A DNA stretch of 64,000 nt from Escherichia coli (GTDB taxonomy: Bacteria > Pseudomonadota > Gammaproteobacteria > Enterobacterales > Enterobacteriaceae). Positions 1 through 64,000 of this stretch are shown one piece after another. The position numbers and the translations under genes are program-made. How positions within the stretch are numbered: the first letter of the stretch is position 1; the number at the start of each line of letters is the position of its first letter. The notes under the pieces are model-generated. The model saw only the letters and a list, made by a program, of their open reading frames with translations, made no database searches and was not told the origin of the DNA. The DNA is taken from assembly GCF_050320075.1 (NCBI RefSeq), contig NZ_CP190018.1. The stretch is one strand, 5' to 3'.

Positions 1-1
1 C

Positions 2-388
2 AAATATTACTGCGATCGCGCAATGGCTAAAAAGTTTGTGCTGAACTTCAGGCCCGGCTATGCCGCCAATATCAACGATTACCTCCCGGAAAAACTGTCG
101 ACACGTCTGGCTGAGGAGTCTGTTTCCCTGTGGCTGTCTACCTGTATTGCCGGTGTGGTGAAGCCTTATGCCAACGGTGCTCACGCATGGGAAATGAGCG
201 TTGTCAGAGTGCGTCGAAGCTGGTGGAAAAAACATCGGGATGAGTTTTCTTTACTGGAAGGGGATGCGTTCAGGCAGTGGTGCATTGAACAGCGGCAAGA
301 GCCGGAGATGGCAAACGTGATTTTAGTCACCGATGACGAAAGTTGCGGGTATTCGGCTATGGAAGGATTGACTGGCAAGGTTGGTTGA
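2..388 (+). CDS. cas3: Cas3 C-terminal region (partial, 5' end outside window)
   Basis: Open frame runs from position 2 with no upstream stop and ends at TGA 386-388, directly upstream of cse1; position matches cas3 in type I-E operons. No motif-level confirmation possible on this fragment. Confidence 0.55.
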   Translation, partial: KYYCDRAMAKKFVLNFRPGYAANINDYLPEKLSTRLAEESVSLWLSTCIAGVVKPYANGAHAWEMSVVRVRRSWWKKHRDEFSLLEGDAFRQWCIEQRQEPEMANVILVTDDESCGYSAMEGLTGKVG

Positions 389-485
389 GATGCCTGCGAC
401 AGGGCTCTCTGAATAGTTGATACACCGAAAAGGATGGAATGATGGACAACCGACCAGGGATGGTCTTTTTTACGAGAGGATGCGT

Positions 486-2048
486 ATGAACTCGTTTTCA
501 CTTCTGACAACCCCGTGGTTGCCCGTTCGTTATAAAGACGGAACGACAGGCAAACTGGCGCCAGTCGATCTGGCGGATGAAAATGTTGTCGATATCGCTG
601 CGCCGCGGGCAGATCTCCAGGGGGCGGCATGGCAGTTTTTGCTGGGACTATTACAAACCAGCTTCGCGCCAAAAGATCAACGTCGTTGGGATGATATCTG
701 GGAAGACGGACTGGAAGCTGAAAAGCTACGGGAAGCATTGCTGTCATTAGACCATGCTTTCCAGTTCGGGCCAGATTCACCTTCATTTATGCAGGATTTT
801 GAGGCGCTCACGGGAGATAAAGTTCCGGTCGCTTCGCTACTGCCTGAGATTCCCGGCGTTCAAACAACAAAGTTTAATAAAGACCACTTTATCAAGCGTG
901 GTGTAACGGAACACCTGTGCCCACAGTGTTCTGCACTAGCCTTGTTCTCTCTACAGTTAAATGCGCCGTCAGGTGGCAAAGGCTATCGCACCGGCTTACG
1001 CGGCGGTGGGCCGATGACCACGCTGATTGAATTACAGGAATATCAGGGCAATCAACAAACTCCCTTGTGGCGCAAACTATGGCTCAACGTGATGCCGCAG
1101 GATGAAGCCGACTTACCGCTACCCAAAAAATTTGACGATCTGATTTTCCCCTGGCTAGGCCCGACGCGTACCAGCGAACTGGCCGGTGCGGTGGTAACCC
1201 ATGATCAGGTCAATAAACTCCAGGCGTACTGGGGAATGCCGCGGCGTATACGTATTGATTTTAATACCACGACAGTCGGCAACTGCGATATTTGCGACGA
1301 GCAGAACGACGCGCTCCTGAGCCTGATGACGACCAAAAATTATGGTGCCAATTATGCCATGTGGCAGCATCCCTTAACGCCTTACCGTGTACCACTTAAA
1401 GAGGGGGGCGAGTTTTACTCCGTTAAACCACAACCGGGCGGTTTAATCTGGCGCGACTGGTTAGGCCTTATCGAAACGGGTAAATCAGAAAACAATACGG
1501 AACTTCCCGCGCTGGTGGTGAAACTCTTTAATGCCAGCAGTCTGAAACAGGCAAAAGTGGGCCTATGGGGATTTGGTTATGATTTTGACAACATGAAAGC
1601 GCGCTGTTGGTACGAACACCATTTCCCGCTACTGCTCAATAAAAAAGAAGGCCAGATACCGAAGCTGCGGCTGGCTGCGCAAACGGCTTCACGGATTCTG
1701 AGTCTGTTACGGAGTGCATTGAAAGAAGCATGGTTCTCCGATCCAAAAGGTGCAAGGGGTGATTTCAGTTTTGTGGATATCGACTTCTGGAACAAAACTC
1801 AGCATCGCTTCCTGAGGTTAGTGCGCCAAATTGAAGAAGGTCAGGATGCGGATGAATTACTCGGCAAATGGCAAAAGGAAATTTGGTTATTCGCGCGTCA
1901 GGATTTTGACGAGCGTGTATTCACTAATCCTTATGAGCCCGTTGATTTGAAACGCGTCATGACCGCGCGCAAGAAATATTTTACAACATCGGCGGAGAAG
2001 CAAAGTGCTAAAGCCGCCAGGGAGAAAAAGCAGGAGGCTGCTGAATGA
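486..2048 (+). CDS. cse1: Cse1/CasA, Cascade large subunit (type I-E)
   Basis: 520 aa from ATG 486, preceded by GAGAGGA RBS. N-terminus MNSFSLLTTPWLPVRY and GYRTGLRGGGPMTT segment resemble Cse1; first gene of the Cascade operon. ORF-track start at 417 is judged an upstream extension. Confidence 0.85.
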   Translation: MNSFSLLTTPWLPVRYKDGTTGKLAPVDLADENVVDIAAPRADLQGAAWQFLLGLLQTSFAPKDQRRWDDIWEDGLEAEKLREALLSLDHAFQFGPDSPSFMQDFEALTGDKVPVASLLPEIPGVQTTKFNKDHFIKRGVTEHLCPQCSALALFSLQLNAPSGGKGYRTGLRGGGPMTTLIELQEYQGNQQTPLWRKLWLNVMPQDEADLPLPKKFDDLIFPWLGPTRTSELAGAVVTHDQVNKLQAYWGMPRRIRIDFNTTTVGNCDICDEQNDALLSLMTTKNYGANYAMWQHPLTPYRVPLKEGGEFYSVKPQPGGLIWRDWLGLIETGKSENNTELPALVVKLFNASSLKQAKVGLWGFGYDFDNMKARCWYEHHFPLLLNKKEGQIPKLRLAAQTASRILSLLRSALKEAWFSDPKGARGDFSFVDIDFWNKTQHRFLRLVRQIEEGQDADELLGKWQKEIWLFARQDFDERVFTNPYEPVDLKRVMTARKKYFTTSAEKQSAKAAREKKQEAAE

Positions 2049-2581
2049 GTATTGTAAAAGAGGAGCACAAAGCCACGCTGCGTAAATGGCACGAAGAGTT
2101 GCAGGAAAAACGCGGCAATCGTGCCAGTCTGCGGCGTAGCACAACGGTTAATGATGTTTGTCTGTCAGAAGGGTTTCGTTCTCTGCTGATGCAGACCCAC
2201 ACTTTGTGGAAAATTGAAGCACAAGAGTGGCGTTTTACCGCACTGGCGCTGGTCGCCGCAGTTAGCGCCAATGTTAAAGCTATTGATGAACGGCAGCCTT
2301 TTGCCGCGCAGCTGGCGGCGGTAATGTCGGAGGGGCGTTTTACTCGCCTGTCGGCAGTAAAAACGCCTGATGATTTACTGCGTCAGTTACGTCGCGCGGT
2401 CAAATTATTAAATGGTTCCGTCAATCTTATCTCTTTGGCAGAAGATATTTTCCGCTGGTGCCAGGAGAGCGACGACCTGCTCAATCATCACCGCCGCCAG
2501 CAGCGGCCAACAGAATTTATCCGTATCCGCTGGGCGCTGGAATATTACCAGGCTGGCGACGCCGATAACGAACAAAATTAA
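2045..2581 (+). CDS. cse2: Cse2/CasB, Cascade small subunit
   Basis: 178 aa, ATGA overlap with cse1 stop; size and position as expected for cse2. Confidence 0.8.
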   Translation: MSIVKEEHKATLRKWHEELQEKRGNRASLRRSTTVNDVCLSEGFRSLLMQTHTLWKIEAQEWRFTALALVAAVSANVKAIDERQPFAAQLAAVMSEGRFTRLSAVKTPDDLLRQLRRAVKLLNGSVNLISLAEDIFRWCQESDDLLNHHRRQQRPTEFIRIRWALEYYQAGDADNEQN

Positions 2582-2595
2582 TAAAGGACTATCTC

Positions 2596-3651
2596 ATGAC
2601 GACATTTATTCAGCTTCATTTGTTAACCGCTTACCCTGCTGCCAACCTTAACCGTGATGACACCGGTGCGCCAAAAACTGTGGTACTGGGTGGAGCAACG
2701 CGTCTGCGCGTTTCCTCACAAAGTCTGAAACGTGCGTGGCGCACTTCTGCACTTTTTGAACAGGCACTGGCGGGCCATATTGGTATTCGCAGTGGGCGTA
2801 TTGCGCGTGAGGCGGCAACTATCCTGATTGAGAAAGGCATCGAAGAGAAAAAAGCCATCGAATGGGCGGCAAAAATTGCGGATTATCTTGGGAAAGCTAA
2901 AAACGACAAAAAACCAAAAGATCCGCTCACTAACGCCGAAACTGAACAGCTAGTCCATATCAGCCCGGCAGAATTTGACGCCGTAAAAGCGCTGGCCCAT
3001 CAACTGGCCGAAGAAAAGCGCGCGCCAAAAGAGGAAGATCTCGCTTTGTTACGTAAAGATCGCATGGCGGTAGATATCGCTATGTTTGGTCGTATGCTGG
3101 CGAATAAACCCGAATTTAATGTTGAAGCCGCCTGCCAGGTCGCGCATGCATTTGGTGTCAGTGAAACGATTGTCGAAGATGATTTTTTCACCGCCGTTGA
3201 TGATTTGCGCCAGGCTTCTGAAGATGCCGGTGCCGGGCATCTTGGTGAAACCGGATTCGGTTCTGCGCTGTTCTACACCTATATCTGCATCGATAAAGAT
3301 CTGCTGGTCGAAAACCTCGGCGGTGACGAAGCGTTAGCTAATCAGACCTTGCGCGCCTTTACGGAAGCCGCACTTAAAGTCTCCCCAACCGGCAAACAGA
3401 ACAGCTTTGCCAGCCGTGCCTACGCCTCCTGGGCGCTGGCAGAAAAAGGCACTGAACAACCACGCTCTCTGGCGGCGGCTTTCTATGAACCCATTAATGG
3501 CACCCGGCAGTTAGATGTGGCGGTGCAGCGTATTACAACGCTTCGCGAAAATATGAATACGGTCTATGAACAGAAGACCGAATGCGCAAGCTTTGACGTG
3601 ATGAACAAACAGGGAAGCATGAAGGACGTGCTGGACTTTATCTGCGCGTAA
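2596..3651 (+). CDS. cas7: Cas7/CasC, Cascade backbone subunit
   Basis: 351 aa, third Cascade gene, RBS AAGGA upstream. Confidence 0.85.
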   Translation: MTTFIQLHLLTAYPAANLNRDDTGAPKTVVLGGATRLRVSSQSLKRAWRTSALFEQALAGHIGIRSGRIAREAATILIEKGIEEKKAIEWAAKIADYLGKAKNDKKPKDPLTNAETEQLVHISPAEFDAVKALAHQLAEEKRAPKEEDLALLRKDRMAVDIAMFGRMLANKPEFNVEAACQVAHAFGVSETIVEDDFFTAVDDLRQASEDAGAGHLGETGFGSALFYTYICIDKDLLVENLGGDEALANQTLRAFTEAALKVSPTGKQNSFASRAYASWALAEKGTEQPRSLAAAFYEPINGTRQLDVAVQRITTLRENMNTVYEQKTECASFDVMNKQGSMKDVLDFICA

Positions 3652-3661
3652 GGGGCGGCTA

Positions 3662-4408
3662 ATGAGCCAATATTTGATTTTTCAGCTTCATGGGCCAATG
3701 GCATCCTGGGGCGTCGATGCCCCCGGCGAAGTGCGTCATACCCATGAACTGCCTTCGCGCTCAGCATTGCTGGGGCTGCTGGCTGCCGGGGTAGGGATTC
3801 GGCGTGATGATACCGAACGATTAAACGCGTTTAACAGCCACTATTCACTGGTGGTTTGCGCCAGCCGTAACCCGCGCTGGGCACGGGATTATCACACGGT
3901 CCAGATGCCAAAAGAGGTGCGTAAAGCGCGTTATTTCAGCCGTCGCGAAGAGTTGAGCGCCCCTGATCTTCTGAGCGCGATTATCTCCCGGCGCGACTAC
4001 TACACCGATGCCTGGTGGATGGTGGCGGTGGCAACAACCCCCGATGCGCCTTACAGGCTTGAACAGTTGCAGGACGGTTTACGTCATCCGGTTTTTCCGC
4101 TTTATCTGGGGCGAAAAAGTCATCCGCTGGCGTTACCACTTGCGCCGTTACTGCTCGAAGGCAACGCGTCTGATGTCTTACGTAACGCATACCAACAGTA
4201 TCAGGATAGTTTCCGCGAACTGAAAGTCTCACTCCCGAAACTTCAGGATGAATGCTGGTGGGAAGGGGAACACGACGGCCTGGTCGCGAGCAAAATATTA
4301 CGTCGCCGGGATGTTCCTTTAAATCGTCAGCAGTGGCTGTTTGGGGAACGCACCATCAATCAGGGGCCGTGGCTCAGCAAGGAGGAACCATGTACCTCTC
4401 AAGAATAA
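3662..4408 (+). CDS. cas5: Cas5/CasD
   Basis: 248 aa; N-terminus MSQYLIFQLHGPMASWG resembles the CasD N-terminus (MRSYLILRLAGPMQAWG in K-12 as I recall). Confidence 0.85.
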   Translation: MSQYLIFQLHGPMASWGVDAPGEVRHTHELPSRSALLGLLAAGVGIRRDDTERLNAFNSHYSLVVCASRNPRWARDYHTVQMPKEVRKARYFSRREELSAPDLLSAIISRRDYYTDAWWMVAVATTPDAPYRLEQLQDGLRHPVFPLYLGRKSHPLALPLAPLLLEGNASDVLRNAYQQYQDSFRELKVSLPKLQDECWWEGEHDGLVASKILRRRDVPLNRQQWLFGERTINQGPWLSKEEPCTSQE

Positions 4409-5036
4409 CCTTACATACCGGCCAGCTTTCGCCTGCGCAGTTGCTGCATCTGGTGGATCGCGGTGAATATGTAATGCATCAGTGGCTGTGGGATCTTTTT
4501 CCTGGCGGCAAAGAAAGGCAATTTCTTTATCGTCGGGAAGAACTCCAGGGGGCGTTTCGCTTTTTTGTCCTGTCGCAGGAACGCCCGGCGGAAAGTGATA
4601 TTTTCACCATCGAATGCCGACCATTTGCGCCAGAGTTGCGTACCGGACAATCCCTTTGTTTCAACCTGCGGGCGAATCCAACAATTTGTAAAGCGGGCAA
4701 ACGCCACGACTTGCTGATGGAGGCGAAACGGCAGGTGAGGGGGCAGGTGGAAGGAAGTGATGTCTGGTTGCATCAACAACAGGCGGCGCTGGACTGGCTG
4801 GCAGCGCAGGGGGAAAGAAGCGGTTTTACACTACTGGATACCTCGGTCGATGCCTACCGACAACAGCAACTGCGGCGGGAAAACTCCCGGCAACTGATCC
4901 AGTTCAGTAGCGTGGATTATACGGGGATGCTTACGGTCACCGATCCTGGGTTATTTCTGCAACGTCTGAGCCAGGGGTATGGCAAAAGCCGCGCGTTCGG
5001 CTGTGGTCTGATGCTGATCAAACCCGGAGCAGAGGC

Positions 5037-5040
<4 letters not shown>
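4390..5040 (+). CDS. cas6e: Cas6e/CasE, crRNA endoribonuclease
   Basis: 216 aa from ATG 4390 (MYLSRITL..., cf. K-12 CasE MYLSKV...); GGAGGAACC RBS; overlaps cas5 3' end by 19 nt. ORF-track start 4252 rejected as extension. Confidence 0.85.
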
Positions 5041-6250
<1,210 letters not shown>

Positions 6251-6346
6251 GTTATCTGTTCTTTAAAAATAAGGAAATGTTTTAATTTAGTTGGTAGATT
6301 GTTGATGCGGAATAAATTTGTTTAAAAACAGTTATGTATGCTTAGT
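6251..6346 (+). promoter_or_regulatory. CRISPR leader (AT-rich, between cas2 stop and first repeat)
   Basis: 96-bp AT-rich segment immediately upstream of repeat 1 on the sense side; leader position next to cas2 as in E. coli CRISPR-I. Confidence 0.7.
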
Positions 6347-6985
6347 GTGTTCCCCGCGTCAGCGGGGATAAACCGACAATCAGATCACGATCGATGCCTC
6401 GCGTGAGGTGTTCCCCGCGTCAGCGGGGATAAACCGATTTTCGCAGCGGGTAACCGCGCCCGGCGATCGTGTTCCCCGCGTCAGCGGGGATAAACCGTTT
6501 ATGTGGAGTATCAGTGCCTGGGTGGAAAGGTGTTCCCCGCGTCAGCGGGGATAAACCGTGGGGCTGAGCATGGCTAAACAACCGAGGCGCGTGTTCCCCG
6601 CGTCAGCGGGGATAAACCGGTCAACTGGCACCACAGGATGATGGCGGCGAAGTGTTCCCCGCGCCAGCGGGGATAAACCGCAGGTCGACCGACTGGAGGC
6701 GGAGATTGTCGGGTGTTCCCCGCGCCAGCGGGGATAAACCGTGTTGTTTTTCTGCCGGATTAACGCGGTGCGAGTGTTCCCCGCGCCAGCGGGGATAAAC
6801 CGTTGTCGGGCTTGTTCGGCGCGGGTTGTTAACTGTGTTCCCCGCGCCAGCGGGGATAAACCGCCAGCGAAGGACTTGCTCGTGTGGTTAAAGCCGTGTT
6901 CCCCGCGTCAGCGGGGATAAACCGGACGCACTGGATGCGATGATGGACATCACTTGGAGTTCCCCGCCCCTGCGGTAGAACTCCC
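6347..6985 (+). CRISPR. Type I-E CRISPR array: 10 full 29-bp repeats, 10 spacers of 32 bp, plus a degenerate terminal repeat
   Basis: Repeat GTGTTCCCCGCG(T/C)CAGCGGGGATAAACCG at 6347, 6408, 6469, 6530, 6591, 6652, 6713, 6774, 6835, 6896 (period 61 bp); terminal degenerate repeat GAGTTCCCCGCCCCTGCGGTAGAACTCCC at 6957-6985. Sense strand is + (hairpin then AUAAACCG 5' handle). Confidence 0.97.
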
Positions 6986-7005
6986 AGCTCTCATTTTCAA
7001 ACCCA

Positions 7006-8043
7006 TCAAGACGCCTTCGCCAGCTCTTTCACCAGCGGTAGCATTATCCGTATAACATCACGGCAGCGACGTTCTATTCTTCCAGGAAGCGCCTTATCAA
7101 TATGTTGTTGATTATCAAGCCTGACATCGTGCCAGCTTGTTCCCGCAGGGAAGGCGGCGGTTTTTGCACGTTGCTGATAGCCATCCTTATTCCCAAGATT
7201 CCAGTTAGTTGCCTCCACCGAAAGTACCGCAATACCGGCTTTGTCAAAAACTTCCGCGTCGTTACAGCACCCGGTACCCTTCGGATAATTTTTATTCAAA
7301 CCCGGATTGGTCGTTGCGGCAATTCCATGACTACGCGCAATTGCCAGCGCCCTGTCGCGCGTTAATTTCCTTACTGCTTCAGGGGTTTTTACACCGCTGT
7401 TGAAATACAATTTATCGCCAACAATTAAGTTATCGAGATTAATCACCAGCAGCGTATTTTTCTTTTCGGTGTCACTCATCCGCTTGAGTAAATTCTCAGC
7501 ACCTAATTTCCCTTCCTCTTCACCACTGGTCGCCACAAATCGAATACCATACTCGGTAGGCGTATTTTTCAGGCGTTCTGCCAGTTCCAGCATGACACCT
7601 AAACCTGCGGCGTTATCATCCATTCCTTGTAACGTCAGCCCGCCGAGATTGGCATCGGCGTCAGCATCGCTCAGCGGGGCGTATGTATCCAGATGCGCCA
7701 TAATGATGATCTGCTGCGGCGCTTTGCCTTCATGAGCGGCAATCACCGTACTTCCCGTCACGTTATGCCAGCTCTTGCGATTATCGCGGGCGGTATAAAT
7801 ATACCGACTATTAAATGTCCGAATATCACTGCGATAACCCATTTGCTGAAACTGTTGGCGAATATAATCGGCAGATAACATTTCTGCAGGAGTTCCGGTC
7901 ATGCGTCCCGGAAAGAAAGTAGCAATATGTCGTGCCTGAGTATTAGCAAAATCGCCAGGTTTAGGTGACGAGGCGTGTACGGGGAGAATAAAGCATACGC
8001 CGAGCGCCAGGGCAGCGGTACGGTGGCGCAATGCGGAAAACAT
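7006..8043 (-). CDS. iap: Alkaline phosphatase isozyme conversion aminopeptidase
   Basis: 345 aa with signal peptide; matches E. coli Iap; classic neighbour of the CRISPR-I array. Confidence 0.9.
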   Translation of the reverse strand: MFSALRHRTAALALGVCFILPVHASSPKPGDFANTQARHIATFFPGRMTGTPAEMLSADYIRQQFQQMGYRSDIRTFNSRYIYTARDNRKSWHNVTGSTVIAAHEGKAPQQIIIMAHLDTYAPLSDADADANLGGLTLQGMDDNAAGLGVMLELAERLKNTPTEYGIRFVATSGEEEGKLGAENLLKRMSDTEKKNTLLVINLDNLIVGDKLYFNSGVKTPEAVRKLTRDRALAIARSHGIAATTNPGLNKNYPKGTGCCNDAEVFDKAGIAVLSVEATNWNLGNKDGYQQRAKTAAFPAGTSWHDVRLDNQQHIDKALPGRIERRCRDVIRIMLPLVKELAKAS

Positions 8044-8294
8044 AGTGAGTCCTTAAATACCATGCAAATTTTTTTACCGCCATAGTATGAAACTGCCGCT
8101 GCGCTAAAACAATTTCAAATCTTCCTAAACGCCCGAAATCCGGTGCCTTAAGCACTTTTTGATATTAGCTTTGCCAAATCGTTATTCCGTTAAGGAACTA
8201 CTCATTCTAATTGGTAATTTCATTCGTTCTCTTACGCTCCCTATAGTCGAAACATCTGATGGCAAGAAAATAGCGGTATTGCAAAGGAACGGTT

Positions 8295-9203
8295 ATGGAT
8301 CAAATACGACTTACTCACCTGCGGCAACTGGAGGCGGAAAGCATCCACATTATTCGCGAGGTGGCGGCAGAATTCTCAAATCCGGTGATGCTCTACTCTA
8401 TCGGTAAAGATTCCAGCGTCATGCTGCATCTGGCGCGCAAGGCGTTTTATCCAGGTACGCTGCCTTTCCCGTTGCTGCATGTCGATACCGGCTGGAAATT
8501 CCGCGAGATGTATGAGTTCCGCGATCGTACGGCTAAAGCCTACGGCTGCGAGCTGCTGGTGCATAAAAACCCGGAAGGCGTGGCGATGGGGATTAATCCA
8601 TTCGTTCATGGCAGCGCGAAACATACCGATATTATGAAAACTGAAGGCCTGAAACAGGCGCTGAATAAATACGGTTTTGATGCCGCCTTCGGTGGTGCAC
8701 GCCGCGACGAAGAGAAATCCCGCGCTAAAGAGCGAATCTACTCTTTCCGTGACCGCTTCCATCGCTGGGATCCGAAAAATCAGCGCCCGGAGCTGTGGCA
8801 CAACTACAACGGGCAAATTAACAAAGGCGAAAGCATTCGCGTCTTCCCGCTCTCTAACTGGACCGAGCAGGATATCTGGCAATACATCTGGCTGGAAAAT
8901 ATCGACATTGTTCCGCTGTATCTCGCTGCGGAACGACCGGTTCTGGAACGCGACGGTATGTTGATGATGATTGATGACAACCGTATCGACCTGCAACCGG
9001 GCGAAGTGATTAAAAAACGGATGGTGCGTTTCCGTACGCTGGGCTGCTGGCCGCTGACCGGTGCGGTGGAGTCAAATGCACAAACACTGCCGGAAATCAT
9101 CGAAGAGATGCTGGTTTCCACCACCAGTGAACGTCAGGGTCGCGTGATTGACCGCGACCAGGCGGGATCCATGGAGTTGAAAAAACGTCAGGGGTATTTT
9201 TAA
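8295..9203 (+). CDS. cysD: Sulfate adenylyltransferase subunit 2
   Basis: 302 aa, [27 protein letters not shown]..., E. coli CysD. Confidence 0.97.
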
Positions 9204-9204
9204 G

Positions 9205-10632
9205 ATGAACACCGCACTTGCACAACAAATCGCCAATGAAGGCGGCGTCGAAGCCTGGATGATTGCGCAACAACATAAAAGCCTGCTGCGTTTTCTGACC
9301 TGTGGTAGCGTCGATGACGGCAAAAGTACCCTGATTGGTCGCCTGCTGCACGATACCCGCCAAATCTACGAAGATCAGCTCTCATCGCTGCATAACGACA
9401 GTAAACGTCACGGCACCCAGGGCGAAAAACTGGATCTGGCACTGCTGGTGGACGGCCTGCAAGCTGAGCGCGAACAGGGCATCACCATTGACGTGGCTTA
9501 CCGTTATTTCTCTACCGAGAAGCGTAAATTTATTATCGCCGATACCCCAGGGCACGAGCAGTACACTCGCAATATGGCGACTGGCGCATCGACATGTGAA
9601 CTGGCGATCTTACTGATCGATGCCCGTAAAGGCGTGCTCGATCAAACCCGTCGTCACAGTTTTATCTCCACACTGTTGGGGATCAAACATCTGGTCGTGG
9701 CGATCAACAAAATGGATCTGGTGGGTTACAGTGAAGAGACGTTCACCCGTATTCGCGAAGATTATCTGACGTTTGCCGGGCAGCTGCCGGGTAATCTGGA
9801 TATCCGCTTTGTGCCGCTCTCTGCACTGGAAGGCGACAACGTGGCTTCGCAAAGTGAAAGTATGCCGTGGTACAGCGGTCCGACACTGCTCGAAGTGCTG
9901 GAAACCGTGGAGATCCAGCGAGTGGTGGATGCCCAGCCAATGCGCTTCCCGGTGCAGTACGTTAATCGCCCGAATCTCGATTTTCGTGGCTACGCCGGAA
10001 CGCTGGCATCCGGTCGCGTGGAAGTCGGGCAACGTGTCAAAGTGCTGCCCTCTGGTGTGGAATCAAACGTCGCGCGGATCGTGACTTTTGATGGCGATCG
10101 CGAAGAAGCCTTTGCCGGAGAAGCGATCACCCTGGTGCTGACGGATGAGATCGACATCAGCCGTGGCGATCTGCTGCTGGCGGCAGACGAATCATTACCG
10201 GCTGTGCAGAGCGCGTCGGTGGATGTGGTATGGATGGCGGAACAGCCGCTTTCCCCAGGCCAGCGTTACGACATCAAAATTGCCGGTAAGAAGACGCGTG
10301 CTCGTGTTGATGGCATTCGTTATCAGGTTGATATTAATAACCTTACCCAACGCGAAGTTGAAAACCTGCCGCTGAACGGCATCGGCTTGGTGGATCTCAC
10401 CTTTGACGAGCCACTGGTGTTAGATCGTTATCAGCAAAACCCGGTTACCGGTGGGCTGATTTTTATCGATCGCCTGAGTAATGTGACCGTAGGTGCCGGT
10501 ATGGTGCACGAGCCAGTTAGCCAGGCAACTACTGCGCCATCTGAATTCAGTGCATTCGAACTGGAATTGAATGCACTGGTTCGTCGCCACTTTCCGCACT
10601 GGGGCGCGCGCGATTTGCTGGGGGATAAATAA
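9205..10632 (+). CDS. cysN: Sulfate adenylyltransferase subunit 1 (GTPase)
   Basis: 475 aa, GTP-binding motifs [18 protein letters not shown]. Confidence 0.97.
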
Positions 10633-11237
10633 TGGCGCTGCATGACGAAAACGTCGTCTGGCATAGCCATCCGGTCACTGTGCAACAACGCGAGCTACAC
10701 CACGGTCATCGTGGTGTAGTGCTGTGGTTTACCGGCCTCTCCGGGTCCGGTAAATCAACGGTCGCCGGGGCGCTGGAGGAGGCGTTACATAAACTCGGCG
10801 TCAGTACGTATCTGCTGGATGGCGACAATGTTCGCCACGGATTATGCAGCGATCTCGGTTTTAGCGATGCCGATCGTAAAGAAAATATCCGTCGCGTCGG
10901 TGAAGTGGCGAATTTGATGGTTGAAGCCGGACTGGTGGTGCTGACCGCATTTATCTCGCCACACCGCGCCGAACGCCAGATGGTTCGCGAACGCGTAGGA
11001 GAAGGGCGCTTTATCGAAGTGTTTGTCGATACACCGCTGGCGATTTGCGAAGCCCGCGATCCAAAAGGCTTATATAAGAAAGCGCGTGCCGGTGAACTGC
11101 GTAACTTTACGGGAATAGATTCCGTTTACGAAGCGCCTGAATCGGCAGAAATTCATCTCAATGGTGAACAATTAGTAACAAATTTGGTACAGCAATTATT
11201 AGATCTGTTGAGACAGAACGATATTATCAGATCCTGA
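10632..11237 (+). CDS. cysC: Adenylylsulfate (APS) kinase
   Basis: 201 aa, P-loop GLSGSGKST. Confidence 0.97.
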
Positions 11238-11286
11238 GACACCACCGGGTTTCCATGCCCGGTTCGTCAAAGTAACAGGATCAAAT

Positions 11287-11610
11287 ATGCGTAATAGCCA
11301 TAACATTACACTAACAAATAACGACAGCCTTACTGAGGATGAAGAAACCACATGGTCACTGCCTGGTGCCGTGATCGGTTTTATCTCATGGTTATTTGCG
11401 CTGGCGATGCCGATGTTGATTTATGGCTCTAACACGCTGTTCTTCTTTATCTACACCTGGCCTTTCTTTCTGGCACTGATGCCTGTCGCGGTAGTGGTGG
11501 GGATTGCGCTGCATTCATTGATGGACGGAAAGCTACGCTACAGTATTGTTTTCACCCTGGTGACAGTAGGCATTATGTTTGGCGCACTGTTTATGTGGCT
11601 ACTGGGCTAA
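11287..11610 (+). CDS. ygbE: Inner membrane protein YgbE
   Basis: 107 aa, hydrophobic segments; position between cysC and ftsB as in E. coli. Confidence 0.85.
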   Translation: MRNSHNITLTNNDSLTEDEETTWSLPGAVIGFISWLFALAMPMLIYGSNTLFFFIYTWPFFLALMPVAVVVGIALHSLMDGKLRYSIVFTLVTVGIMFGALFMWLLG

Positions 11611-11803
11611 TTTGTACTTTCTTGTCTCCTCTGTTCATAATTCAAACCGTAACTAATAATGAGATTATGTTCTGCACGCCCTGGGTATACGTAACAATGG
11701 ACAAATGTGGTACATTTGCCCGCGTTGTCGCGGTATCCCCAACAGAGGATGTAGAGTCGTCTTCGGATGCATGGGATGATGATGCCGTTTTTCAGGGGGC
11801 AGG

Positions 11804-12115
11804 ATGGGTAAACTAACGCTGCTGTTGCTGGCTATTCTGGTCTGGCTACAGTATTCGCTGTGGTTCGGTAAGAACGGTATACATGACTATACCCGCGTCA
11901 ATGATGATGTGGCGGCACAGCAAGCTACAAACGCGAAACTTAAAGCGCGAAACGATCAACTTTTTGCCGAAATTGACGATCTCAATGGCGGCCAGGAGGC
12001 GCTCGAAGAGCGTGCGCGTAATGAACTCAGCATGACCAGGCCGGGCGAAACTTTTTATCGTCTGGTGCCTGACGCGTCGAAGCGCGCACAGTCTGCGGGG
12101 CAAAACAATCGATAA
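11804..12115 (+). CDS. ftsB: Cell division protein FtsB
   Basis: 103 aa, N-terminal TM segment and coiled coil; E. coli FtsB. Confidence 0.95.
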
Positions 12116-12133
12116 ATCAGCCCAGGAATTAAC

Positions 12134-12844
12134 ATGGCAACCACTCATTTGGATGTTTGCGCCGTGGTTCCGGCGGCCGGATTTGGCCGTCGAATGCAAA
12201 CGGAATGTCCTAAGCAATATCTCTCAATCGGTAATCAAACCATTCTTGAACACTCGGTGCATGCGCTGCTGGCGCATCCCCGGGTGAAACATGTCGTCAT
12301 TGCCATAAGTCCTGGCGATAGCCGTTTTGCACAACTTCCTCTGGCGAATCATCCGCAAATCACCGTTGTAGATGGCGGTGATGAGCGTGCCGATTCGGTG
12401 CTGGCAGGTCTGAAAGCCGCTGGCGACGCGCAGTGGGTATTGGTGCATGACGCAGCTCGTCCTTGTCTGCATCAGGATGACCTCGCGCGATTGTTGGCGT
12501 TGAGCGAAACCAGCCGCACGGGGGGGATCCTCGCCGCACCAGTGCGCGATACGATGAAACGTGCCGAACCGGGCAAAAATGCCATTGCTCATACCGTTGA
12601 TCGCAACGGCTTATGGCACGCGCTGACGCCGCAATTTTTCCCTCGTGAGCTGTTACATGACTGCCTGACGCGCGCTCTAAATGAAGGCGCTACCATTACC
12701 GACGAAGCCTCGGCGCTGGAATATTGCGGATTTCATCCGCAGTTGGTCGAAGGCCGCGCGGATAACATTAAAGTCACGCGCCCGGAAGATTTGGCACTGG
12801 CCGAGTTTTACCTCACCCGAACCATCCATCAGGAGAATACATAA
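12134..12844 (+). CDS. ispD: 2-C-methyl-D-erythritol 4-phosphate cytidylyltransferase
   Basis: 236 aa, E. coli IspD. Confidence 0.95.
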
Positions 12845-13323
12845 TGCGAATTGGACACGGTTTTGACGTACACGCCTTTGGCGGTGAAGGCCCAATTATC
12901 ATTGGTGGCGTACGCATTCCTTACGAAAAAGGATTGCTGGCGCATTCTGATGGCGACGTGGCGCTCCATGCGTTGACCGATGCATTGCTTGGCGCGGCGG
13001 CGCTGGGGGATATCGGCAAACTGTTCCCGGATACCGATCCGGCATTTAAAGGTGCCGACAGCCGCGAGCTGCTACGCGAAGCCTGGCGTCGTATTCAGGC
13101 GAAGGGTTATACCCTGGGCAACGTCGATGTCACTATCATCGCTCAGGCACCGAAGATGTTGCCGCACATTCCACAAATGCGCGTGTTTATTGCCGAAGAT
13201 CTCGGCTGCCATATGGATGATGTTAACGTGAAAGCCACTACTACGGAAAAACTTGGATTTACCGGACGTGGGGAAGGGATTGCCTGTGAAGCGGTGGCGC
13301 TACTCATTAAGGCAACAAAATGA
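12844..13323 (+). CDS. ispF: 2-C-methyl-D-erythritol 2,4-cyclodiphosphate synthase
   Basis: 159 aa, [12 protein letters not shown]..., E. coli IspF. Confidence 0.95.
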
Positions 13324-14349
13324 TTGAGTTTGATAATCTCACTTACCTCCACGGTAAACCGCAAGGCACCGGGCTGCTGAAAGCCAATCCGGAAGACTTT
13401 GTGGTGGTGGAAGATTTGGGCTTTGAGCCTGATGGTGAAGGTGAGCATATTCTGGTTAGAATCCTCAAAAACGGCTGCAATACCCGTTTTGTGGCGGATG
13501 CACTGGCGAAATTCCTTAAAATTCATGCCCGTGAAGTCAGCTTCGCTGGGCAAAAAGACAAACATGCTGTAACGGAACAGTGGTTATGTGCTCGCGTGCC
13601 GGGCAAGGAAATGCCCGATCTGAGCGCCTTTCAACTGGAAGGCTGCCAGGTGCTGGAGTATGCGCGGCACAAGCGCAAGCTGCGTTTAGGCGCGCTGAAA
13701 GGTAACGCCTTTACCTTGGTTCTGCGCGAAGTGAGCAATCGCGATGACGTTGAACAACGTCTGATCGATATTTGCGTAAAAGGCGTGCCTAACTATTTTG
13801 GTGCCCAACGTTTTGGGATTGGCGGTAGCAACTTGCAGGGCGCGCTGCGCTGGGCGCAAACCAATACTCCGGTGCGCGATCGCAATAAACGGAGTTTTTG
13901 GTTGTCGGCAGCCCGCAGTGCGTTGTTTAATCAGATTGTTGCTGAGCGCCTCAAAAAAGCAGACGTTAATCAAGTTGTTGACGGCGATGCGCTACAATTA
14001 GCCGGACGTGGTAGCTGGTTTGTCGCAACCACCGAAGAACTGGCGGAATTACAGCGTCGCGTCAACGATAAAGAGCTGATGATAACCGCCGCATTGCCGG
14101 GCAGTGGCGAATGGGGAACTCAGCGTGAAGCGTTGGCATTCGAACAAGCAGCTGTCGCCGCAGAAACTGAATTACAAGCCTTACTGGTGCGCGAAAAAGT
14201 TGAAGCCGCGCGCAGAGCGATGCTGCTGTATCCGCAACAATTAAGCTGGAACTGGTGGGATGACGTCACCGTAGAAATCCGTTTCTGGCTTCCGGCGGGT
14301 AGTTTTGCAACCAGCGTTGTCAGGGAACTTATCAACACAACAGGTGATT

Positions 14350-14369
<20 letters not shown>
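13320..14369 (+). CDS. truD: tRNA pseudouridine(13) synthase
   Basis: 349 aa, E. coli TruD. Confidence 0.95.
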
Positions 14370-15731
<1,362 letters not shown>

Positions 15732-15870
15732 AACGTGAGGAAATACCTGGATTTTTCCTGGTTATTTTGCCGCAGGTCAGCGTATCGTGAACATCTTTTC
15801 CAGTGTTCAGTATGGTGCCTTGCACGGTAATTATGTCACTGGTTATTAACCAATTTTTCCTGGGGGATAA

Positions 15871-17010
15871 ATGAGCGCGGGAAGCCCAAAATTCACCGTT
15901 CGCCGCATTGCGGCTTTGTCACTGGTTTCGCTATGGCTGGCAGGCTGTTCTGACACTTCAAATCCACCGGCACCGGTCAGCTCCGTTAATGGCAATGCGC
16001 CTGCAAATACCAATTCTGGTATGTTGATTACGCCGCCGCCGAAAATGGGAACGACGTCTACAGCGCAGCAACCGCAAATTCAGCCGGTACAGCAGCCACA
16101 AATTCAGGCTACTCAACAACCGCAAATCCAGCCAGTACAGCCAGTAGCTCAGCAGCCGGTACAGATGGAAAACGGACGCATCGTCTACAACCGTCAGTAT
16201 GGGAACATTCCGAAAGGCAGTTATAGCGGCAGTACCTATACCGTGAAAAAAGGCGACACACTTTTCTATATCGCCTGGATTACTGGCAACGATTTCCGTG
16301 ACCTTGCTCAGCGCAACAATATTCAGGCACCATACGCGCTGAACGTCGGTCAGACCTTACAGGTGGGTAATGCTTCCGGTACGCCAATCACTGGCGGAAA
16401 TGCCATTACCCAGGCCGATGCAGCAGAGCAAGGAGTTGTGATCAAGCCTGCACAAAATTCCACCGTTGCTGTTGCTTCGCAACCGACAATTACGTATTCT
16501 GAGTCTTCGGGTGAACAGAGTGCTAACAAAATGTTGCCGAACAACAAGCCAACTGCGACCACGGTCACAGCGCCTGTAACGGTACCAACAGCAAGCACAA
16601 CCGAGCCGACTGTCAGCAGTACATCAACCAGTACGCCTATCTCCACCTGGCGCTGGCCGACTGAGGGCAAAGTGATCGAAACCTTTGGCGCTTCTGAGGG
16701 GGGCAACAAGGGGATTGATATCGCGGGCAGCAAAGGACAGGCAATTATCGCGACCGCAGATGGCCGCGTTGTTTATGCCGGTAACGCGCTGCGCGGCTAC
16801 GGTAATCTGATTATCATCAAACATAATGATGATTACCTGAGTGCCTACGCCCATAACGACACAATGCTGGTCCGGGAACAACAAGAAGTGAAGGCGGGGC
16901 AAAAAATAGCAACCATGGGTAGCACCGGAACCAGTTCAACACGCTTGCATTTTGAAATTCGTTACAAGGGGAAATCCGTAAACCCGCTGCGTTATTTGCC
17001 GCAGCGATAA
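15871..17010 (+). CDS. nlpD: Murein hydrolase activator lipoprotein NlpD (LysM + M23 peptidase domain)
   Basis: 379 aa, lipobox LAGC, Q/P-rich linker, LysM and degenerate M23 domain. Confidence 0.95.
16066..16160 (+). repeat. In-frame imperfect 24-bp tandem repeat inside nlpD (encodes QQPQIQPV-like units)
   Basis: Three consecutive 24-bp units starting 16066, 16090, 16114 plus a partial unit; read directly from DNA and translation. Confidence 0.6.
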
Positions 17011-17072
17011 ATCGGCGGAACCAGGCTTTTGCTTGAATGTTCCGTCAAGGGATCACGGGTAGGAGCCACCTT
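16500..17072 (+). promoter_or_regulatory. rpoS main promoter and long 5' UTR embedded in 3' part of nlpD (approximate)
   Basis: Established knowledge for E. coli: rpoS is transcribed from a promoter inside nlpD giving a ~570-nt leader targeted by DsrA/RprA/ArcZ. Coordinates are approximate; not mapped motif by motif. Confidence 0.5.
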
Positions 17073-18065
17073 ATGAGTCAGAATACGCTGAAAGTTCATG
17101 ATTTAAATGAAGATGCGGAATTTGATGAGAACGGAGTTGAGGTTTTTGACGAAAAGGCCTTAGTAGAAGAGGAACCCAGTGATAACGATTTGGCCGAAGA
17201 GGAACTGTTATCGCAGGGAGCCACACAGCGTGTGTTGGACGCGACTCAGCTTTACCTTGGTGAGATTGGTTATTCACCACTGTTAACGGCCGAAGAAGAA
17301 GTTTATTTTGCGCGTCGCGCACTGCGTGGAGATGTTGCCTCCCGCCGCCGGATGATCGAGAGTAACTTGCGTCTGGTGGTAAAAATTGCCCGCCGTTATG
17401 GCAATCGTGGTCTGGCGTTGCTGGACCTGATCGAAGAGGGCAACCTGGGGCTGATCCGCGCGGTAGAGAAGTTTGACCCGGAACGTGGTTTCCGCTTCTC
17501 AACATACGCAACCTGGTGGATTCGCCAGACGATCGAACGGGCGATTATGAACCAAACCCGTACTATTCGTTTGCCGATTCACATCGTAAAGGAGCTGAAC
17601 GTTTACCTGCGAACCGCACGCGAGTTGTCCCATAAACTGGACCACGAACCAAGTGCGGAAGAGATCGCAGAGCAACTGGATAAGCCAGTTGATGACGTCA
17701 GCCGTATGCTTCGTCTTAACGAGCGCATTACCTCGGTAGACACCCCGCTGGGTGGTGATTCCGAAAAAGCGTTGCTGGACATCCTGGCCGATGAAAAAGA
17801 GAACGGTCCGGAAGATACCACGCAAGATGACGATATGAAGCAGAGCATCGTCAAATGGCTGTTCGAGCTGAACGCCAAACAGCGTGAAGTACTGGCACGT
17901 CGATTCGGTTTGCTGGGGTACGAAGCGGCAACACTGGAAGATGTAGGTCGTGAAATTGGCCTCACCCGTGAACGTGTTCGCCAGATTCAGGTTGAAGGCC
18001 TGCGCCGTTTGCGCGAAATCCTGCAAACGCAGGGGCTGAATATCGAAGCGCTGTTCCGCGAGTAA
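17073..18065 (+). CDS. rpoS: RNA polymerase sigma factor RpoS (sigma-38), intact
   Basis: 330 aa from ATG 17073, [25 protein letters not shown]...; codon 33 is GAG (Glu), no amber. Confidence 0.97.
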
Positions 18066-18083
18066 GTAAGCATCTGTCAGAAA

Positions 18084-18116
18084 GGCCAGTCTCAAGCGAG
18101 GCTGGCCTTTTTTCTT
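18084..18116 (+). terminator. Rho-independent terminator downstream of rpoS
   Basis: 10-bp stem GGCCAGTCTC/GAGGCTGGCC with loop AAGC, followed by TTTTTT. Confidence 0.75.
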
Positions 18117-18185
18117 TTGTTTGGGAAGCATGTGTTTTTGTGGGCTGGATAAGCCGCGATAGCGTCGCATCCGGCAATTTGCACC

Positions 18186-18593
18186 CTATGTGTTCATCAT
18201 CTTGCGCACCAACTGCATAAACAGCTCCTGCTCTTCTGCACTCAAACGCCCCAAAAATTCCTCATCCACGCTGTCACCAATGGGGATCGCCGCAGCAAGT
18301 ACCTTTTCTCCTTCGGCAGTCAGCCAGACAAAGCGTCGCCGCTTGTCAGCGGCGTCATGTTCACGTCTGACTAAGCCACGATTTTCCATTCTTGCCAACA
18401 TTTCTGCCAGCGTTGCTTTGGTGCTGACTGCTGCTTCTATCAGTGCCACCTGTTCGATACCAGGCTTATCAGCAATGGCGCGCATCACCGCGTACTGTGG
18501 TTTGGTGAGGTCAGGTAACTCGTGCTGCCAGCGAGCCGTGTGCTGCTGAAAAAGCTGTCGTAACTGATGGAACGCTTTATTTCGTAACGCCAT
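18186..18593 (-). CDS. hosA: MarR/SlyA-family transcriptional regulator (HosA-like)
   Basis: 135 aa from ATG 18593 (GGAG RBS 5 nt upstream); winged-helix MarR pattern; divergent from the decarboxylase genes. Symbol from recollection of the rpoS-mutS islet in pathogenic E. coli. Confidence 0.75.
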   Translation of the reverse strand: MALRNKAFHQLRQLFQQHTARWQHELPDLTKPQYAVMRAIADKPGIEQVALIEAAVSTKATLAEMLARMENRGLVRREHDAADKRRRFVWLTAEGEKVLAAAIPIGDSVDEEFLGRLSAEEQELFMQLVRKMMNT

Positions 18594-18739
18594 GTAAACT
18601 CCGGGCAAACTATCTGCCGCTATCATAGCGGTTTTTCAGTGACGAAGAAGATGTTGTTACTTTTCAGTGCTTGCCGCGATGAAAACAGAGGCGTATTTTA
18701 ATAATAACGTTCGTATACGAACAATTAAGAGAATAAACA

Positions 18740-19333
18740 ATGAGACTGATCGTCGGGATGACAGGGGCCACCGGAGCGCCTCTTGGTGTGGCATTACTGC
18801 AAGCGCTGCGGGAGATGCCGAATGTCGAGACTCATCTGGTGATGTCGAAGTGGGCGAAAACCACCATTGAACTGGAAACGCCTTACAACGCCCGCGATGT
18901 TGCTGCCCTCGCAGACTTCTGCCATAACCCGGCGGATCAGGCCGCAACCATCTCCTCAGGTTCCTTTCGTACCGACGGCATGATCGTTATTCCGTGCAGT
19001 ATGAAAACGCTCGCCGGTATCCGTGCCGGTTACGCCGATGGCCTGGTAGGGCGCGCGGCGGACGTCGTGCTCAAAGAAGGCCGCAAACTAGTGCTGGTGC
19101 CGCGTGAAATGCCGCTTAGCACCATCCATCTCGAAAATATGCTCGCACTTTCACGCATGGGCGTGGCGATGGTGCCGCCGATGCCTGCCTTTTATAACCA
19201 TCCCGAAACGGTAGATGACATTGTCCACCACGTGGTAGCCCGCGTGCTGGATCAATTTGGCCTCGAACATCCTCACGCCAGGCGCTGGCAAGGATTGCCG
19301 CAGGCCCGGAATTTTTCTCAGGAGAATGAATAA
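18740..19333 (+). CDS. ecdB: UbiX-like flavin prenyltransferase (decarboxylase subunit B, Pad1-like)
   Basis: 197 aa, MRLIVGMTGATGAPLG flavoprotein N-terminus typical of UbiX/Pad1. Confidence 0.9.
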   Translation: MRLIVGMTGATGAPLGVALLQALREMPNVETHLVMSKWAKTTIELETPYNARDVAALADFCHNPADQAATISSGSFRTDGMIVIPCSMKTLAGIRAGYADGLVGRAADVVLKEGRKLVLVPREMPLSTIHLENMLALSRMGVAMVPPMPAFYNHPETVDDIVHHVVARVLDQFGLEHPHARRWQGLPQARNFSQENE

Positions 19334-20760
19334 TGGCATTTGATGATTTACGCAGCTTTTTACAGGCGCTTGATGACCACGGCCAGTTACTGAAAATCAG
19401 CGAAGAGGTGAACGCGGAACCGGATCTGGCAGCCGCTGCCAACGCCACCGGACGTATCGGCGATGTTGCACCGGCGCTGTGGTTTGACAATATTCGCGGC
19501 TTTATCGATGCCCGCGTGGCAATGAACACCATCGGTTCCTGGCAGAACCACGCGATTTCCCTCGGCCTGCCGCCAAACACCCCGGTTAAAAAACAGATTG
19601 ATGAGTTTATCCGCCGCTGGGATAACTTCCCCATTGCCCCGGAGCGCCGCGCCAATCCAGCCTGGGCGCAGAACACCGTCGATGGCGACGAGATCAACCT
19701 GTTCGATATTCTGCCTCTGTTTCGTTTAAACGACGGTGATGGCGGTTTCTATCTCGACAAAGCGTGCGTGGTTTCCCGCGATCCGCTTGATCCGGATAAC
19801 TTCGGCAAGCAGAACGTCGGCATCTACCGTATGGAAGTGAAGGGTAAGCGTAAGCTCGGTCTGCAACCGGTGCCGATGCACGATATCGCCCTGCATCTGC
19901 ATAAAGCGGAAGAACGCGGTGAAGATCTGCCGATTGCCATCACACTCGGTAACGATCCGATCATCACCCTGATGGGGGCCACGCCGCTGAAATATGATCA
20001 GTCCGAGTACGAAATGGCAGGCGCGCTGCGTGAAAGCCCGTACCCGATCGCCACCGCCCCGCTGACTGGTTTTGATGTGCCGTGGGGTTCAGAAGTGATC
20101 CTCGAAGGGGTCATCGAAAGCCGTAAACGCGAAATCGAAGGGCCGTTTGGTGAGTTTACCGGGCACTACTCCGGCGGGCGTAACATGACCGTGGTGCGTA
20201 TCGATAAAGTCTCTTATCGCAGCAAACCCATTTTTGAATCGCTCTATCTCGGGATGCCGTGGACGGAAATCGACTACCTGATGGGGCCAGCCACCTGCGT
20301 GCCGCTGTATCAGCAACTGAAAGCCGAGTTCCCGGAAGTGCAGGCGGTAAATGCCATGTACACCCACGGCCTGCTGGCGATTATCTCCACCAAAAAACGC
20401 TACGGTGGCTTTGCCCGCGCGGTGGGCCTGCGTGCGATGACCACGCCACACGGTCTGGGCTACGTGAAGATGGTGATTATGGTCGATGAAGACGTTGATC
20501 CGTTCAACCTGCCGCAGGTGATGTGGGCGCTCTCTTCGAAAGTGAACCCGGCAGGGGATTTGGTGCAGTTGCCGAATATGTCCGTGCTGGAACTCGACCC
20601 CGGCTCAAGCCCGGCCGGTATCACCGACAAGCTGATTATCGACGCCACCACGCCTGTCGCCCCGGACAACCGTGGTCACTACAGCCAGCCGGTGGTGGAT
20701 TTACCGGAAACCAAAGCCTGGGCTGAAAAACTGACCGCTATGCTGGCCGCACGTAAATAA
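19333..20760 (+). CDS. ecdC: UbiD-family (prFMN-dependent) aromatic acid decarboxylase subunit C
   Basis: 475 aa, UbiD-family length and motifs; start overlaps ecdB stop. Confidence 0.9.
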   Translation: MAFDDLRSFLQALDDHGQLLKISEEVNAEPDLAAAANATGRIGDVAPALWFDNIRGFIDARVAMNTIGSWQNHAISLGLPPNTPVKKQIDEFIRRWDNFPIAPERRANPAWAQNTVDGDEINLFDILPLFRLNDGDGGFYLDKACVVSRDPLDPDNFGKQNVGIYRMEVKGKRKLGLQPVPMHDIALHLHKAEERGEDLPIAITLGNDPIITLMGATPLKYDQSEYEMAGALRESPYPIATAPLTGFDVPWGSEVILEGVIESRKREIEGPFGEFTGHYSGGRNMTVVRIDKVSYRSKPIFESLYLGMPWTEIDYLMGPATCVPLYQQLKAEFPEVQAVNAMYTHGLLAIISTKKRYGGFARAVGLRAMTTPHGLGYVKMVIMVDEDVDPFNLPQVMWALSSKVNPAGDLVQLPNMSVLELDPGSSPAGITDKLIIDATTPVAPDNRGHYSQPVVDLPETKAWAEKLTAMLAARK

Positions 20761-20770
20761 GGAGAACAAG

Positions 20771-21007
20771 ATGATTTGTCCACGTTGTGCTGATGAACAG
20801 ATTGAAGTGATGGCGAAATCGCCGGTAAAAGATGTCTGGACGGTCTACCAGTGCCAGCATTGCCTCTATACCTGGCGCGATACCGAACCGCTACGCCGCA
20901 CCAGCCGCGAACATTATCCCGAAGCGTTCCGCATGACACAGAAAGATATTGATGACGCGCCGATGGTGCCGAGCATCCCGCCGCTGCTGGCGGAAGGTAA
21001 GCGCTAA
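20771..21007 (+). CDS. ecdD: Decarboxylase small subunit D (zinc-ribbon, CxxC...CxxC)
   Basis: 78 aa, MICPRCADEQ...YQCQHCLYTW, typical small subunit of BsdBCD/EcdBCD-type decarboxylases. Confidence 0.85.
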   Translation: MICPRCADEQIEVMAKSPVKDVWTVYQCQHCLYTWRDTEPLRRTSREHYPEAFRMTQKDIDDAPMVPSIPPLLAEGKR

Positions 21008-21010
21008 ATA

Positions 21011-21041
21011 AAAGGTCCGATGCCCATCGGACCTTTTTATT
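21011..21041. terminator. Bidirectional terminator between convergent ecdD and ygbN
   Basis: Stem GGTCCGATG/CATCGGACC flanked by an A-run and TTTTT. Confidence 0.7.
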
Positions 21042-21045
21042 AAGG

Positions 21046-22410
21046 TCAAATTACCGCCCATACGCACCAGGTAATTAAGAATCCGGTAAAACCGAGAATG
21101 GTCGTTAACACTGTCCAGGTTTTCAGACCGTCTGCTACCGATAACCCCAGATATTTGGTCACAATCCAGAACCCTGAGTCATTAATATGTGACGCGCCAA
21201 GCCCACCAAAGCAGGCTGCCAGCGTCACCAATACGCACTGAATCGGATTCAATCCCATCACCGCTTCTGAGAGTAACCCGCCGGTTGTCAGGATTGCTAC
21301 GGTTGCTGACCCCTGCGATGCACGCAGCGCCAGTGAAATAATAAATGCGGCTGGTAACAGAGGCAGGTCAATCATTTGTAGCATGTTGGCAAGGGCTTTG
21401 CCGACGCCCGATTCCACCAGCACTTTGCCAAATACCCCTCCAGCACCAGTAACCAAAATCACTACCGCCGCGGTGGGAAGGGCTGAGCCCATAATGTCGC
21501 TGGTGTGTTGTAAGCTCCAGCCGCGACGTAAAGCCAATAACCAGAATGCCAGCACCAGCGCAATCATTAGAGCTACCATTGGTGAGCCGATCAGCTGTAG
21601 CGTACCAAGCAGGGGATGCGAAGGCGGCATCAGTGTTGCGGAAACCGTACCCGCCATGATAATCGCGATAGGAATAACAATTAGCGAGGTGACCAGCGCG
21701 ACGCCCGGTGGATTTATTTTATCGCTTAATTTTGTCGCGCCTTCCTCACTGGCCGGAGCCAGTTGCATCTGTTCCAGTACTTCCACCGACATCGCATATT
21801 GGCGCTTATTGATTATTTTCGCTGCAAAGTAGCCAACAATCCCTACGGGAATAGAAATCGCAATACCGATGATGGTTAGCCAGCCGATGTCTGCGTGGAG
21901 TAACCCCGCTGCGGCGACAGGGCCTGGATGCGGCGGTACCGCCACATGAACAGTTAGCATGATTCCAGCGACAGGCAGGCCAAATTTGAGTGGCGATATT
22001 TTGGCAACCTTGGCAAAACCGTAAATGATTGGCGCAAGAATAATAAAGCCGACATCAAAGAAGACGGGAATACCGAGGAAGAACGCTGCCAGAGTCAGCG
22101 CAGCGATAGTTCGTTTGTCACCTAACTTGCGACTGAAATAATTAGCCAGTGACTCTGCACCACCAGAGTGTTCGATCATACGCCCCAGCATAGCGCCCAG
22201 ACCAATAATAATAGTGACGGAACCAAGCACACCGCCCATCCCGGCGATCATCACTTTACCCACTTCGCCCGCCGGTATACCCGCCGCAAGTGCGACTAAC
22301 AGGCTGACGAGGAGCAGAGCAACGAATGGTTGTACCTTTGCCTTGATGACCAGCAGCAACAGCATGATTACGCCAGTTAACGCAATGCATAACAATGTAA
22401 TTGTGGACAT
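21046..22410 (-). CDS. ygbN: GntP-family permease YgbN
   Basis: 454 aa polytopic membrane protein; E. coli YgbN. Confidence 0.93.
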   Translation of the reverse strand: MSTITLLCIALTGVIMLLLLVIKAKVQPFVALLLVSLLVALAAGIPAGEVGKVMIAGMGGVLGSVTIIIGLGAMLGRMIEHSGGAESLANYFSRKLGDKRTIAALTLAAFFLGIPVFFDVGFIILAPIIYGFAKVAKISPLKFGLPVAGIMLTVHVAVPPHPGPVAAAGLLHADIGWLTIIGIAISIPVGIVGYFAAKIINKRQYAMSVEVLEQMQLAPASEEGATKLSDKINPPGVALVTSLIVIPIAIIMAGTVSATLMPPSHPLLGTLQLIGSPMVALMIALVLAFWLLALRRGWSLQHTSDIMGSALPTAAVVILVTGAGGVFGKVLVESGVGKALANMLQMIDLPLLPAAFIISLALRASQGSATVAILTTGGLLSEAVMGLNPIQCVLVTLAACFGGLGASHINDSGFWIVTKYLGLSVADGLKTWTVLTTILGFTGFLITWCVWAVI

Positions 22411-22498
22411 GGGAAACCCTGTCTGAAAGTTATAGTTAACCTACCCCATCCGTAGATGGGGGGATGTATGGGTACTTTGTAATTAGGGATTTAACGAA

Positions 22499-23275
22499 TT
22501 AGCGCCAGGCGTCAAACCAGCCAAGCCCTTCTTCGGTGAGGCCACGAGGTTTATATTCACAACCGATCCAGCCCTGATATCCCACCTCATCGAACAGGCG
22601 GAACAGCCACGGATAGTTGATTTCTCCATCGTCCGGTTCATGTCGATCAGGTAGTCCGGCAATTTGTACGTGCGCATATTTCCCGGCGTAGTCGCGGATT
22701 AAATGCGTCAGGTTGCCATCTACTTTTTGCGCATGAAAAGTATCTAGTTGAATAAACACGTTATCTCGTGCAACTTCTTCAACAATAGCCAGTGCCTGAT
22801 ACTGGCTGGAGAAGAGATAATGAGGCTTAACGCCGGGGCTGAGTGCTTCAACTAATATTCGCTTGCCGTGTGGCGCAAAGCGGTCGGCAGCGTAGCGGAG
22901 ATTATCGATAAATACTGCCCTGTACCGTTCAGCATCTTCGCCAGCGGGCACGACGCCTGCCATCACATGGACTTGTTCACAATTGAGCGCCAATGCATAT
23001 TCCAGTGCCAGGTCGATGTCTGCGTGTGCTTCGTGCTCACGTCCGGGAAGGGCGGATAATCCCCATTCCCCCGCATTAATATCTCCGGGAGCGGTATTGA
23101 ACAGCGCCAGTGTCAGATGGTTTTGCTCCAGTTGCTTTTGGATTTGCAGGGTGGAGTAGTCATAGGGAAACAGAAATTCCACAGCATCGAACCCGGCTTT
23201 TCGCGCTGCGGCGAAGCGTTCAATAAAAGGCACTTCGGTGAACATCATGGATAAATTAGCTGCAAAACGAGGCAT
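22499..23275 (-). CDS. ygbM: Hydroxypyruvate-isomerase-family protein YgbM (2-oxo-tetronate isomerase, OtnI)
   Basis: 258 aa, TIM-barrel xylose-isomerase-like; E. coli YgbM. Confidence 0.93.
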
Positions 23276-23279
23276 TGCA

Positions 23280-23918
23280 TTAACTCCTTAATTCCGCAAT
23301 TTCACCTGCGGTCAGATAACGGATCGGGCGGTCACCGAGAATAAAAATCAGCTTTGCCGTTTCCTCCAGCTCTTCCATATTGTTGGCGGCTTCTTGCAGG
23401 CTTTCACCGCAAACCACTGGGCCATGATTTGCCAGTAAAAAAGCCTGATTGTCTGCTGCCAGTTCCGCCAGATCCTGTGCGATGCGTTTATCGCCCGGTC
23501 GGTAATAAGGCACCAGCGGGACATTTCCCATCCGCATCACCACGTATGGTGTGAACGGACGAATAACGTTGCTGCTGTCCAGCCCTTGCAGGCAGGAAAG
23601 CGCCGTCGACCATGTGCTGTGCAAATGCACCACCGCTTTACAGCGCGGATTGTTGCGATACAGCGCCAGATGAAAGAGCACCTCTTTCGAGGGTTTGTCA
23701 CCACTTAACCATTCGCCATCCGCGGCGACTTTGGAAAGCCGCTGCGGATCGAGATTGCCCAGGCATGAACCTGTCGGTGTCGCCAGTAAATTCCCGTCAG
23801 GTAAAAGCAGCGACAGATTGCCAGCCGAACCGGTTGCATAGCCGCGCTGAAAGAATGAACTGGCAATCCGCGTCATCTCCTCTCGCAAAGACTGCTCTAC
23901 TTTTGCGAAATCGCTCAT
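23280..23918 (-). CDS. ygbL: Class II aldolase/adducin-family protein YgbL (OtnC)
   Basis: 212 aa; E. coli YgbL. Confidence 0.93.
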
Positions 23919-25177
23919 GATAAAAACTCTCTTTGGGCTCGTGAAAAAAAGGCTTCATCACCGAAGTTGCCAGATTTAAGGGCGAGTGAGACAGGTTTAT
24001 CCAGTGCGTTTACCCACGGCACGCCGGGAGAAATGGTTGGGCCAATATGAAACCCTTTTATTCCCAGGCTCTGTGTGACTACGCCGGAGGTCTCACCGCC
24101 TGCGACAATAAAGCGTGTCACGCCTTCCGCTGCTAACCGCGCCGCTAGTTGAGAAAACAGTGTTTCTACTGCCTGACTGGCTTTTTGTGCACCGTATTGC
24201 TGTTGAATTGCTGCCAATGCGTCAGTGCTGGCGGTGGCAAAAACCAGTGGAGCAAGTACACTTTCCTGGCCCAGAACCCACTCTGCCAGTTCGTGTGCAT
24301 AAGCGGCCAGAGTTTCAATTGAGAGGCAGCGTGCCACATCAACTTCACGGGCTGGTGCAATTTGACGGTAATGTGCTACCTGGCGGTTGGTCATTTGAGA
24401 GCATGAACCGGAGAGCACTACGCCGCGCCCAGCGAGCGGATGCCCTGCTTTGCGAGCCTGGTTACCGTTTTCTTGCGCCCACTGCCGGGCAAGGCCAATC
24501 GCCAGACCAGAACCGCCCGTTACCAGTGGGGTATCGCGCAAGGCTTCTCCCTGAATTTCCAGATGGTGTTCGGTCAGCGCATCAAGCACCGCGTAGCGGT
24601 AGCCCTCTTGCTGTAAGCGAGCCAGCTCTTGACGAACGGCATCCACACCTTGTTCGAAAACATGTGCCGAAACGACGCCGCAGCGCCCTGTGGATTGCGC
24701 TTCAACCAGACGGGGAAGATAGCTGTCGGTCATGGGATTTACCGGGTGATGGCGCATCCCGGATTCGGCCAGCAGTTGATTCATTACGAACAAATACCCC
24801 TGATAAACCGTACGTCCGTTGACCGGCAGGGCCGGAGAGAAGACCGTAAACGGCGTGTCGAGAGCATCCATTAATGCATCGGTAACCGGGCCGATATTAC
24901 CTTTCGCCGAACTGTCGAAAGTAGAGCAGTATTTGAAATAGATCTGTTTGCAACCTTGCTGTTGCAACCAGCTCAGTGCCGCCAGCGATTGCTGTGTGGC
25001 TTCAACCACCGGACAGGAACGCGTTTTCAGGCTGATCACCAGTGCGTCGATTGCTTCCGGCATTTTACCTGTTGGAACACCGTTAATTTGTACCGTTGGT
25101 AGACCGTTTTCCACCAGAAAACTGGCGATATCCGTCGCGCCGGTAAAATCATCGGCGATAACGCCAATCTTGATCAT
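23915..25177 (-). CDS. ygbK: Four-carbon acid sugar kinase YgbK (OtnK)
   Basis: 420 aa; E. coli YgbK. Confidence 0.9.
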   Translation of the reverse strand: MIKIGVIADDFTGATDIASFLVENGLPTVQINGVPTGKMPEAIDALVISLKTRSCPVVEATQQSLAALSWLQQQGCKQIYFKYCSTFDSSAKGNIGPVTDALMDALDTPFTVFSPALPVNGRTVYQGYLFVMNQLLAESGMRHHPVNPMTDSYLPRLVEAQSTGRCGVVSAHVFEQGVDAVRQELARLQQEGYRYAVLDALTEHHLEIQGEALRDTPLVTGGSGLAIGLARQWAQENGNQARKAGHPLAGRGVVLSGSCSQMTNRQVAHYRQIAPAREVDVARCLSIETLAAYAHELAEWVLGQESVLAPLVFATASTDALAAIQQQYGAQKASQAVETLFSQLAARLAAEGVTRFIVAGGETSGVVTQSLGIKGFHIGPTISPGVPWVNALDKPVSLALKSGNFGDEAFFSRAQREFLS

Positions 25178-26082
25178 GATTTCGCTCCCGGTAGAGTGAT
25201 GCCAGAGAAAATCTTGATAACTGCGCTATCGTCTTCTTTCCCGTAACCCGCGTTACTGGCGCTGGTGAACATATTCAATGCTGTTGAGGCCAATGGCAGC
25301 GGGAAGTGCAGGGCTTTGGCTGTATCGGCAACCAGACCAAGATCCTTAACAAAAATATCGACGGCTGAATGCGGGGTGTAATCGCCATCCACCACATGAC
25401 GCATCCGGTTTTCGAACATCCAGGAATTTCCGGCGGCATTGGTCACGACGTCATACATCACATCCAGCGGGATCCCCGCACGGGCTGCAAGTGCCATCGC
25501 TTCGGCTCCGGCAGCAATATGTACGCCCGCTAACAACTGGTGAATAATTTTTACGGTCGAACCTAGTCCCGGTTCTGCACCTATGCGATAAACTTTTCCG
25601 GCAACGGCTTCCAGCACGGGTGCCAGTCGTTCAAAGGCAATATCGCTACCGGAGGCCATGACAGTCATTTCACCGTTAGCGGCTTTTACTGCACCACCAG
25701 AAACTGGCGCATCCAGCATTTCCAGATCGAATCCAGCCAGAGCGGTAGCAATTTCTTGCGCATCAGCACTAGCGATAGTGGAAGAAACCATTACTGCCGT
25801 ACCGGGTTTCAGATGTTGTGCAACGCCTGTTTCACCAAACAGCACCTGTTTAACCTGGGCCGCATTGACCACCAGCACCAGCAGAGCGTCCAGTTTTTCG
25901 GCAAACGTCGCGGCGTTATCAGAAACCCCGCAAGCACCTGCCTCTTTCAACGTAGCGCAGGCATTGCTGTTCAGGTCTGCGCCCCAGGTAGAAAGACCTG
26001 CGCGGACACATGACAGTGCTGCTCCCATTCCCATTGACCCTAAGCCAACGATACCGACATGAAACTCAGATCCCGTTTTCAT
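25174..26082 (-). CDS. ygbJ: NAD-dependent dehydrogenase YgbJ (L-threonate dehydrogenase, LtnD)
   Basis: 302 aa, Rossmann GLGSMGMG; E. coli YgbJ. Confidence 0.93.
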   Translation of the reverse strand: MKTGSEFHVGIVGLGSMGMGAALSCVRAGLSTWGADLNSNACATLKEAGACGVSDNAATFAEKLDALLVLVVNAAQVKQVLFGETGVAQHLKPGTAVMVSSTIASADAQEIATALAGFDLEMLDAPVSGGAVKAANGEMTVMASGSDIAFERLAPVLEAVAGKVYRIGAEPGLGSTVKIIHQLLAGVHIAAGAEAMALAARAGIPLDVMYDVVTNAAGNSWMFENRMRHVVDGDYTPHSAVDIFVKDLGLVADTAKALHFPLPLASTALNMFTSASNAGYGKEDDSAVIKIFSGITLPGAKS

Positions 26083-26277
26083 CTGCTCTCCTTGTTAATT
26101 TAAGTGATATTTTGTTTGATATTGTGAATATAGGCGCTGGAAGATAACGATATGGTGAGCTGATTCACAAAAATTAACATTGTGTGTTATTTTATGTGAA
26201 CTAAGCGTTAGTTGCGCCGCGCACGTTTCGCAGGCAAATAGCGTAGAATGTCAGCAGGACAAAGGAAGGAGCAAAAG

Positions 26278-27045
26278 TTGATACCCGTAGAGCGTCGCCA
26301 AATCATCCTTGAGATGGTAGCTGAAAAAGGCATTGTCAGTATTGCTGAACTAACGGACAGAATGAATGTGTCACATATGACCATTCGTCGGGATTTACAA
26401 AAACTGGAGCAGCAGGGAGCCGTTGTGCTGGTGTCCGGAGGCGTCCAGTCTCCGGGACGCGTGGCGCATGAACCTTCTCATCAGGTAAAAACTGCGCTGG
26501 CAATGACGCAAAAAGCGGCTATTGGCAAGCTGGCGGCAAGTCTTGTTCAGCCGGGAAGTTGTATCTATCTGGATGCGGGAACGACCACGCTAGCGATAGC
26601 ACAGCATCTGATTCACATGGAGTCACTGACTGTGGTCACAAACGATTTCGTTATTGCGGACTACTTGCTCGACAACAGTAATTGCACAATTATTCACACT
26701 GGCGGTGCAGTGTGTCGGGAAAACCGTTCCTGTGTCGGGGAAGCCGCTGCGACCATGCTGCGCAGCCTGATGATTGATCAGGCTTTTATTTCTGCATCGT
26801 CATGGAGTGTGCGGGGGATTTCTACGCCAGCGGAAGATAAAGTCACGGTGAAACGGGCGATTGCCAGTGCCAGCCGCCAGCGAGTTTTGGTCTGTGATGC
26901 GACGAAATATGGTCAGGTGGCGACATGGCTGGCGTTACCATTAAGCGAGTTTGATCAGATTATTACAGACGACGGTTTGCCGGAGAGTGCCAGTCGCGCG
27001 CTGGCGAAGCAGGATCTCTCTTTGCTGGTAGCGAAAAATGAATAA
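26278..27045 (+). CDS. ygbI: DeoR-family transcriptional regulator YgbI
   Basis: Probable TTG start at 26278 with AAGGAAGGAG RBS 6 nt upstream (255 aa); the ATG at 26248 has no RBS. Confidence 0.88.
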   Translation: MIPVERRQIILEMVAEKGIVSIAELTDRMNVSHMTIRRDLQKLEQQGAVVLVSGGVQSPGRVAHEPSHQVKTALAMTQKAAIGKLAASLVQPGSCIYLDAGTTTLAIAQHLIHMESLTVVTNDFVIADYLLDNSNCTIIHTGGAVCRENRSCVGEAAATMLRSLMIDQAFISASSWSVRGISTPAEDKVTVKRAIASASRQRVLVCDATKYGQVATWLALPLSEFDQIITDDGLPESASRALAKQDLSLLVAKNE

Positions 27046-27068
27046 TGGCCTGCAATAACACCGGGTTA

Positions 27069-27094
27069 CTCATGCTTCACAGAAGAAGCATGAG
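27069..27094. terminator. Hairpin between convergent ygbI and pphB
   Basis: Perfect 10-bp stem CTCATGCTTC/GAAGCATGAG with loop ACAGAA. Confidence 0.6.
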
Positions 27095-27095
27095 A

Positions 27096-27752
27096 CTACT
27101 TTATTTTATAAAATGACAGCCGCCCGCTTTTCGGCGATCCGGTATCAATATAAATCTGGTTTGCGAACGTCTGAATGTTATCAAACATCATATGTCCAAA
27201 TATAAAATAATCAGCGCCGTTTATTTGTTGTAACTCGCCATTAAGCGATTTCTGCACACGATCAACAGGCCAGAGTAGTTCTCTCTCCGCTATTTCTTTG
27301 CCAAAGAGATATTCATTCCCCGGATAATCTGCATGTGCGATGACATATTTTATTATGTCGTTAGTGATTTCAATAATATGTGGAAGGCGATGAAATTTCA
27401 GCAACAGATTTATTGCTTCTTGTTGTTCCGTCTCATTTAATTCAAAGAACCAGTCGCCGCCGCTGGCAAGCCACATATTTCCATCGCCAGTTTCGAATGC
27501 ATCAAGCGCCATCGCTTCATGGTTGCCTTTAACCGATGTAAACCAGGGCTGGTTTAACAGGCGTAGTACGTTAAGACTCTCCGGCCCACGATCAATATTA
27601 TCGCCGACAGAAATAAGTAAGTCGGTTTCAGGGAAAAAAGAGAGTTGATGTAAGCGGGATTGTAATAATTGATAGTCACCATGAATATCACCAACGGCCC
27701 ATATATAACGATAGTGATGGGCATTAATTTTTTGATAGCGTGTAGATGGCAT
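27096..27752 (-). CDS. pphB: Serine/threonine protein phosphatase 2
   Basis: 218 aa, metallophosphatase motifs GDIHG, GDNIDRG, GNHE. Confidence 0.93.
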   Translation of the reverse strand: MPSTRYQKINAHHYRYIWAVGDIHGDYQLLQSRLHQLSFFPETDLLISVGDNIDRGPESLNVLRLLNQPWFTSVKGNHEAMALDAFETGDGNMWLASGGDWFFELNETEQQEAINLLLKFHRLPHIIEITNDIIKYVIAHADYPGNEYLFGKEIAERELLWPVDRVQKSLNGELQQINGADYFIFGHMMFDNIQTFANQIYIDTGSPKSGRLSFYKIK

Positions 27753-27857
27753 GGTTTTACCCTGTAAAATAAGATTTCCTATTATACAGGGTGTTTTTAT
27801 TTGATTCGTCTGTTGTCGTTAATATTCCCGATAGCAAAAGACTATCGGGAATTGTTA

Positions 27858-30419
27858 TTACACCAGACTCTTCAAGCGATAAATCCACTCCAGCGCCTGA
27901 CGCGGAGTCAGTGAATCCGGGTCGAGATTTTCCAGTGCTTCGACCGCAGGCGACGTTTCTTCTGGCACTGACAGCAAAGACATTTGCGTACCATCCACTT
28001 GCGTAGCGGCGGCGTTCGGCGAAATGCTTTCCAACTCACGCAGTTTTTGCCGTGCGCGCTTAATAACCTCTTTTGGCACGCCGGCCAGAGCTGCAACCGC
28101 CAGGCCGTAGCTTTTGCTCGCCGCGCCATCCTGCACGCTGTGCATAAAGGCAATGGTGTCGCCGTGCTCCAGCGCATCGAGATGCACGTTGGCGACGCCT
28201 TCCATTTTCTCCGGTAACTGGGTCAGCTCGAAATAGTGGGTGGCAAACAGTGTCAACGCTTTAATCTTATTCGCCAGATTTTCCGCGCACGCCCACGCCA
28301 GCGACAGACCATCGTAAGTGGACGTCCCGCGCCCAATCTCATCCATCAGCACCAGACTGTACTCGGTGGCGTTATGTAAAATATTGGCGGTTTCGGTCAT
28401 TTCCACCATAAAGGTTGAACGCCCGGATGCCAGATCATCCGCTGCCCCTACGCGGGTAAAGATGCGATCGATAGGTCCAATCTCGACTTTTTGTGCCGGT
28501 ACATAGCTGCCGATGTAGGCCATCAGCGCAATCAGTGCGGTCTGGCGCATATAGGTACTTTTACCGCCCATATTCGGACCGGTAATGATCAACATGCGAC
28601 GCTGCGGCGACAGGTTCAGCGGGTTGGCGATAAACGGCTCATTCAGCACCTGTTCAACCACCGGATGGCGGCCTTCGGTGATGCGAATACCCGGTTTATC
28701 AATAAAGGTCGGGCAGGTGTAGTTCAGCGTATAGGCCCGTTCTGCCAGGTTCACCAGCACGTCGAGTTCCGCCAGCGCGCTCGCGCTCTGTTGCAACGCT
28801 TCCAGATGCGGCAACAGCAGGTCGAACAACTCTTCATAAAGCTGTTTTTCCAGTGCCAGTGCTTTGCCTTTTGAAGTGAGAACTTTGTCTTCGTACTCTT
28901 TTAGCTCTGGAATAATGTAGCGTTCGGCGTTTTTCAGCGTCTGGCGGCGCATGTAGTTAATCGGTGCCAGATGGCTTTGTCCACGGCTGATCTGAATGTA
29001 ATAACCATGCACCGCGTTAAATCCGACTTTCAGCGTGTCCAGGCCGGTACGTTCACGCTCGCGGACTTCCAGACGCTCCAGATAATCGGTCGCGCCGTCA
29101 GCCAGCGCGCGCCACTCATCCAGCTCTTCGTTATAGCCCGATGCGATAACACCACCGTCGCGCACCAGTACCGGCGGTGTGTCGATAATGGCCCGCTCCA
29201 GCAGATCGCGCAGTTCGGCAAACTCACCCATCTTCTCACGCAGCGCCTGTACCGGAGCGCTATCGACATTTTCTAACTGCGCACGCAGCTCCGGCAGTTG
29301 CTGGAAAGCGTGACGCATACGGGCCAGATCGCGTGGGCGAGCAGTTCGTAAAGCCAGACGTGCCAGAATACGTTCCAGGTCGCCGACCTGACGCAGCACC
29401 GGCTGTAGCTCGGCGGTGAAATCCTGCAATGCGCCAATAGTTTGCTGGCGCTCAAGCAACACGCGGGTATCGCGCACTGGCATATGCAGCCAGCGTTTCA
29501 GCATACGACTACCCATTGGCGTTACAGTGCAGTCGAGCACTGAAGCCAGCGTGTTTTCCGCACCGCCCGCCAGGTTCTGAGTAATTTCCAGGTTACGACG
29601 TGTCGCGGCATCCATAATGATGCTGTCCTGCTCACGTTCCATGGTGATAGAACGAATATGCGGCAGGGTCGTACGTTGGGTATCTTTCGCATACTGCAAC
29701 AGACAACCGGCAGCACAAAGTCCGCGCGGCGCGTTCTCGACGCCAAAACCGACCAGATCGCGGGTGCCAAATTGCAGATTCAACTGCTGGCGCGCGGTGT
29801 CGATTTCAAACTCCCACAGCGGGCGACGGCGCAGGCCGCGACGGCCTTCAATTAACGACATTTCAGCAAAATCTTCTGCATACAGCAGTTCCGCCGGATT
29901 AGTGCGTTGCAGTTCTGCCGCCATCGTTTCGCGGTCAGCCGGTTCGCTCAGGCGAAAACGACCGGAACTGATATCCAGCGTCGCGTAGCCGAAACCTTTG
30001 CTGTCCTGCCAGATAGCCGCCAGCAGGTTGTCCTGACGCTCCTGCAACAGGGCTTCATCGCTGATGGTGCCTGGCGTAACGATACGCACAACTTTGCGCT
30101 CAACCGGACCTTTGCTGGTCGCCGGATCGCCAATTTGTTCGCAGATGGCAACGGACTCGCCCTGATTCACCAGTTTGGCGAGGTAGTTTTCCACCGCATG
30201 GTAGGGGATCCCCGCCATCGGGATCGGCTCTCCCGCGGAAGCACCGCGTTTGGTCAGTGAAATATCCAGCAGCTGCGAGGCGCGTTTCGCGTCGTCATAA
30301 AACAGTTCGTAAAAGTCACCCATCCGATAGAACAGCAGGATCTCGGGATGCTGGGCTTTCAGCTTGAGATACTGCTGCATCATGGGCGTATGGGCATCGA
30401 AATTTTCTATTGCACTCAT
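27858..30419 (-). CDS. mutS: DNA mismatch repair protein MutS
   Basis: 853 aa, Walker [10 protein letters not shown]; E. coli MutS. Confidence 0.98.
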
Positions 30420-30665
30420 GGGGTTATGTCCGGTTCCCTGATATTAAATGGGGTGTGATGGTTTTTATTTTCGTTGTAATCACATAAGGCGCACATGATA
30501 CCGGAGTTAATCATTTCAGGGGAAGAAGCGAACGGCGAGTTCTTGATGCTGGTTCCGGGAAAGATGCTGTTTTGCAGCTTTTGCGTGATGCTTATGAAGC
30601 AAGTACGCAAAATTGTATCGGTTGGCTAACCCTTCTTCTTTAGAGTCATAGTGCCCTTTAAGATT

Positions 30666-30688
30666 AAGTTGTAATATAAATGCATCTT
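30666..30688 (+). promoter_or_regulatory. Candidate NsrR operator upstream of ygbA
   Basis: AAGTTGTAATA-T-AAATGCATCTT: right half matches the NsrR half-site AAATGCATCTT as I recall it, left half 7/11; ygbA is a known NsrR target. Confidence 0.4.
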
Positions 30689-30705
30689 AATGAGATGGAG
30701 GCAGC

Positions 30706-31050
30706 ATGTCCGGCAAGCGTATCTCTCGTGAAAAACTGACGATTAAAAAAATGATCGATCTTTATCAAGCGAAATGCCCGCAGGCGTCAGCGGAGCCGGA
30801 GCATTATGAGACGTTGTTTACTTACGCGCAAAAGCGGCTGGATAAATGTGTGTTCGGCGAAGAGAAACCAGCCTGTAAGCAGTGTCCGGTGCACTGTTAC
30901 CAGCCTGCAAAGCGTGAAGAGATGAAACAGATTATGCGTTGGGCTGGGCCGCGAATGCTGTGGCGTCATCCGATCTTAACCGTGCGTCATCTCATCGATG
31001 ACAAGCGTCCGGTGCCGGAGTTGCCAGAAAAATATCGTCCAAAGAAATAA
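30706..31050 (+). CDS. ygbA: NsrR-regulated protein YgbA
   Basis: 114 aa, MSGKRISREKLTIKKMIDLYQAKCP...; E. coli YgbA. Confidence 0.9.
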   Translation: MSGKRISREKLTIKKMIDLYQAKCPQASAEPEHYETLFTYAQKRLDKCVFGEEKPACKQCPVHCYQPAKREEMKQIMRWAGPRMLWRHPILTVRHLIDDKRPVPELPEKYRPKK

Positions 31051-31088
31051 ATCTGCCGGAGAGCCATACTCTCCGGCAAATAAGGCGC

Positions 31089-31517
31089 TTACGCTTTGGT
31101 GGCAATCAGGATGGCTGATGCTTTGATCAATGCAATAACGCGCGAGCCAGTGGTGAGTTTCATTTCATCCTGACTTTCATTTGTTACCACTGCCACAATT
31201 TCAAAACCCGCATCCGTTTTGATATGGACAGTGGCGTTCACTGCGCCTTCGGTGATTGTCGACACGCTGCCAGCAAACTGGTTGCGAGCAGAGAATTTCA
31301 GTCCACAGTCTTCCGTTGCCAGCGTTACCCACGGGGCTTTAATCAGGGCAATCGCTTCTTTCCCTTTCGCCAGACCCAGCGCTTGCTGGCTGCTGTGAGT
31401 CACAATTGCCACCAGCTTTGCACCACCTGCCAGCGTCAGTTCTACTTCATCATTCACAGCGCCCATTGCTACTGCGCTAACTGTTCCGGTTAATTGATTT
31501 CTTGCTGAAACTGCCAT
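31089..31517 (-). CDS. Tandem Mop/TOBE-domain molybdate-binding protein
   Basis: 142 aa from ATG 31517 (AGGAGG RBS 4 nt upstream). Two internal repeats of about 70 aa (SARNQLTGTVS...AIALIKAPWVTLA and SARNQFAGSVS...VIALIKASAILIA) typical of Mop/TOBE domains. Confidence 0.8.
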   Translation of the reverse strand: MAVSARNQLTGTVSAVAMGAVNDEVELTLAGGAKLVAIVTHSSQQALGLAKGKEAIALIKAPWVTLATEDCGLKFSARNQFAGSVSTITEGAVNATVHIKTDAGFEIVAVVTNESQDEMKLTTGSRVIALIKASAILIATKA

Positions 31518-31561
31518 ACTGCCTCCTTTCATTGAACGTTGATCGAGTATAACCACATCTG

Positions 31562-33640
31562 TTAAATCAATGCCGATTTATCAATTCCCAGTCGCTTCAT
31601 CCGTGACAGCAGGGTCGTGCGTTTCAGCCCCAGACGTTGCGCAGCGCCTTTAGGCCCGGCAACCACGCCGTTGGTTTCTTTCAGCACGCGAACAATCAAC
31701 TGATATTCATCTTCGCCCTCCTGGGCGACAACCGTTGCGGCAGGCGGCGTTTCAGGCTCCGGTAAAGCAATATCTGGCAGTGACAGCTGCAGCACGTTGC
31801 CGCGTGTTAGCAATACCGCGCGCTCAATGACGTTTTCCAGTTCGCGTACGTTACCCGGCCACTCCATGTTGCTCAAGGTGCGCAGCGTCTCGGCAGGAAT
31901 GCTGTCGATATTGCGCCCGAGACGACGGGCAATTTTGAAGGTAAAGGCTTTCGCCAGCAGCGGAATATCTTCCGGACGCTCGCGTAGTGGCGGCAGGTGG
32001 ATCGGGAATACATTCAGGCGGTAATAGAGATCGCTACGGAACTCACGGTCGGCGACCATTTTTTTCAGATCGCGGTTAGTCGCGGCAATTAAACGTACGT
32101 CCGTCTGAATGATTTTGTTGCTGCCGAGGCGTTCAAACTCCTGTTCCTGTAATACACGCAGCAACTTCGGCTGTAACTCCAGTGGCATATCGCCCACTTC
32201 GTCGAGGAACAGGGAGCTTTTATCCGCCAGTTCAAAACGACCAATGCGCTGGGCGCTGGCACCGGTAAAAGCCCCACGCTCATGACCAAACAGATCGCTC
32301 TCCAGCAATCCGGCAGGCATTGCCGCGCAGTTCATTTTTACCATGCGGCGATTATTACGCCCACTGAGATTATGGATCGCGCGGGCAATCAGCTCTTTAC
32401 CTGTACCAGTTTCACCGAGAATCAGCACGGTACTGTCGCTTTGCGCCACCATTTCAACTTGTTTAAGTACGCTGTACATGGCTTCGCTGCGGCCAATAAT
32501 CTCGCCAAATTCACTATCAACATTGTTGAGCTGCTCGGTCAGGGCGAGGTTTTCATCAACCAGCCGTTCTTTCAGACGATGGATTTCCTGATAGGCGAGG
32601 GCGTTATCGACAGCGATTGCCACACGTTCGGTAATCTGGCGCAGTAAATTCAGATTGGTAGTGGTAAACACTTTCTCTTCGCATTGCGCCAGTTTCAGCA
32701 CGCCCAGCATGGTGTCGCCAGACATCAGCGGTAACAGGCACAAGGTTTGAATCTGGTTGCCCCAGGTGTCGAACAACATGCGTTCATAGGGGGCTAAATC
32801 GTCCCGCTCGTGGAGATTAATCAGCAGCATCTCTTTGCTTTTGAACACGCGTTCGGTGAGGGTTCCGGCTTCATCGACTTCGCTCTGTTCGTGGGCGGGA
32901 TGCTGTTTATCAAGATAGTGAGTGGAGTAGATGTTGAGTTTGTTTTTACGGTGGCTGCGTAAGACGATGCTGATATCGTCAATGTCGAAGTAGTAATGGA
33001 TTTCTTTGGCGACTTCGCTGACCAGTTCGTCCATATCCAGGCGGGAAAGCACCGCGTTGGTAATGGCAACCAGGATGCGGAAGTTATCGCGCTCCCGGCA
33101 TAACAACTCATAGTCGACATTATTGACGACGCGGCTCTGGATTTGTTCGGTGACGACAGAAACGATCTGCGTAAATGTTTGCAGACGATTGAACTCTTTT
33201 TCGCTCCAGGGGCGATCGTCATAACGAATAAATTCACAGCCACCAAAAATATGCCCTTCCGCCGCCAGTGGCATCAGGCAATAGTGACCAAATTTGGGGT
33301 ATAGCCCACCTGCGGCCAGCTGCGGCCAGGTTTCACAAAATTCTTCGTAACTGCAATGCAGCGTATCAGGGCGCGACAAAATGCTGCGTACCGGACCGTG
33401 TGCCAGAACAGTTTCGTCTTCATATTTAATGGGGGTGTCTTTTTCACGCGATGCGTAATAAGACGCACGTTGAGTCTGCGCTTGCCACAACACAATAGCC
33501 GCGTTGTCGGCGAGCGCAGAACGCTTTACCAGTTGCGAAAGAGCCTCACACAGCGAGGCCAGATCGGGCTGCTGCAATAGTGTCCGAGTGATGTCGAACA
33601 ACCCTTGTTGTCCGAGATCACTCATCGGTGTATATGACAT
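31562..33640 (-). CDS. fhlA: Formate hydrogenlyase transcriptional activator FhlA (sigma54-dependent)
   Basis: 692 aa from MSYTPMSDLGQQ; GAF domains, AAA+ sigma54-interaction motif GETGTGKE and GAFTGA. Confidence 0.96.
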   Translation of the reverse strand: MSYTPMSDLGQQGLFDITRTLLQQPDLASLCEALSQLVKRSALADNAAIVLWQAQTQRASYYASREKDTPIKYEDETVLAHGPVRSILSRPDTLHCSYEEFCETWPQLAAGGLYPKFGHYCLMPLAAEGHIFGGCEFIRYDDRPWSEKEFNRLQTFTQIVSVVTEQIQSRVVNNVDYELLCRERDNFRILVAITNAVLSRLDMDELVSEVAKEIHYYFDIDDISIVLRSHRKNKLNIYSTHYLDKQHPAHEQSEVDEAGTLTERVFKSKEMLLINLHERDDLAPYERMLFDTWGNQIQTLCLLPLMSGDTMLGVLKLAQCEEKVFTTTNLNLLRQITERVAIAVDNALAYQEIHRLKERLVDENLALTEQLNNVDSEFGEIIGRSEAMYSVLKQVEMVAQSDSTVLILGETGTGKELIARAIHNLSGRNNRRMVKMNCAAMPAGLLESDLFGHERGAFTGASAQRIGRFELADKSSLFLDEVGDMPLELQPKLLRVLQEQEFERLGSNKIIQTDVRLIAATNRDLKKMVADREFRSDLYYRLNVFPIHLPPLRERPEDIPLLAKAFTFKIARRLGRNIDSIPAETLRTLSNMEWPGNVRELENVIERAVLLTRGNVLQLSLPDIALPEPETPPAATVVAQEGEDEYQLIVRVLKETNGVVAGPKGAAQRLGLKRTTLLSRMKRLGIDKSALI

Positions 33641-33713
33641 TTTGTTCTTCCAGGAAAGCACCGCAAAGCGGTGCAAAAGGTCATTGACTAACTATAGGAG
33701 ATTTAGAATTTTA

Positions 33714-34724
33714 TTAGCATATACGCGGAAGCGGTTCGGCGTGTGGTAAATCGAGGGTTCGTTTCACGCCATACAGACCGGCAAGACGAACACCTTTACG
33801 TTCCACCACTTCACCAATCAGCGCCGCGTCTTTCCCCAGTGGATGGGAATGTAACGCTGCCAAAACTTGCTCTGCCGCGTTGCGTTCAACGGCGATCACC
33901 AGTTTGCCTTCGTTGGCAAAGTTAAGGGCGTCCAGTCCCAGCAGTTCGCAAACGCCGCGCACAGCAGGTTTAACCGGCAGTGCCGCTTCTGAAATTTCAA
34001 TACCGCAACCGCAGGCTGCCGCGAACTCATGAACTACCGCGTTCACACCACCACGGGTGGCATCACGCAGCGCTTTCACGCCGGGAATGTCACGCAGCGT
34101 CTGAATAAGCGGCGTTAGTACCGCACAGTCGCTGACCAGTTCGCCATCCAGCCCCAGCTGCTCACGCAGGTTAAGGATAGTCGCCCCGTGGTCGCCGAGT
34201 GTACCGCTAACCAGCAATACATCGCCTGCGGTTAGCGTCTGTGCGCCCCAGTGAATATTCGCCGGAATTGCGCCCATGCCAGCGGTGTTGATAAACAGTT
34301 TATCTGCCGCGCCGCGCTGCACCACTTTAGTATCGCCAGTGACGATGGCAATGCCTGCCGCGCGGGCGGTTTCTGCCATGCTGGTCACTACGGCTTTCAG
34401 TGTCTCCATCGGCAATCCTTCTTCGAGGATAAAGCCACAGGAGAGATAGCGCGGAATAGCGCCACTGACCGCAACGTCATTCGCGGTTCCGCAAATCGCC
34501 AGCTTGCCGATATTACCGCCAGGAAAGAACAGCGGGTCAATGACGTAACTGTCGGTGGAGAACGCCAGACGGTCGCCTTCCGCTACCAGCTGCGCCAGAT
34601 CAAGACGTGCCTGATCTTCCTGCTCTGCCAGCCACGGGTTGGCAAAGGCTTCCATAAACAGGCTGTTGATTAATTGCTGCATCGCCTGGCCGCCGCTACC
34701 GTGGGCGAGTTGGATATTATTCAC
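33714..34724 (-). CDS. hypE: Hydrogenase maturation carbamoyl dehydratase HypE
   Basis: 336 aa, ends ...PRIC. Confidence 0.95.
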   Translation of the reverse strand: MNNIQLAHGSGGQAMQQLINSLFMEAFANPWLAEQEDQARLDLAQLVAEGDRLAFSTDSYVIDPLFFPGGNIGKLAICGTANDVAVSGAIPRYLSCGFILEEGLPMETLKAVVTSMAETARAAGIAIVTGDTKVVQRGAADKLFINTAGMGAIPANIHWGAQTLTAGDVLLVSGTLGDHGATILNLREQLGLDGELVSDCAVLTPLIQTLRDIPGVKALRDATRGGVNAVVHEFAAACGCGIEISEAALPVKPAVRGVCELLGLDALNFANEGKLVIAVERNAAEQVLAALHSHPLGKDAALIGEVVERKGVRLAGLYGVKRTLDLPHAEPLPRIC

Positions 34725-35842
34725 GCTTCACTCTCCTGCTGACGATACTGATACCACGCGGCGCACGCTCCTTCGGAGGAAACCATCAGCGCACCAAACG
34801 CGGTTTGAGGATTACAGGTGTTACCAAACAGCGGGCATTGATGCGGCTTACATTTGCCCGTTAATACTTCGCCACAACGTGCGCGCGGGTCATCGCAGAC
34901 CTGCTGCGGTGCCGGGCGGAAATGCGCTTCGGCATCGAATCGTTGATAATCCGGCGTCAGGTGTACACCAGAAGATTCAATCACGCCTAAGCCGCGCCAT
35001 TCGCTGTCGCCGTTGACACAGAACACATCGGCAATCGCCTGTTGCGCCAGCAGGTTACCGGCATCCGGCACCACCCGACGATACTGATTCTCTACCTTGC
35101 TGTGGGCCGCTATTTTCTGCTCCACCAGCATCACCACGCCTTGCAGTAGATCAAGGGGTTCGAAACCAGCGACCACCAGCGGACGATGAAAATCGCTGGC
35201 GATAAAATTATAGGCATCAGTGCCGATAACCATACTAACGTGACCGGGCGCAAGAAACGCGTCGATACCGTTATCCGGCTCTTCCAGCAAACTGCGCAGC
35301 GTCGGGATAAGCGTAATATGCTGGCAGAAGAAGTAAAAATTCTGCACATCACGCGCTTTCGCCTGTTGCAGAGTGATGGCCGTCGTCGGCATGGTGGTTT
35401 CAAAACCTAAGCCGAAGAACACCACTTTGCGGGTTGGATTCTCCTGCGCCAGTTTCAACGCATCCATCGGCGAGTAAACGATGCGCACATCGGCACCGCG
35501 TGCTTTTGCCTGCAACAGCGATCCCTGTTTCCCCGGCACGCGCATGGCGTCGCCAAAGGTACAGAAGATGACTTCCGGATGGCTGGCAATCTCCACGCAG
35601 GTATCGATTCTACCCATCGGCAGTACACACACCGGACAACCCGGACCGTGGATAAACTCAACGTTTTCCGGCAGTAACTGGTCGAGGCCGAATTTAAAGA
35701 TAGCGTGGGTATGACCGCCACACACTTCCATAATCCGCAGAGGGCGTTCGGCTGTGTAAGAGAGATGTGAAGCACGTTCGCGCAGATGCTCAATTAACTG
35801 CATCACCTGTTCCGGCGCGCGATATTCATCAACAAAACGCAT
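34721..35842 (-). CDS. hypD: Hydrogenase maturation factor HypD
   Basis: 373 aa, cysteine motifs CGGHTH, GPGCPVC. Confidence 0.95.
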   Translation of the reverse strand: MRFVDEYRAPEQVMQLIEHLRERASHLSYTAERPLRIMEVCGGHTHAIFKFGLDQLLPENVEFIHGPGCPVCVLPMGRIDTCVEIASHPEVIFCTFGDAMRVPGKQGSLLQAKARGADVRIVYSPMDALKLAQENPTRKVVFFGLGFETTMPTTAITLQQAKARDVQNFYFFCQHITLIPTLRSLLEEPDNGIDAFLAPGHVSMVIGTDAYNFIASDFHRPLVVAGFEPLDLLQGVVMLVEQKIAAHSKVENQYRRVVPDAGNLLAQQAIADVFCVNGDSEWRGLGVIESSGVHLTPDYQRFDAEAHFRPAPQQVCDDPRARCGEVLTGKCKPHQCPLFGNTCNPQTAFGALMVSSEGACAAWYQYRQQESEA

Positions 35843-36114
35843 TATTTTTCCTCGCCATACAACAGCGCACCGACATCCGGCTCAACGTCAAACATGTTTT
35901 GTAAGGCGTCGAGAGTGTCGCGCGCTTCGGCTTCATTAATTACGCTCATGGCAAAGCCAACGTGGACCAGTACCCACTGGCCTACGCGTGGCTGACCGTT
36001 TTCATCGCAGCTGCCGACTAACGTTAAATCGACATCGCGCTGAATGCCGCAGACGTCGACTTTCGCCTGGTTGCCGTCAATGGTGCGGATCTGGCCGGGA
36101 ACGCCTATGCACAT
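35842..36114 (-). CDS. hypC: Hydrogenase maturation factor HypC
   Basis: 90 aa from MCIGVPGQI; ORF-track start 36141 rejected as extension. Confidence 0.93.
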
Positions 36115-36977
36115 CGCTGTGTCTCCAGCCAGTTCAGCCACTGGTCCATCCCTTCGCCGCTGGTGGCGGAAATAAGGATGATTTCAATTTCTGGATTGAC
36201 TTCGCGGGCGCAGGCGATGCACTTCTCAACGTCAAAGTTGAGATACGGCAGCAAGTCAACTTTGTTGAGCAGCATCAGCGAAGCTGCGGCAAACATATGC
36301 GGATATTTCAGCGGTTTGTCTTCACCTTCGGTAACGGAAAGCACCGCCACTTTGTGTTTTTCACCGAGATCGAAGCTGGCCGGGCACACGAGGTTGCCGA
36401 CGTTTTCGATAAACAGAATACCGTTATCGTCCAGTGGCAGGCGCGGTGCGGCGTCGGCAATCATCTGTGCGTCAAGATGGCAGCCTTTACCGGTATTCAC
36501 CTGAATCGCTGGTGTGCCGGTAGCGCGAATGCGCGCGGCATCGTTCACGGTTTGCTGGTCGCCTTCAATAACCGCGCACGGAACGCTGTCTTTCAGGCGC
36601 ATTAAGGTTTCCGTCAGCAGGGTGGTTTTACCGGAACCAGGGCTGGAAACCAGGTTGAGCACCAGTTGCTTGCGGGCAGCAAAGCGCGCGCGGTTGCGTT
36701 CAGCCAGACGGTTATTTTTGTCCAGCACGTCAATTTCGACTTCCAGCATCCGACGCTGGCTCATGCCCGGCGCGTGAGTACCCGCTTCGCCATGACCGTA
36801 ATGCAGATCGCCTTCTTCAGTCTGGCTGGGGGTAAATTCAGGCGCTTTAATGCCGGTGATTTTCATCTTCGGGCGTGCCGCCGGGGCAAATGGCGCGCTA
36901 CGAAACGCGGAATGAGGGTTATGTTCATCACCCTCGATATACAGGTTGCCTTCACCGCAACCGCATGTTGTACACAT
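36105..36977 (-). CDS. hypB: Hydrogenase nickel incorporation GTPase HypB
   Basis: 290 aa, [11 protein letters not shown]-terminus, His-rich region, GTPase motifs. Confidence 0.95.
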
Positions 36978-36980
36978 CGC

Positions 36981-37331
36981 TCACTCCTGGTCTATTTCTA
37001 TCCGCCGAATCTGTAAACCGTCGTCTGCCACAATCTGTAGCATGTCACCATGACACTGTGGACAGCGGCGGACGCGCTGGGTCAGTAGCGTCACATACTG
37101 TTGGCATGTTTCACACCAGCATTCGGCCTCTTGTTCTTCGAGGTGCAGTTTACAACCTTCCGCCACGCTGCCGCGGCAAACCAGATCAAAACAAAAGGCA
37201 AGAGAGCTGGTTTCGACACAAGAAAATGCGCCAATTTTGAGCCAGACCCCAGTTACGCGTTTTGCGCCGTGTTTTGCGGCCTGCTGTTCGATCAATTCCA
37301 GTGCCCGTTGGCAGAGGGTTATTTCGTGCAT
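36981..37331 (-). CDS. hypA: Hydrogenase nickel insertion protein HypA
   Basis: 116 aa from MHEITLCQRAL; CxxC...CxxC zinc site. Confidence 0.93.
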   Translation of the reverse strand: MHEITLCQRALELIEQQAAKHGAKRVTGVWLKIGAFSCVETSSLAFCFDLVCRGSVAEGCKLHLEEQEAECWCETCQQYVTLLTQRVRRCPQCHGDMLQIVADDGLQIRRIEIDQE

Positions 37332-37361
37332 ATCGCCTCCCATTAACTATTGCCAGCTACA

Positions 37362-37377
37362 AGCAATAATTGTGCCA
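37362..37377 (-). promoter_or_regulatory. Candidate sigma54 promoter for hypA
   Basis: Minus-strand reading TGGCAC-AATTA-TTGCT (GG-N10-GC), about 30 nt upstream of hypA start. Confidence 0.6.
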
Positions 37378-37490
37378 GTGTTGATTATCCCTGCGGTGAA
37401 TAATGTCGATGATGTCGAAATGACACGTCGACACGGCGACGAAATTCATCTTTATCTTAAAAATCTGTTTCATAACAATGAATTAAAAGT

Positions 37491-37506
37491 TGGCACAGAA
37501 AATGCT
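37491..37506 (+). promoter_or_regulatory. Candidate sigma54 promoter for hycA
   Basis: TGGCAC-AGAAA-ATGCT (GG-N10-GC), about 37 nt upstream of hycA ATG. Confidence 0.6.
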
Positions 37507-37542
37507 TAAAGCTGGCATCTCTGTTAAACGGGTAACCTGACA

Positions 37543-38004
37543 ATGACTATTTGGGAAATAAGCGAGAAAGCCGATTACATCGCACAGCGGCATCGTCGCC
37601 TACAGGACCAGTGGCACATCTACTGCAATTCGCTGGTTCAGGGGATCACGTTATCGAAAGCGCGCCTGCATCACGCCATGAGCTGCGCGCCGGACAAAGA
37701 ACTCTGTTTCGTCCTTTTTGAACATTTTCGCATTTACGTCACCCTGGCGGATGGCTTTAACAGCCACACCATCGAGTATTACGTCGAAACAAAAGATGGT
37801 GAAGACAAACAGCGGATTGCGCAGGCGCAACTGAGCATTGACGGCATGATTGATGGCAAGGTCAACATCCGCGATCGCGAACAGGTTCTGGAACACTATC
37901 TCGAAAAAATCGCTGGCGTTTACGACAGCTTATACACCGCCATTGAAAACAATGTGCCGGTGAATTTAAGCCAACTGGTAAAGGGACAAAGCCCGGCAGC
38001 ATGA
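37543..38004 (+). CDS. hycA: Formate hydrogenlyase regulatory protein HycA
   Basis: 153 aa, MTIWEISEKADYIAQRHRRLQ... Confidence 0.95.
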   Translation: MTIWEISEKADYIAQRHRRLQDQWHIYCNSLVQGITLSKARLHHAMSCAPDKELCFVLFEHFRIYVTLADGFNSHTIEYYVETKDGEDKQRIAQAQLSIDGMIDGKVNIRDREQVLEHYLEKIAGVYDSLYTAIENNVPVNLSQLVKGQSPAA

Positions 38005-38128
38005 GCTGAGGCTTTGCCCGTTTTGCAGGCGTTACGCCTGTTTGGGGATGGGCGTGTCGATGAGTGTCGAAAATGACATTTCATCGGCATGTTTTCGTCA
38101 AAAATGACAATCACCTGAGGAATGCCTG

Positions 38129-38740
38129 GTGAATCGTTTTGTAATTGCTGACTCCACGCTCTGTATCGGCTGCCACACCTGTGAGGCCGCCTGTTCAGAG
38201 ACGCATCGCCAGCACGGCCTGCAATCAATGCCGCGCCTGCGAGTGATGCTCAATGAAAAAGAATCTGCGCCGCAGCTCTGTCACCACTGTGAAGATGCGC
38301 CCTGTGCGGTGGTTTGCCCGGTTAACGCCATCACCCGCGTTGATGGGGCCGTGCAGTTGAATGAAAGTCTGTGCGTAAGCTGCAAACTGTGCGGCATCGC
38401 CTGCCCGTTTGGCGCAATTGAATTTTCCGGCAGCCGTCCGCTGGATATTCCGGCAAACGCCAATACCCCGAAAGCGCCACCGGCACCGCCTGCTCCGGCG
38501 CGTGTCAGCACATTGCTTGACTGGGTGCCAGGTATTCGCGCGATCGCCGTCAAATGTGACCTTTGTAGCTTTGATGAACAAGGTCCGGCCTGCGTGCGGA
38601 TGTGCCCGACTAAAGCCCTGCATCTGGTGGATAACACCGATATCGCCCGCGTCAGCAAACGTAAGCGTGAGCTGACTTTTAACACGGACTTTGGCGATCT
38701 CACCTTGTTTCAGCAGGCTCAAAGTGGAGAGGCTAAATGA
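38129..38740 (+). CDS. hycB: FHL iron-sulfur subunit HycB (4Fe-4S ferredoxin-type)
   Basis: 203 aa, multiple CxxCxxCxxxCP motifs. Confidence 0.95.
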   Translation: MNRFVIADSTLCIGCHTCEAACSETHRQHGLQSMPRLRVMLNEKESAPQLCHHCEDAPCAVVCPVNAITRVDGAVQLNESLCVSCKLCGIACPFGAIEFSGSRPLDIPANANTPKAPPAPPAPARVSTLLDWVPGIRAIAVKCDLCSFDEQGPACVRMCPTKALHLVDNTDIARVSKRKRELTFNTDFGDLTLFQQAQSGEAK

Positions 38741-40563
38741 GCGCAATTTCCCTGATCAATAGTGGCGTGGCGTGGTTTGCCGCCGCCGCTGTTCTGGCAT
38801 TTCTCTTTTCTTTTCAAAAGGCGCTAAGCGGCTGGATAGCCGGAATTGGCGGCGCGGTGGGTAGCCTGTATACGGCAGCCGCGGGCTTCACTGTGCTGAC
38901 TGGTGCGGTTGGCGTGAGCGGTGCGCTGTCGCTGGTAAGCTACGATGTGCAAATCTCTCCGCTTAACGCGATTTGGCTGATTACGCTCGGCCTGTGCGGT
39001 CTGTTTGTCAGCCTCTACAACATTGACTGGCATCGCCACGCGCAGGTGAAATGCAACGGCTTGCAGATCAATATGTTGATGGCTGCCGCCGTCTGTGCCG
39101 TCATCGCCAGCAACCTCGGCATGTTCGTGGTAATGGCCGAAATCATGGCCCTGTGTGCGGTGTTCCTCACCAGCAACAGCAAAGAGGGCAAACTGTGGTT
39201 TGCGCTGGGGCGTCTTGGCACTCTGCTGCTGGCGATTGCCTGCTGGCTGCTGTGGCAGCGTTACGGCACGCTGGATCTGCGCCTGCTGGATATGCGTATG
39301 CAACAGCTGCCGCTCGGTTCCGATATCTGGCTGCTCGGTGTGATTGGCTTTGGCCTGCTGGCCGGGATTATTCCGCTGCACGGCTGGGTGCCGCAGGCAC
39401 ATGCTAACGCCTCTGCGCCAGCTGCCGCGTTGTTTTCTACGGTAGTCATGAAAATTGGCCTGCTGGGCATTTTAACCCTGTCGCTGCTGGGCGGTAATGC
39501 ACCGCTGTGGTGGGGGATCGCGCTGCTGGTGCTCGGCATGATCACCGCGTTCGTCGGTGGTCTGTATGCGTTGATGGAACACAACATCCAGCGCCTGCTG
39601 GCTTACCACACCCTGGAGAATATCGGCATTATCCTGCTGGGGCTGGGCGCTGGCGTAACGGGTATCGCGCTCGAACAACCGGCGCTGATTGCTCTTGGCC
39701 TGGTCGGTGGTCTGTACCATCTGCTTAACCATAGCCTGTTCAAAAGCGTACTGTTCCTCGGGGCGGGGAGCGTCTGGTTCCGTACCGGTCATCGCGATAT
39801 CGAAAAACTCGGTGGTATTGGCAAGAAAATGCCGGTTATCTCCATCGCCATGTTAGTCGGGCTGATGGCAATGGCTGCGTTGCCGCCGCTGAACGGGTTT
39901 GCCGGGGAATGGGTTATCTATCAATCCTTCTTCAAACTGAGCAATAGTGGCGCGTTTGTTGCCCGTCTGCTGGGGCCGCTGCTCGCAGTGGGTCTGGCAA
40001 TTACCGGTGCGCTGGCGGTGATGTGTATGGCGAAAGTCTATGGCGTCACGTTCCTCGGCGCGCCGCGTACCAAAGAAGCCGAAAACGCCACCAGTGCGCC
40101 GCTCCTGATGAGCGTAAGCGTGGTGGCACTGGCGATTTGCTGCGTAATTGGCGGTGTTGCTGCGCCGTGGCTGCTGCCGATGCTCTCTGCTGCTGTACCT
40201 CTGCCGCTGGAGCCTGCTAACACCACCGTTTCTCAACCCATGATCACGTTGCTGCTGATTGCCTGCCCGCTGCTGCCATTCATCATTATGGCGATTTGCA
40301 AAGGCGATCGTTTGCCGTCGCGTTCCCGCGGCGCGGCCTGGGTGTGCGGCTACGACCATGAAAAATCAATGGTGATTACTGCTCACGGTTTTGCCATGCC
40401 GGTGAAACAGGCGTTTGCGCCGGTGCTGAAACTGCGCAAATGGCTGAATCCGGTGTCGCTGGTACCGGGCTGGCAGTGCGAGGGGAGTGCGTTGCTGTTC
40501 CGCCGGATGGCGCTGGTTGAACTGGCGGTACTGGTGGTGATTATTGTTTCACGAGGAGCCTGA
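38737..40563 (+). CDS. hycC: FHL membrane subunit HycC
   Basis: 608 aa polytopic membrane protein (NuoL/M/N-like). Confidence 0.95.
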   Translation: MSAISLINSGVAWFAAAAVLAFLFSFQKALSGWIAGIGGAVGSLYTAAAGFTVLTGAVGVSGALSLVSYDVQISPLNAIWLITLGLCGLFVSLYNIDWHRHAQVKCNGLQINMLMAAAVCAVIASNLGMFVVMAEIMALCAVFLTSNSKEGKLWFALGRLGTLLLAIACWLLWQRYGTLDLRLLDMRMQQLPLGSDIWLLGVIGFGLLAGIIPLHGWVPQAHANASAPAAALFSTVVMKIGLLGILTLSLLGGNAPLWWGIALLVLGMITAFVGGLYALMEHNIQRLLAYHTLENIGIILLGLGAGVTGIALEQPALIALGLVGGLYHLLNHSLFKSVLFLGAGSVWFRTGHRDIEKLGGIGKKMPVISIAMLVGLMAMAALPPLNGFAGEWVIYQSFFKLSNSGAFVARLLGPLLAVGLAITGALAVMCMAKVYGVTFLGAPRTKEAENATSAPLLMSVSVVALAICCVIGGVAAPWLLPMLSAAVPLPLEPANTTVSQPMITLLLIACPLLPFIIMAICKGDRLPSRSRGAAWVCGYDHEKSMVITAHGFAMPVKQAFAPVLKLRKWLNPVSLVPGWQCEGSALLFRRMALVELAVLVVIIVSRGA

Positions 40564-40565
40564 GA

Positions 40566-41489
40566 ATGAGTGTTTTATATCCGTTAATTCAGGCGCTGGT
40601 GTTATTTGCCGTTGCGCCGCTGCTCTCCGGTATAACCCGCGTGGCGCGCGCCCGCTTGCATAACCGTCGCGGGCCGGGCGTGTTGCAGGAGTATCGCGAC
40701 ATTATCAAACTGCTGGGCCGCCAGAGCGTTGGCCCGGATGCCTCCGGCTGGGTGTTCCGCCTGACGCCGTATGTGATGGTGGGCGTCATGCTGACTATCG
40801 CTACTGCGCTGCCGGTGGTGACCGTTGGTTCTCCGCTGCCGCAGCTGGGCGATTTGATCACTTTACTGTATCTCTTTGCCATCGCGCGTTTCTTCTTTGC
40901 CATTTCTGGTCTGGATACCGGTAGCCCGTTTACCGCTATCGGCGCGAGCCGTGAAGCGATGCTTGGCGTGCTGGTTGAACCGATGCTGCTGCTTGGTCTG
41001 TGGGTCGCCGCACAGGTTGCCGGTTCCACCAACATCAGCAACATCACCGACACCGTTTATCACTGGCCGCTGAGCCAGAGCATTCCGCTGGTGCTGGCGC
41101 TTTGTGCCTGTGCATTCGCCACCTTTATCGAAATGGGCAAACTGCCGTTCGACCTGGCGGAAGCCGAGCAGGAGTTGCAGGAAGGTCCGCTCTCTGAGTA
41201 TAGCGGCAGCGGCTTTGGCGTCATGAAATGGGGTATCAGCCTGAAACAGCTGGTGGTGTTGCAGATGTTCGTCGGGGTGTTTATTCCGTGGGGACAAATG
41301 GAAACCTTCACCGTCGGTGGGCTGCTGCTGGCGCTGGTGATTGCCATCGTCAAACTGGTGGTTGGCGTCCTGGTTATCGCGCTGTTCGAAAACAGCATGG
41401 CCCGTCTGCGTCTTGATATTACTCCGCGCATTACCTGGGCTGGGTTTGGCTTTGCATTTTTAGCGTTCGTCTCCTTGCTGGCGGCGTGA
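40566..41489 (+). CDS. hycD: FHL membrane subunit HycD
   Basis: 307 aa membrane protein (NuoH-like). Confidence 0.95.
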   Translation: MSVLYPLIQALVLFAVAPLLSGITRVARARLHNRRGPGVLQEYRDIIKLLGRQSVGPDASGWVFRLTPYVMVGVMLTIATALPVVTVGSPLPQLGDLITLLYLFAIARFFFAISGLDTGSPFTAIGASREAMLGVLVEPMLLLGLWVAAQVAGSTNISNITDTVYHWPLSQSIPLVLALCACAFATFIEMGKLPFDLAEAEQELQEGPLSEYSGSGFGVMKWGISLKQLVVLQMFVGVFIPWGQMETFTVGGLLLALVIAIVKLVVGVLVIALFENSMARLRLDITPRITWAGFGFAFLAFVSLLAA

Positions 41490-41506
41490 TTAAAGAGAGT
41501 TTGAGC

Positions 41507-43216
41507 ATGTCTGAAGAAAAATTAGGTCAACATTATCTCGCTGCGCTGAATGAGGCATTTCCGGGCGTCGTGCTGGACCACGCCTGGCAGACCAAAGATC
41601 AGCTGACCGTGACCGTGAAGGTGAACTACCTGCCGGAAGTGGTGGAGTTTCTCTACTACAAGCAGGGGGGCTGGCTGTCGGTGCTGTTTGGTAACGACGA
41701 ACGCAAACTTAATGGTCATTACGCCGTTTACTACGTGCTGTCGATGGAGAAGGGCACCAAATGCTGGATAACCGTGCGCGTTGAAGTTGACGCCAACAAA
41801 CCGGAATATCCGTCCGTAACGCCGCGCGTTCCGGCGGCGGTATGGGGCGAGCGTGAAGTGCGCGATATGTACGGTTTGATTCCGGTAGGGCTGCCGGATG
41901 AACGTCGTCTGGTGCTGCCGGATGACTGGCCGGATGAACTTTATCCGCTGCGTAAAGACAGCATGGATTATCGTCAACGTCCGGCACCGACTACCGATGC
42001 TGAAACCTACGAGTTCATCAACGAACTGGGCGACAAGAAAAACAACGTCGTGCCGATTGGTCCGCTGCACGTCACTTCCGACGAACCGGGTCACTTCCGT
42101 CTGTTCGTCGATGGCGAAAACATTATCGACGCCGACTACCGCCTGTTCTATGTCCATCGCGGCATGGAAAAACTGGCGGAAACCCGCATGGGTTACAACG
42201 AAGTGACCTTCCTCTCTGACCGTGTGTGCGGGATCTGCGGCTTTGCTCACAGCACCGCCTACACCACGTCGGTGGAAAACGCGATGGGTATTCAGGTGCC
42301 AGAACGTGCGCAGATGATCCGCGCCATTCTGCTGGAGGTAGAACGCCTGCACTCGCATCTGCTCAACCTCGGCCTCGCCTGTCACTTTACCGGCTTCGAC
42401 TCCGGCTTTATGCAGTTCTTCCGCGTGCGTGAAACCTCCATGAAAATGGCAGAGATCCTTACCGGTGCGCGTAAAACCTACGGCCTGAACCTGATCGGCG
42501 GAATTCGTCGCGATCTGCTGAAAGATGACATGATCCAGACCCGCCAGTTGGCGCAACAGATGCGTCGTGAAGTGCAGGAGCTGGTGGATGTGCTGCTGAG
42601 CACACCGAACATGGAACAGCGTACTGTCGGCATTGGTCGTCTGGACCCGGAAATCGCCCGCGATTTCAGTAACGTTGGCCCGATGGTCCGCGCCAGCGGT
42701 CACGCCCGCGATACCCGTGCCGATCACCCGTTTGTTGGTTATGGCCTGCTGCCAATGGAAGTCCACAGCGAGCAGGGCTGCGACGTTATTTCCCGTCTGA
42801 AAGTGCGTATCAACGAGGTCTATACCGCGCTGAACATGATCGACTACGGTCTGGATAACCTGCCGGGCGGTCCGCTGATGGTGGAAGGCTTTACCTATAT
42901 TCCGCACCGTTTTGCGCTGGGCTTTGCCGAAGCGCCGCGCGGCGACGATATCCACTGGAGCATGACCGGCGACAACCAGAAGCTGTACCGCTGGCGCTGC
43001 CGTGCCGCGACCTACGCGAACTGGCCGACCCTGCGCTACATGCTGCGCGGCAACACCGTTTCCGATGCGCCGCTGATTATCGGTAGCCTGGACCCTTGCT
43101 ACTCCTGTACCGACCGCATGACCGTGGTCGATGTGCGTAAGAAGAAGAGCAAAGTGGTGCCGTACAAAGAACTCGAGCGTTACAGCATTGAGCGTAAAAA
43201 CTCGCCGCTGAAATAA
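41507..43216 (+). CDS. hycE: Hydrogenase 3 large subunit HycE
   Basis: 569 aa from MSEEKLGQHY; NiFe-binding RVCGICGFAHS and C-terminal DPCYSCTDR. Confidence 0.96.
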   Translation: MSEEKLGQHYLAALNEAFPGVVLDHAWQTKDQLTVTVKVNYLPEVVEFLYYKQGGWLSVLFGNDERKLNGHYAVYYVLSMEKGTKCWITVRVEVDANKPEYPSVTPRVPAAVWGEREVRDMYGLIPVGLPDERRLVLPDDWPDELYPLRKDSMDYRQRPAPTTDAETYEFINELGDKKNNVVPIGPLHVTSDEPGHFRLFVDGENIIDADYRLFYVHRGMEKLAETRMGYNEVTFLSDRVCGICGFAHSTAYTTSVENAMGIQVPERAQMIRAILLEVERLHSHLLNLGLACHFTGFDSGFMQFFRVRETSMKMAEILTGARKTYGLNLIGGIRRDLLKDDMIQTRQLAQQMRREVQELVDVLLSTPNMEQRTVGIGRLDPEIARDFSNVGPMVRASGHARDTRADHPFVGYGLLPMEVHSEQGCDVISRLKVRINEVYTALNMIDYGLDNLPGGPLMVEGFTYIPHRFALGFAEAPRGDDIHWSMTGDNQKLYRWRCRAATYANWPTLRYMLRGNTVSDAPLIIGSLDPCYSCTDRMTVVDVRKKKSKVVPYKELERYSIERKNSPLK

Positions 43217-43225
43217 GGAATCGCC

Positions 43226-43768
43226 ATGTTTACCTTTATCAAAAAAGTTATCAAAACCGGCACGGCGACCTCGTCTTATCCGCTGGAGCCGATTGCGGTT
43301 GATAAAAACTTCCGTGGTAAGCCAGAGCAGAACCCGCAGCAGTGCATCGGCTGCGCGGCCTGCGTCAATGCCTGCCCGTCAAACGCCTTAACGGTTGAAA
43401 CTGACCTCGCCACAGGAGAGCTTGCCTGGGAGTTTAATCTCGGGCGCTGCATCTTCTGTGGACGCTGCGAAGAAGTTTGCCCGACGGCGGCGATTAAGCT
43501 GTCGCAAGAGTACGAACTGGCGGTGTGGAAGAAAGAAGACTTCCTGCAACAGTCCCGCTTCGCGCTGTGCAACTGTCGCGTCTGCAATCGTCCTTTCGCC
43601 GTCCAGAAAGAGATCGACTACGCCATTGCGCTGCTCAAGCACAACGGCGACAGCCGCGCGGAAAACCACCGCGAAAGCTTTGAGACTTGCCCGGAATGTA
43701 AGCGCCAGAAATGCCTGGTGCCGTCCGACCGTATTGAACTGACTCGCCATATGAAAGAGGCCATCTGA
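43226..43768 (+). CDS. hycF: FHL iron-sulfur subunit HycF
   Basis: 180 aa, two 4Fe-4S motifs. Confidence 0.95.
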
Positions 43769-44535
43769 TGAGCAATTTATTAGGCCCCCGTGACGCCAAC
43801 GGCATTCCGGTCCCGATGACGGTGGATGAATCCATCGCCAGCATGAAGGCGTCGTTACTGAAAAAAATCAAACGTTCTGCCTACGTTTACCGCGTGGACT
43901 GCGGCGGCTGCAACGGCTGCGAAATCGAAATTTTCGCCACGCTTTCGCCGCTGTTTGATGCAGAACGCTTCGGCATTAAAGTCGTTCCTTCACCGCGTCA
44001 TGCGGATATTTTACTGTTTACCGGCGCGGTCACCCGTGCAATGCGATCCCCTGCGCTGCGTGCGTGGCAGTCCGCGCCGGACCCGAAAATTTGTATCTCC
44101 TACGGTGCCTGCGGTAACAGCGGCGGGATCTTCCACGATCTCTACTGCGTGTGGGGCGGTACGGATAAAATCGTCCCGGTGGATGTTTATATCCCTGGCT
44201 GCCCGCCAACGCCTGCCGCCACGCTGTACGGCTTTGCAATGGCGCTCGGCCTGCTGGAGCAGAAAATTCACGCCCGTGGGCCGGGTGAGCAGGATGAACA
44301 ACCGGCGGAGATCCTGCATGGCGATATGGTGCAGCCGCTGCGCGTGAAAGTGGATCGCGAAGCTCGCCGCCTGGCGGGTTACCGTTACGGTCGCCAGATT
44401 GCCGATGACTTCCTGACACAGTTAGGGCAGGGCGAAGAGCAGGTTGCACGCTGGCTGGAAGCGGAAAACGATCCGCGTCTGAACGAGATTGTCAGCCATC
44501 TGAATCATGTTGTTGAAGAGGCGCGTATCCGATGA
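43768..44535 (+). CDS. hycG: Hydrogenase 3 small subunit HycG
   Basis: 255 aa, NuoB-like cysteine motifs. Confidence 0.95.
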
Positions 44536-44942
44536 GTGAAAAGGTGGTGTTCAGTCAACTGAGCCGTAAATTTATTGATGAGAACGATGCCACGCCCGCC
44601 GAGGCGCAGCAGGTGGTCTATTACAGCCTGGCGATTGGTCACCACCTTGGGGTTATCGATTGCCTGGAAGCGGCGCTCACCTGTCCGTGGGATGAATATC
44701 TGGCATGGATTGCCACTCTGGAGGCGGGCAGCGAAGCCCGCCGCAAAATGGAAGGCGTGCCGAAATATGGTGAGATCGTCATCGACATTAACCATGTGCC
44801 GATGCTGGCCAACGCATTCGATAAAGCCCGGGCTGCGCAAACTTCGCAGCAGAAAGAATGGAGTACAATGCTGTTAAGTATGCTGCATGATATTCATCAG
44901 GAAAACGCCATCTATTTGATGGTGAGGAGATTGCGTGACTGA
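44532..44942 (+). CDS. hycH: FHL maturation protein HycH
   Basis: 136 aa. Confidence 0.93.
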
Positions 44943-45405
44943 CGTTTTACTCTGTGTTGGCAATAGCATGATGGGCGATGATGGCGCAGGTCCGCTGCTG
45001 GCGGAAAAGTGTGCCGCCGCGCCGAAAGGTAACTGGGTGGTGATTGACGGCGGTAGCGCACCGGAAAACGACATCGTCGCTATTCGCGAACTGCGCCCGA
45101 CACGACTGTTGATTGTCGACGCCACGGATATGGGGCTAAACCCCGGCGAGATCCGCATCATCGATCCGGATGATATCGCCGAGATGTTTATGATGACTAC
45201 CCATAACATGCCGTTGAACTACCTTATCGACCAGTTGAAAGAAGACATTGGCGAAGTGATTTTCCTCGGCATCCAGCCGGATATCGTCGGCTTTTACTAC
45301 CCGATGACCCAGCCGATTAAAGACGCCGTAGAAACCGTTTATCAACGACTGGAAGGCTGGGAAGGGAATGGCGGATTCGCGCAGTTAGCGGTGGAAGAAG
45401 AGTAG
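44935..45405 (+). CDS. hycI: Hydrogenase 3 maturation protease HycI
   Basis: 156 aa, GTG start, (M)[18 protein letters not shown]. Confidence 0.95.
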   Translation: MTDVLLCVGNSMMGDDGAGPLLAEKCAAAPKGNWVVIDGGSAPENDIVAIRELRPTRLLIVDATDMGLNPGEIRIIDPDDIAEMFMMTTHNMPLNYLIDQLKEDIGEVIFLGIQPDIVGFYYPMTQPIKDAVETVYQRLEGWEGNGGFAQLAVEEE

Positions 45406-45461
45406 TTCGTAGACAAACATGTTCACGTTTTGGAATTTGGACGTGCAATTGTGACGTGTAG

Positions 45462-45490
45462 ACGGGTGTTTACATATTGTGAACACCCGT
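45462..45490. promoter_or_regulatory. Inverted repeat (candidate operator) overlapping a candidate promoter upstream of the higB-like gene
   Basis: ACGGGTGTT-N11-AACACCCGT; overlaps putative -35 TTGTGA (45477-45482), 17-bp spacer, -10 TACTAT (45500-45505); RBS AAGGAAG before ATG 45572. Confidence 0.4.
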
Positions 45491-45571
45491 GTGATCAACT
45501 ACTATAGAAAAATAAATCCGAAGGAATGGTAGTCCAGGTTTAGTCATTCAGGCGCTAATAAGGAAGTTAAA

Positions 45572-45883
45572 ATGCACATCATTTCGAAAGCGCCATTTGA
45601 AGAGTGTGCGCGCAAATATCCTAACGACGCTCTGGCTCTACACTCATTGTATCGGGTTATTAAGGAAACGGATTTTTCTACACCAGAAGAAATGCGAACG
45701 GCGTTTCCTAACCTCGACAATTTTAAATATCGCAACAAATGGTACGTTCTGGATGTCGGCGGGAACAATCTTAGGGTTATTGCCTACATAAACTTTGTTA
45801 ATAAGCGGTTCTTTGTGAAGCACATAACGAATCACGCAGAGTATGACAAACTGACACGTTACTACAGAGAGAACAAAGAATGA
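45572..45883 (+). CDS. HigB-like (RelE/ParE superfamily) toxin
   Basis: 103 aa basic protein with NLDNFKYRNKWYVLDVGGNNLRVIAY segment resembling HigB-family toxins; toxin gene precedes antitoxin as in higBA. Confidence 0.8.
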   Translation: MHIISKAPFEECARKYPNDALALHSLYRVIKETDFSTPEEMRTAFPNLDNFKYRNKWYVLDVGGNNLRVIAYINFVNKRFFVKHITNHAEYDKLTRYYRENKE

Positions 45884-46299
45884 CTGCTAATGCTGCACGC
45901 GCTGTTAAAGCAACAAGAGAACTGGTCAATGCAGTCCCCTTTCTGGGAGGCAGTGACTCAGAAGATGATTATCGTGAAGCACTGGAACTGGTCGAATATT
46001 TGATTGAAGAAGATGACACCAATCCACTTATCGACTTTCTGGCGAGCCGCATTGCAGAATATGAAAACAACAACGAAAAGTTTGCAGAGTTCGACAAAGC
46101 CGTTGCAGCAATGCCGGTTGGCGTGGCCTTACTTCGTACGCTGATTGATCAACATAATTTGACCTATGCGGATTTGAAGAACGAAATCGGCTCTAAATCT
46201 CTGGTCAGTCAGATTTTGTCTGGGCAACGATCCCTGACGATATCCCATATTAAGGCACTTTCAGCCCGATTTGGCGTTAAGCCGGAATGGTTTCTTTGA
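45880..46299 (+). CDS. HigA-like HTH (XRE-family) antitoxin
   Basis: 139 aa, ATGA overlap with toxin stop; C-terminal HTH ...IGSKSLVSQILSGQRSLTISHIKALSARFGVKPEWF typical of HigA. Confidence 0.8.
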   Translation: MTANAARAVKATRELVNAVPFLGGSDSEDDYREALELVEYLIEEDDTNPLIDFLASRIAEYENNNEKFAEFDKAVAAMPVGVALLRTLIDQHNLTYADLKNEIGSKSLVSQILSGQRSLTISHIKALSARFGVKPEWFL

Positions 46300-46377
46300 T
46301 TTTGACTGATGCCAAACCCAAGATTGCCCGATGCGCAACGCTTATCGGGCTTTCCTGGTTCGTGCGACGGTAGTTAC

Positions 46378-49268
<2,891 letters not shown>

Positions 49269-49527
49269 CGGATTTTATCCTGTTATCAGTAGGGTAGATG
49301 TAGTTGTTATCAGTCGACGTGACGGAAAAATGCCGATGCTGAAACGGAATTAGGAAACCGGTTTCACAAAATCATGAATAGTTGTCACTAAATAAGCAAG
49401 AGAGTTAATTGTTCATTTTTTATATTTGTGAAACCGGTCACCTGAATATTTTTCCCGCCGATTGCGCAAGGACAATCGGCAAACGGTGCAGTACACTGCG
49501 TTGATTGCGTGTAAAGGGATGAAAATG

Positions 49528-50538
49528 ATGACGACGATGCTGGAAGTGGCGAAGCGCGCCGGGGTTTCAAAAGCGACCGTTTCCCGCGTGCTTTCAGGTA
49601 ATGGCTACGTCAGCCAGGAGACTAAAGATCGCGTGTTTCAGGCGGTAGAAGAGAGCGGTTACCGCCCAAACTTGCTGGCGCGCAATCTGTCGGCGAAGAG
49701 TACTCAGACGCTGGGGCTGGTCGTGACCAACACGCTTTACCACGGCATTTATTTTAGTGAATTACTCTTTCATGCCGCGCGAATGGCGGAAGAGAAAGGG
49801 CGACAGTTGCTATTGGCAGATGGTAAACACAGCGCCGAAGAAGAGCGCCAGGCGATTCAGTATCTGCTGGATTTGCGCTGCGACGCCATTATGATTTACC
49901 CGCGTTTTTTAAGCGTGGATGAGATTGATGACATCATTGACGCACACAGTCAGCCGATAATGGTGCTTAATCGCCGCCTGCGCAAAAACAGCAGCCATAG
50001 CGTCTGGTGCGATCATAAACAGACCAGCTTTAACGCCGTGGCAGAGTTGATAAACGCCGGACATCAGGAGATTGCTTTCCTTACCGGCTCGATGGATTCT
50101 CCCACCAGCATTGAACGTCTTGCCGGGTATAAAGACGCGCTGGCGCAGCATAGTATTGCGCTCAATGAAAAACTTATCGCTAACGGTAAATGGACGCCTG
50201 CCAGCGGGGCCGAAGGGGTAGAAACGTTGCTCGAACGTGGGGCTAAATTTAGCGCGTTAGTTGCCAGTAACGACGATATGGCGATAGGTGCGATGAAAGC
50301 GTTACACGAGCGCGGCGTAGCGGTGCCAGAGCAGGTGTCAGTTATCGGATTCGATGATATCGCCATTGCCCCCTATATCGTTCCGGCGCTCTCCAGCGTA
50401 AAAATTCCGGTGACTGAGATGATTCAGGAAATTATTGGACGGCTGATTTTTATGCTCGATGGTGGGGATTTCTCACCGCCGAAAACCTTCAGCGGAAAAC
50501 TGATCCGCCGCGGCTCCCTCATTGCTCTTTCGCAATAA
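49528..50538 (+). CDS. ascG: LacI-family repressor AscG
   Basis: 336 aa from MTTMLEVAKRAGVSKATVSRVL; ORF-track start 49462 judged an extension. Confidence 0.92.
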   Translation: MTTMLEVAKRAGVSKATVSRVLSGNGYVSQETKDRVFQAVEESGYRPNLLARNLSAKSTQTLGLVVTNTLYHGIYFSELLFHAARMAEEKGRQLLLADGKHSAEEERQAIQYLLDLRCDAIMIYPRFLSVDEIDDIIDAHSQPIMVLNRRLRKNSSHSVWCDHKQTSFNAVAELINAGHQEIAFLTGSMDSPTSIERLAGYKDALAQHSIALNEKLIANGKWTPASGAEGVETLLERGAKFSALVASNDDMAIGAMKALHERGVAVPEQVSVIGFDDIAIAPYIVPALSSVKIPVTEMIQEIIGRLIFMLDGGDFSPPKTFSGKLIRRGSLIALSQ

Positions 50539-50551
50539 ACATTGTCATCAC

Positions 50552-50585
50552 ATGTCATCGTCACTAGTGTCGATGACATCGTTTT
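50552..50585. terminator. Near-perfect 28-bp palindrome plus T-run downstream of ascG (probable intrinsic terminator)
   Basis: ATGTCATCGTCACTAGTGTCGATGACAT (13 of 14 positions complementary) followed by CGTTTTT; begins 14 nt after ascG stop. Confidence 0.55.
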
Positions 50586-50686
50586 TCCTGCATTACAGAA
50601 TTTAATTTCTTTAAATAACAGTAAATTAAAAACTGGCATGATTTGTGAATGTATCGGCGCATTAACTGTCATTGCTGGAGAATTTG

Positions 50687-51214
50687 ATGAACCGTTTCAT
50701 CATTGCTGACGCGAGTAAATGTATTGGTTGCCGTACCTGTGAAGTGGCGTGCGTGGTTTCTCATCAGGAGAATCAGGACTGTGCATCGCTGACCCCGGAA
50801 ACTTTTTTACCGCGAATCCATGTCATTAAAGGTGTGAACATTTCTACGGCAACAGTCTGCCGTCAGTGTGAAGATGCACCGTGCGCTAACGTCTGCCCAA
50901 ATGGTGCTATCAGCCGTGATAAAGGGTTTGTTCATGTGATGCAGGAACGTTGCATTGGTTGCAAAACCTGCGTTGTGGCTTGCCCGTATGGCGCGATGGA
51001 AGTGGTGGTACGTCCGGTGATTCGCAACAGCGGCGCAGGGCTGAATGTACGGGCTGACAAAGCCGAAGCCAATAAATGCGACCTCTGTAACCATCGTGAA
51101 GACGGCCCGGCGTGTATGGCGGCTTGCCCGACCCATGCGCTGATTTGTGTCGATCGTAATAAACTTGAACAACTGAGCGCAGAAAAACGCCGCCGTACGG
51201 CGCTGATGTTCTAA
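50687..51214 (+). CDS. hydN: Electron-transport ferredoxin-like protein HydN
   Basis: 175 aa from [22 protein letters not shown]; multiple 4Fe-4S motifs. Confidence 0.95.
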
Positions 51215-51366
51215 AAATCTTACAGAACTGTTCTGGCATCAAAGGAATTCCCGGAAATATTCGTAGAATACGGAGCGGGCGGTATCGCCGACCTGTGATT
51301 GCCGGATACGACGCTGTCGTGTCCGGCAGGGCGGGTTACGCAATTCATGATGGCGGGAATAACTCA

Positions 51367-53607
51367 ATGGCAAAAAACACATCTTGCGGTGTCCAACTGC
51401 GTATTCGTGGCAAAGTGCAGGGCGTCGGTTTTCGTCCGTTTGTCTGGCAGCTGGCACAGCAATTAAATCTTCACGGCGATGTCTGTAATGACGGCGATGG
51501 CGTAGAAGTCCGGCTGCTGGAAGACCCGGAAACGTTTCTTGTGCAGTTGCATCAGCACTGCCCGCCGCTGGCGCGTATTGATAGCGTCGAGCGTGAGCCG
51601 TTTATCTGGTCACAACTGCCCACCGAGTTCACTATACGCCAGAGCACAGGCGGCACCATGAATACGCAAATTGTTCCCGATGCCGCTACTTGCCCTGCCT
51701 GTCTTGCCGAAATGAATACCCCAGGCGAGCGGCGTTATCGTTATCCGTTTATCAACTGTACTCACTGTGGCCCGCGTTTCACCATTATTCGCGCCATGCC
51801 TTACGACCGCCCGTTTACCGTGATGGCGGCGTTTCCGTTGTGTCCGGCTTGTGACAAAGAGTACCGCGACCCGCTCGATCGTCGCTTCCACGCCCAGCCG
51901 GTGGCCTGCCCGGAGTGTGGCCCACATCTTGAATGGGTAAGTCATGGTGAACATGCGGAACAAGAGGCGGCATTACAGGCAGCTATCGCACAGTTAAAAA
52001 TGGGCAACATTGTCGCCATCAAAGGGATTGGCGGATTTCATCTTGCCTGCGATGCACGTAACAGTAACGCGGTGGCGACACTTCGGGCGCGCAAACATCG
52101 CCCGGCGAAACCGCTGGCGGTCATGTTGCCAGTGGCAGAAGGTTTACCAGACGCTGCGCGCCAGTTGCTCACCACACCCGCCGCGCCGATTGTGCTGGTG
52201 GATAAAAAATACGTTCCTGAGCTTTGTGATGATATCGCCCCTGGCCTTAACGAAGTTGGGGTGATGTTGCCTGCGAATCCGCTTCAGCATTTGCTGTTAC
52301 AGGAACTGCAATGTCCGCTGGTGATGACCTCCGGCAACCTGAGCGGTAAACCACCGGCTATCAGCAACGAACAGGCGCTGGCGGATTTGCAGGGCATTGC
52401 CGACGGATTCTTGCTACATAACCGCGACATCGTGCAGCGGATGGATGATTCGGTGGTGCGCGAAAGCGGCGAAATGCTGCGCCGTTCGCGGGGGTATGTG
52501 CCGGATGCGCTGGCTTTGCCTCCGGGCTTTAAAAATGTTCCGCCTGTGCTGTGTCTCGGCGCGGATCTGAAAAACACCTTCTGCCTGGTGCGCGGTGAAC
52601 AAGCGGTGTTGAGTCAGCATCTGGGCGATTTAAGTGACGATGGCATCCAGATGCAGTGGCGCGAAGCGTTACGCCTGATGCAAAACATCTACGATTTCAC
52701 TCCGCAATACGTTGTGCATGACGCGCATCCGGGCTATGTCTCCAGCCAGTGGGCACGCGAAATGAATCTGCCGACGCAAACGGTGCTGCATCATCATGCT
52801 CATGCGGCGGCGAGTCTGGCAGAGCATCAGTGGCCGCTGGATGGCGGTGATGTCATTGCGTTGACGCTCGACGGTATCGGTATGGGGGAGAACGGCGCTT
52901 TGTGGGGCGGCGAATGCCTGCGGGTGAACTATCGCGAATGTGAGCACCTGGGCGGCTTGCCTGCGGTGGCGCTTCCGGGGGGCGATTTGGCTGCAAAGCA
53001 GCCGTGGCGTAACCTGCTGGCGCAGTGCCTGCGCTTTGTGCCGGAGTGGCAGAATTACCCTGAAACGACAAGTGTGCAACAGCAAAACTGGAGCGTGCTG
53101 GCGCGGGCCATTGAGCGTGGAATTAACGCGCCGCTGGCGTCATCGTGTGGGCGTTTGTTCGATGCTGTGGCGGCGGCACTGGGCTGTGCGCCAGCCACGT
53201 TAAGTTATGAAGGTGAAGCGGCTTGTGCTCTGGAGGCGCTCGCAGCCTCATGCGACGGAGTGACGCATCCGGTGACGATGCCGCTGGTGGACAATCAACT
53301 GGATCTCGCCACTTTCTGGCAGCAGTGGCTGAACTGGCAGGCACCGGTTAATCAACGCGCGTGGGCGTTTCATGATGCGCTGGCGCAGGGTTTTGCCGCG
53401 TTGATGCGTGAGCAGGCCACGATGCGCGGTATCACTACGCTGGTATTTAGCGGTGGGGTTATTCATAACCGATTGCTGCGTACACGCCTGGCGCATTATC
53501 TCGCTGATTTCACATTACTCTTTCCGCAGAGTTTACCGGCGGGTGATGGCGGCTTGTCTCTGGGGCAGGGGGTTATTGCTGCGGCGCGCATCCTGCATGC
53601 TGCATAG
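51367..53607 (+). CDS. hypF: Carbamoyltransferase HypF
   Basis: 750 aa from [24 protein letters not shown]; acylphosphatase, Zn-finger CxxC pairs, YrdC and Kae1-like domains. Confidence 0.96.
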
Positions 53608-53649
53608 TGGCGGATGTGGCGTAACTAAGCGTAAAAAGAGCGCGGACAG

Positions 53650-53675
53650 TCCCCTCGCCCTTTGGGCGAGGGAGA
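53650..53675. terminator. Hairpin between convergent hypF and norW
   Basis: Stem CCCTCGCCC/GGGCGAGGG with loop TTT. Confidence 0.6.
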
Positions 53676-53684
53676 AAACCATGC

Positions 53685-54818
53685 CTACACCGGCAACGTT
53701 TTCAACAATCCAAACGCCTCTTTCATCCGATCCTCACTGACCACAAAGGCGCGAAGCTGGTCGGCATCATCAACACCGCGCGCCACCATTCCCTGGCGTT
53801 CGGTATTAATTTGCCAGCGTAAATCCTGACGCTGGGTTTCGCCTGCCAGATGCAGCGGTAATTCTGGCGTTTTGATTTTCACCAGCATCGCAGGGAGTTT
53901 CAGCGGCGTGTTATTGCCGAGAAGATTTTTTGCCAGCACCATCGCGCTAAGTTGAATCGGCTGGAGGAACGGCAATACCTGACCGTTAATTTCCGTGCAA
54001 TCGCCCAGCGCATAAATATCGGCATTACTGGTTTGCAGATAACTATCGACGCAAACGCCGCGATTAATCGTCAGCCCGGCGCGTCGTGCCAGGGCGGTTT
54101 CCGGGCGCAGTCCGGTGGCGGCAATTACCGCATCCACTTCGATGCTGCGCTGGCGGTCCAGCGTTGCCAGAATGCCAGAATCCGTTTTTTCCAGCCCCTG
54201 CAACTGAGATTTTAACAGCAGATGAACGCCAATCTCCGTCAACCGATGCTGCAAGCGGCTGCTTACTTCCGGTGGCATTAACGATGCCAGAATACTGGCA
54301 GCGTTGTCGATTAGCGTGACCGCTTTGCCTGCACGACAAAAATCCATCGCCAGTTCGCTACCAATCAAGCCACCGCCAACAATCAATACGCGTCGGGCAT
54401 CCCGCAGTTGCGTTTCACAGGCGCGATACTCTTGCTGACTATTTAATGTCAGCATTAACTCACGCCCAGGCACTGGCGGGACAAAGGCGCTGGCTCCGGT
54501 TGCCAGCACTAACTTGTCGTATTGCCACTGATTATTCTGACTTTTCACCACATGGGCTTCGGCATCGATATCCGTCACCCAGGTGTGCGGAAACAGGTGC
54601 AGATTAAACTGCTCGGCAAATTCACCCGCCGTCTGGCGGGTAAGGTCATCGGCACGTTGCCCCTGGCTGATAACATGGCTGAGATCCGGTTTGTTGTACT
54701 CATCCATGCTGTCGGCGGCAATCAGAGTTAATGGAATACTGGCGTCCTGTTTGCGAATATTTTTCACCAGTTGGCGGGCGGCGAAGCCCGAACCAATGAT
54801 CACAATGCCGTTGCTCAT
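53685..54818 (-). CDS. norW: NADH:flavorubredoxin reductase NorW
   Basis: 377 aa, FAD/NAD Rossmann GSGFAA and GGGLIG. Confidence 0.95.
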
Positions 54819-56254
54819 TTTGCCTCCGATGCCAGTTCGTCAAAGACGTCTTTGCCGAGAGAGCATTCCGGGCACAGGAAGTTATCCGGGACTTCACTCC
54901 ACGGCGTTCCTGGCGCAACGTCCTGCATTGGCTCGCCTTTTGCCGGATCGTAAATCCACTGGCAGACGCTGCACTGCATCCGTGGGCCGAGGTCAGCCGT
55001 CGTGTTGGCAGAGGTTTCTTCTTTAACCACCGTATTCACCGTGCTCTGCGGCAGCGGCGCGAGCGCCCACTGACGGGCGATTTCGCGACCGTGTTCACGG
55101 CATAACTCCAGAGCGTCCTGGTCCGGTCGCCATTTGGCTTTCAGGCTAAGCGACATTTCGAAACCTGCATCCTGCAGGCGTGTGGAAAGACGATCCACCG
55201 CACCGCCGCTCCAGCCGTGAGAGCCGAAAGCACTGGCGCGTTTGTTACGGAAGCGTAAACCAGTCATCTCCTCCACCAGCCCGGCGATTTTCGGCATCAT
55301 CACATTATTCATCGTAGAAGTGCCGACCAGCACGCCTTTTGAGCGGAAGACATTGGTCAGGATTTCGTTTTTATCGCTTCGGGCGACGTTGAAAATTTTC
55401 ACCGCCACGCGTGGGTCGGTTTCCGCAATACCCTGGGCGATAGCATCGGCCATCATGCGGGTATTATTCGACATGGTGTCGTAGAAAATGGTGATTCTGT
55501 CTTCCTGATAATCCGCCGCCCATTTCAGGTACAGCTCGACAATTTGCGTCGGGTTATCGCGCCATACCACGCCGTGAGAGGTCGCTATCATATCGACTGG
55601 TAAGTTAAAGCCCAGGATCTCGGTAATTTTCGGCGTTACCAGGCGGCTGAACGGCGTCAGGATATTGGCGTAGTAACGCTGGCACTGCTCGAAAAGCTCC
55701 GTCTGATCCACTTCATCGTTGAACAGATGCTCGTCGCAGTAGTGCTGACCGAAAGCATCGTTACTGAATAGCACCGCGTCGCCTGTCAGGTAAGTCATCA
55801 TGCTGTCCGGCCAGTGCAGCATTGGCGTTTCGACAAAAATGAGCTGTTTGCCGTTGCCGATATCCAGTGTGTCGCCAGTTTTCACCACATTAAAATTCCA
55901 CTCCGGATGATGGTGATGACCATTTATCGAGTCGATAGCGTTGGCAGTACAGTAAATCGGCGTATCGGGAATTTGCGCCATCAGTTCGGTCAGCGCCCCG
56001 GCGTGGTCCTCTTCAGCATGGTTAATCACGATGTAATCGATATCCGCCAGATCGATTTCATTACGCAGGTTCTGCACAAATTCGCGGCTGAATTTATGGT
56101 CAACGGTGTCGATCAGCACGTTTTTTTCTTCGCGGATGAGGTAGCTGTTGTAGCTGCTGCCGCGCAGCGTTTTATATTCCGTGCCGTGAAAATCACGCAC
56201 TTCCCAGTCACGTTGACCAACCCAATGAATGTTATTTTTCACCACAATAGACAT
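54815..56254 (-). CDS. norV: Anaerobic nitric oxide reductase flavorubredoxin NorV
   Basis: 479 aa, metallo-beta-lactamase-like + flavodoxin + C-terminal rubredoxin (CSVCQ...CPEC). Confidence 0.96.
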
Positions 56255-56301
56255 AGCAACCTCAATTTATTCAGCGTGTTCTAAAAAGATGTCTTGCTAA
56301 T

Positions 56302-56317
56302 TGCAGATTGCGTGCCA
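56302..56317 (-). promoter_or_regulatory. sigma54 promoter of norVW
   Basis: Minus-strand TGGCAC-GCAAT-CTGCA (GG-N10-GC) about 45 nt upstream of norV start. Confidence 0.7.
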
Positions 56318-56373
56318 GTTTTTTATCTGATTGTTTTTACTCTATAAATAAAATTATGCTCATTAATGAGTAG

Positions 56374-56429
56374 TCAAAATGACTATCAATCAAATGGTCG
56401 ATATGACAATATCTATAGTCAAATTGACA
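56374..56429. promoter_or_regulatory. Three NorR enhancer sites (GT-N7-AC)
   Basis: GTCAAAATGAC 56374-56384, GTCGATATGAC 56398-56408, GTCAAATTGAC 56419-56429 in the norR-norV intergenic region. Confidence 0.75.
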
Positions 56430-56440
56430 GTGAGGCAAAG

Positions 56441-57955
56441 ATGAGTTTTTCCGTTGATGTGCTGGCGAATATCGCCATCGAATTGCAGCGTGGGATTGGT
56501 CATCAGGATCGTTTTCAGCGCCTGATCACCACGCTGCGTCAGGTGCTGGAGTGTGATGCCTCTGCGTTGCTACGTTATGACTCGCGGCAGTTTATTCCGC
56601 TTGCCATCGACGGGCTGGCGAAGGATGTACTCGGTAGACGCTTTGCGCTGGAAGGGCATCCACGGCTGGAAGCGATTGCCCGCGCCGGGGACGTGGTGCG
56701 CTTTCCCGCAGACAGCGAATTGCCCGATCCCTATGACGGTTTGATTCCCGGGCAGGAGAGTCTGAAGGTTCACGCCTGCGTTGGTCTGCCATTGTTTGCC
56801 GGACAAAACCTGATCGGCGCATTGACGCTCGACGGGATGCAGCCCGATCAGTTCGATGTTTTCAGTGACGAAGAGTTACGGCTGATTGCCGCGCTGGCGG
56901 CGGGAGCGTTAAGCAATGCGTTGCTGATTGAACAACTGGAAAGTCAGAATATGCTGCCAGGCGATGCCGCGCCGTTTGAAGCAGTGAAACAGACGCAGAT
57001 GATCGGTCTGTCGCCAGGTATGACGCAATTGAAAAAAGAGATTGAGATTGTGGCGGCGTCCGATCTCAACGTCCTGATCAGCGGTGAGACGGGAACCGGT
57101 AAGGAGCTGGTGGCGAAAGCGATTCATGAAGCCTCGCCACGGGCGGTGAATCCGCTGGTCTATCTCAACTGTGCCGCACTGCCGGAAAGTGTGGCGGAAA
57201 GTGAACTGTTCGGGCATGTGAAAGGAGCGTTTACTGGCGCTATCAGTAACCGCAGCGGGAAGTTTGAAATGGCGGATAACGGCACGCTGTTTCTCGATGA
57301 GATCGGCGAGTTGTCGTTGGCATTGCAGGCCAAGCTGCTGCGGGTGTTGCAGTATGGCGATATTCAGCGCGTTGGCGATGACCGCAGTTTGCGGGTCGAT
57401 GTGCGCGTGCTGGCGGCGACTAACCGTGACTTACGCGAAGAGGTACTGGCAGGGCGATTTCGCGCTGACTTGTTCCACCGCCTGAGCGTGTTTCCACTTT
57501 CAGTGCCGCCGCTGCGTGAGCGGGGCGATGATGTCATTCTGCTGGCGGGGTATTTCTGCGAGCAGTGTCGTTTGCGGCTGGGGCTCTCCCGCGTGGTATT
57601 AAGTGCCGGAGCGCGAAATTTACTGCAACACTACAATTTTCCGGGGAACGTTCGTGAACTGGAACATGCTATTCATCGGGCGGTAGTGCTGGCGAGAGCA
57701 ACCCGCAGCGGCGATGAAGTGATTCTTGAGGCGCAACATTTTGCTTTTCCTGAGGTGACGTTGCCGCCGCCAGAAGTGGCGGCGGTGCCCGTTGTTAAGC
57801 AAAACCTGCGTGAAGCGACAGAAGCGTTCCTGCGTGAAACCATTCGTCAGGCGCTGGCGCAAAATCATCACAACTGGGCCGCCTGTGCGCGGATGCTGGA
57901 AACCGACGTCGCCAACCTGCATCGGCTGGCGAAACGTCTGGGGCTGAAGGATTAA
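56441..57955 (+). CDS. norR: NO-responsive sigma54-dependent activator NorR
   Basis: 504 aa from [18 protein letters not shown]; GAF domain, AAA+ GETGTGKE and GAFTGA, C-terminal HTH. Confidence 0.96.
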
Positions 57956-58917
57956 ATAATCCCGGCCTGATAGAAATCCTGCAGGTTAATTGCGCCGGTG
58001 AGTTTGCCGTTTTCATCCACCACCGGTGCGGCAGTGATTTTGCGCTTCATCAGGATCTCTTTGGCGTCGATGGCACGGCTTTGCGCCTGTAATGTGGTGC
58101 CGCCTGTCGTCATCGCTTCATTAACTGGCGTGGTGAGTGCGCCGCCGCCAACCAGCCAGCGACGTAAATCACCGTCGGTAAAGACGCCTTGTACCTGTTG
58201 TTGAGCGTCACATACCGCCACCAGCCCCAGACCAGTGCGGCTAAGTTCCAGCATCGCGTCCATCACGCTGGCGGTTAACGCCACCTGCGGGATGGCATCG
58301 TCACGACGCATAAGATGATGCACTTTGTTCAGCAAGCGAGCGCCCAGCGCACCGGCTGGATGTGAACGGGCAAAATCTTCTTCATTAAAACCGCGCGCCT
58401 GCATGACTGCCATCGCCAGCGCGTCGCCCATCATCAGGGTATTTACAGTGCTGGAAGTCGGCGCAAGGTGCATCGGGCAGGCTTCGCGTTCTACGGAAAT
58501 ATCCAGCACCGCTTTCGCCGCCAGGCCCAGCGGTGACGTCGGTTTGCCGGTCATCGCCAGCAGCGCGATAGATTTATCTTCCAGACGCGGAATAATCAGA
58601 TCCAGTTCCTTCGCGCCACCGGAGTAAGAGATAAACAGCATCACATCGCGGCTTTCGATCATCCCCAGGTCGCCGTGCAATGCCTCTGCCGGATGGACAA
58701 AAAAGGCAGGAGTGCCGGTGCTGGCAAGCGTTGCGGCGATTTTCTTACCAATGTGGCCCGATTTGCCAATTCCCGAAACCACCACTTTACCTTCGCAGTG
58801 CAGGATGATATTGGCGGCGCGAACAAAATCATCGCCCAGACGTTCCGGTAAACGGCTTGCTTCCTGTAACTCCAGCATTAACGTCTGACGTCCCGCGTTC
58901 AGTAGTGCTTCACTCAT
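57952..58917 (-). CDS. gutQ: D-arabinose 5-phosphate isomerase GutQ (SIS + CBS domains)
   Basis: 321 aa. Confidence 0.95.
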
Positions 58918-59683
58918 TGCTCTCTCCGGTTATGATCACATCGATCCCTTTCTTTTCCAGCGCCTGACGAAACGCCGGATCGATACCTGCGTCGGTAATT
59001 AGCTTATCGACGCTTTCAAGACTGCAAACTACGTTGGGGCTTTTACGGCCAAACTTTGATGAGTCTGCCATCAAAATCACTTCGCGCGCGGCATTGCACA
59101 TTGCCTTACTGACGGTATAAACCTCGTTGAACGTGGTTACGCCCGCATTGAGATCGATGCCGTCGGTGCCCATAAACAATTTATCGAAGGTGAAATGCTC
59201 GAAGGCATTCTCTGCCAGTTGCCCGTGAAATGAGGCCGATTTTTTACGAAATGTTCCGCCTGGCATCAGGATAGTTTGTTCGTTATCCAGTTCGGATAGC
59301 GCATTGACGATATGCAGGCTGTTGGTCATCACTGTGATGTTATTAAAGCGCGAGAGCAGGGGAACCATCTGCAAAACGGTACTGCCAGCATCAAGAATGA
59401 TCGAATCGCCATCATGGATAAAACTAACGGCAGCTTCTGCAATCAGCTCTTTCTTGTGGGTGTTGATGAGAGTTTTATGATCGATAGGCGGATCGGATTC
59501 CTCTTTATTCAACACCACTCCGCCATAAGTACGAATGACGGTTCCGGCATGTTCCAGAATGACCAGATCTTTGCGGATGGTTGTGCCTGTGGTGTCAAAG
59601 TATTGCGCCAATTCTTCAACCGAGCATTTACCCTGCTTTTGCAGATACTCCAGAATGGCGGCCTGACGCTGACGAGGTTTCAT
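58910..59683 (-). CDS. srlR: Glucitol operon repressor SrlR (DeoR family)
   Basis: 257 aa. Confidence 0.95.
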
Positions 59684-59749
59684 GGGCGTGATTACCTGAT
59701 TTAGGTTTCAAAATGATAACTTCGCAAGCAAGTAACATTCACAACGAAA

Positions 59750-60109
59750 TTATCCACGTTTCAGTTTAAGCGCCAATGATAGAGCATTCTGTGATAGTGG
59801 ATCATGGGGAAAGATCACATCGGGCTGTAAATCACCCGCATGCATACCGGTAATTGCGGGAATTTTTTGCGGTCGGGCGAAGACGGTCAGTCCTTTCATA
59901 AACAAGGTGTCGACGATGCGTTGCTGATCGTCTAGCGCGATGGCGACCACGACCCGCGGTTTAAAGCGCCCGCTGGAACGGCCCACGCCAACCCGCCCTT
60001 GCTGGCATAGTGTGTCGAAAGCACGGTTAAAACGAGAAATTTGCCAACCGCCTAAGGCCAGTTGCGCACACCAGGCGATAACGGCGACGGTGATGAGTGC
60101 GGATACCAT
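59750..60109 (-). CDS. gutM: Glucitol operon activator GutM
   Basis: 119 aa. Confidence 0.93.
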   Translation of the reverse strand: MVSALITVAVIAWCAQLALGGWQISRFNRAFDTLCQQGRVGVGRSSGRFKPRVVVAIALDDQQRIVDTLFMKGLTVFARPQKIPAITGMHAGDLQPDVIFPHDPLSQNALSLALKLKRG

Positions 60110-60144
60110 AACTTTTCCTTAATGTAGTGGCGGAAGTCCTGTAG

Positions 60145-60169
60145 GCCTGATGAGCGTAGCGCATCAGGC
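60145..60169. repeat. REP-like palindromic element
   Basis: GCCTGATGAGCGTAGCGCATCAGGC, arms GCCTGATG/CATCAGGC, resembling E. coli REP sequences. Confidence 0.45.
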
Positions 60170-60183
60170 ATTTTATTAGTCTC

Positions 60184-60208
60184 GCGGAGATCCTTAACGG
60201 ATCTCCGC
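60184..60208. terminator. Perfect hairpin immediately downstream of srlD
   Basis: GCGGAGATCC-TTAAC-GGATCTCCGC, 10-bp perfect stem, 6 nt after srlD stop codon. Confidence 0.5.
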
Positions 60209-60214
60209 TGTTGA

Positions 60215-61369
<1,155 letters not shown>

Positions 61370-61379
61370 GTTTCAGCCT

Positions 61380-63154
<1,775 letters not shown>

Positions 63155-64000
63155 ATGTTCAAGCGTCGTTATGTAACATTGCTTCCCCTTTTTGTGTTGC
63201 TTGCCGCCTGTAGCAGCAAGCCAAAACCTACTGAGACTGAAACGACCACCGGAACGCCGTCTGGCGGCTTCCTGCTTGAGCCGCAGCACAATGTGATGCA
63301 GATGGGCGGCGATTTCGCTAATAACCCGAATGCCCAGCAGTTCATCGACAAAATGGTGAACAAACACGGTTTCGATCGTCAGCAGTTGCAGGAAATTCTC
63401 TCCCAGGCGAAACGTCTGGATTCGGTACTGCGGCTGATGGATAACCAGGCACCAACCACATCGGTGAAACCGCCATCAGGTCCGAACGGCGCATGGCTGC
63501 GTTATCGCAAAAAATTTATTACGCCGGACAACGTGCAGAACGGTGTGGTTTTCTGGAATCAGTATGAAGATGCGCTGAATCGCGCGTGGCAGGTGTATGG
63601 CGTACCGCCGGAAATTATCGTCGGGATTATCGGCGTTGAAACGCGCTGGGGGCGCGTGATGGGGAAAACTCGCATCCTCGATGCGCTGGCAACGCTGTCA
63701 TTTAACTACCCACGCCGCGCGGAGTATTTCTCTGGCGAGCTGGAAACTTTCCTGCTGATGGCGCGCGACGAGCAGGACGATCCGCTCAATCTGAAAGGTT
63801 CCTTTGCCGGGGCGATGGGCTACGGACAGTTTATGCCGTCGTCTTACAAACAATACGCGGTAGATTTCAGCGGCGACGGGCATATCAACCTGTGGGATCC
63901 GGTTGATGCCATTGGTAGTGTGGCGAACTATTTCAAAGCGCACGGCTGGGTGAAAGGTGATCAGGTTGCGGTGATGGCAAACGGTCAGGCTCCAGGCTTG
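63155..64000 (+). CDS. mltB: Membrane-bound lytic murein transglycosylase B (partial, 3' end outside window)
   Basis: MFKRRYVTLLPLFVLLAACSS lipoprotein signal, in frame to the window end (282 codons); not in ORF track because no stop is reached. Confidence 0.93.
   Translation, partial: MFKRRYVTLLPLFVLLAACSSKPKPTETETTTGTPSGGFLLEPQHNVMQMGGDFANNPNAQQFIDKMVNKHGFDRQQLQEILSQAKRLDSVLRLMDNQAPTTSVKPPSGPNGAWLRYRKKFITPDNVQNGVVFWNQYEDALNRAWQVYGVPPEIIVGIIGVETRWGRVMGKTRILDALATLSFNYPRRAEYFSGELETFLLMARDEQDDPLNLKGSFAGAMGYGQFMPSSYKQYAVDFSGDGHINLWDPVDAIGSVANYFKAHGWVKGDQVAVMANGQAPGL

What the first reader, a model, noticed from the sequence alone, without database searches (positions are those of the whole stretch)
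389..485. Very short cas3-cse1 intergenic region
Only 97 bp separate the cas3 stop from the cse1 start. In K-12, as I recall, a several-hundred-bp intergenic region carries the H-NS-silenced, LeuO-activated Pcas promoter and an antisense promoter. The compact spacing here suggests cas3 and Cascade may be co-transcribed or differently regulated.
Basis: inference. Interest (0 to 1): 0.3.

Follow-up and report, generated by a model that had tools for sequence, protein, structure and literature searches.

The report
Short cas3–cse1 spacer, promoter region deleted
The 97-base gap between cas3 and cse1 is real and is the normal state of the commonest E. coli CRISPR-Cas variant: it is what remains after deletion of a longer spacer that carried a promoter region and a small regulatory mini-CRISPR, so the regulation worked out in strain K-12 probably does not apply here.

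Summary
cas3 stops at 386-388 and cse1/casA starts at ATG 486, so the gap is 97 bp, against 414 bp in K-12.

The window is the "E1" variant of the E. coli type I-E locus. This 97-bp form is in about 2,430 of 5,426 complete E. coli genomes. The K-12 form is in about 1,130.

The spacer is not AT-rich (49.5% GC, against 29.5% in K-12). It has no sigma-70 consensus hit and no similarity to the K-12 spacer.

Rare E. coli strains (GF43, ECNB21-M121) have 95-97% identical Cas3 and Cse1 but 429-450 bp spacers. Aligned to them, the 97 bp is a deletion scar. Lost are a strong hairpin, an antisense mini-CRISPR of the CreR type, and an AT-rich promoter-like tract. A decayed CreR target remains at 407-429.

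The retained 3' 55 nt holds three RGGATG motifs. One sits in the loop of a small hairpin (452-465) and one in the Shine-Dalgarno. This hairpin recurs with covarying stems across Enterobacterales, and in Serratia ATCC 39006 it is a proposed RsmA/CsrA site.

Best reading, by inference only: this is an intercistronic spacer of a cas3-to-cas2 operon driven from the AT-rich tract upstream of cas3, with Csr-type translational control of cse1. The finding is modestly interesting and belongs to a known kind.

The parts
1..388 (+). 3' end of cas3 (last 128 codons plus TGA stop at 386-388); the window begins inside the gene
   Evidence: ORF 23..388; RefSeq CDS WP_001551555.1 ends at L001 6388 = window 388
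389..485 (+). cas3-cse1 spacer, 97 bp, 49.5% GC; a deletion-scarred derivative of a 429-450 bp spacer
   Evidence: alignment A3 to the long-spacer E. coli alleles L086 and L089
392..405 (+). Weak hairpin GCCTG-CGA-CAGGGC (about -6 kcal/mol). It is the remnant of an 11-bp, -25 kcal/mol hairpin that follows the cas3 stop in the long-spacer alleles
   Evidence: alignment A3
407..429 (+). CTCTGAATAGTTGATACACCGAA: decayed remnant of the CreR target site of the long alleles (GF43: CTCTAAG|AGTTATTGATATACGTAA). The PAM AAG has become AAT and 3 nt are deleted. It contains TTGATA (417-422), but no -10 element lies at usable spacing
   Evidence: unique in the window
431..436 (+). AGGATG, the first of three RGGATG (CsrA-type) motifs
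   Evidence: the only cluster of 3 or more RGGATG within 55 nt in the 64-kb window, either strand
452..465 (+). Hairpin GACCA-GGGA-TGGTC (-7 kcal/mol) with GGA in the loop (GGGATG at 457-462). It is conserved, with covarying stems, upstream of cse1 in Enterobacterales
   Evidence: counterpart in Serratia ATCC 39006 described in PMC8450108
466..471 (+). T6 run after the hairpin. Together they look like a weak intrinsic terminator, but the T run is not conserved in relatives
474..482 (+). Shine-Dalgarno GAGAGGA (474-480), overlapped by the third RGGATG motif (477-482), 5 nt before the ATG
486..2048 (+). cse1/casA (cas8e), 520 aa
   Evidence: TIGR02547 E = 1.9e-182; RefSeq casA
2045..6250 (+). 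Rest of the operon: cse2 2045-2581, cas7 2596-3651, cas5 3662-4408, cas6e 4390-5040, cas1 5037-5960, cas2 5957-6250. The genes overlap or lie 10-14 bp apart
6347..7107 (+). CRISPR array (29-bp repeats GTGTTCCCCGCG[T/C]CAGCGGGGATAAACCG, read in the same direction as the cas genes)

Best explanation
The 97 bp between cas3 and cse1 is an intercistronic spacer inside a single cas3-cse1-cse2-cas7-cas5-cas6e-cas1-cas2 transcription unit, not a promoter region of the K-12 type. It arose by internal deletions from a roughly 430-450 bp spacer. That longer spacer survives in a few E. coli strains and, in equivalent form, in other genera and in K-12. Three things were lost. The first is a strong hairpin directly after the cas3 stop. 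The second is an antisense mini-CRISPR of the CreR type, which guides Cascade to a PAM-flanked site in the spacer and so represses the cse1 promoter. The third is about 200 bp of AT-rich promoter-like DNA. What is kept is the decayed CreR target and the last 55 nt or so, which correspond to the translation-initiation region of cse1. Transcription of cse1 and the downstream genes therefore has to come from upstream. The most likely source is a promoter in the extremely AT-rich tract (14-18% GC) just upstream of cas3, which is the sort of DNA that H-NS silences. The retained 3' segment carries three RGGAUG motifs: one upstream, one in the loop of a 5-bp hairpin, and one overlapping the Shine-Dalgarno. 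The most likely function is post-transcriptional control of Cse1 synthesis by CsrA binding, as proposed for the equivalent hairpin in Serratia ATCC 39006. The hairpin plus U6 may also cause partial termination and so lower Cascade relative to Cas3. Shown here: the coordinates, the composition, the deletion relationship, the absence of a mini-CRISPR, and the conservation and covariation of the hairpin. Inferred: co-transcription, the position of the promoter, H-NS involvement and CsrA binding.
For: The gap and gene starts are confirmed. No sigma-70 consensus hit occurs in window 1-1000 or in cas3. GC is 49.5%, against 29.5% for the K-12 spacer. The tract upstream of cas3 is 17-21% GC and is conserved as AT-rich in all Escherichia E1 forms and in the compact relatives. 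E. coli GF43 and ECNB21-M121 have Cas3 95-97% and Cse1 96-97% identical to this window, but spacers of 429 and 450 bp. Alignment A3 shows the 97 bp as their 5' 29 nt, a mid segment of about 23 nt and the 3' 45 nt or so. The long forms carry an antisense repeat 3-4 mismatches from the CRISPR repeat; none is present in the 97-bp form. Their spacer-like segments match PAM-flanked targets (AAG or ATG) over 15-16 positions, with mismatches only at positions 6, 12 and 18. Spacer and target co-vary between the two strains, and 0 of 500 shuffled spacers reach 12. The hairpin is -25 kcal/mol in the long form and about -6 here. The closest non-Escherichia relatives have 10-11 bp gaps, and many distant ones overlap. 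A GGA-loop hairpin lies 14-21 nt upstream of the cse1 ATG in 17 of 29 loci, against 3.9 expected. On the anchored alignment, 80% of cells pair against 57% in shuffles, and 15 cells show double-sided changes against 5.3, both 0 of 500. The three RGGATG motifs form a unique cluster in 64 kb. From the literature: in Serratia ATCC 39006 the major I-E promoter is upstream of cas3, RsmA co-purifies I-E cas mRNA, and a motif lies in a hairpin loop 5' of cas8e next to a GGA in the RBS (PMC8450108). CreR represses PcasA in a Salmonella I-E system (bioRxiv 10.1101/2023.03.10.532045). Replacing cas3 in S. Enteritidis raises cse1 20-fold and the other cas genes 8-9-fold (PMC7168661).
Against: No transcript or 5'-end data exist for an E1-type E. 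coli, so co-transcription is not demonstrated. A weak or non-consensus promoter inside the cas3 3' end or the spacer cannot be excluded by consensus scans. The hairpin plus T6 was flagged as terminator-like and could block read-through. CsrA binding has not been tested in E. coli, and in Serratia the cas8e site is a motif prediction under co-immunoprecipitation peaks. The hairpins in the covariation set were located with a hairpin finder, which favours pairing, and the loci are phylogenetically related. The direction of change (deletion rather than insertion) rests on scars and outgroups, not on a dated phylogeny. In O157:H7 strain 4276, cas3 and its upstream tract are deleted while cse1 and the 97 bp are intact. 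That fits either decay or a cas3-independent source of transcription.
Confidence: 0.55

Rival explanations
1. The spacer, or the last part of cas3, contains its own compact promoter for cse1-cas2, so Cascade is still a separate transcription unit as in K-12, only packed into less DNA.
For: TTGATA at 417-422 is a 5/6 match to the -35 hexamer. Internal promoters within coding sequence are common and consensus scans miss many. In O157:H7 strain 4276 the cse1 operon is kept intact although cas3 and its upstream tract are deleted.
Against: No -10-like hexamer lies 16-18 nt after TTGATA. There are no hits at 9/12 or better in window 1-1000 or anywhere in cas3. The spacer is not AT-rich. TTGATA belongs to the decayed CreR target rather than to a recognisable promoter. 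The AT-rich tract present in the long alleles, which includes their only + strand consensus hit, is deleted here.
Confidence: 0.2
2. The hairpin at 452-465 with its T6 run is an efficient intrinsic terminator for cas3. With the promoter deleted, the Cascade and adaptation genes of this variant are then essentially untranscribed (a silent locus).
For: The terminator scan flags it. It is placed where a cas3 terminator would be expected.
Against: The stem has only 5 bp and folds at -7 kcal/mol, and 14 of 200 shuffles fold as well. Two such sites are found in the first kb, against 1.2 expected. The hairpin is conserved in relatives that lack a T run (GF43 CTTATTTG, Klebsiella CATCAG, Pectobacterium GTACAC), so selection acts on the hairpin and its GGA loop, not on termination. 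It lies downstream of the promoter-like tract in the long alleles, where a strong terminator would also kill cse1 expression. The seven downstream cas genes are annotated intact in all but one of the E1 strains inspected (the GF43 cas7e carries an internal stop), and the spacer-cse1 junction is conserved in about 2,400 genomes.
Confidence: 0.1
3. The gap is an annotation artefact: cse1 really starts at the in-frame TTG at 417, leaving only 28 bp.
For: The mechanical ORF list starts the frame at TTG 417.
Against: The TIGR02547 match begins at residue 28 of that ORF. Eighteen homologues down to 45% identity share the N-terminus that starts at ATG 486. A good Shine-Dalgarno precedes 486 and none precedes 417. 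Relatives with 10-11 bp gaps start at the equivalent ATG. E. albertii has an 8-bp indel in 417-485, which would shift the frame.
Confidence: 0.02

Closest known systems
cas3-cas8e junction of the type I-E operon of Serratia sp. ATCC 39006 (Prodigiosinella confusarubida), Campa et al. 2021, PMC8450108
   Same: Short same-strand gap (66 bp in L016, against 97 bp here). A small hairpin with GGA in its loop lies 20-21 nt before the cas8e/cse1 ATG. A second GGA sits in the ribosome-binding site.
   Different: Cse1 is only 47% identical, the stem sequence differs (CCTC/GAGG against GACCA/TGGTC), and the loop has 6 nt rather than 4. In Serratia the promoter upstream of cas3 and the RsmA association were measured. 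Here nothing has been measured.
E. coli K-12 cas3-casA intergenic region with Pcas and anti-Pcas (Pul et al. 2010; Westra et al. 2010, cited in PMC3497052 and PMC7712790)
   Same: Same position in a syntenic locus (cysH ... cas3 - spacer - casA ... cas2 - CRISPR - iap - cysD). GGA motifs precede the casA start in both.
   Different: K-12 has 414 bp at 29.5% GC against 97 bp at 49.5% GC. The two spacers show no sequence similarity, and the flanking proteins are only 22-29% identical. K-12 keeps an antisense repeat-like element with a perfect ATAAACCG handle, and the window has none.
CreR (Cas-regulating RNA) mini-CRISPR upstream of casA in Salmonella enterica type I-E (Liu et al., bioRxiv 10.1101/2023.03.10.532045; also 10.1101/2024.10.29.618823)
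   Same: The long-spacer E. coli alleles (GF43, M121) and other genera carry the same kind of element between cas3 and cse1: two degenerate repeats around a spacer-like segment that partly matches a PAM-flanked site upstream of cse1.
   Different: The window itself has lost the mini-CRISPR and keeps only a decayed target. It cannot autoregulate in this way unless a guide is encoded elsewhere, and none was found in the 64 kb.
Contiguous cas operon of Salmonella 'cas-STM' type and of Citrobacter, Klebsiella grimontii and Phytobacter
   Same: These are the closest non-Escherichia relatives (Cse1 72-77% identical). cas3 and cse1 lie on the same strand with no room for a promoter, and an AT-rich tract lies upstream of cas3.
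   Different: Their gap is 10-11 bp, so even the GGA hairpin is gone. Escherichia keeps 89-97 bp.

Membership tests
[quoted passage not shown] 2014, PMC3903273) | Full I-E gene set in the order cas3-cse1-cse2-cas7-cas5-cas6e-cas1-cas2 followed by a CRISPR array, between cysH and iap | tested here: met
   NCBIfam equivalog hits for all seven genes downstream of cas3; RefSeq annotation of an identical strain
[quoted passage not shown] 2014, PMC3903273) | Distinct from the K-12 (E2) genes and linked to a hok/sok module between cysH and cas3 | tested here: met
   Cas3 28.9% and Cse1 21.7% identical to K-12; Hok/Gef gene 195 bp upstream of cas3 in L001
K-12-type Pcas / anti-Pcas intergenic promoter region | Several hundred bp of AT-rich DNA between cas3 and casA | tested here: not met
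   97 bp at 49.5% GC, against 414 bp at 29.5% GC
K-12-type Pcas / anti-Pcas intergenic promoter region | Recognisable sigma-70 promoter elements on both strands | tested here: not met
   0 consensus hits on either strand in window 1-1000. This is a consensus scan only and cannot exclude weak promoters
K-12-type Pcas / anti-Pcas intergenic promoter region | H-NS silencing and LeuO activation | not testable with these tools
   Needs ChIP, footprinting or reporter assays
CreR / CreA regulatory mini-CRISPR | Two repeat-like sequences flanking a spacer-like segment within the cas locus | tested here: not met
   No repeat-like match with up to 11 errors in the spacer plus 60 nt of cas3, on the antisense strand, and none with up to 9 substitutions on either strand. 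Present in GF43, M121, K. spallanzanii, Atlantibacter and K-12
CreR / CreA regulatory mini-CRISPR | PAM-flanked partial target next to the cas promoter | tested here: inconclusive
   Window 407-429 is homologous to the GF43 target, but the PAM is AAT and 3 nt are missing. No cognate guide is in the window
CsrA/RsmA-controlled translation initiation region | GGA in the loop of a short hairpin close to the ribosome-binding site | tested here: met
   GACCA-GGGA-TGGTC at 452-465, 20 nt before the ATG; conserved with covarying stems
CsrA/RsmA-controlled translation initiation region | At least one more GGA site overlapping or adjoining the Shine-Dalgarno | tested here: met
   AGGATG at 477-482 within GAGAGGATG; a further AGGATG at 431-436; 5 GGA in 55 nt, found in 0.05% of windows
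CsrA/RsmA-controlled translation initiation region | Direct CsrA binding and csrA-dependent expression | not testable with these tools
   Only the Serratia homologue has co-immunoprecipitation data (PMC8450108)
Rho-independent (intrinsic) terminator | Stable G+C-rich stem followed by a U run | tested here: inconclusive
   5-bp stem with 3 GC pairs, -7 kcal/mol, followed by T6. The T run is not conserved in relatives

The most novel reading that the evidence does not exclude
In the majority E. coli type I-E variant, deletion of the intergenic promoter and of the CreR autoregulatory mini-CRISPR fused cas3 and the Cascade genes into one operon. Control of Cascade then shifted from transcription (H-NS/LeuO at Pcas and Cascade autorepression) to a CsrA-bound hairpin and Shine-Dalgarno switch in the 97-bp spacer. 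If so, the K-12 regulatory paradigm would not describe most natural E. coli. Immunity in those strains would follow the Csr (carbon and growth state) system, and they would be blind to the CreR mechanism that senses crRNA load and anti-CRISPRs.
Probability: 0.25. Interest if true: 0.55.

Novelty: new member of a known kind. Interest (0 to 1): 0.35.

Why it matters
Almost everything known about regulation of E. coli CRISPR-Cas comes from K-12: H-NS silencing, LeuO, and more recently LrhA acting at Pcas. K-12's 414-bp spacer is found in about a fifth of complete genomes. About 45% carry the 97-bp form described here, which lacks that promoter region and also lacks the CreR mini-CRISPR still present in rare sister alleles. 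If Cascade in these strains is made only by read-through from cas3 and is tuned by CsrA, three things follow. Predictions about when natural E. coli (including many pathogens) express immunity need revising. Attempts to awaken or repurpose their endogenous system should target the region upstream of cas3 and the Csr system, not a Pcas equivalent. The natural series of alleles (429-450, 176, 151, 97, 89 and 11 bp) is also a ready-made set for testing what each module contributes.

Tried and rejected
(1) S. Typhi transcription maps as a proxy. Rejected because Typhi belongs to the 'cas-STY' arrangement, with cas3 on the opposite strand and a 357-nt gap (PMC7712790). The primary paper (PMC3133143) is not held.

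(2) Literature on transcription of E1-type E. coli. Searches and readings 30, 59 and 60 found descriptions of the two variants but no promoter or transcript data. One search failed on syntax.

(3) Rfam scan of 1-1200: only a chance snoRNA hit at E = 0.74.

(4) Promoter consensus scans of the window, cas3 and the long alleles. Hits were at or below the shuffle expectation, so they are not decisive either way.

(5) A second copy of the mid segment, as a possible guide elsewhere in the window: none with up to 3 mismatches.

(6) Whole-spacer RNA fold: no better than shuffles (z = -0.28), so only the local hairpin is meaningful.

(7) MAFFT alignment of the hairpin-to-ATG segments (A4) put the 3' stems out of register. 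It was replaced by 18-mers anchored on the invariant GGA (A5).

(8) The 201-aa antisense ORF at 181-786 has no Pfam hit and is not annotated, so I treat it as spurious.

(9) cse1 start at TTG 417: rejected (see rival explanations).

(10) The idea that the 97 bp keeps a degenerate repeat: only the flanks (GGGCT ... ACACC) are shared, and no repeat hairpin or handle remains.

Full report
WHAT IS THERE

The window starts inside cas3. That frame ends with TGA at 386-388. The next gene begins at ATG 486, five bases after a GAGAGGA Shine-Dalgarno. It matches the Cse1/CasA equivalog TIGR02547 at E = 1.9e-182, with model position 1 at codon 498. It is followed by cse2, cas7, cas5, cas6e, cas1 and cas2, then a CRISPR array, iap and cysDNC.

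A RefSeq strain identical over the first 2.1 kb (CFSAN061763, locus L001 = window + 6000) is annotated with the same cas3 stop and casA start.

The in-frame TTG at 417 is not the start. Eighteen homologues down to 45% identity share the N-terminus that begins at 486. E. albertii also has an 8-bp indel between 417 and 486.

The K-12 cas3-casA gap is 414 bp at 29.5% GC.

HOW COMMON IT IS, AND WHETHER IT IS UNUSUAL

The window is an E. coli chromosome carrying the 'E1' variant of the I-E genes. A Hok/Gef gene lies between cysH and cas3. Cas3 is 29% and Cse1 22% identical to K-12. Almendros et al. described this variant (PMC3903273).

| Spacer form | Complete E. coli genomes (of 5,426) |
|---|---|
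| 97 bp (this window) | 2,439 |
| K-12 form, 414 bp | 1,134 |

I fetched loci encoding relatives of this Cse1 from 80 species and measured the cas3-cse1 distance.

| Group | Gap |
|---|---|
| E. coli | 97 bp |
| E. albertii and an Escherichia sp. | 89 bp |
| Citrobacter youngae and C. sedlakii, Phytobacter, Klebsiella grimontii, Salmonella diarizonae | 10-11 bp |
| A S. enterica locus fetched separately | 11 bp |
| Many distant systems | overlap by 4 or 14 bases |
| Others | 150 bp to over 1 kb |
| Several loci | cas3 on the opposite strand |

So 97 bp is short only by the K-12 standard.

WHAT THE 97 BP IS

It is not AT-rich (49.5% GC). It has no sigma-70 consensus match on either strand and no Rfam match. 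As a whole it folds no better than shuffled sequence.

The informative comparison came from rare E. coli strains. GF43 (L086) and ECNB21-M121 (L089) have Cas3 95-97% and Cse1 96-97% identical to the window. Their spacers are 429 and 450 bp. Only 3 and about 7 complete genomes carry these forms.

Aligned to them (A3), the 97 bp consists of three retained pieces:
- The first 29 nt.
- A mid segment of about 23 nt (window 407-429).
- The last 45 nt or so, which are nearly identical.

Three things are missing:
- Most of an 11-bp hairpin that follows the cas3 stop. It folds at -25 kcal/mol in GF43 and is reduced to about -6 here.
- An antisense-oriented mini-CRISPR.
- About 200 bp of AT-rich DNA containing the only + strand promoter-like hit.

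The mini-CRISPR has one repeat 3-4 mismatches from the locus's own CRISPR repeat, a spacer-like segment of 26-32 nt, and a second, more degenerate repeat that keeps a 5'-handle-like end.

Its spacer-like segment matches a site further down the same spacer that is flanked by AAG (GF43) or ATG (M121). The match covers 15-16 positions, with mismatches only at positions 6, 12 and 18, the positions that I-E Cascade does not pair. Spacer and target differ between the two strains in a coordinated way, and none of 500 shuffled spacers reached 12.

This is the anatomy of CreR, the Cas-regulating RNA shown to make Cascade repress PcasA in a Salmonella I-E system (bioRxiv 10.1101/2023.03.10.532045; 10.1101/2024.10.29.618823).

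Comparable elements with PAM-flanked targets are present in K. spallanzanii and Atlantibacter. An antisense repeat-like sequence occurs in 17 of the 21 loci I screened whose gap is 387 bp or more. Among the 12 with a gap of 176 bp or less it occurs in only one, L024, as a 9-mismatch match.

Window 407-429 (CTCTGAATAGTTGATACACCGAA) is the decayed target (GF43: CTCTAAG|AGTTATTGATATACGTAA). The window has no repeat-like sequence there and no second copy of the segment.

The scars, together with the presence of the long form in several genera, indicate that the 97-bp form is the derived, deleted state. That is an inference, not a dated phylogeny.

THE RETAINED 3' PART

Positions 431-485 hold five GGA triplets. 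Only 0.05% of 55-nt windows in the 64 kb have that many. They also hold three RGGATG motifs, at 431, 457 and 477, which is the only such cluster in the window on either strand.

The middle motif is the loop of the hairpin GACCA-GGGA-TGGTC (452-465, -7 kcal/mol). The last overlaps the Shine-Dalgarno.

A hairpin with GGA in its loop lies 14-21 nt before the cse1 ATG in 17 of 29 loci with a spacer of at least 60 bp, against 3.9 expected from dinucleotide shuffles. The stems differ: GACCA/TGGTC, GCGCCA/TGGCGC, GCCGCA/TGCGGC, CCTC/GAGG and ACCCC/GGGGT.

On 11 sequences anchored on the invariant GGA (A5):
- 80% of cells pair, against 57% in shuffles.
- 15 cells show double-sided changes, against 5.3.
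- The covariation score is 0.59, against 0.16. All three comparisons are 0 of 500.
- Slid controls pair at 23-53%.

Two caveats apply. I located the hairpins with a hairpin finder, and the loci are related.

One of these loci is Prodigiosinella confusarubida, which is Serratia sp. ATCC 39006 (L016, gap 66 bp). For that strain, Campa et al. report the following (PMC8450108):
- The major I-E promoter is upstream of cas3.
- RsmA co-purifies I-E cas mRNA.
- An RsmA motif lies 5' of cas8e in the loop of a predicted hairpin, next to a GGA in the RBS.

The T6 after the E. coli hairpin makes it look like a weak terminator. But the T run is absent in GF43, Klebsiella and Pectobacterium while the hairpin persists. 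Termination is therefore unlikely to be the conserved function.

HOW IT MOST LIKELY WORKS

Shown:
- The promoter-like, CreR-bearing part of the spacer is absent.
- The spacer is not H-NS-type DNA.
- A conserved GGA hairpin and Shine-Dalgarno unit remains.

Inferred:
- cse1 to cas2 are transcribed together with cas3, from a promoter in the tract just upstream of cas3. That tract is 17-21% GC over about 150 bp and is AT-rich in all Escherichia E1 forms and in the compact relatives.
- Cse1 synthesis is modulated by CsrA at the hairpin and Shine-Dalgarno, possibly with some attenuation at the hairpin-U6.

Indirect support for the operon comes from Salmonella with the contiguous arrangement. Authors treat cas3 as part of the cas operon (bioRxiv 10.64898/2026.02.26.708173). 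Replacing cas3 in S. Enteritidis raised cse1 20-fold and the other cas genes 8-9-fold (PMC7168661).

The S. Typhi maps do not apply, because Typhi has a divergent cas3 and a 357-nt gap (PMC7712790; PMC8039139).

RIVALS

| Rival | Case against | Probability |
|---|---|---|
| A compact promoter in the spacer or in late cas3 | Cannot be excluded by consensus scans, but no promoter elements are found and the region is not AT-rich | about 0.2 |
| An efficient terminator that leaves Cascade silent | The stem is weak, the T run is not conserved, and the same hairpin sits downstream of the promoter-like tract in the long alleles | about 0.1 |
| A mis-called cse1 start | See 'What is there' | about 0.02 |

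COMPARISON WITH WHAT IS KNOWN, AND NOVELTY

The E1 variant, compact I-E operons, CreR and the Serratia RsmA hairpin are all published. I did not find the following in the literature I could search:
- That the majority E. coli spacer is a deletion derivative lacking both the intergenic promoter region and CreR.
- That sister alleles with intact CreR and co-varying targets exist in E. coli.
- That the GGA hairpin is conserved across Enterobacterales.

This is a new member of a known kind, of moderate interest. It mainly warns that K-12 regulation should not be transferred to most E. coli. No experiment on an E1 strain supports any mechanistic step yet.

Noticed in passing
L086 3117-3545 (E. coli GF43) and L089 3216-3665 (E. 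coli ECNB21-M121): These are rare E. coli alleles of the same E1 locus with 429 and 450 bp cas3-casA spacers. Each carries an antisense CreR-like mini-CRISPR whose spacer-like segment matches an AAG- or ATG-flanked site 265 or 293 nt upstream of casA. Mismatches fall only at positions 6, 12 and 18, and guide and target co-vary between the two strains. A conserved 17-18 codon ORF (MSGS.VE...) starts a few bases beyond the matched stretch.
   Followed up: partly
L002 about 9490-9600, minus strand (K-12 cas3 stop and the first 75 nt or so of the cas3-casA spacer): K-12 has an antisense repeat-like element (GCACCTTCCCTACTTAAGTAGGGATAAACCG, with a perfect ATAAACCG handle). It is followed by exactly 32 nt and then a second degenerate repeat that overlaps the cas3 stop. 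An AAG-flanked site in the spacer matches 13 of 15 seed positions. This could be a CreR-like gene, perhaps the product of the antisense promoter reported for this region. I found no statement of this in the papers read.
   Followed up: partly
L084 3397-3650 (E. coli O157:H7 strain 4276): cas3 is deleted except for its last 75 bp, together with hok/sok and the AT-rich tract. cysH is followed after 78 bp by the cas3 remnant, the intact 97-bp spacer and casA. Cascade genes there have no cas3 and no upstream cas3 promoter region.
   Followed up: no
L007 about 2560-2625 and L011 about 3870-3965: A conserved small ORF of about 32 codons lies just upstream of the GGA hairpin in the 500-bp spacers of K. 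spallanzanii and Atlantibacter: MEEKPNRYKRLFCRLMIRLGNKLSVSFQLSVR and MNIITPTYKRFICKLMFRLGSKLLLQFEFSIN. It is truncated in K. indica (L065). It could be a leader peptide or a CreT-like toxin partner of the mini-CRISPR.
   Followed up: no
L003 (JAIJJM010000114.1, labelled MAG Collinsella sp.): A 7-kb contig binned as Collinsella (Actinomycetota) encodes a Cse1 97% identical to the window's and has the same 97-bp spacer with a single base change. It is almost certainly a mis-binned Escherichia contig.
   Followed up: no
L028, L030, L032, L033, L036, L048, L064: In several Enterobacterales I-E loci (Raoultella terrigena, Citrobacter portucalensis, Mixta, Phytobacter massiliensis and others), cas3 lies upstream of cse1 on the opposite strand. 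This is the divergent arrangement also described for Salmonella Typhi.
   Followed up: no
window 6347-6924: The CRISPR array uses two repeat variants in blocks: GCGTCAGC in repeats 1-5 and 10, and GCGCCAGC in repeats 6-9.
   Followed up: no
window 181-786, minus strand: A 201-codon antisense ORF spans the cas3 end, the spacer and the cse1 start. It has no Pfam hit and is not annotated in RefSeq, so it is probably spurious.
   Followed up: yes
L001 3550-3688 (outside the window, just upstream of cas3): About 140 bp at 18% GC lies between the Hok/Gef gene and the cas3 start. This is the only strongly AT-rich DNA near the locus and the likely site of the operon's H-NS-sensitive promoter.
   Followed up: partly

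Follow-up and report, generated by a model that had tools for sequence, protein, structure and literature searches.

The cas2–iap CRISPR1 array of an Escherichia coli I-E1 locus: blocks of repeat variants, a conserved trailer end and two spacers matching a prophage

We consider it highly probable that the array at positions 6347–6985 of the window (the whole 64,000-nucleotide stretch of Escherichia coli DNA analyzed here) is an I-E1 CRISPR1 array with a leader-proximal block of variant repeats formed by templated duplication, an ancient trailer end, a spacer set left by deletions from a longer array, and two spacers, S4 and S5, retained as memories of a temperate phage. The array as such is an ordinary E. 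coli CRISPR1, and its block structure, its terminal repeat and the scarcity of its database targets are all features of a documented kind; it offers a clean natural example of the leader-proximal repeat serving as the template for new repeats.

Upstream of the array, on the plus strand, are seven complete cas genes of type I-E, each above the respective NCBIfam cut-off: casA/cse1 of the I-E1, non-K-12 variant (486–2048; TIGR02547, 607.7 bits), casB/cse2 (2045–2581; TIGR02548), cas7e/casC (2596–3651; TIGR01869), cas5e/casD (3662–4408; TIGR01868), cas6e/casE, encoding the repeat-hairpin endoribonuclease (4390–5040; TIGR01907), cas1e (5037–5960; TIGR03638), and cas2e (5957–6250; TIGR01873), with the starts of casA and cas6e taken from the RefSeq annotation. 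The window opens with the 3′ end of cas3 (1–388, plus strand), recognized by identity to E. coli YZLc1-3 (NZ_CP123240.1): over its first 7096 bases the window matches that genome with no mismatches, base 1 corresponds to position 42606 of the compared YZLc1-3 segment, and the cas3 gene annotated there at 40294–42993 is intact, completing the I-E cas operon. Between cas2e and the first repeat lies an AT-rich leader of 96 nt (6251–6346, plus strand), which is of the leader-A, or O157, type and is unchanged in all 15 lineage arrays compared; a simple sigma-70 scan of the leader yielded no promoter-like site, which says little about transcription. Downstream of the array are iap (7006–8043, minus strand; NF007568, 703.9 bits), the flank that defines CRISPR1, and cysD. 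Thus, the array occupies the cas2–iap position, with the leader on the cas2 side and the degenerate repeat at the far end, as is characteristic of CRISPR1.

The array is the chromosomal E. coli CRISPR1 (CRISPR2.1) of the type I-E majority variant, that is, I-E1 with O157-type cas genes, leader-A and GTG repeats. The assignment to this variant follows from the failure of the CasA product against the K-12-type model NF007247 (101 bits, below the cut-off of 576) and from the leader and Cas2 being closest to those of O157:H7. The same variant has been named cas-EO/leader-A/CRISPR-A (Diez-Villasenor et al., 2013, PMC3737337) and I-E1 (Almendros et al., 2014, PMC3903273). The O157:H7-type array shares with the window the cas2–iap position, GTG repeats of 29 nt, spacers of 32 nt, the anchor spacer and the degenerate terminal repeat; its leader is identical at 92 of 96 positions, and Cas2 shows 96 identities in a 98-column alignment. 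It differs in its other spacers and in its leader-side repeats, which are canonical, with C at position 13 (C13), whereas those of the window carry T (T13). CRISPR1 of K-12 (I-E2, cas-EK, leader-T) resembles the window in locus, repeat family, related anchor spacer and terminal repeat, and in having T13 in the repeat preceding the anchor spacer, but its repeats start with GAG, its leader is identical at only 77 of 112 positions, and its Cas2 shows 81 identities in 98 columns. CRISPR2 of YZLc1-3, located between queE and ygcE and outside the window (20566–21814 of the compared segment), consists of 21 GAG-type repeats, all of them C13, and one genome therefore holds both repeat sub-variants, GTG in CRISPR1 and GAG in CRISPR2.

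The array comprises ten repeats of 29 nt and ten spacers of 32 nt with a period of 61 nt (repeat starts at 6347 + 61n), followed by one degenerate terminal repeat. All ten full repeats begin with GTG and differ from the type I-E type-2 repeat consensus GWGTTCCCCGCGCCAGCGGGGATAAACCG (29 nt) at no more than one position. Repeats R1–R5, which with spacers S1–S5 form the T13 block (6347–6651), and R10, which with S10 occupies 6896–6956, read GTGTTCCCCGCGTCAGCGGGGATAAACCG; repeats R6–R9, forming with S6–S9 the canonical C13 block (6652–6895), read GTGTTCCCCGCGCCAGCGGGGATAAACCG. The degenerate terminal repeat (6957–6985), GAGTTCCCCGCCCCTGCGGTAGAACTCCC, begins with GAG and has ten mismatches to the consensus (positions 2, 12, 15, 20–23, 25, 26, 29), only one of which precedes position 12; all these elements are on the plus strand. 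Re-reading of the sequence thus bears out the earlier note in its call of a CRISPR array, its distribution of T13 and C13 over the repeats, the uniform GTG starts, the first spacer as quoted, and the GAG-initiated terminal repeat diverging after position 11 (mismatches within 12–29, plus position 2). A search against Rfam gave nothing above the gathering thresholds, and Tandem Repeats Finder reported two short tandem repeats with a 24-nt period elsewhere in the window, at 16069–16133 and 25062–25108.

According to the predicted fold of the repeat RNA, positions 5–11 and 16–22 form a 7-bp stem closed by a loop at positions 12–15, GCCA or GUCA, which places position 13 second in the tetraloop of the predicted Cas6e stem-loop. 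The C13 and U13 forms have equal predicted hairpins of equal energy (−15.2 kcal/mol). The terminal repeat is predicted to fold differently, lacking the canonical Cas6e hairpin, and on this prediction the 3′ end of the S10 crRNA may be left unprocessed.

The array was compared with complete E. coli genomes. A megablast search with the array region matched 4299 out of 5426 of them, always on the chromosome, and the features beneath the matches, among the matches listed, were CRISPR, cas2e and iap. The exact array is present in two of the 5426 genomes, YZLc1-3 (chicken, China) and Ec-U3 (human), and S4 occurs as a CRISPR spacer in 134 genomes. The possibility raised earlier that the array is an ordinary lineage marker largely holds, as it is nested in a family of at least 134 complete genomes. 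With its exact form in two out of 5426 complete genomes and a family of about 134, it is a fine-scale marker with little import beyond strain typing.

Sixteen arrays with spacers beyond S10 in common with the window were parsed, together with a plasmid copy. Their comparison yields the longer ancestral order x2 x3 x4 S1 S2 x5 x6 S3 S4 S5 | x1 S6 S7 y1–y4 S8 S9 | S10, where x and y denote spacers of the relatives, and the strains differ mostly in having lost single or multiple repeat-spacer units. The array of the window lacks x5–x6, x1 and y1–y4, while x2–x4 were either lost or never acquired. Since relatives have the further C-block spacers x1 and y1–y4, the ten spacers of the window are what deletions have left of a longer ancestral array. 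An ectopic internal insertion of x1 in the ST38 branch was also considered and dropped, as strain Ch1 has both x6 and x1.

The lineage array has also reached a plasmid. The conjugative IncHI2A plasmid pIOMTU792 (NZ_LC542972.1, 240387–252968) carries a chromosomal segment with the genes from casB to cas2, the ten-spacer array of the lineage and iap; casA and cas3 are not among the genes annotated in that stretch. As ISEcp1–blaCTX-M-15 lies within a few kb of this segment, the fragment was probably mobilized by ISEcp1.

Evidence on the origin of the blocks comes from the linkage of repeats and spacers. In every relative examined the repeat variant travels with its spacer: T13 precedes spacers x2 to S5, C13 precedes x1 to S9, and T13 precedes S10. 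Independent assemblies of 17 E. coli chromosomes replicate this linkage, as do one plasmid and two metagenome contigs. The ST38-like arrays and that of GMF054 have x6-S3-S4-S5 in common and then differ on the leader side, the former having x5, S2, S1, x4, x3 and x2 (six spacers) and the latter 12 private spacers, each after a T13 repeat. Thus, the T13 block has grown in two diverging branches, as templated duplication of the leader-proximal repeat predicts. EC581 has C-block spacers in common with the window, yet canonical repeats up to the leader. Taken together, these comparisons indicate that the T13 block R1–R5 represents a derived leader-proximal variant, apparently copied whenever a further spacer was acquired.

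Established knowledge of type I-E systems suggests how this would proceed. The array would be transcribed from the leader; Cas6e would cut at the 3′ base of each repeat hairpin, producing 61-nt crRNAs; Cascade and Cas3 would attack spacer-matching DNA with an AWG PAM; and Cas1–Cas2 would insert new spacers at the leader–repeat junction, duplicating the first repeat. A C-to-T substitution in the leader-proximal repeat, at position 13 in the loop, occurring after the acquisition of the C-block spacers and no later than that of S5, would be inherited by all later repeats, because the first repeat is the template of duplication; this would produce the T13 block R1–R5 and leave R6–R9 as the older, canonical repeats. 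It has been suggested that stretches of conserved repeat variants arise because new repeats copy the adjacent one (Touchon and Rocha, 2010, PMC2886076). Similarly, in CRISPR1 of Salmonella Schwarzengrund three consecutive repeats carry the T13 variant; canonical repeats come next and after them another variant block, and the variant run has been interpreted as duplication of adjacent repeats (Touchon and Rocha, 2010, PMC2886076, Table S6). This array differs from the window in genus, in spacers and in the placement of the T13 run towards the trailer end. In addition, the E. coli "consensus" repeat printed in the Introduction of PMC3737337, CGGTTTATCCCCGCTGACGCGGGGAACWC, has T13 in place of the usual C13, and the T13 form is thus already in the literature as though typical. 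E. coli I-E systems are generally reported to be silenced in the laboratory (PMC10910852).

R10, which the earlier note had grouped with R1–R5, does carry T13 but has a separate origin. S10, or copies of it with one to three mismatches, is found in 4241 of the 5426 genomes, making it a species-wide conserved anchor spacer, and T13 stands before it in K-12 and O157:H7 (A12 T13 in both), 2013C-4991, MLI106K4, EC581 and M18. All six strains have a near-identical degenerate terminal repeat closing the array, and in further strains, too, an identical or nearly identical sequence lies on the iap side. To judge from these sequences, T13 of R10, S10 and the terminal repeat constitute an ancient trailer end common across E. 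coli and separate from the R1–R5 block.

Of the two explanations offered earlier for the block-wise variation, acquisition history is the one favored by the linkage and the two growing branches, and recombination is not needed here. We nevertheless regard as unlikely, rather than negligible, the alternative that the block boundaries reflect recombination or gene conversion, either between the arrays of different strains or between CRISPR1 and CRISPR2, instead of mutation and templated duplication. The two alleles do alternate in unrelated lineages, in the order c-T-c-T in Ec-U9-2 and T-c-T in A10; the repeat preceding S10 provides every array with a T13 donor; and earlier work has inferred recombination among the CRISPR arrays of E. 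coli (PMC3903273). An origin of the C block in the genome's own CRISPR2 is, however, ruled out, as the repeats there are GAG throughout and the GTG/C13 block could not have been copied from them. An identical S6 in the CRISPR2 array of EC-129 might likewise hint at exchange, but its neighbors on both sides are unrelated, fitting independent capture of one protospacer, and the continued growth of the T block on the leader side, along two diverging branches, is explained by duplication without extra events.

The recurrence of the same two alleles is the sole mildly unexplained point. Switching between C13 and T13 at the leader end is seen in at least three lineages with unrelated spacers (that of the window, A10 and Ec-U9-2), in one case reversed: an unrelated T13 block in A10 comprises 16 units, and Ec-U9-2 and 18SZHZ655Rt have, counting from the leader, canonical repeats, 12–19 T13 repeats, one canonical repeat and the T13 trailer repeat. 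Such recurrence is poorly explained by one random mutation, and hence some of the boundaries could be due to recombination or gene conversion. That loop position 13 is a recurrent switch site, rather than the place of a single mutation, is a tentative proposal which we hold to be rather doubtful. The mechanism could be deamination of loop cytosines in the folded, single-stranded repeat at the time of spacer integration, or short-patch gene conversion from the T13 trailer repeat found in every array; the other loop variants observed, A12 and T14, are also C-to-T changes on one or the other strand. If either mechanism operates, natural arrays would record a mutational signature of the integration intermediate.

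It is very improbable that T13 is a selected functional variant altering Cas6e processing or Cas1–Cas2 integration. At least three lineages have gained or fixed it as their leader-proximal repeat, and it adjoins the leader in 222 genomes; on the other hand, the predicted fold and energy of the two forms are identical, position 13 sits in the tetraloop, many acquisitions have taken place under both alleles, and one lineage has gone back to C13. Sequencing or assembly errors, named earlier as a possible source of the T/C differences, can be practically dismissed, given the identical pattern in the independent assemblies listed above and the exact GTG…T13 repeat in 1476 of the 5426 genomes, mostly in a single copy.

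The spacers, whose targets the earlier note had to leave unassigned, were compared with complete E. coli genomes, and two of them now have a match. S4 (6559–6590) is identical at 32 of 32 positions to a site where ninG begins in a prophage shared by STEC384 and STEC379, and comparison with the whole STEC384 prophage showed S5 (6620–6651) to be identical, again at 32 of 32 positions, to a site inside its terL; S1–S3 and S6–S10 gave no target in the searches made. The PAM on the spacer-identical strand is ATG at both sites, conforming to AWG. CWT (equivalent to AWG) is the valid PAM of the majority variant, with CAT (ATG) the commonest in nature, and the K-12 acquisition PAM is CTT only (PMC3737337); the ATG PAM of the two identified protospacers is a further likeness to the O157:H7-type I-E1 system. 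None of the complete E. coli genomes has both the S4 spacer and the S4 target, and no self-targets of S1–S4 were found in the YZLc1-3 and Ec-U3 genomes.

The STEC384 prophage (NZ_CP091029.1, 2641500–2681900) is about 40 kb long, adjoins ttcA, and combines a RecE/Gam/NinG early region with myovirus-like baseplate genes; its TerL has 68–70% protein identity to that of temperate phages of Klebsiella and Pectobacterium. Further spacers match it as well: x2 of the lineage sister arrays (31/32, ACG PAM, inside a DUF1073 gene) and, from CRISPR2 of the host genome, spacer 8 (31/32, ATG PAM, inside a DUF2213 gene) and spacer 19 (28/32, AAA PAM, in the lysis-gene region). For the 174 distinct spacers of all collected arrays, including those of K-12, O157:H7, W, A10, GMF054 and Ec-U9-2, 26 match the prophage at six or fewer mismatches, compared to 0.0005 expected by chance, and the same spacers give no matches to the controls, namely, the chromosomal flank of the prophage and the rest of the window. 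Among the prophage sites with at most four mismatches, the PAM is ATG or AAG in 19 out of 27. At least S4 and S5 appear, from these matches, to be memories of a temperate phage like that of STEC384 beside ttcA.

Spacers of E. coli have been reported to match phage databases rarely, with most matches falling in one prophage cluster (Dion et al., 2024, PMC10910852); a prophage matched by 26 spacers is consistent with this heavily targeted cluster. S4 and S5 add one more case of E. coli spacers mainly recalling temperate phages, of a kind scarce in phage databases and present as prophages in a few genomes.

Spacer 6 of EC581, located at the array position of S9, has four mismatches to the STEC384 prophage (5949–5980 of the segment), with an ATG PAM, and all four mismatches fall at codon third positions. 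S9 itself (6864–6895) looks like a more diverged homologue of this site and may target a related phage.

Neither S1–S10 (at E ≤ 1) nor the sister spacers x1–x6 matched INPHARED phages, and PLSDB plasmids contained no protospacer for the spacers searched, the matches dismissed there being the plasmid-borne array copy, mislabelled chromosomes, and chance GC-rich matches in Ralstonia and Azospirillum. Scans of IMG/VR with S1–S7 and S9 (N at every sixth position) gave no matches for each, as did scans of GTDB genomes with S6 and with a pattern spanning S7 and its E. coli W variant, and the best site in the rest of the 64-kb window has nine mismatches. A scan of JGI metagenomes with S1 retrieved two contigs, both of them E. 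coli arrays. A search of complete E. coli genomes with S1–S3, x2 and x3 gave four places on plasmids; as the search with S1–S9 gave no plasmid match, these involve x2 or x3.

Several spacers recur in other arrays. Besides the identical S6 of EC-129, M18 has a copy of S3 with two mismatches beside a spacer overlapping x5 with a 6-nt shift, and in E. coli W the S7 target is represented by a spacer taken from its other strand, offset by 3 nt and with two mismatches (positions 18 and 24). Since S3, S6 and S7 have such identical, near-identical or overlapping counterparts in unrelated arrays, their targets seem to be real invaders that have been sampled repeatedly, and the W-type counterpart of S7 is suggested to occur also in O103 and O111 strains.

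Follow-up and report, generated by a model that had tools for sequence, protein, structure and literature searches.

An imperfect 24-bp tandem repeat in Escherichia coli nlpD is probably an old amplification of a conserved linker motif

The in-frame 24-bp repeat of Escherichia coli nlpD is most probably (we put the probability at about 0.8) an old, imperfect tandem amplification of a conserved motif in the N-terminal tether of NlpD. We analyzed it in a window of E. coli DNA, meaning the whole stretch of 64,000 nucleotides, and among other strains and species. The repeat is already known, since the first sequencing of nlpD, and matters little alone. Ichikawa, Li, Fu & Clarke 1994 (J Bacteriol 176:1630) name the "unusual amino acid repeat sequences" of NlpD in their title, and Tidhar et al. 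2009 (PMC2736372) described the Pro/Gln-rich N-terminal repeat region of the protein. By this title and the account of Tidhar et al., the gene, the region and the repeat are the same as in the window, and the feature itself does not differ. On strain-level length polymorphism of the nlpD repeat, no paper was found in the searchable literature. Such length variation affects about 1% of genomes, making the repeat an ordinary feature of modest value as a lineage marker.

Gene and domain context

The cell-division protein NlpD is a lipoprotein of the outer membrane that activates the amidase AmiC. Its coding sequence lies at 15871-17010 on the + strand, as do all features given below, and encodes 379 amino acids plus the stop codon (ORF call, NCBIfam and Pfam). 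A profile search matches residues 4-379 to NCBIfam NF008123, "murein hydrolase activator NlpD", with 679 bits (cut-off 311). The NLPD_ECOLI entry of the protein collection holds the same 379-aa sequence; the window NlpD is identical to the K-12 protein. Its parts stand in the order that defines NlpD: lipobox signal peptide, LysM, and a C-terminal degenerate LytM/M23 domain. The ORF translation begins with a lipoprotein signal peptide (15871-15948) ending in the lipobox LAGC, with Cys26 encoded by TGT at 15946-15948 and unchanged across 25 species. By the Pfam domain limits, the N-terminal linker of residues 27-122 (15949-16236) leads from the lipid anchor to the LysM peptidoglycan-binding domain (residues 123-165, 16237-16365; PF01476, E = 2.7e-12) and houses the repeat. 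The degenerate LytM/Peptidase_M23 domain occupies residues 279-372 (16705-16986; PF01551, E = 4.6e-33), and its relatives in the PDB are the LytM domains of DipM and EnvC.

The gene downstream in the nlpD-rpoS operon is rpoS at 17073-18065 (NCBIfam NF004207 RpoS, 604.6 bits), and pcm lies upstream of nlpD (TIGR00080, 331 bits). The family scan covered pcm, nlpD and rpoS; the ORF at 14305-15111, upstream of pcm, is called surE by its position in annotated related loci, where RefSeq annotation gives the same surE-pcm-nlpD-rpoS order.

Anatomy of the repeat

Positions 16066-16161 hold four in-frame 24-bp units, three of them clean and the fourth degenerate. Position 16066 opens codon 66 of nlpD and each unit spans eight codons, so that the period, a multiple of three, stays in frame. 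The units are U1 at 16066-16089 (CAGCAACCGCAAATTCAGCCGGTA, encoding QQPQIQPV), U2 at 16090-16113 (CAGCAGCCACAAATTCAGGCTACT, QQPQIQAT), U3 at 16114-16137 (CAACAACCGCAAATCCAGCCAGTA, QQPQIQPV) and U4 at 16138-16161 (CAGCCAGTAGCTCAGCAGCCGGTA, QPVAQQPV). Between Cys26 and LysM the encoded peptide therefore reads (QQPQIQxx)x3 and then QPVAQQPVQ. The anchor sequences bounding the array segment are AAAATGGG(A/G)ACGACGTC and ATGGAAAACGGACG. U1 and U3 are the closest pair with 21/24 identical nucleotides, and their three differences are all synonymous; U1 and U2 share 17/24, U2 and U3 15/24. The clean units are thus 62-88% identical in DNA, with a longest exact in-register run of 11 nt, and U4 matches the other units at 9-14/24 positions. 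An earlier note on this DNA had spoken of three and a half imperfect units in nlpD coding for a Gln/Pro-rich linker, which is a fair wording for three clean units and a remnant; its start at 16066 is right and its end at 16160 stops one base before the codon ends at 16161, a trivial difference.

The 33 residues of the repeat segment, lying between Cys26 and LysM, include 16 Q and 7 P. With such a biased composition, the periodicity might be a chance repeat in a low-complexity segment and the strain variants assembly errors, and Tandem Repeats Finder does report only 70% matches (16069-16133, period 24, 2.7 copies, score 67). Against this, QQPQIQ recurs exactly three times at a strict spacing of eight residues. 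In addition, the self-identity at lag 24 over 72 nt reaches 32/48 matches, where the window averages 13.2 (sd 3.3), and the ten start positions that reach 32/48 at this lag all lie at 16059-16068, with none elsewhere in the 64-kb window. The 24-bp periodicity is far above chance and unique in the window. The copies are head-to-tail and their period is in frame with the host ORF, as in a coding minisatellite.

Few short exact direct repeats remain in the array and at its edge. An 11-nt repeat, CAACCGCAAAT, stands at 16069-16079 and, at an offset of 48, at 16117-16127. A 12-nt repeat, CAGCCGGTACAG, stands at 16081-16092 and, at an offset of 72, at 16153-16164. The third is a perfect tandem of 9 bp x 2, CAGCCAGTA (QPV-QPV), found by Tandem Repeats Finder at 16129-16146 across the U3/U4 boundary.

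Conservation of the encoded peptide

The codon differences between units within the QQPQIQ core are synonymous in 8/8 cases in E. coli, in 13/13 in the divergent RM9387 allele and in 20/20 in E. albertii; neutrality would predict 17% synonymous. Since the units differ in this hexapeptide only at synonymous sites, the peptide is under selection. Purifying selection keeps the core unchanged, and the units have drifted apart in their DNA at synonymous positions. Among 81 Enterobacteriaceae NlpD sequences, PQIQPV occurs in 57 and the looser Q[IVLM]QP[VIM] in 72; the core columns of unit 1 are 80-99% identical to E. coli, against 0-30% for the adjacent linker residues. Clean units number three in the Escherichia lineages and four in E. 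albertii, and other genera carry degenerate copies only. Three clean units are also kept in the divergent imported allele. These comparisons show a PQIQPVQ motif, conserved across Enterobacteriaceae, that was multiplied specifically in Escherichia to give the units. With a core that varies only synonymously and a motif found family-wide, part of a supposedly unstructured linker is sequence-constrained, and this core is a concrete target for structure-function studies of NlpD.

Length alleles among strains

Copy number was compared among 5,420 complete E. coli genomes by gapped blastn with synthetic allele queries. A megablast census returned no length variants but is uninformative: alignments are broken at gaps of 24-48 bp and the identity given is an average over the fragments, which is why gapped blastn and synthetic alleles were required. 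About 98.6% of the genomes carry the canonical length, with a Nei diversity of 0.027. The remainder include a loss of two units (Δ48) in 61/5,420, a gain of 48 bp (+48) in one and a loss of 72 bp (Δ72) in one, strain Z142-6. Exact look-ups in a collection of 15 billion proteins covered the single-unit (±8-aa) and ±3-aa alleles; the ±8-aa alleles, giving two and four clean units, were found only in that larger collection. Alleles with one, two, three, four and five clean units all exist, the last in strain PapRG-04-4, so copy number does differ within the species. The commonest change removes or adds two units together, between U1 and U3, the most alike pair, and not single 24-bp steps. Every length change observed is a multiple of three and keeps the frame.

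The earlier note had called the repeat prone to copy-number variation and a possible length marker. The copy number is indeed not identical among strains, and the variation is real, yet its degree is not that of a variable-number tandem repeat (VNTR), where allelic diversity is high and unrelated strains usually differ. As in the coding minisatellites used for MLVA, the period is a multiple of three, the host gene encodes an envelope protein and alleles differ by whole units. Unlike MLVA loci, the nlpD repeat shows little diversity, its units have diverged synonymously instead of being homogenized, and a two-unit change is the commonest. The prediction is thus true in kind and weak in degree, and general VNTR typing with this repeat is unadvisable on the evidence of the closed genomes.

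A stronger version of this idea would make the repeat a hypervariable contingency locus, whose frequent copy changes switch or tune the expression of NlpD or rpoS and suit fine-scale MLVA typing. The range from one to five clean units and the several independent deletions would fit it. Most of the evidence points the other way. One length dominates the complete genomes; a unit length divisible by three makes a frameshift switch impossible; the units are dissimilar and their exact in-register runs short; and three clean units are kept in several Escherichia species and in the divergent imported allele. The rpoS promoter sits inside nlpD (PMC5533458). When 15700-17100 was scanned for promoters and terminators, the array gave no hit, and the array and its vicinity lack a promoter-like site. 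The rpoS promoter itself should be several hundred bases further downstream. A change in length therefore does not toggle expression in the manner of a phase-variable locus, with the frame kept and no promoter-like site in the region, and a regulatory role of the array at the DNA level was dropped on the same scan. The stable inheritance of one deletion through a whole O157:H7 subgroup, described below, also speaks against frequent switching. The contingency-locus reading is largely refuted, and we regard it as very unlikely.

Junctions and origin of the length changes

Each variant junction falls within an exact direct repeat, 7-12 nt long. For most Δ48 alleles, and likewise for the reciprocal +48 allele, the crossover was in the 11-nt repeat CAACCGCAAAT. 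Most Δ48 alleles accordingly carry a U1/U3 hybrid unit, strain PEC145 carries a pure U1, and the +48 allele carries the reciprocal U3/U1 hybrid. The Δ72 junction, from the alignment of Z142-6 to the window, coincides with the 12-nt repeat CAGCCGGTACAG. Over 5,049 flanking columns, the O157:H7 Δ48 allele is identical to a three-unit O157:H7 strain, against 33-38 flanking differences from the other Δ48 alleles. Judged from their junctions and flanks, the deletions had at least three independent origins. The Δ48 allele common to some backgrounds (ECCWS199 and 2013C-3342) could instead reflect horizontal transfer rather than recurrence.

These features also bear on the possibility that the variants are assembly errors. 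They occur in dozens of closed genomes, sequenced independently in different laboratories, and have precise in-frame junctions placed on microhomologies. They are inherited by clade, and the units are much shorter than sequencing reads. Together with the regular spacing of QQPQIQ, this leaves the compositional-artefact explanation with a probability close to nil.

Replication slippage between short direct repeats is an established mechanism of deletion and duplication in E. coli. From the products, we infer that the nlpD length changes may arise by RecA-independent replication slippage or template switching at microhomologies; the sequences fit slippage and recombination alike. In such a scheme, the 11-nt repeat at offset 48 would yield changes of ±48 bp, the 12-nt repeat at offset 72 would yield Δ72, and the perfect 9-nt tandem would yield ±9 bp. 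The units have ceased to be identical, which is why such changes are rare. Slippage products would stay in frame and give a working protein with a shortened or lengthened tether. The likeness to microhomology-mediated slippage in E. coli lies in the 7-12-nt repeats at the junctions and in the reciprocal deletion and duplication at the 11-nt repeat. The difference is that for nlpD the mechanism is deduced from products only.

A stable deletion in O157:H7 clade 8

Within O157:H7 clade 8, the subgroup SG8_30 carries the Δ48 allele in each of its 12 closed genomes; among its members are EC4115 and TW14359 from the 2006 spinach outbreak as well as SS17 and SS52, both super-shedders. The other clade 8 subgroups have 23 closed genomes, none of which is on the Δ48 list, and the three of them examined directly carry the three-unit allele. 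Across SG8_30, the allele is therefore stable and inherited within the lineage. Another protein background, labelled Shigella by its sources, is likewise rich in this Δ16-aa allele, and a Δ48 allele with T228A is common to E. coli and Shigella. As a length marker, then, the repeat is of use as a lineage-diagnostic indel, not for general typing: Δ48 can be sized cleanly by PCR and separates the closed SG8_30 genomes from those of the sister subgroups. No report of an nlpD deletion in clade 8 or in TW14359 was found in the searchable literature, and neither the SS17 paper, with its supplements, nor the clade 8 paper mentions nlpD.

Structure and possible roles of the linker

The NlpD linker is predicted to be disordered by DISOPRED (Tsang et al. 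2017, PMC5533458). A PDB search found no solved structure that spans it. An AlphaFold2 model from a 25-species alignment gives residues 16-119 no secondary structure, with pLDDT of 25-31, in a model that is poor as a whole (mean 36.7), so that these low values are no proof of disorder. Periplasm-spanning disordered tethers are known from the LpoB linker, the Pro-rich spacer of TonB and Lpp, whose length is critical. Like these, the NlpD linker is low-complexity, Pro-rich and predicted-unstructured, and lies between a membrane anchor and domains that reach the peptidoglycan. Unlike length-critical Lpp, NlpD has natural alleles with linkers of 51 to 91 residues in apparently healthy lineages. 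This range and the common Δ16-aa allele imply that selection on the exact length is weak.

The segment may act as a spacer, flexible and rich in Pro and Gln, that governs the reach of LysM and LytM from the outer membrane to the septal peptidoglycan and AmiC, and might also bear a weak binding motif. We infer the spacer role from the domain order and from the discussion of Tsang et al., who doubt that simple distance control explains everything when linkers are this long, as anchoring alone leaves the reach unrestricted (PMC5533458).

Alternatively, the repeat could be an array of short linear motifs that docks peptidoglycan or a partner associated with the divisome or Tol-Pal, with copy number setting avidity, so that Δ48 and +48 would alter the localization of NlpD or its activation of AmiC. 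The strict purifying selection on the core fits this view, as does PQIQPVQ being much better conserved than the flanking linker residues in 81 species. We know of no binding partner. A structural preference, for instance a propensity for polyproline II, could explain the conservation equally well. Single-unit alleles are fixed in successful lineages (O157:H7 SG8_30 and the Shigella-labelled background), which speaks against this view. In its favor, a linker-only mCherry fusion is weakly enriched at midcell, and lipidation is not the cause (PMC5533458). Against it, Yersinia NlpD is without the region and yet acts in cell morphogenesis and virulence (PMC2736372, PMC6553720). On balance, such docking seems unlikely. 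The fuller claim, that QQPQIQ/PQIQPV is a multivalent motif by which the tether docks on peptidoglycan or a septal partner and that copy-number alleles alter NlpD-AmiC activity, we hold to be quite improbable; in its favor, the core is under strict purifying selection and conserved family-wide, and the linker alone goes weakly to midcell. If it were true, allele copy number would alter cell separation or envelope behavior, and the alleles concerned would be those with one unit (SG8_30, Shigella-labelled background) and with five units (PapRG-04-4).

Variation in the 9-bp tandem

The 9-bp x 2 repeat at 16129-16146, which the earlier note did not mention, changes by ±9 bp independently of the 24-bp units. 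In the 90-95% identity band of the census, 12/23 records are neither +9 nor Δ9; local alignments of Δ48 haplotypes may account for some of these, and alleles rich in SNPs or further small indels for the rest. The Δ9 allele occurs in 7/5,420 complete genomes and in 83 contigs of the protein collection, and the +9 allele in 4/5,420 and in 234 contigs.

Repeat array in nlpD

The nlpD gene occupies 15871-17010 (+ strand, 379 aa) with pcm upstream and rpoS downstream, and its product scores 679 bits against the NCBIfam equivalog for murein hydrolase activator NlpD (cut-off 311). The LysM domain spans residues 123-165 and the Peptidase_M23/LytM domain residues 279-372. The array begins exactly at codon 66 and comprises four in-frame 24-bp units on the + strand: U1 (16066-16089, QQPQIQPV), U2 (16090-16113, QQPQIQAT), U3 (16114-16137, QQPQIQPV), and the degenerate U4 (16138-16161, QPVAQQPV). 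The Gln/Pro-rich segment, counted over 33 residues, has 16 Q and 7 P. The earlier note had described three and a half imperfect units encoding the Gln/Pro-rich linker of NlpD. The repeat is real, as unit parsing, Tandem Repeats Finder (period 24, 2.7 copies, 70% matches) and lag-24 self-identity agree; the last reaches 32/48 (window mean 13.2, sd 3.3), a value attained nowhere else in the 64 kb. A second tandem picked up by the program, CAGCCAGTA at 16129-16146 (perfect, 9 bp x 2), is absent from the note. No long ORF overlaps the array on the opposite strand, and a site scan found no promoter-like or terminator-like site within it.

The repeat is already known, and the note identified it correctly. 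Judging by a title cited in PMC2736372, it has been in the literature since a 1994 paper by Ichikawa et al. Tsang et al. 2017 (PMC5533458) describe the region as an N-terminal linker, predicted to be disordered, and found that a linker-only NlpD fusion has weak midcell affinity. No solved structure covers the linker, the PDB relatives matching only residues ~235-379. AlphaFold2 gives it no secondary structure (pLDDT 25-31), in a model that is poor as a whole (mean pLDDT 36.7).

In the annotation of related loci, current RefSeq/PGAP places the nlpD start codon at a TTG that corresponds to window position 15916, giving a 364-aa product (348 aa for alleles lacking 48 bp, 380 aa for the allele gaining 48 bp) whose signal peptide would be only 11 residues long and lack a charged N-region. 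Translation from the ATG at 15871 gives the classical 379-aa NlpD of entry NLPD_ECOLI, with K7/R11/R12 before the hydrophobic core. The PGAP start looks wrong, and it divides one gene among separate database protein clusters.

Length alleles among strains

Array alleles are named here by the bp lost (Δ) or gained (+) relative to the canonical length. A megablast census of complete E. coli genomes showed no length variants. That result is unreliable, since gaps of this size break a megablast alignment apart, and we therefore used gapped blastn with synthetic allele queries. With a 331-nt wild-type query, 63 of 5,420 records fell to 80-90% identity. A synthetic two-unit-deletion query matched 62 records at 95-99%, 59 of them seen directly as gapless 283-nt spans; the remaining genomes aligned to this query at 80-90%, which shows, as a positive control, that the search can bridge gaps as long as 48 nt. 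The +48 allele is a single record in the collection (PapRG-04-4, span 379 nt), as is Δ72 (Z142-6, span 259 nt). The 90-95% band of the 331-nt query holds 0 records, and therefore no ±24-bp allele exists among the complete genomes. A 120-nt array query placed 23 records in that band, where synthetic queries identified four as +9 and seven as Δ9. The other 12, neither +9 nor Δ9, may be small indels of another kind, haplotypes rich in SNPs, or Δ48 alleles aligned only locally. Altogether, ~5,346 of 5,420 complete genomes (98.6%) have the canonical length, with 61 Δ48, 7 Δ9, 4 +9, 1 +48 and 1 Δ72, and the Nei diversity of array length is 0.027. The 5' part of nlpD finds no match at all in six of the 5,426 complete genomes. 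Separately, at least one genome matches at two places, the total of matching places rising to 5,422 with the shortest query.

Exact-sequence look-up in a 15-billion-protein collection, counted in contigs, extends this range. In the K-12 background of NlpD, the canonical 379-aa protein occurs in at least 1000 contigs, beside +3 aa (QPV; 234), Δ16 aa (160), Δ3 aa (QPV; 83), Δ8 aa (25 + 1), Δ24 aa (20), +16 aa (6) and +8 aa (3). The T228A background has Δ16 aa in at least 1000 contigs, Δ24 aa in 38 and +16 aa in one, and the N46H (O157:H7) background has Δ16 aa in at least 1000. The T228A Δ16-aa sequence is named a Shigella UniRef cluster by the sources, and its S. dysenteriae and S. flexneri members are likewise 363 aa. 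Together with the census, these counts mean that alleles with 1, 2, 3, 4 and 5 clean units all exist. The copy number is therefore not the same in all strains, and the predicted strain-to-strain variation holds in that sense, but the array is far from hypervariable. Variation is rare and mostly lineage-bound.

One such lineage is SG8_30, a subgroup of O157:H7 clade 8. Among the 35 closed clade 8 genomes sorted by subgroup in Table 2 of PMC9997748, all 12 SG8_30 genomes are in the Δ48 list (EC4115, TW14359, SS17, SS52, JEONG-1266, 147, 2009C-3378, 2009C-4687, 2010C-3142, CEC96047, 8_140198 and 26_141088), as are 0 of 23 from the sister subgroups SG8_31A, 8_31B, 8_32 and 8_33. Direct inspection of three sister-subgroup genomes (CEC03102, CEC13002, ECP17-46) found the full-length allele. 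We found no mention of nlpD in PMC9997748 or in the SS17 paper and its supplements, and no paper in the searchable literature that links nlpD to clade 8 or to TW14359. Only three items are mildly new: the allele census, the association of Δ48 with SG8_30, and the evidence for the repeat core as a selected motif.

Junctions and origin of the variants

Each variant junction falls in a short exact direct repeat. Most Δ48 alleles keep a U1/U3 hybrid unit, CAGCAA...ATCCAGCCAGTG, with the crossover within the 11-nt repeat CAACCGCAAAT (16069-16079 and 16117-16127); in the +48 allele the hybrid is the reciprocal one, U3/U1. Δ72 has its junction at the 12-nt repeat CAGCCGGTACAG (16081-16092 and 16153-16164), and the ±9 alleles gain or lose a single copy of the perfect 9-nt tandem. 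No other pair of units is as alike as U1 and U3 (21/24), which explains why two-unit steps predominate. Homologies of 7-12 nt, read with established knowledge, make replication slippage or template switching the probable route, rather than RecA-dependent recombination.

At least three independent events are supported. EC4115 (O157:H7, Δ48) shows 0 differences from a three-unit O157:H7 strain over 5,049 aligned flanking columns, and 33-38 from the remaining Δ48 alleles. In PEC145 (Δ48) the unit left is a pure U1, which places the crossover in the 7-nt repeat GT(A/G)CAGC and makes it a separate event. PK8566 has its own flanks and its own SNP in the hybrid unit. Allele sharing among backgrounds, such as ECCWS199 and 2013C-3342, could instead be due to recombination.

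Evolution, constraint and function

In a comparison of 80 loci, one genome per species, three clean units occur in three Escherichia lineages, and E. albertii NlpD (386 aa) has four. In Citrobacter, Salmonella, Enterobacter, Kosakonia, Buttiauxella and others, only a degenerate stretch, PQIQPVQ...QPTQIQPV...QQPVQ, is present. All codon differences between units in the QQPQIQ core are synonymous (8/8 in E. coli, 13/13 in strain RM9387, 20/20 in E. albertii), against 17% expected for random single-base changes, and non-synonymous differences are confined to the unit's final two codons. Over 81 sequences, identity to E. coli is 80-99% in the PQIQPVQ columns and 0-30% at adjacent linker residues. 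The array is therefore old, has not been homogenised by gene conversion, and encodes a peptide under selection. Slippage stays rare because the units have diverged at synonymous sites.

Three units are also encoded by the divergent nlpD allele of E. coli RM9387 (NZ_CP009104.1, locus ~2900-3330), despite a DNA identity of 82%. Identity to other E. coli is down to ~82% in the 5' third of the gene and in the flanks; ~350 differences occur over 5 kb, where ordinary strains differ from one another by 30-55. The rpoS protein is nevertheless the common allele. The region appears to have been imported by recombination from a different species, either of Escherichia or of another enterobacterial group. 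Residues 27-65 of NlpD (window 15949-16065) contain AP[VI]xS[VIA] in 81/81 Enterobacteriaceae species and the pattern GM[LM][IV]TxPP in 73/81, so the linker has several constrained motifs besides the repeat.

The repeat lies in the tether joining the outer-membrane anchor to the peptidoglycan-binding and amidase-activating domains. It may act as a flexible spacer adding to domain reach, and the conserved motif possibly has a weak binding role. The lipobox cysteine stands 60-84 residues away from the conserved GRIVYNR motif in the genera compared, 75 in E. coli, and 59, 51 and 91 in the Δ48, Δ72 and +48 alleles. A strict length requirement is argued against by one-unit alleles fixed in successful lineages and by Yersinia NlpD, which is without the repeat region (PMC2736372). 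Pure filler is in turn disfavoured by the sequence constraint on the repeat core. We favour, at roughly 80% probability, a known repeat that amplifies a conserved motif and undergoes rare slippage-type indels. A stronger claim, that copy number alters the phenotype through the putative binding motif, seems unlikely.

Loci neighbouring nlpD

In CEC13002 (NZ_AP026116.1, O157:H7; locus 15605-16849), a deletion leaves hypB and rpoS both truncated and fused to each other. Lost between them are the remaining hyp genes, flhA (as the annotation calls the formate hydrogenlyase activator), ygbA, mutS, pphB and the decarboxylase/MarR genes, and the strain is predicted to be rpoS-deficient and mutS-deficient. 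In CEC03102 (NZ_AP026112.1, O157:H7 clade 8; locus 23190-24181), the annotation gives rpoS as a frameshifted pseudogene, another case of lost rpoS beside intact nlpD. Downstream of rpoS, the window has a MarR-like ORF (18186-18626, - strand). O157:H7, PapRG-04-4 and PK8566 have a MarR-family gene there, followed by hydroxyarylic acid decarboxylase genes, and K-12, ECCWS199 and PEC145 have ygbN directly. This is the rpoS-mutS region, already known to be polymorphic, and both of its structural types include genomes with a Δ48 allele.

Follow-up and report, generated by a model that had tools for sequence, protein, structure and literature searches.

The 64,000-nt stretch of DNA analysed here (the window) carries rpoS as it ordinarily occurs on the chromosome of Escherichia coli outside K-12, with the species-typical 33E allele, a reading to which we assign a probability of about 97%. 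GAG is the ancestral, species-typical form of codon 33 in this gene, and the 'polymorphism' described for that codon reflects the laboratory history of K-12. Nothing in the sequence contradicts the identification as rpoS. Both the gene and its common allele are already known, and neither is new. The features on which this reading is built are collected in Table 1, together with those of the neighbouring mutS-rpoS region.

Table 1. Features located in the window around rpoS and in the mutS-rpoS neighbourhood
Feature	Position	Strand	Basis or content
nlpD, upstream gene in the nlpD-rpoS operon	15871..17010	+	379-aa ORF, K-12 nlpD length
PrpoS core promoter, inferred (-35 TTGCTT 16472-16477, 17-nt spacer, -10 TATTCT 16495-16500)	16472..16500	+	published start and sequence
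rpoS 5' untranslated leader, 567 nt, from PrpoS inside nlpD	16506..17072	+	published start, homology
Hfq recruitment motifs ((AAN)4 AACAACAAGAAG 16877-16888, A6 16901-16906)	16877..16906	+	motif location; both intact
Upstream strand of the inhibitory hairpin, pairing hub for DsrA/RprA/ArcZ	16946..16977	+	predicted fold; K-12-identical
Shine-Dalgarno AGGAG, 7 nt 5' of the rpoS ATG	17061..17065	+	motif position; same in K-12
rpoS CDS, sigma-S of RNA polymerase	17073..18065	+	recomputed ORF, HMMs, Pfam, RefSeq
Codon 33 = GAG (Glu), common natural allele	17169..17171	+	sequence; probe counts
rpoS intrinsic terminator, 15-pair stem then T run	18079..18112	+	terminator prediction
Polymorphic segment 3' of rpoS	18113-21045		MarR/slyA-like and decarboxylase genes
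MarR/slyA-like regulator	18186-18593	-	
Hydroxyarylic acid decarboxylase subunits B, C, D (kpdBCD)	18740-21007	+	
TOBE-domain gene, absent from K-12	31089-31517	-	accounts for extra fhlA-mutS length

Identity and control signals of rpoS

The sigma-S subunit encoded by rpoS is an alternative member of the sigma-70 family that steers RNA polymerase to the promoters of stationary phase and of the general stress response; its regulon covers katE (catalase HPII), glycogen and acid resistance. Read directly and recomputed, the rpoS ORF of the window spans 993 nt, that is 330 codons plus the stop, from the ATG at 17073-17075 to the TAA at 18063-18065, and recomputing it revealed no internal stop codon in 17073-18065 on the plus strand. 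Its product scores 604.6 bits against the NCBIfam equivalog NF004207 (cutoff 394, E = 5e-182), aligning over residues 1-329 with the 329-position model, and 480.7 bits against TIGR02394 (cutoff 378.7); the models for RpoD, RpoH and other sigma factors each stayed under their own cutoff for this protein. Four Pfam sigma-70 regions, PF00140 (residues 56-88), PF04542 (94-163), PF04539 (174-248) and PF04545 (262-315), all exceed their gathering scores and correspond to regions 1.2, 2, 3 and 4, which together form the architecture of a group 2 sigma-70 protein. Residues K173 and I128 are kept. The identity claimed by an earlier, sequence-only reading of this DNA, namely a full-length rpoS of 330 aa, is thus upheld by the equivalog score, the recomputed ORF and RefSeq alike, and the coordinates, length and codon that it gave (17073-18065; GAG at 17169-17171) proved exact.

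Public genomes place this gene in familiar company. The whole 64,000-nt window matches E. coli YZLc1-3 (NZ_CP123240.1, 1212605-1276604) with 0 mismatches, and RefSeq names the corresponding product in that 100%-identical genome rpoS (WP_000081550.1, 17073..18065). At least 1,000 public contigs encode the exact protein, which bears the record title 'MULTISPECIES RpoS [Enterobacteriaceae]', and the nucleotide identity of rpoS is 100% in all 30 of 30 genomes among the matches listed. The predicted product is the consensus enterobacterial RpoS. Gene order (truD-surE-pcm-nlpD-rpoS) is that of K-12, so that the conserved nlpD-rpoS operon context is retained, with PrpoS and the greater part of the rpoS leader located in nlpD. 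For nlpD itself, the K-12-length ORF of 379 aa opens at 15871, whereas the RefSeq call in the identical YZLc1-3 starts at 15916.

The position of the rpoS start codon merits a comment since the longest mechanical ORF in this frame begins 36 nt upstream of 17073. Initiation at that ATG, at 17037, would yield a protein of 342 aa with a 12-residue N-terminal extension. We consider the probability of such a start negligible: a Shine-Dalgarno sequence is absent before 17037 while AGGAG lies 7 nt before 17073, the RpoS HMM alignment begins at residue 1 of the 330-aa form, and the latter is the form used by RefSeq, by the K-12 annotation and in PDB constructs. The 342-aa ORF was consequently rejected, and 17073 is taken as the real rpoS start because the AGGAG at 17061-17065, the alignment of the NCBIfam model over residues 1-329 and the RefSeq and K-12 annotations all point to it. 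Long ORFs antisense to rpoS (17499..18170, 223 aa, and others) were likewise dismissed as shadow ORFs opposite strongly coding sequence.

Transcription from PrpoS has been reported to start 567 nt 5' of the rpoS ATG (PMC10948607), a distance that by homology maps the start to ~16506 in the window. A scan of 15700-18800 for consensus sigma-70 promoters returned 0 sites, compared with 2.4 expected by chance; PrpoS was placed through the published distance because it is too weak a consensus match for such a scan. The inferred -35 element reads TTGCTT in the window and TTGCGT in K-12, owing to a single nucleotide difference at 16476 (T vs G) that is silent in nlpD (Ala202). A 61-mer with T at 16476 is found exactly in 325 of ~5,419 complete genomes and its K-12 form in 3,434. 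Both hexamers match the -35 consensus TTGACA at the same 3/6 positions and, being equal in this respect, would be expected to differ little in effect. It is highly unlikely that the T at 16476, or the mosaic mutS-rpoS neighbourhood that accompanies it (see below), would reset basal rpoS transcription. If it did, a lineage-specific change in the PrpoS -35 element would be one source of the differences in RpoS level reported between natural E. coli strains.

Over the 773 nt 5' of the ATG, the window and K-12 differ by eight substitutions, all of them silent third-position changes in nlpD. Four are within the leader, at -348, -294, -183 and -162; the other four, among them the one in the inferred -35 element, fall in the promoter or 5' of it. 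K-12 has the very same final 161 nt before the ATG, the same Shine-Dalgarno sequence and the same terminator. Nucleotide differences at 16890 and 16911 flank the Hfq motifs but leave (AAN)4 and A6, which act in Hfq recruitment (PMC3458560), intact. In the minimum-free-energy fold of 16930-17095 (dG -51.3 kcal/mol, z -1.98), the Shine-Dalgarno sequence and the ATG are taken up in a helix with the strand at 16946-16977, and the predicted duplex of this strand with DsrA amounts to -31.8 kcal/mol. DsrA, RprA and ArcZ are reported to open the inhibitory stem-loop of the leader (PMC10948607). Both features that mark an rpoS leader are found here: the sites for Hfq, and a strand further 5' that can sequester the ribosome-binding site by pairing and is also the hub for the sRNAs.

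Promoter, leader motifs, Shine-Dalgarno sequence and terminator, as located by homology and prediction, are all present. The gene would be transcribed mainly from PrpoS within nlpD into an mRNA with a 567-nt leader, which would fold so that the ribosome-binding site is hidden. Opening of this fold by DsrA, RprA and ArcZ, sRNAs that depend on Hfq, would allow translation, after which the RpoS protein would be governed by RssB/ClpXP proteolysis.

Searches with RNA families contributed little to this picture. Rfam at gathering thresholds gave no matches over the entire 64-kb window, and a permissive scan of 15700-18800 produced two sub-threshold matches only, to naRNA4 and to a ctRNA model, neither of which concerns rpoS. 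The ctRNA match, which sits on the hairpin of the rpoS terminator, was discarded as sub-threshold. The naRNA4 match, at 18143-18209 on the minus strand (29 bits, gathering threshold 59.5), is best read as a REP-type repeat at the point where homology to K-12 breaks.

Codon 33 across E. coli genomes

Comparison with the reference allele of K-12 MG1655 (b2741, NP_417221.1), which likewise has 993 nt, encodes 330 aa and follows nlpD, showed proteins identical at 329/330 positions, the sole difference being Q33E: MG1655 has CAG (Gln) at this codon, where direct reading of the window confirms GAG (Glu). Another eight differences are silent (from K-12 to the window, C264T, T270C, T357G, T462C, T549C, G564A, T573C and G819A) and form exactly the set tabulated for ECOR50 (PMC3074542). 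Among the genomes whose rpoS is 100% identical, some belong to ST617 (PMC6392093), a correspondence that applies to the 993-nt gene only. The ECOR50 silent sites and the ST617 genomes hint at one rpoS allele shared across backgrounds. The 33E RpoS of natural isolates is identical to that of the window at the protein level.

Codon 33 of rpoS is known in several classes, 33E in natural strains and 33Q, 33Am and 33Y in K-12 stocks, and with GAG at 17169-17171 the window gene belongs to the first of these. To obtain a census of the alleles, 5,426 complete E. coli genomes were searched with three 61-nt probes (17140-17200), identical except for the base that opens codon 33. The GAG (Glu) probe was found exactly in 4,818 of 5,414 complete genomes (89%), those listed being natural and clinical isolates. 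By comparison, the CAG (Gln) probe was exact in 173/5,414 (3.2%), with MG1655 and laboratory derivatives among the matches listed, and the TAG (amber) probe in 121/5,414 (2.2%), where the matches listed include W3110, J53, HMS174, S17-1 and BLR(DE3). Roughly 300 other genomes have substitutions elsewhere within the 61-nt probe and hence are left unclassified by the three codon-33 probes. All recognisable CAG and TAG strains among the matches listed (40 per probe) are K-12 stocks or laboratory derivatives and, extending this to the remaining matches, both codons appear to be confined to such strains. The amber strains among the matches listed that can be recognised are K-12 derivatives or carriers of K-12 DNA, e.g., BLR(DE3).

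The amber allele rpoS(Am), carried by K-12 W3110, J53 and related stocks, represents the same gene with the same flanks; within the 61-nt probe, only the initial base of codon 33 sets it apart. In these stocks the amber TAG cuts short normal translation, whereas the window rpoS has no such stop.

These counts agree with earlier surveys. GAG was described as the common natural allele at this codon and was present in every natural strain examined (PMC2700278), EHEC and probiotic isolates all carried it (PMC1852560), and nearly all ECOR strains sequenced show Q33E relative to K-12, several of them with Q33E as the only amino-acid change (PMC3074542). The sequence-only reading had regarded codon 33 as polymorphic among lineages; this does not hold, GAG being species-wide (4,818/5,414) and CAG and TAG seemingly restricted to K-12. 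Codon 33 is consequently best judged against the species consensus and not against the K-12 reference, with MG1655 (CAG) and W3110 (TAG) as outliers, and finding GAG says no more about the lineage or phenotype of a strain than that it is not a K-12 laboratory stock.

Codon 33 would be phenotypically informative if 33E were functionally distinct from K-12 33Q in activity, stability or translation. We find this improbable. The Q33E form was reported to have 'similar functional activity' (PMC3074542). Residue 33 lies in a non-conserved acidic N-terminal segment, with 17 D/E among the first 55 residues, ahead of the first conserved region, which begins at residue 56. Moreover, since 33E is ancestral and near-universal, any departure would be that of K-12 33Q and not of the window allele. 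K-12 RpoS, at 329/330 identity, is the protein found in the solved holoenzyme structures 5IPL, 6KJ6 and 6OMF; in the weaker RpoS structure matches 7f0r and 7vf9, listed without their source organisms, the alignment does not begin before residue 52 and so leaves out residue 33.

One complete genome among the matches of the codon-33 probe differs in another way. In E. coli O177:H21 (NZ_CP016546.1, 3584449-3584510), the 61-nt probe aligns over 62 nt, a sign of one extra nucleotide in rpoS codons ~23-43 and therefore of either a frameshifted rpoS or an assembly error. That gene exemplifies the loss-of-function class of rpoS, to which the window gene does not belong.

Intact rpoS and the general stress response

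With an intact consensus rpoS and intact cis signals, the strain is very likely able to make active sigma-S, as far as the gene and its surroundings allow one to predict. ECOR strains without detectable RpoS all carry nonsense, frameshift or deletion mutations in rpoS (PMC3074542), and it is because every RpoS-null ECOR strain had such a lesion that RpoS production is considered very likely here. Lesions in rpoS are reported in 20-30% of natural isolates (PMC3074542). The strain is genotypically rpoS+ and stands outside this fraction, which makes for a useful annotation and little more.

From the full-length frame, the sequence-only reading had concluded to a functional general stress response. 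The part of this claim that concerns the gene stands, as the ORF is intact and consensus and the RpoS-null ECOR strains were all lesioned, but the part that concerns the response is overstated given that strains sharing this protein include some with very little RpoS as well as the one with the most. RpoS is very low in ECOR2 and ECOR22 and reaches its highest level in ECOR69, although the three have one and the same protein, in which Q33E is the only change (PMC3074542). Furthermore, the regulators of RpoS level rssB, hfq, dsrA, rprA, arcZ and spoT map outside the 64-kb window. Since the same protein spans such different RpoS levels and these regulators lie elsewhere, phenotype is not readable from the rpoS ORF; the amount of RpoS, hence the strength of the stress response, cannot be inferred from the window. 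Subpopulations mutated in rpoS also arise and are selected readily (PMC2700278), and a consensus genome sequence cannot reveal them.

An intact rpoS could consequently coexist with low or attenuated RpoS, be it through rssB, spoT/ppGpp, hfq, the sRNAs or the T variant in the -35 element of PrpoS. The contrast between ECOR2 or ECOR22 and ECOR69, obtained with one protein sequence (PMC3074542), argues for this, and so does the relative scarcity of the variant 61-mer around 16476, exact in just 325 genomes when the K-12 form is exact in 3,434. We nevertheless hold an RpoS-low strain to be rather unlikely. Every motif of the leader is intact, and the T at 16476 is present in hundreds of natural and clinical genomes; as both -35 variants share 3/6 positions with the consensus, a large effect of this substitution would not be expected. 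In a panel of VTEC strains, low catalase was seen solely in the strain with a premature stop codon (PMC2700278). An rpoS+ strain that is able to make active sigma-S remains the preferred reading.

The mutS-rpoS neighbourhood and other loci

Homology to K-12 stops right after the rpoS terminator, at ~18113, and the gap between rpoS and ygbN, 93 nt in K-12, reaches 2,980 nt in the window. The intervening segment is the well-described mutS-rpoS (o454-nlpD) polymorphic region in its 'pattern IV' of Ewers et al. 2014 (PMC4209514), in which a slyA-like MarR gene and kpdBCD lie between rpoS and ygbN (o454) and ygbN is kept, as in the window. At least 80% of this segment is covered in 2,380 of 5,426 genomes.

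On the far side of the region the arrangement is of another type. The fhlA-mutS primer pair F1/R1 of Ewers et al. yields ~1,674 bp in silico (30372-32045), a long form that was reported exclusively in pattern III (B2) strains (PMC4209514). The window departs from pattern IV in combining the fhlA-mutS amplicon length of pattern III with pattern IV beside rpoS. The occurrence of a pattern III-type fhlA-mutS length alongside pattern IV suggests a mosaic, recombinant mutS-rpoS neighbourhood.

Two further loci of the window were recorded. A type I-E CRISPR-Cas locus occupies positions 1-6924 and comprises the 3' end of cas3, casA-E, cas1e and cas2e, followed by an array at 6347-6924 of 10 repeats and 9 spacers, with two repeat variants (C/T at repeat position 13). 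None of the Rfam CRISPR families reached threshold in the window. The hycI-ascB gap measures ~972 nt in the window vs 158 nt in K-12, and houses genes for a HigB-family toxin and a helix-turn-helix antitoxin (45572-46299) that K-12 does not have.

Follow-up and report, generated by a model that had tools for sequence, protein, structure and literature searches.

Genes and boundaries of the locus

Within the window, a 64,000-nt stretch of Escherichia coli contig NZ_CP190018.1, positions 18186–21007 harbor a MarR-family regulator gene on the minus strand and an operon of three genes on the plus strand, all four of which are intact. The block is flanked by the terminator hairpin of rpoS (18079–18112) and by a hairpin shared with ygbN (21010–21038), and it is followed by a complete ygbN-ygbM-otnC-otnK-ltnD-ygbI-pphB-mutS series (21046–30419). 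The closest genome, that of CFSAN061763, displays a BLAST identity of 99.6% across 26.7 kb of the window. The locus is hosA-vdcBCD, which has already been characterised and is also known as slyA/hosA-pad1-yclC-yclD, ecdBCD or kpdBCD. Its features are as follows:

18079–18112, plus strand: intrinsic terminator of rpoS, a hairpin with a U-tract (terminator scan; fold of −28 kcal/mol, z −3.8; comparison with the MG1655 junction)
18143–18175, minus strand: REP-like extragenic palindrome lying in the gap that separates the rpoS terminator from the hosA stop codon (GCCGGATGCGACGC motif; sub-threshold Rfam naRNA4 match)
18186–18593, minus strand: hosA, a 4-hydroxybenzoate-sensing winged-helix repressor of the MarR family, 135 aa (Pfam MarR; PDB 8AGA; annotated start; translation)
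18622–18627, minus strand: putative −10 hexamer of hosA, TATGAT (alignment A1)
18671–18699, plus strand: putative vdcB promoter, with −35 TTGCCG (18671–18676), a 17-nt spacer and −10 TATTTT (18694–18699) (alignment A1)
18709–18722, no strand assigned: HosA operator, a perfect 14-bp palindrome, GTTCGTATACGAAC (exact match; published probes; conservation across loci)
18740–19333, plus strand: vdcB (ecdB / pad1 / kpdB), a UbiX-type flavin prenyltransferase making prFMN (NCBIfam VdcB; Pfam Flavoprotein; PDB 1SBZ)
19333–20760, plus strand: vdcC (ecdC / yclC / kpdC), the catalytic subunit, a prFMN-dependent decarboxylase of the UbiD family (NCBIfam VdcC; UbiD Pfam domains; PDB 7AE4)
20771–21007, plus strand: vdcD (ecdD / yclD / kpdD), a zinc-ribbon activator subunit, 78 aa (NCBIfam VdcD; PDB 7AE4 chain a; cysteines)
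21010–21038, no strand assigned: bidirectional terminator hairpin common to vdcD and the convergent ygbN (sequence; inverted repeat I2; fold; junction comparison)

The Rfam scan of positions 16800–22600 yielded nothing but the REP-related match at 18143–18175, which scored 29 bits, the gathering score of the REP-derived naRNA4 family being 59.5; thus, no known sRNA or riboswitch is present in the block.

The operon is compact, with vdcB and vdcC overlapping in ATGA and a gap of 10 nt between vdcC and vdcD. Pfam and NCBIfam assignments agree with the gene set recognised in an earlier note on this DNA, i.e., a MarR-type regulator with UbiX-like, UbiD-like and zinc-ribbon proteins. VdcB scores 312.9 bits with NCBIfam NF041206 (cut-off 290), contains the Pfam Flavoprotein domain, and is identical to Pad1 of O157:H7 (PDB 1SBZ) at 193 of 197 positions (98%). 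The earlier note had made its reading depend on the UbiD membership of the large subunit, and this membership holds: VdcC scores 788.3 bits with NF041204 (cut-off 650), and all three UbiD Pfam domains (UbiD_N, UbiD and UbiD_C) were found in it. Its closest solved relative is ShVdcC (7AE4; E-value, 3e-159). The motifs N161-V-G-I-Y-R166 and E269-G-P-F-G-E274 are present in VdcC, and, from what is known of UbiD and Fdc1, we take these motifs to hold the Glu-Arg-Glu (ERE) triad. This triad is key for UbiD catalysis, and the activity of VdcC depends on VdcD (PMC8379154). VdcD itself scores 121 bits with NF041205 (cut-off 30) and matches chain a of PDB 7AE4; its Cys3, Cys6, Cys28 and Cys31, arranged in two CXXC knuckles, correspond to the zinc ligands of ShVdcD, while R36 and E39 are conserved as well.

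The VdcCD/BsdBCD systems of Sedimentibacter hydroxybenzoicus and Bacillus subtilis (PDB 7AE4/7AE5/7AE7) likewise combine a UbiD-type C subunit with a zinc-ribbon D subunit (Cys3/6/28/31), obtain prFMN from a UbiX-type B protein, and use 4-hydroxybenzoate and vanillate, as does the E. coli system. The sequences have nevertheless clearly diverged, with many substitutions in the alignment of C and an E-value of only 3e-11 for the match of D. The housekeeping UbiX and UbiD of K-12, which serve ubiquinone biosynthesis, belong to the same two families as VdcB and VdcC and share the prFMN chemistry. However, unlike VdcC, K-12 UbiD works on a prenylated substrate without the help of a D subunit, and its gene shares an operon neither with that of UbiX nor with that of a MarR regulator; on the 4-hydroxy-3-polyprenylbenzoate decarboxylase equivalog, VdcC scores 172 bits against a cut-off of 788. 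The substrate of the E. coli enzyme had been described in the earlier note as poorly defined, a statement that is outdated, as for EcdCD of O157:H7 a table in a review gives 4-hydroxybenzoate (the best) and vanillate as substrates, along with the reverse carboxylation (PMC6644310), and 4-hydroxybenzoate is the reported effector of HosA.

The HosA regulator and its operator

The regulator is identical at 135 of 135 positions to the crystallised HosA of EPEC (PDB 8AGA) and scores 45.5 bits with Pfam MarR. Its start codon is the ATG at 18593, as annotated in an identical genome and as crystallised, while the upstream ATG at 18626 is not used. Hence, the divergent intergenic region spans 18594–18739; of the limits 18627–18739 proposed previously, the end at 18739 holds and the beginning does not.

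Papers on O157:H7 and ExPEC have historically called the gene slyA, and the earlier note, too, speaks of a SlyA/MarR regulator. On that basis, the regulator might be a SlyA orthologue controlling virulence or haemolysin genes, with the decarboxylase genes as mere neighbors. Weak MarR-family similarity to SlyA structures does exist, and an effect of HosA on FliC and motility in EPEC has been reported. However, HosA reaches only 29.5 bits on the SlyA equivalog (NF002926), for which the cut-off is 120, and a search of solved structures gave E-values of about 1e-7 for SlyA structures as compared with 1e-84 for HosA. Moreover, published binding and 4-hydroxybenzoate release assays fit HosA instead. 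In 75 of 75 related loci, down to 50% HosA identity, hosA stands divergent to vdc(B)CD and the operator precedes the operon, which marks HosA as the dedicated regulator of the operon. Orthology to SlyA is thus extremely improbable, and the name is best regarded as a historical misnomer for a protein with 100% identity to HosA. PcaV is a MarR regulator of protocatechuate catabolism, differing from HosA in its ligand and in the pathway that it regulates. Its structure (PDB 4FHT, deposited as PcaV transcriptional regulator) is the top-scoring one after HosA itself (E-value, 1.4e-16), the likeness being distant.

The HosA operator, GTTCGTATACGAAC, lies in the divergent intergenic region, 18 nt upstream of the vdcB ATG. 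It was missed by the inverted-repeat finder at default settings and was found by an exact-pattern search. The same operator core, together with flanking sequence, is contained in the published HosA-binding oligonucleotides. With up to two mismatches allowed, the box is kept in all of the 75 related loci, while chance matches would be expected at about 5e-4 per locus according to our own combinatorial estimate. In alignment A1, which covers 12 genera, the operator half-sites are invariant. In the same alignment, the putative hosA −10 hexamer sits in TATCATAGC, of which T-A-T and A-T-A are invariant and the central C is either C or G, and the TTG and TA of the putative vdcB promoter are invariant too. 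A consensus promoter scan of 17900–21300 at a threshold of 9/12 found no promoter; the proposed vdcB promoter fits the consensus at 8/12 and, being below the threshold, was not reported by the scan. We infer the promoter hexamers from conservation between genera, and likewise infer where the operator lies with respect to the transcription start; the vdcB start is predicted near 18705–18707, immediately before the operator. In the literature, the HosA site is placed downstream of the transcription start.

The HosA binding assay that had been suggested for the intergenic region, an EMSA, has an equivalent in print. HosA of UMN026 binds 4-hydroxybenzoate with a KD of 4.7 uM, and its release from DNA has been followed by EMSA, BLI and ITC. 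According to the published account, HosA represses both the hydroxyarylic acid decarboxylase operon and hosA itself, and 4-hydroxybenzoate relieves this repression. Work on EPEC links HosA to FliC and flagellar motility; thus, the HosA regulon may extend beyond vdcBCD.

Distribution and ancestry of the block

Comparison of the junctions confirmed that K-12 lacks the block, as the earlier note had it. Strain MG1655 is without positions 18112–21006 and has 8 nt (CTGTGCAC) between the two matching flanks. On the left, identity to K-12 stops at 18111, within the U-tract of the rpoS terminator; on the right, it resumes from 21007, at the vdcD/ygbN terminator. The U-tract is consequently clipped in K-12 (TTTTTTCTTTTGTTT in the window versus TTTTCTGTG in K-12), and the rpoS terminator is left 8 nt from that of ygbN. 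The block is present in 2380 of 5426 complete E. coli genomes and absent from about 56%; the vdcD-ygbN junction is also kept in 1601 of the 5426.

The association with rpoS–mutS polymorphism drawn in the earlier note is borne out by a documented 2.9-kb segment of this polymorphism (Herbelin 2000, as described in other papers) and by the vdcD-ygbN arrangement published as the EPEC-type "pattern IV". The co-occurrence of the block with ygbI-N, which that note had also pointed out, agrees with the full ygbN-to-mutS series of the window. In O157:H7 (EcdBCD, i.e., Pad1/YclC/YclD, with HosA), EPEC E2348/69 and UPEC UMN026, the locus is the same as the one described here, with equal operator sequence and rpoS-adjacent position. 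The flanks are the sole difference: O157:H7 ("pattern I") is without ygbI-N, whereas the window keeps this cluster, as in pattern IV. Because ygbI-N was lost in O157:H7, vdcD is located near mutS there.

In the earlier note, the block was regarded as an islet, implying that it was horizontally acquired as a pathogen-associated genomic element inserted beside rpoS. Its absence from K-12 and from more than half of the complete genomes would fit such an origin, as would its G+C content (0.55–0.58), which is slightly above that of the flanks (about 0.50–0.53). In addition, a 2024 preprint claims that HosA came from Shigella dysenteriae; however, Shigella lies within E. coli, so a similarity of 97.6% to a Shigella protein is uninformative on transfer. 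Synteny largely refutes acquisition. The rpoS-hosA-vdcBCD layout is the same in 46 of 80 other enterobacterial species and inverted in 5 of the 80, Salmonella among these. The holders of the nlpD-rpoS / hosA-vdcBCD / mutS layout include Citrobacter, Klebsiella, Enterobacter, Kluyvera, Kosakonia, Atlantibacter, Franconibacter and a cryptic Escherichia clade. Searches at the block for a tRNA and for direct repeats at its boundaries or flanks found none, and no integrase or transposase is present among the annotated genes of the interval. The K-12 junction, which cuts the U-tract of the rpoS terminator and contains an 8-nt filler, is a deletion-type scar. Acquisition is therefore very improbable. 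Given the layout conserved across Enterobacteriaceae and the lack of mobility signs, hosA-vdcBCD is ancestral in the rpoS–mutS interval of this family, and K-12-type strains lost 18112–21006 by simple deletion. In none of the 80 other enterobacterial species was ygbN found near the hosA-vdcBCD locus; the ygbI-N cluster is a lineage-specific addition.

Proposed function and implications

Taken together, it is very likely that this is an inducible phenolic-acid decarboxylation locus under HosA, ancestral, deleted in K-12-type strains, and present here in pattern IV. The present analysis itself shows what the genes are, the sequence of the operator and how well it is conserved, the deletion junctions, the distribution and the synteny, while repression, induction by 4-hydroxybenzoate, enzymatic activity and what the D subunit does come from papers on related strains or systems. 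The locus would form a substrate-inducible system that decarboxylates phenolic acids by a non-oxidative route. Dimers of HosA would occupy the palindrome at 18709–18722, just downstream of the putative vdcB promoter, and block transcription, until the binding of 4-hydroxybenzoate takes HosA off the DNA. VdcB, a UbiX paralogue, would then prenylate FMN to prFMN, with which VdcC would turn 4-hydroxybenzoate into phenol and vanillate into guaiacol, both reversibly, and the zinc-ribbon VdcD would keep VdcC in an active conformation.

The locus, the regulator with its ligand, the enzymology and the population polymorphism have already been published, as have the structures of HosA, of the near-identical O157:H7 VdcB (Pad1) and of a homologous VdcCD complex, and HosA is in use as a 4-hydroxybenzoate biosensor. 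The gain is a clean annotation (hosA and not slyA, the right start codon, operator coordinates) and a corrected evolutionary reading, in which the vdc block is ancestral, K-12 has deleted it, and ygbI-N was added. Since the K-12 deletion clips the U-tract and brings the two terminators together, formation of the rpoS 3'-end or read-through could change. It is conceivable, if unlikely, that strains with and without the block would in this way come to differ in RpoS level, adding to the variation known between lineages, and that some gut E. coli might, through their vdcBCD genes, supply phenol made from 4-hydroxybenzoate.

Gene content and protein identities

The interval between the rpoS and ygbN terminators was described in the earlier note as carrying a regulator gene and a three-gene operon, and the ORF list together with the terminator hairpins shows this description to be accurate. 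The rpoS gene ends at 18065, with hosA and vdcBCD (also named ecdBCD, kpdBCD or pad1-yclC-yclD) between it and ygbN:

18079–18112, hairpin of the rpoS terminator (terminator scan and folding)
18186–18626, minus strand, regulator gene as a mechanical ORF (ORF list)
18740–19333, plus strand, first operon gene, vdcB (ORF list)
19333–20760, plus strand, second operon gene, vdcC (ORF list)
20771–21007, plus strand, third operon gene, vdcD (ORF list)
21010–21038, second hairpin, between vdcD and ygbN (sequence, inverted repeat, folding)
21046–22410, ygbN, convergent with vdcBCD

The true start of hosA is the ATG at 18593, which yields a protein of 135 aa; a genome that does not differ from the window anywhere in the finding has this start in its annotation, and the crystallised protein begins there too. 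Therefore, the divergent intergenic region is 18594–18739, and, while the placement of the regulator gene holds, the upstream start at 18626 and the intergenic region 18627–18739 proposed earlier do not. The mechanical ORF of rpoS (17037–18065) is overextended at its 5' end as well, the annotated start being 17073 (330 aa). A REP-like palindromic element (GCCGGATGCGACGC...TTATCCAGCC) is found at 18143–18175 on the minus strand, between the rpoS terminator and the hosA stop codon, and its match to Rfam naRNA4 is sub-threshold (29 bits versus a gathering score of 59.5).

Pfam analysis assigned the regulator to MarR, VdcB to Flavoprotein, and VdcC to UbiD_N, UbiD and UbiD_C. VdcC carries the motifs NVGIYR166 and E269-GPFG-E274, which we take to be the UbiD Glu-Arg-Glu triad. 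All three operon products exceeded the curated NCBIfam cut-offs for "non-oxidative hydroxyarylic acid decarboxylase" subunits, with 312.9 against 290 for B, 788.3 against 650 for C and 121.2 against 30 for D. The regulator reached no equivalog cut-off among the NCBIfam models, and SlyA was rejected (score, 29.5; SlyA cut-off, 120). It has 135/135 residues in common with PDB 8AGA, "Transcriptional regulator HosA", which is joined by six other entries; judged by sequence, it is HosA, not SlyA. The B subunit is identical at 193/197 positions to Pad1 of O157:H7 (PDB 1SBZ, "probable aromatic acid decarboxylase"). The C and D subunits match the two chains of the Sedimentibacter hydroxybenzoicus VdcCD/ShdCD complex (7AE4). 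Cys3, 6, 28 and 31, described as the Zn ligands of ShVdcD (PMC8379154), are present in VdcD. Thus, Pfam, NCBIfam and solved structures bear out the MarR, UbiX and UbiD families named in the earlier note, but not the SlyA label.

The statement that the substrate remains poorly defined is out of date, because a review table (PMC6644310) lists 4-hydroxybenzoate (4-HBA; the best substrate) and vanillate for EcdCD of E. coli O157:H7, for which it also records demonstrated reverse carboxylation. VdcC is inactive without VdcD, a zinc-ribbon allosteric activator touching the loops with the catalytic triad, and the prFMN cofactor, oxygen-sensitive in the VdcCD enzyme, is supplied by a UbiX-type enzyme (PMC8379154). 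In several related loci from other species (L032, L050, L051, L061, L062, L064, L071, L072, L075, L076, L081 and L082), vdcB is missing and hosA is followed directly by vdcC-vdcD; there, the housekeeping UbiX presumably provides prFMN.

HosA operator and candidate promoters

A perfect 14-bp palindrome, GTTCGTATACGAAC, is located at 18709–18722, 18 nt upstream of the vdcB ATG. This site is present in the oligonucleotides of published HosA binding assays (two show its core with an additional T, a third shows it exactly), and the BLI probe also contains the flanking sequence of the window. HosA is reported to bind to the 14-bp site, with 4-HBA causing release (KD, 4.7 µM). According to a paper citing Roy & Ranjan 2016, HosA represses its own gene and the hydroxyarylic acid decarboxylase operon, the operon is induced by 4-HBA, and the HosA site is downstream of where transcription begins.

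An operator-like box with at most two mismatches was found in 75/75 related loci with a usable hosA–vdc intergenic region, usually about 30 nt upstream of the first vdc gene; chance matches are estimated at ~5 × 10−4 per locus, although the loci are not independent, being related to each other. In an alignment of these regions from 12 genera, neither half-site (GTTCG, CGAAC) varies, and the spacer between them has largely diverged. A second HosA-like box (e.g., GATCGTGTACGAAC; columns ~143–160) precedes the main operator by ~57 bp in Pseudocitrobacter, Enterobacter, Kluyvera and K. oxytoca (L007, L016, L018, L023), and its E. coli counterpart (18645–18665) is degenerate.

In the same alignment, TTG at 18671–18673 and TA at 18694–18695 are invariant. 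The putative vdcB promoter would consist of a weak −35 element (TTGCCG) and a −10 element (TATTTT) spaced 17 nt apart, and transcription would then begin immediately upstream of the operator. TATCATAGC at 18619–18627, invariant save for the central C/G position, may, on the minus strand, represent the −10 hexamer (TATGAT) of hosA. Neither proposed promoter was called by a consensus promoter scan.

Ancestry of the block

One genome per species was scanned for VdcC relatives, the best 80 loci were kept, and the neighbour genes of the window were sought in each. The layout of the window (nlpD-rpoS, convergent hosA, then vdcBCD) recurs in 46/80 loci, from Citrobacter, Pseudocitrobacter, Klebsiella, Enterobacter, Kluyvera, Leclercia, Lelliottia, Atlantibacter, Kosakonia, Franconibacter, Mangrovibacter, Cedecea, Pluralibacter and a cryptic Escherichia clade. 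In 5/80 loci, the block is inverted yet still adjoins rpoS; in these (L015 and L017, Salmonella enterica subspecies; L019, L046 and L048, Phytobacter), vdcD, not hosA, faces the rpoS 3' end. In more distant Enterobacterales, such as Pantoea, Rahnella and Erwinia, hosA-vdc(B)CD is located elsewhere.

A search of the window found no tRNA, the block has no detected boundary repeats, and no mobility genes are among the annotated genes of the interval. Given these results and the rpoS-side layout shared across genera, the block is ancestral to the rpoS-mutS interval rather than an acquired islet, and its absence from K-12 is a deletion. Its slightly higher G+C content does not outweigh this evidence. 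Horizontal acquisition from Shigella, claimed in a preprint, is not supported, being at odds with the 46 shared and five inverted rpoS-adjacent layouts. Since ygbN is found within the 6-kb flank in 0/80 loci, and mutS follows vdcD within 6 kb in 47/80 (often at 50–800 bp), it is the ygbI-N (threonate/tetronate) cluster that looks like a lineage-specific insertion in E. coli.

A 6-kb contig of a "Citrobacter sp." MAG (L003, DXKH01000072.1) has an O157-like layout without ygbI-N, and its HosA, VdcBCD and MutS proteins are 97–100% identical to those of the window; the contig probably belongs to E. coli, its presence in that MAG being a binning error.

Polymorphism within E. coli

K-12 lacks the block, as the earlier note had stated: identity between MG1655 and the window runs to 18111 and restarts at 21007, an 8-nt filler, CTGTGCAC, being all that is left before the ygbN terminator; thus, 18112–21006 is missing. 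Comparison of window 18100–18125 with positions 1967–2059 of the MG1655 locus places the junction within the rpoS terminator's U-tract (TTTTTTCTTTTGTTT in the window versus TTTTCTGTG in K-12). The deletion shortens the U-tract and brings the rpoS terminator next to that of ygbN; speculatively, this might influence how the 3' end of rpoS is formed.

Among 5426 complete E. coli genomes, 2380 contain at least 80% of the block, 1961 match only the 35-nt ygbN-side terminator (K-12 type), and 1085 show no match, which is consistent with a B2-type junction starting inside ygbN, as seen in the junction search. The vdcC/D–ygbN junction is also contained in 1601 of the 5426. In NZ_CP032261.1 (strain AR_0067), one of the matching genomes, the match from vdcC/D to ygbN is in two pieces and the annotation beneath it includes an IS200C transposase, which is reminiscent of the IS200 element that Ewers 2014 reported as inserted between o454 and rpoS.

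The window is 99.6% identical to strain CFSAN061763 over 26.7 kb, and 100% identical over the finding. Elsewhere in the window (~1–6924), a same-strand ORF run (417–5960), probably the cas operon judged by its position, is followed by a CRISPR array (~6164–6924) adjoining iap. The array region aligns with the otherwise 99.6% identical CFSAN061763 at only 75–87%, and its spacer content therefore differs.

A 2.9-kb segment with hosA, pad1 and yclC downstream of rpoS, present in EPEC and absent from K-12, is described in a paper citing Herbelin 2000. Four o454-nlpD patterns have been published, and the arrangement of the window is pattern IV (E2348/69-type, kpdBCD and slyA with o454/ygbN). Everything of substance on hosA-vdcBCD has been published, and the locus is therefore already known. 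The original observation is confirmed and its functional interpretation is essentially right, with three changes: the regulator is to be read as HosA, the substrate is known, and the block is no acquired islet.

Follow-up and report, generated by a model that had tools for sequence, protein, structure and literature searches.

The 105-bp gap between mutS and pphB of Escherichia coli carries two inverted repeats, designated IR1 and IR2. As stem-loops, they probably protect the 3' end of mutS mRNA at a leaky terminator that is assisted by Rho and overlaps the promoter and the ribosome-binding site of pphB. The repeats are read in this way because of a mapped transcript end in K-12, the Rho data available for the same site and the pattern of 3' ends described by Dar and Sorek (2018). 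IR1 and IR2 thus mark a gene boundary in a familiar way and do not constitute a novel type of regulator.

The mutS-pphB gap and its two repeats

The window, i.e. the entire stretch of 64,000 nt that was analysed, is E. coli DNA. The sequence examined here matches strain CFSAN061763 without any difference, and its identity to K-12 is about 96%. Both genes are encoded on the minus strand. mutS (27858-30419, 853 aa) was assigned from the ORF list and from the annotation in matching E. coli genomes and ends with a TAA stop codon at 27860-27858. pphB (27096-27752, 218 aa), taken from the ORF list, encodes a serine/threonine phosphatase. The gap between them comprises positions 27753-27857.

IR1 (27824-27852, minus strand), the stop-proximal hairpin of the mutS 3'-UTR, was defined by sequence and folding. 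It starts 5 nt past the mutS stop codon and has two perfectly matching arms, ATTCCCGATAG (27824-27834) and CTATCGGGAAT (27842-27852), with a 7-nt loop between them. In the predicted fold, the 11 perfect pairs are extended by a 12th U.G pair, so that the loop shrinks to 5 nt. IR2 (27759-27792, minus strand) was defined by sequence, folding and K-12 3'-end mapping. Its arms, ACCCTGTA (27759-27766) and TACAGGGT (27785-27792), are 18 nt apart and form on the sense strand an 8-bp outer stem, ACCCUGUA/UACAGGGU, to which a 6-bp inner stem is added. Only 6 nt separate IR2 from the pphB ATG. In the mutS-sense direction, the order is hence TAA, 5 nt, IR1, a 31-nt linker, IR2, AAAACC and the ATG of pphB. 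The linker (27793-27823, minus strand) is A-rich, G-poor and conserved with few variable columns. IR2 also contains two putative start signals of pphB on the minus strand. TATAAT (27781-27786), a perfect match and the candidate -10 box, spans the 5' arm and the loop of IR2 and ends 28 nt upstream of the ATG. AGGG (27760-27763), a Shine-Dalgarno-like motif, is located within the IR2 3' arm 7 nt before the ATG.

Folding, chance and strand preference

Perfect inverted repeats with arms of at least 11 nt and loops of 3-20 nt were found at two places only in the 64-kb window. By calculation, about 4.5e-4 such repeats would arise by chance in 105 bp (105 x 18 / 4^11). A 136-nt sense RNA has a predicted folding energy of -46.7 kcal/mol compared to -20.3 +/- 3.4 kcal/mol for shuffled sequences (z = -7.7), and none of 200 shuffles equalled it. 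When folded alone as sense RNAs, IR1 reaches -17.6 kcal/mol (z = -7.6) and IR2 -17.2 kcal/mol (z = -5.1). Both are predicted to be less stable as antisense RNAs, with -15.8 kcal/mol for IR1 and -14.0 kcal/mol for IR2.

With respect to the stem-loop, both IR1 and IR2 have what an intrinsic terminator needs, a stable, G+C-containing hairpin. A canonical intrinsic terminator of mutS was nevertheless rejected, as the U tract of about 7-8 nt that should follow the stem is missing on the transcribed strand: IR1 is followed by AUUAACGA and IR2 by AAAACCAU on the sense strand. In agreement with this, a terminator scan returned no minus-strand site in the mutS-pphB gap. The first-pass annotation had located both repeats exactly and had rightly noted the lack of a clear U tract when they are read in the direction of mutS. 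Both structures are far above chance. U-rich runs on the plus strand after the repeats (see below), TATAAT within IR2 and AGGG in the IR2 3' arm are features that go beyond it.

An Rfam 15 scan of 27000-28600 (E <= 10) yielded chance-level matches only, with 13-19 bits against thresholds of 39-100. A dispersed palindromic repeat of the REP/BIME type was discarded as well, since the IR1 31-mer is present in a single copy per genome.

The 3' end of mutS mRNA in K-12

In K-12, mutS extends from 2,857,093 to 2,859,654 and pphB from 2,859,760 to 2,860,416. The K-12 gap differs from that of the window at three positions, none of them in a stem. All transcript data discussed here were obtained in K-12 and were taken from tables of high-throughput studies rather than from experiments aimed at this locus.

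The Rich_TTS table of SMRT-Cappable-seq lists a transcript on the forward strand from 2,857,024 to 2,859,753 that comprises b2733 only and is designated 'novelTTS'. 246 reads were counted at the start site and 23 ended at the TTS, while 10 passed through and 4 ended within 50 bp; the median read-through was 375 nt (Yan et al., 2018). Of the reads that arrive at the mutS 3' end, roughly one in four thus continues well beyond it. The TTS at 2,859,753 coincides with the final base of the 3' arm of IR2, window position 27759; no end at IR1 is found in the TTS list. In the operon table of the same study, b2733 appears alone and together with b2734 in a 'novel' operon b2733|b2734 that has the same start site (Yan et al., 2018). 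A start for pphB only is not found in this table, where pphB is listed solely as a read-through product. Likewise, the Cappable-seq supplements (Ettwiller, 2016) contain no pphB start, neither by the coordinates of either genome version nor by gene name. Oligo-dT mispriming as the source of the SMRT-Cappable-seq end was rejected by reasoning: Only four A follow the end, and the richer AAATAAAAA run 35 nt upstream does not give any listed end.

In a bicyclomycin experiment, a Rho termination region has been reported with the best coordinate 2,859,755 on the plus strand of K-12 (supplementary file 2 of Adams et al., 2021). This coordinate corresponds to window position 27757, which is 2 nt from the end of IR2. 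The upstream/downstream read numbers were 71/39 without and 69/172 with bicyclomycin, and the Rho score was 4.54 with p = 2.7e-10 (Adams et al., 2021). Rho scores were calculated in windows of 800 nt, so the bicyclomycin effect may partly reflect de-repression of a pphB promoter instead of read-through from mutS. Literature searches on the mutS-rpoS region and on terminators of pphB and mutS revealed nothing specific to this gap. The element is already present in published high-throughput tables, and no paper was found that treats it individually.

A probable leaky end of mutS assisted by Rho

Rho-terminated mRNAs have been found to end directly after stable stem-loops that lack a U tract. Such ends arise when exonucleases trim the diffuse ends left by Rho until the stem-loop shields the RNA from PNPase and RNase II, and C is enriched over G downstream of these protective stem-loops. 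Furthermore, terminators can switch between intrinsic and Rho-dependent modes via their U content (Dar and Sorek, 2018; PMC6061677). At the mutS-pphB boundary, a C-over-G-rich stretch on the sense (minus) strand (27583-27860, C/G 1.1-2.4) is a candidate Rho loading region. From the gap to about 27583, the C/G ratio is mostly at least 1.4 per 78-nt window and reaches 2.4 compared to 0.91-0.96 for mutS and pphB, and the rise covers the gap and the first ~190 nt of pphB.

The following course of events would be consistent with these data. The 105-bp gap would serve as the 3'-UTR of mutS and at the same time carry the start signals of pphB; within it, IR1 and IR2 fold as hairpins of the mutS-sense RNA. 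RNA polymerase would pass both hairpins and proceed into pphB RNA that is AT-rich and, in its 5' part, richer in C than in G. Rho would halt a large share of the transcripts in this part, with the C-rich stretch as its presumed loading site. Subsequently, 3'-to-5' exonucleases would presumably shorten the tails until they encounter a stable hairpin, and the first one on their way is IR2. In this manner, the mutS mRNA would acquire its discrete end at the base of IR2, while IR1 would provide a second barrier directly downstream of the stop codon. The smaller part of the transcripts continues and gives the mutS-pphB co-transcript. A σ70-dependent pphB promoter silenced by H-NS would reside in the same DNA, its putative start site being deduced from the candidate -10 boxes. 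Alternatively to trimming, transcription may terminate directly at IR2 despite the missing U tract.

A leaky, Rho-assisted terminator would account for the clean end of mutS, a repair gene of essential function, without a classical terminator, and for a weak co-expression of the adjoining AT-rich phosphatase gene. No long-standing question is opened by IR1 and IR2. They provide an example of a terminator hairpin that is kept by structure while the U tract comes and goes. In addition, the gap is the mutS-proximal edge of the mutS-rpoS region, for which the sampled arrangements comprise insertion of a tetratricopeptide-repeat (TPR) gene, an IS1 insertion and a deletion that reaches rpoS. Each examined variant has its own hairpin at the same spot behind the mutS stop codon.

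Conservation in E. coli and other lineages

The first-pass annotation had proposed a comparison of strains, in which poor conservation would have spoken against a role of the repeats. Poor conservation is excluded: Of 5,426 complete E. coli genomes, 5,201 carry the mutS-pphB gap with an identity of 95-100%, and the median is one place per genome. The exact 31-mer of IR1 was recovered from 4,187 E. coli genomes, once from each, and it likewise occurs once per genome in all 4,258 genomes with a match. Two IR1 variants were encountered: In O104:H4, an apical A-to-T change causes a mismatch, and in ZH193, a T-to-C change converts the 12th U.G pair into C-G. Among seven E. coli-type alleles, gap identity amounts to 89-98% compared to 73-93% at the third codon positions of pphB; the noncoding gap ahead of pphB is better conserved than the pphB gene. 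Variable columns are found at 4 of 52 paired versus 14 of 52 unpaired positions (Fisher p = 0.018, seven alleles). When ten alleles are considered, the outer stems are unchanged, and TATAAT and the A tract are also invariant. No base pair is altered in both partners among the E. coli-type alleles, and 21 of the 26 pairs are constant, so that the structural support there consists of conservation alone.

Species-representative genomes were scanned with PphB for synteny. The order mutS-pphB was found in Escherichia, Pseudocitrobacter, Superficieibacter and UBA5654. In every one of five lineages, a strong hairpin is located 4-9 nt past the mutS stop codon; the sequences differ, and a CCCG/CGGG core is common to them. 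When the lineages are aligned on this core, six stem positions display compensatory double changes, a cross-genus covariation that presupposes homology of the stop-proximal hairpins. The five wobble pairs seen at the lineage level are, without exception, G.U pairs when read in the mutS-sense RNA; plus-strand RNA would have an A.C mismatch in their place. Both the structure-preserving changes and the sense-strand G.U pairs argue that IR1 represents, in E. coli, a 3' hairpin of mutS that is kept as an RNA structure. The stop-proximal hairpin is also present in alleles that have a TPR gene or a reverse-strand gene downstream of mutS; in the TPR-gene allele, it reads TGAGCCCCGA-N7-TCGGGGCTCA. Judged by these alleles with other downstream genes, the hairpin is an element that travels with mutS. 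In Escherichia sp. E1V33, the mutS hairpin is followed by a canonical U tract.

IR2 is distributed differently. It was found only where pphB directly follows mutS, and it is missing from the TPR-gene allele, where pphB comes 24 nt after the TPR gene. TATAAT is located 28-32 nt before the pphB ATG in all lineages, in three of them as TGnTATAAT; in the three lineages other than that of the window, its flanks are unrelated. In Superficieibacter, it is likewise enclosed by a hairpin of unrelated sequence, CGTGAAA-N18-TTTCACG.

Several arrangements at this locus deserve mention. About 4% of the complete E. coli genomes lack the standard gap, and the TPR-gene allele is one reason for this. In E. coli S1-ISR-02-A (L002, 3304-4295) and in a Pseudocitrobacter MAG (L006), an 864-bp TPR gene is located between mutS and a divergent pphB, and homology with the window breaks off 2 nt past the mutS stop codon. 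E. coli 53_142304 (L003, 742-3907) carries a deletion that fuses a 3'-truncated mutS to a truncated rpoS, so that the mutS-rpoS region is gone. Since both mutS and rpoS are annotated as pseudogenes, this strain is probably a double mutant in mismatch repair and RpoS. In E. coli EH10-18-47 (L019, from ~437 onward), IS1A has inserted 2 nt past the IR1 3' arm and parts the hairpin from the remainder of the gap. Escherichia sp. E1V33 (L008, 5333-6000) has a 668-bp mutS-pphB gap with a reverse-strand ORF convergent with mutS, whose product has a signal-peptide-like N-terminus (MLRYLYAFVLVFCFFTSNVQA...). The mutS-pphB gaps of Superficieibacter (L011, 5781-6000; L012, 5783-6000) contain three sense-strand copies of ATCGGG, shortened to ATCGG in L012. 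The L011 copy directly before the pphB ATG (CTATCGGGAAT) is an exact 11-mer match to the IR1 3' arm of E. coli. These copies could be due to shared descent, or they could represent a repeated site or alternative pairing partners.

The pphB start region

In Genomic SELEX, an in vitro approach, an RpoD-holoenzyme SELEX-chip site and an H-NS site were assigned to the mutS>pphB spacer. The promoter predicted there, TTAACG-17-TAAAAA, corresponds to 27822-27817 and 27799-27794 of the window and lies in the linker (Shimada et al., 2014). The GC content of pphB is 40.9% compared to 56.2% for mutS. Between the window and K-12 (L015), PphB is only 92% and MutS 99.6% identical. pphB looks horizontally acquired or fast-evolving.

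Because TATAAT and the Shine-Dalgarno bases are located inside IR2, complete folding of this hairpin is restricted to RNA that was started upstream and has passed through mutS. This is the basis for a tentative reading, which can coexist with that of a Rho-assisted terminator: IR2 might mainly be a translational mask or insulator for pphB. RNA derived from mutS might bury the pphB Shine-Dalgarno motif so that the co-transcript stays untranslated, and the untranslated pphB RNA might in turn invite Rho. RNA from pphB's own promoter might start inside the hairpin, lack the 5' arm and be translatable. In the modelled read-through RNA, AGGG in the IR2 3' arm is wholly paired, with a pairing probability of 1.00, whereas modelled leaders from candidate pphB starts at ~27787 or 27775 fold weakly, with overall energies of -9.7 and -4.1 kcal/mol; GGG, however, is still predicted to be paired, though weakly, in these short leaders. 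Both TATAAT (27786-27781) and TAAAAA (27799-27794) predict a start inside or past the IR2 5' arm, but SMRT-Cappable-seq knows pphB as a read-through product only and not by a start of its own. The absence of IR2 from the allele with the inserted TPR gene would fit a mask, and so would the Superficieibacter hairpin that encloses TGTTATAAT in a different sequence; yet that hairpin ends 15 nt before the ATG and leaves the ribosome-binding site uncovered. Altogether, the modelled pairing suggests masking of pphB on the co-transcript in the style of IS10 fold-back inhibition. A more elaborate version appears rather doubtful. According to it, IR2, which has the -10 box and the ribosome-binding site of pphB in opposite arms, would be a promoter-embedded discriminator that keeps mutS-derived RNA folded and untranslated and passes it to Rho, while RNA from the H-NS-silenced pphB promoter would be open and translatable. 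If true, this would represent an IS10-type protection from outside transcription at the boundary between a core gene and an island, present in a different sequence form in Superficieibacter. A horizontally acquired phosphatase would then be insulated from the constitutive mutS promoter.

Plus-strand and protein-binding alternatives

It appears unlikely that the two hairpins are intrinsic terminators of the plus strand that stop antisense RNA from the pphB island or from ygbI before it enters mutS. On this strand, the U-rich GTTTTTATTT directly follows IR2 and TGTTATT follows IR1, and the terminator scan lists IR1 as terminator-like. The A tract that gives rise to the opposite U tract is invariant in ten alleles, and a promoter could account for it as well; in Superficieibacter, too, AAAAA is found ahead of the hairpin in the sense direction. 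Antisense RNA does exist within pphB in K-12, where a Rho-dependent antisense 3' end was mapped at 2,860,217 on the K-12 minus strand. No 3' end on the plus strand of the window, near 2,859,71x in K-12, is contained in the tables searched. Structure also speaks against plus-strand terminators: Both hairpins are less stable as plus-strand RNA, the wobble pairs of the IR1 lineages would all become A.C mismatches there, and the outer arms of IR2 are 18 nt apart with 3 G-C pairs only in the outer stem. Even less can be said for a small plus-strand RNA within the gap, which we regard as highly improbable. A promoter-like match TTTACC-18-TATTAT (27756-27785) is present on this strand and could drive an RNA of 70 nt that ends in a hairpin with a U-rich tail, formed by IR1 plus UUGUUAUU, and the linker is conserved. 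However, promoter-like matches are no more frequent in the region than in shuffled sequences (3 versus 2.5), its hexamers are the reverse complement of conserved IR2 sequence, no Rfam family matched, and no such transcript occurs in the tables searched.

The first-pass annotation had left open whether the repeats are protein binding sites or RNA structures that control read-through from mutS into pphB. The latter has gained substance by the K-12 end at the base of IR2, by the co-transcript and by the 4.5-fold effect of bicyclomycin, while the protein-site half of the proposal was not borne out. That the palindromes are operators at which a dimeric DNA-binding protein regulates pphB or mutS is very improbable, although the 11-bp arms of IR1, 7 bp apart, form a perfect palindrome, Genomic SELEX places RNA polymerase and H-NS in the mutS-pphB spacer, and the same approach adds pphB to the list of new CRP targets. 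What is retained in other genera, through compensatory changes, is the hairpin and not the sequence, and G.U pairs are meaningless for duplex DNA. IR1 occurs in one copy per genome, and neither repeat resembles the CRP consensus when inspected by eye. An operator half-site should be conserved across taxa and recur at other targets, whereas the arms here change from genus to genus. In the 64-kb window, including the vicinity of the regulator gene ygbI, there are no half-site copies beyond chance, and a search with the IR2 arms yielded no extra copies beyond chance either. Binding of the σ70 holoenzyme of RNA polymerase and of H-NS is that of a promoter in AT-rich DNA and not of an operator formed by these repeats.

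Two observations on neighbouring transcript ends are added. The Rho-dependent antisense 3' end in pphB (Adams et al., 2021) corresponds approximately to position 27295 on the plus strand of the window and has a Rho score of 5.9, which implies that antisense transcripts coming from the direction of ygbI extend into pphB, where Rho ends most of them. Between the convergent stop codons of ygbI (27045) and pphB (27096), a 10-bp perfect hairpin, CTCATGCTTC-N6-GAAGCATGAG, is located at 27069-27094. Its U-rich tail ACTACTTTATTTTAT is present only on the ygbI (plus) strand, so that pphB, too, ends at a hairpin without a U tract.

Comparison with known systems

The proposed leaky, Rho-assisted mutS terminator shares most properties with the class of 3' ends defined by Dar and Sorek (2018; PMC6061677). 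A stable stem without a U tract is present, and in K-12, the steady-state 3' end is located immediately after this stem at IR2. Downstream transcription increases 4.5-fold upon inhibition of Rho by bicyclomycin, measured in 800-nt windows that do not separate read-through from de-repression of a pphB promoter, and C-over-G-rich, rut-like RNA follows downstream. The switch via U content described for this class is mirrored by the mutS hairpin, which has a U tract in E1V33 and lacks one in E. coli. In contrast to the class, two hairpins are arranged in tandem here, and IR2 is preceded by an A tract, which is usually absent. The A tract, which appears as a U tract in RNA of the other strand, hints at a function of IR2 that is additional to, or distinct from, that of the class.

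Canonical and bidirectional intrinsic terminators are resembled in hairpin size and energy, and convergently shared terminators in the A tract on one side of IR2 that provides a U tract for the opposite strand. Unlike in these terminators, a sense U tract is lacking, the mutS end is found at the foot of the stem and not within a U tract, and no opposite-strand end is mapped in the tables searched.

A further parallel is found among insertion sequences. Fold-back inhibition, as described by Davis, Simons and Kleckner in 1985 and in work from the Reznikoff laboratory, reportedly shields the transposase genes of IS10 and IS50 from outside transcription. As in these elements, the 3' arm of an inverted repeat, here IR2, is predicted to pair with the ribosome-binding site. 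The own promoter, too, appears to start between the arms, so that only read-through RNA would form the hairpin; such a start is predicted for pphB by both -10 candidates and is not listed in SMRT-Cappable-seq. Unlike the genes of IS10 and IS50, pphB is a chromosomal phosphatase gene and not a transposase gene, and fold-back inhibition serves here as a working analogy, not as a class to which IR2 is assigned.
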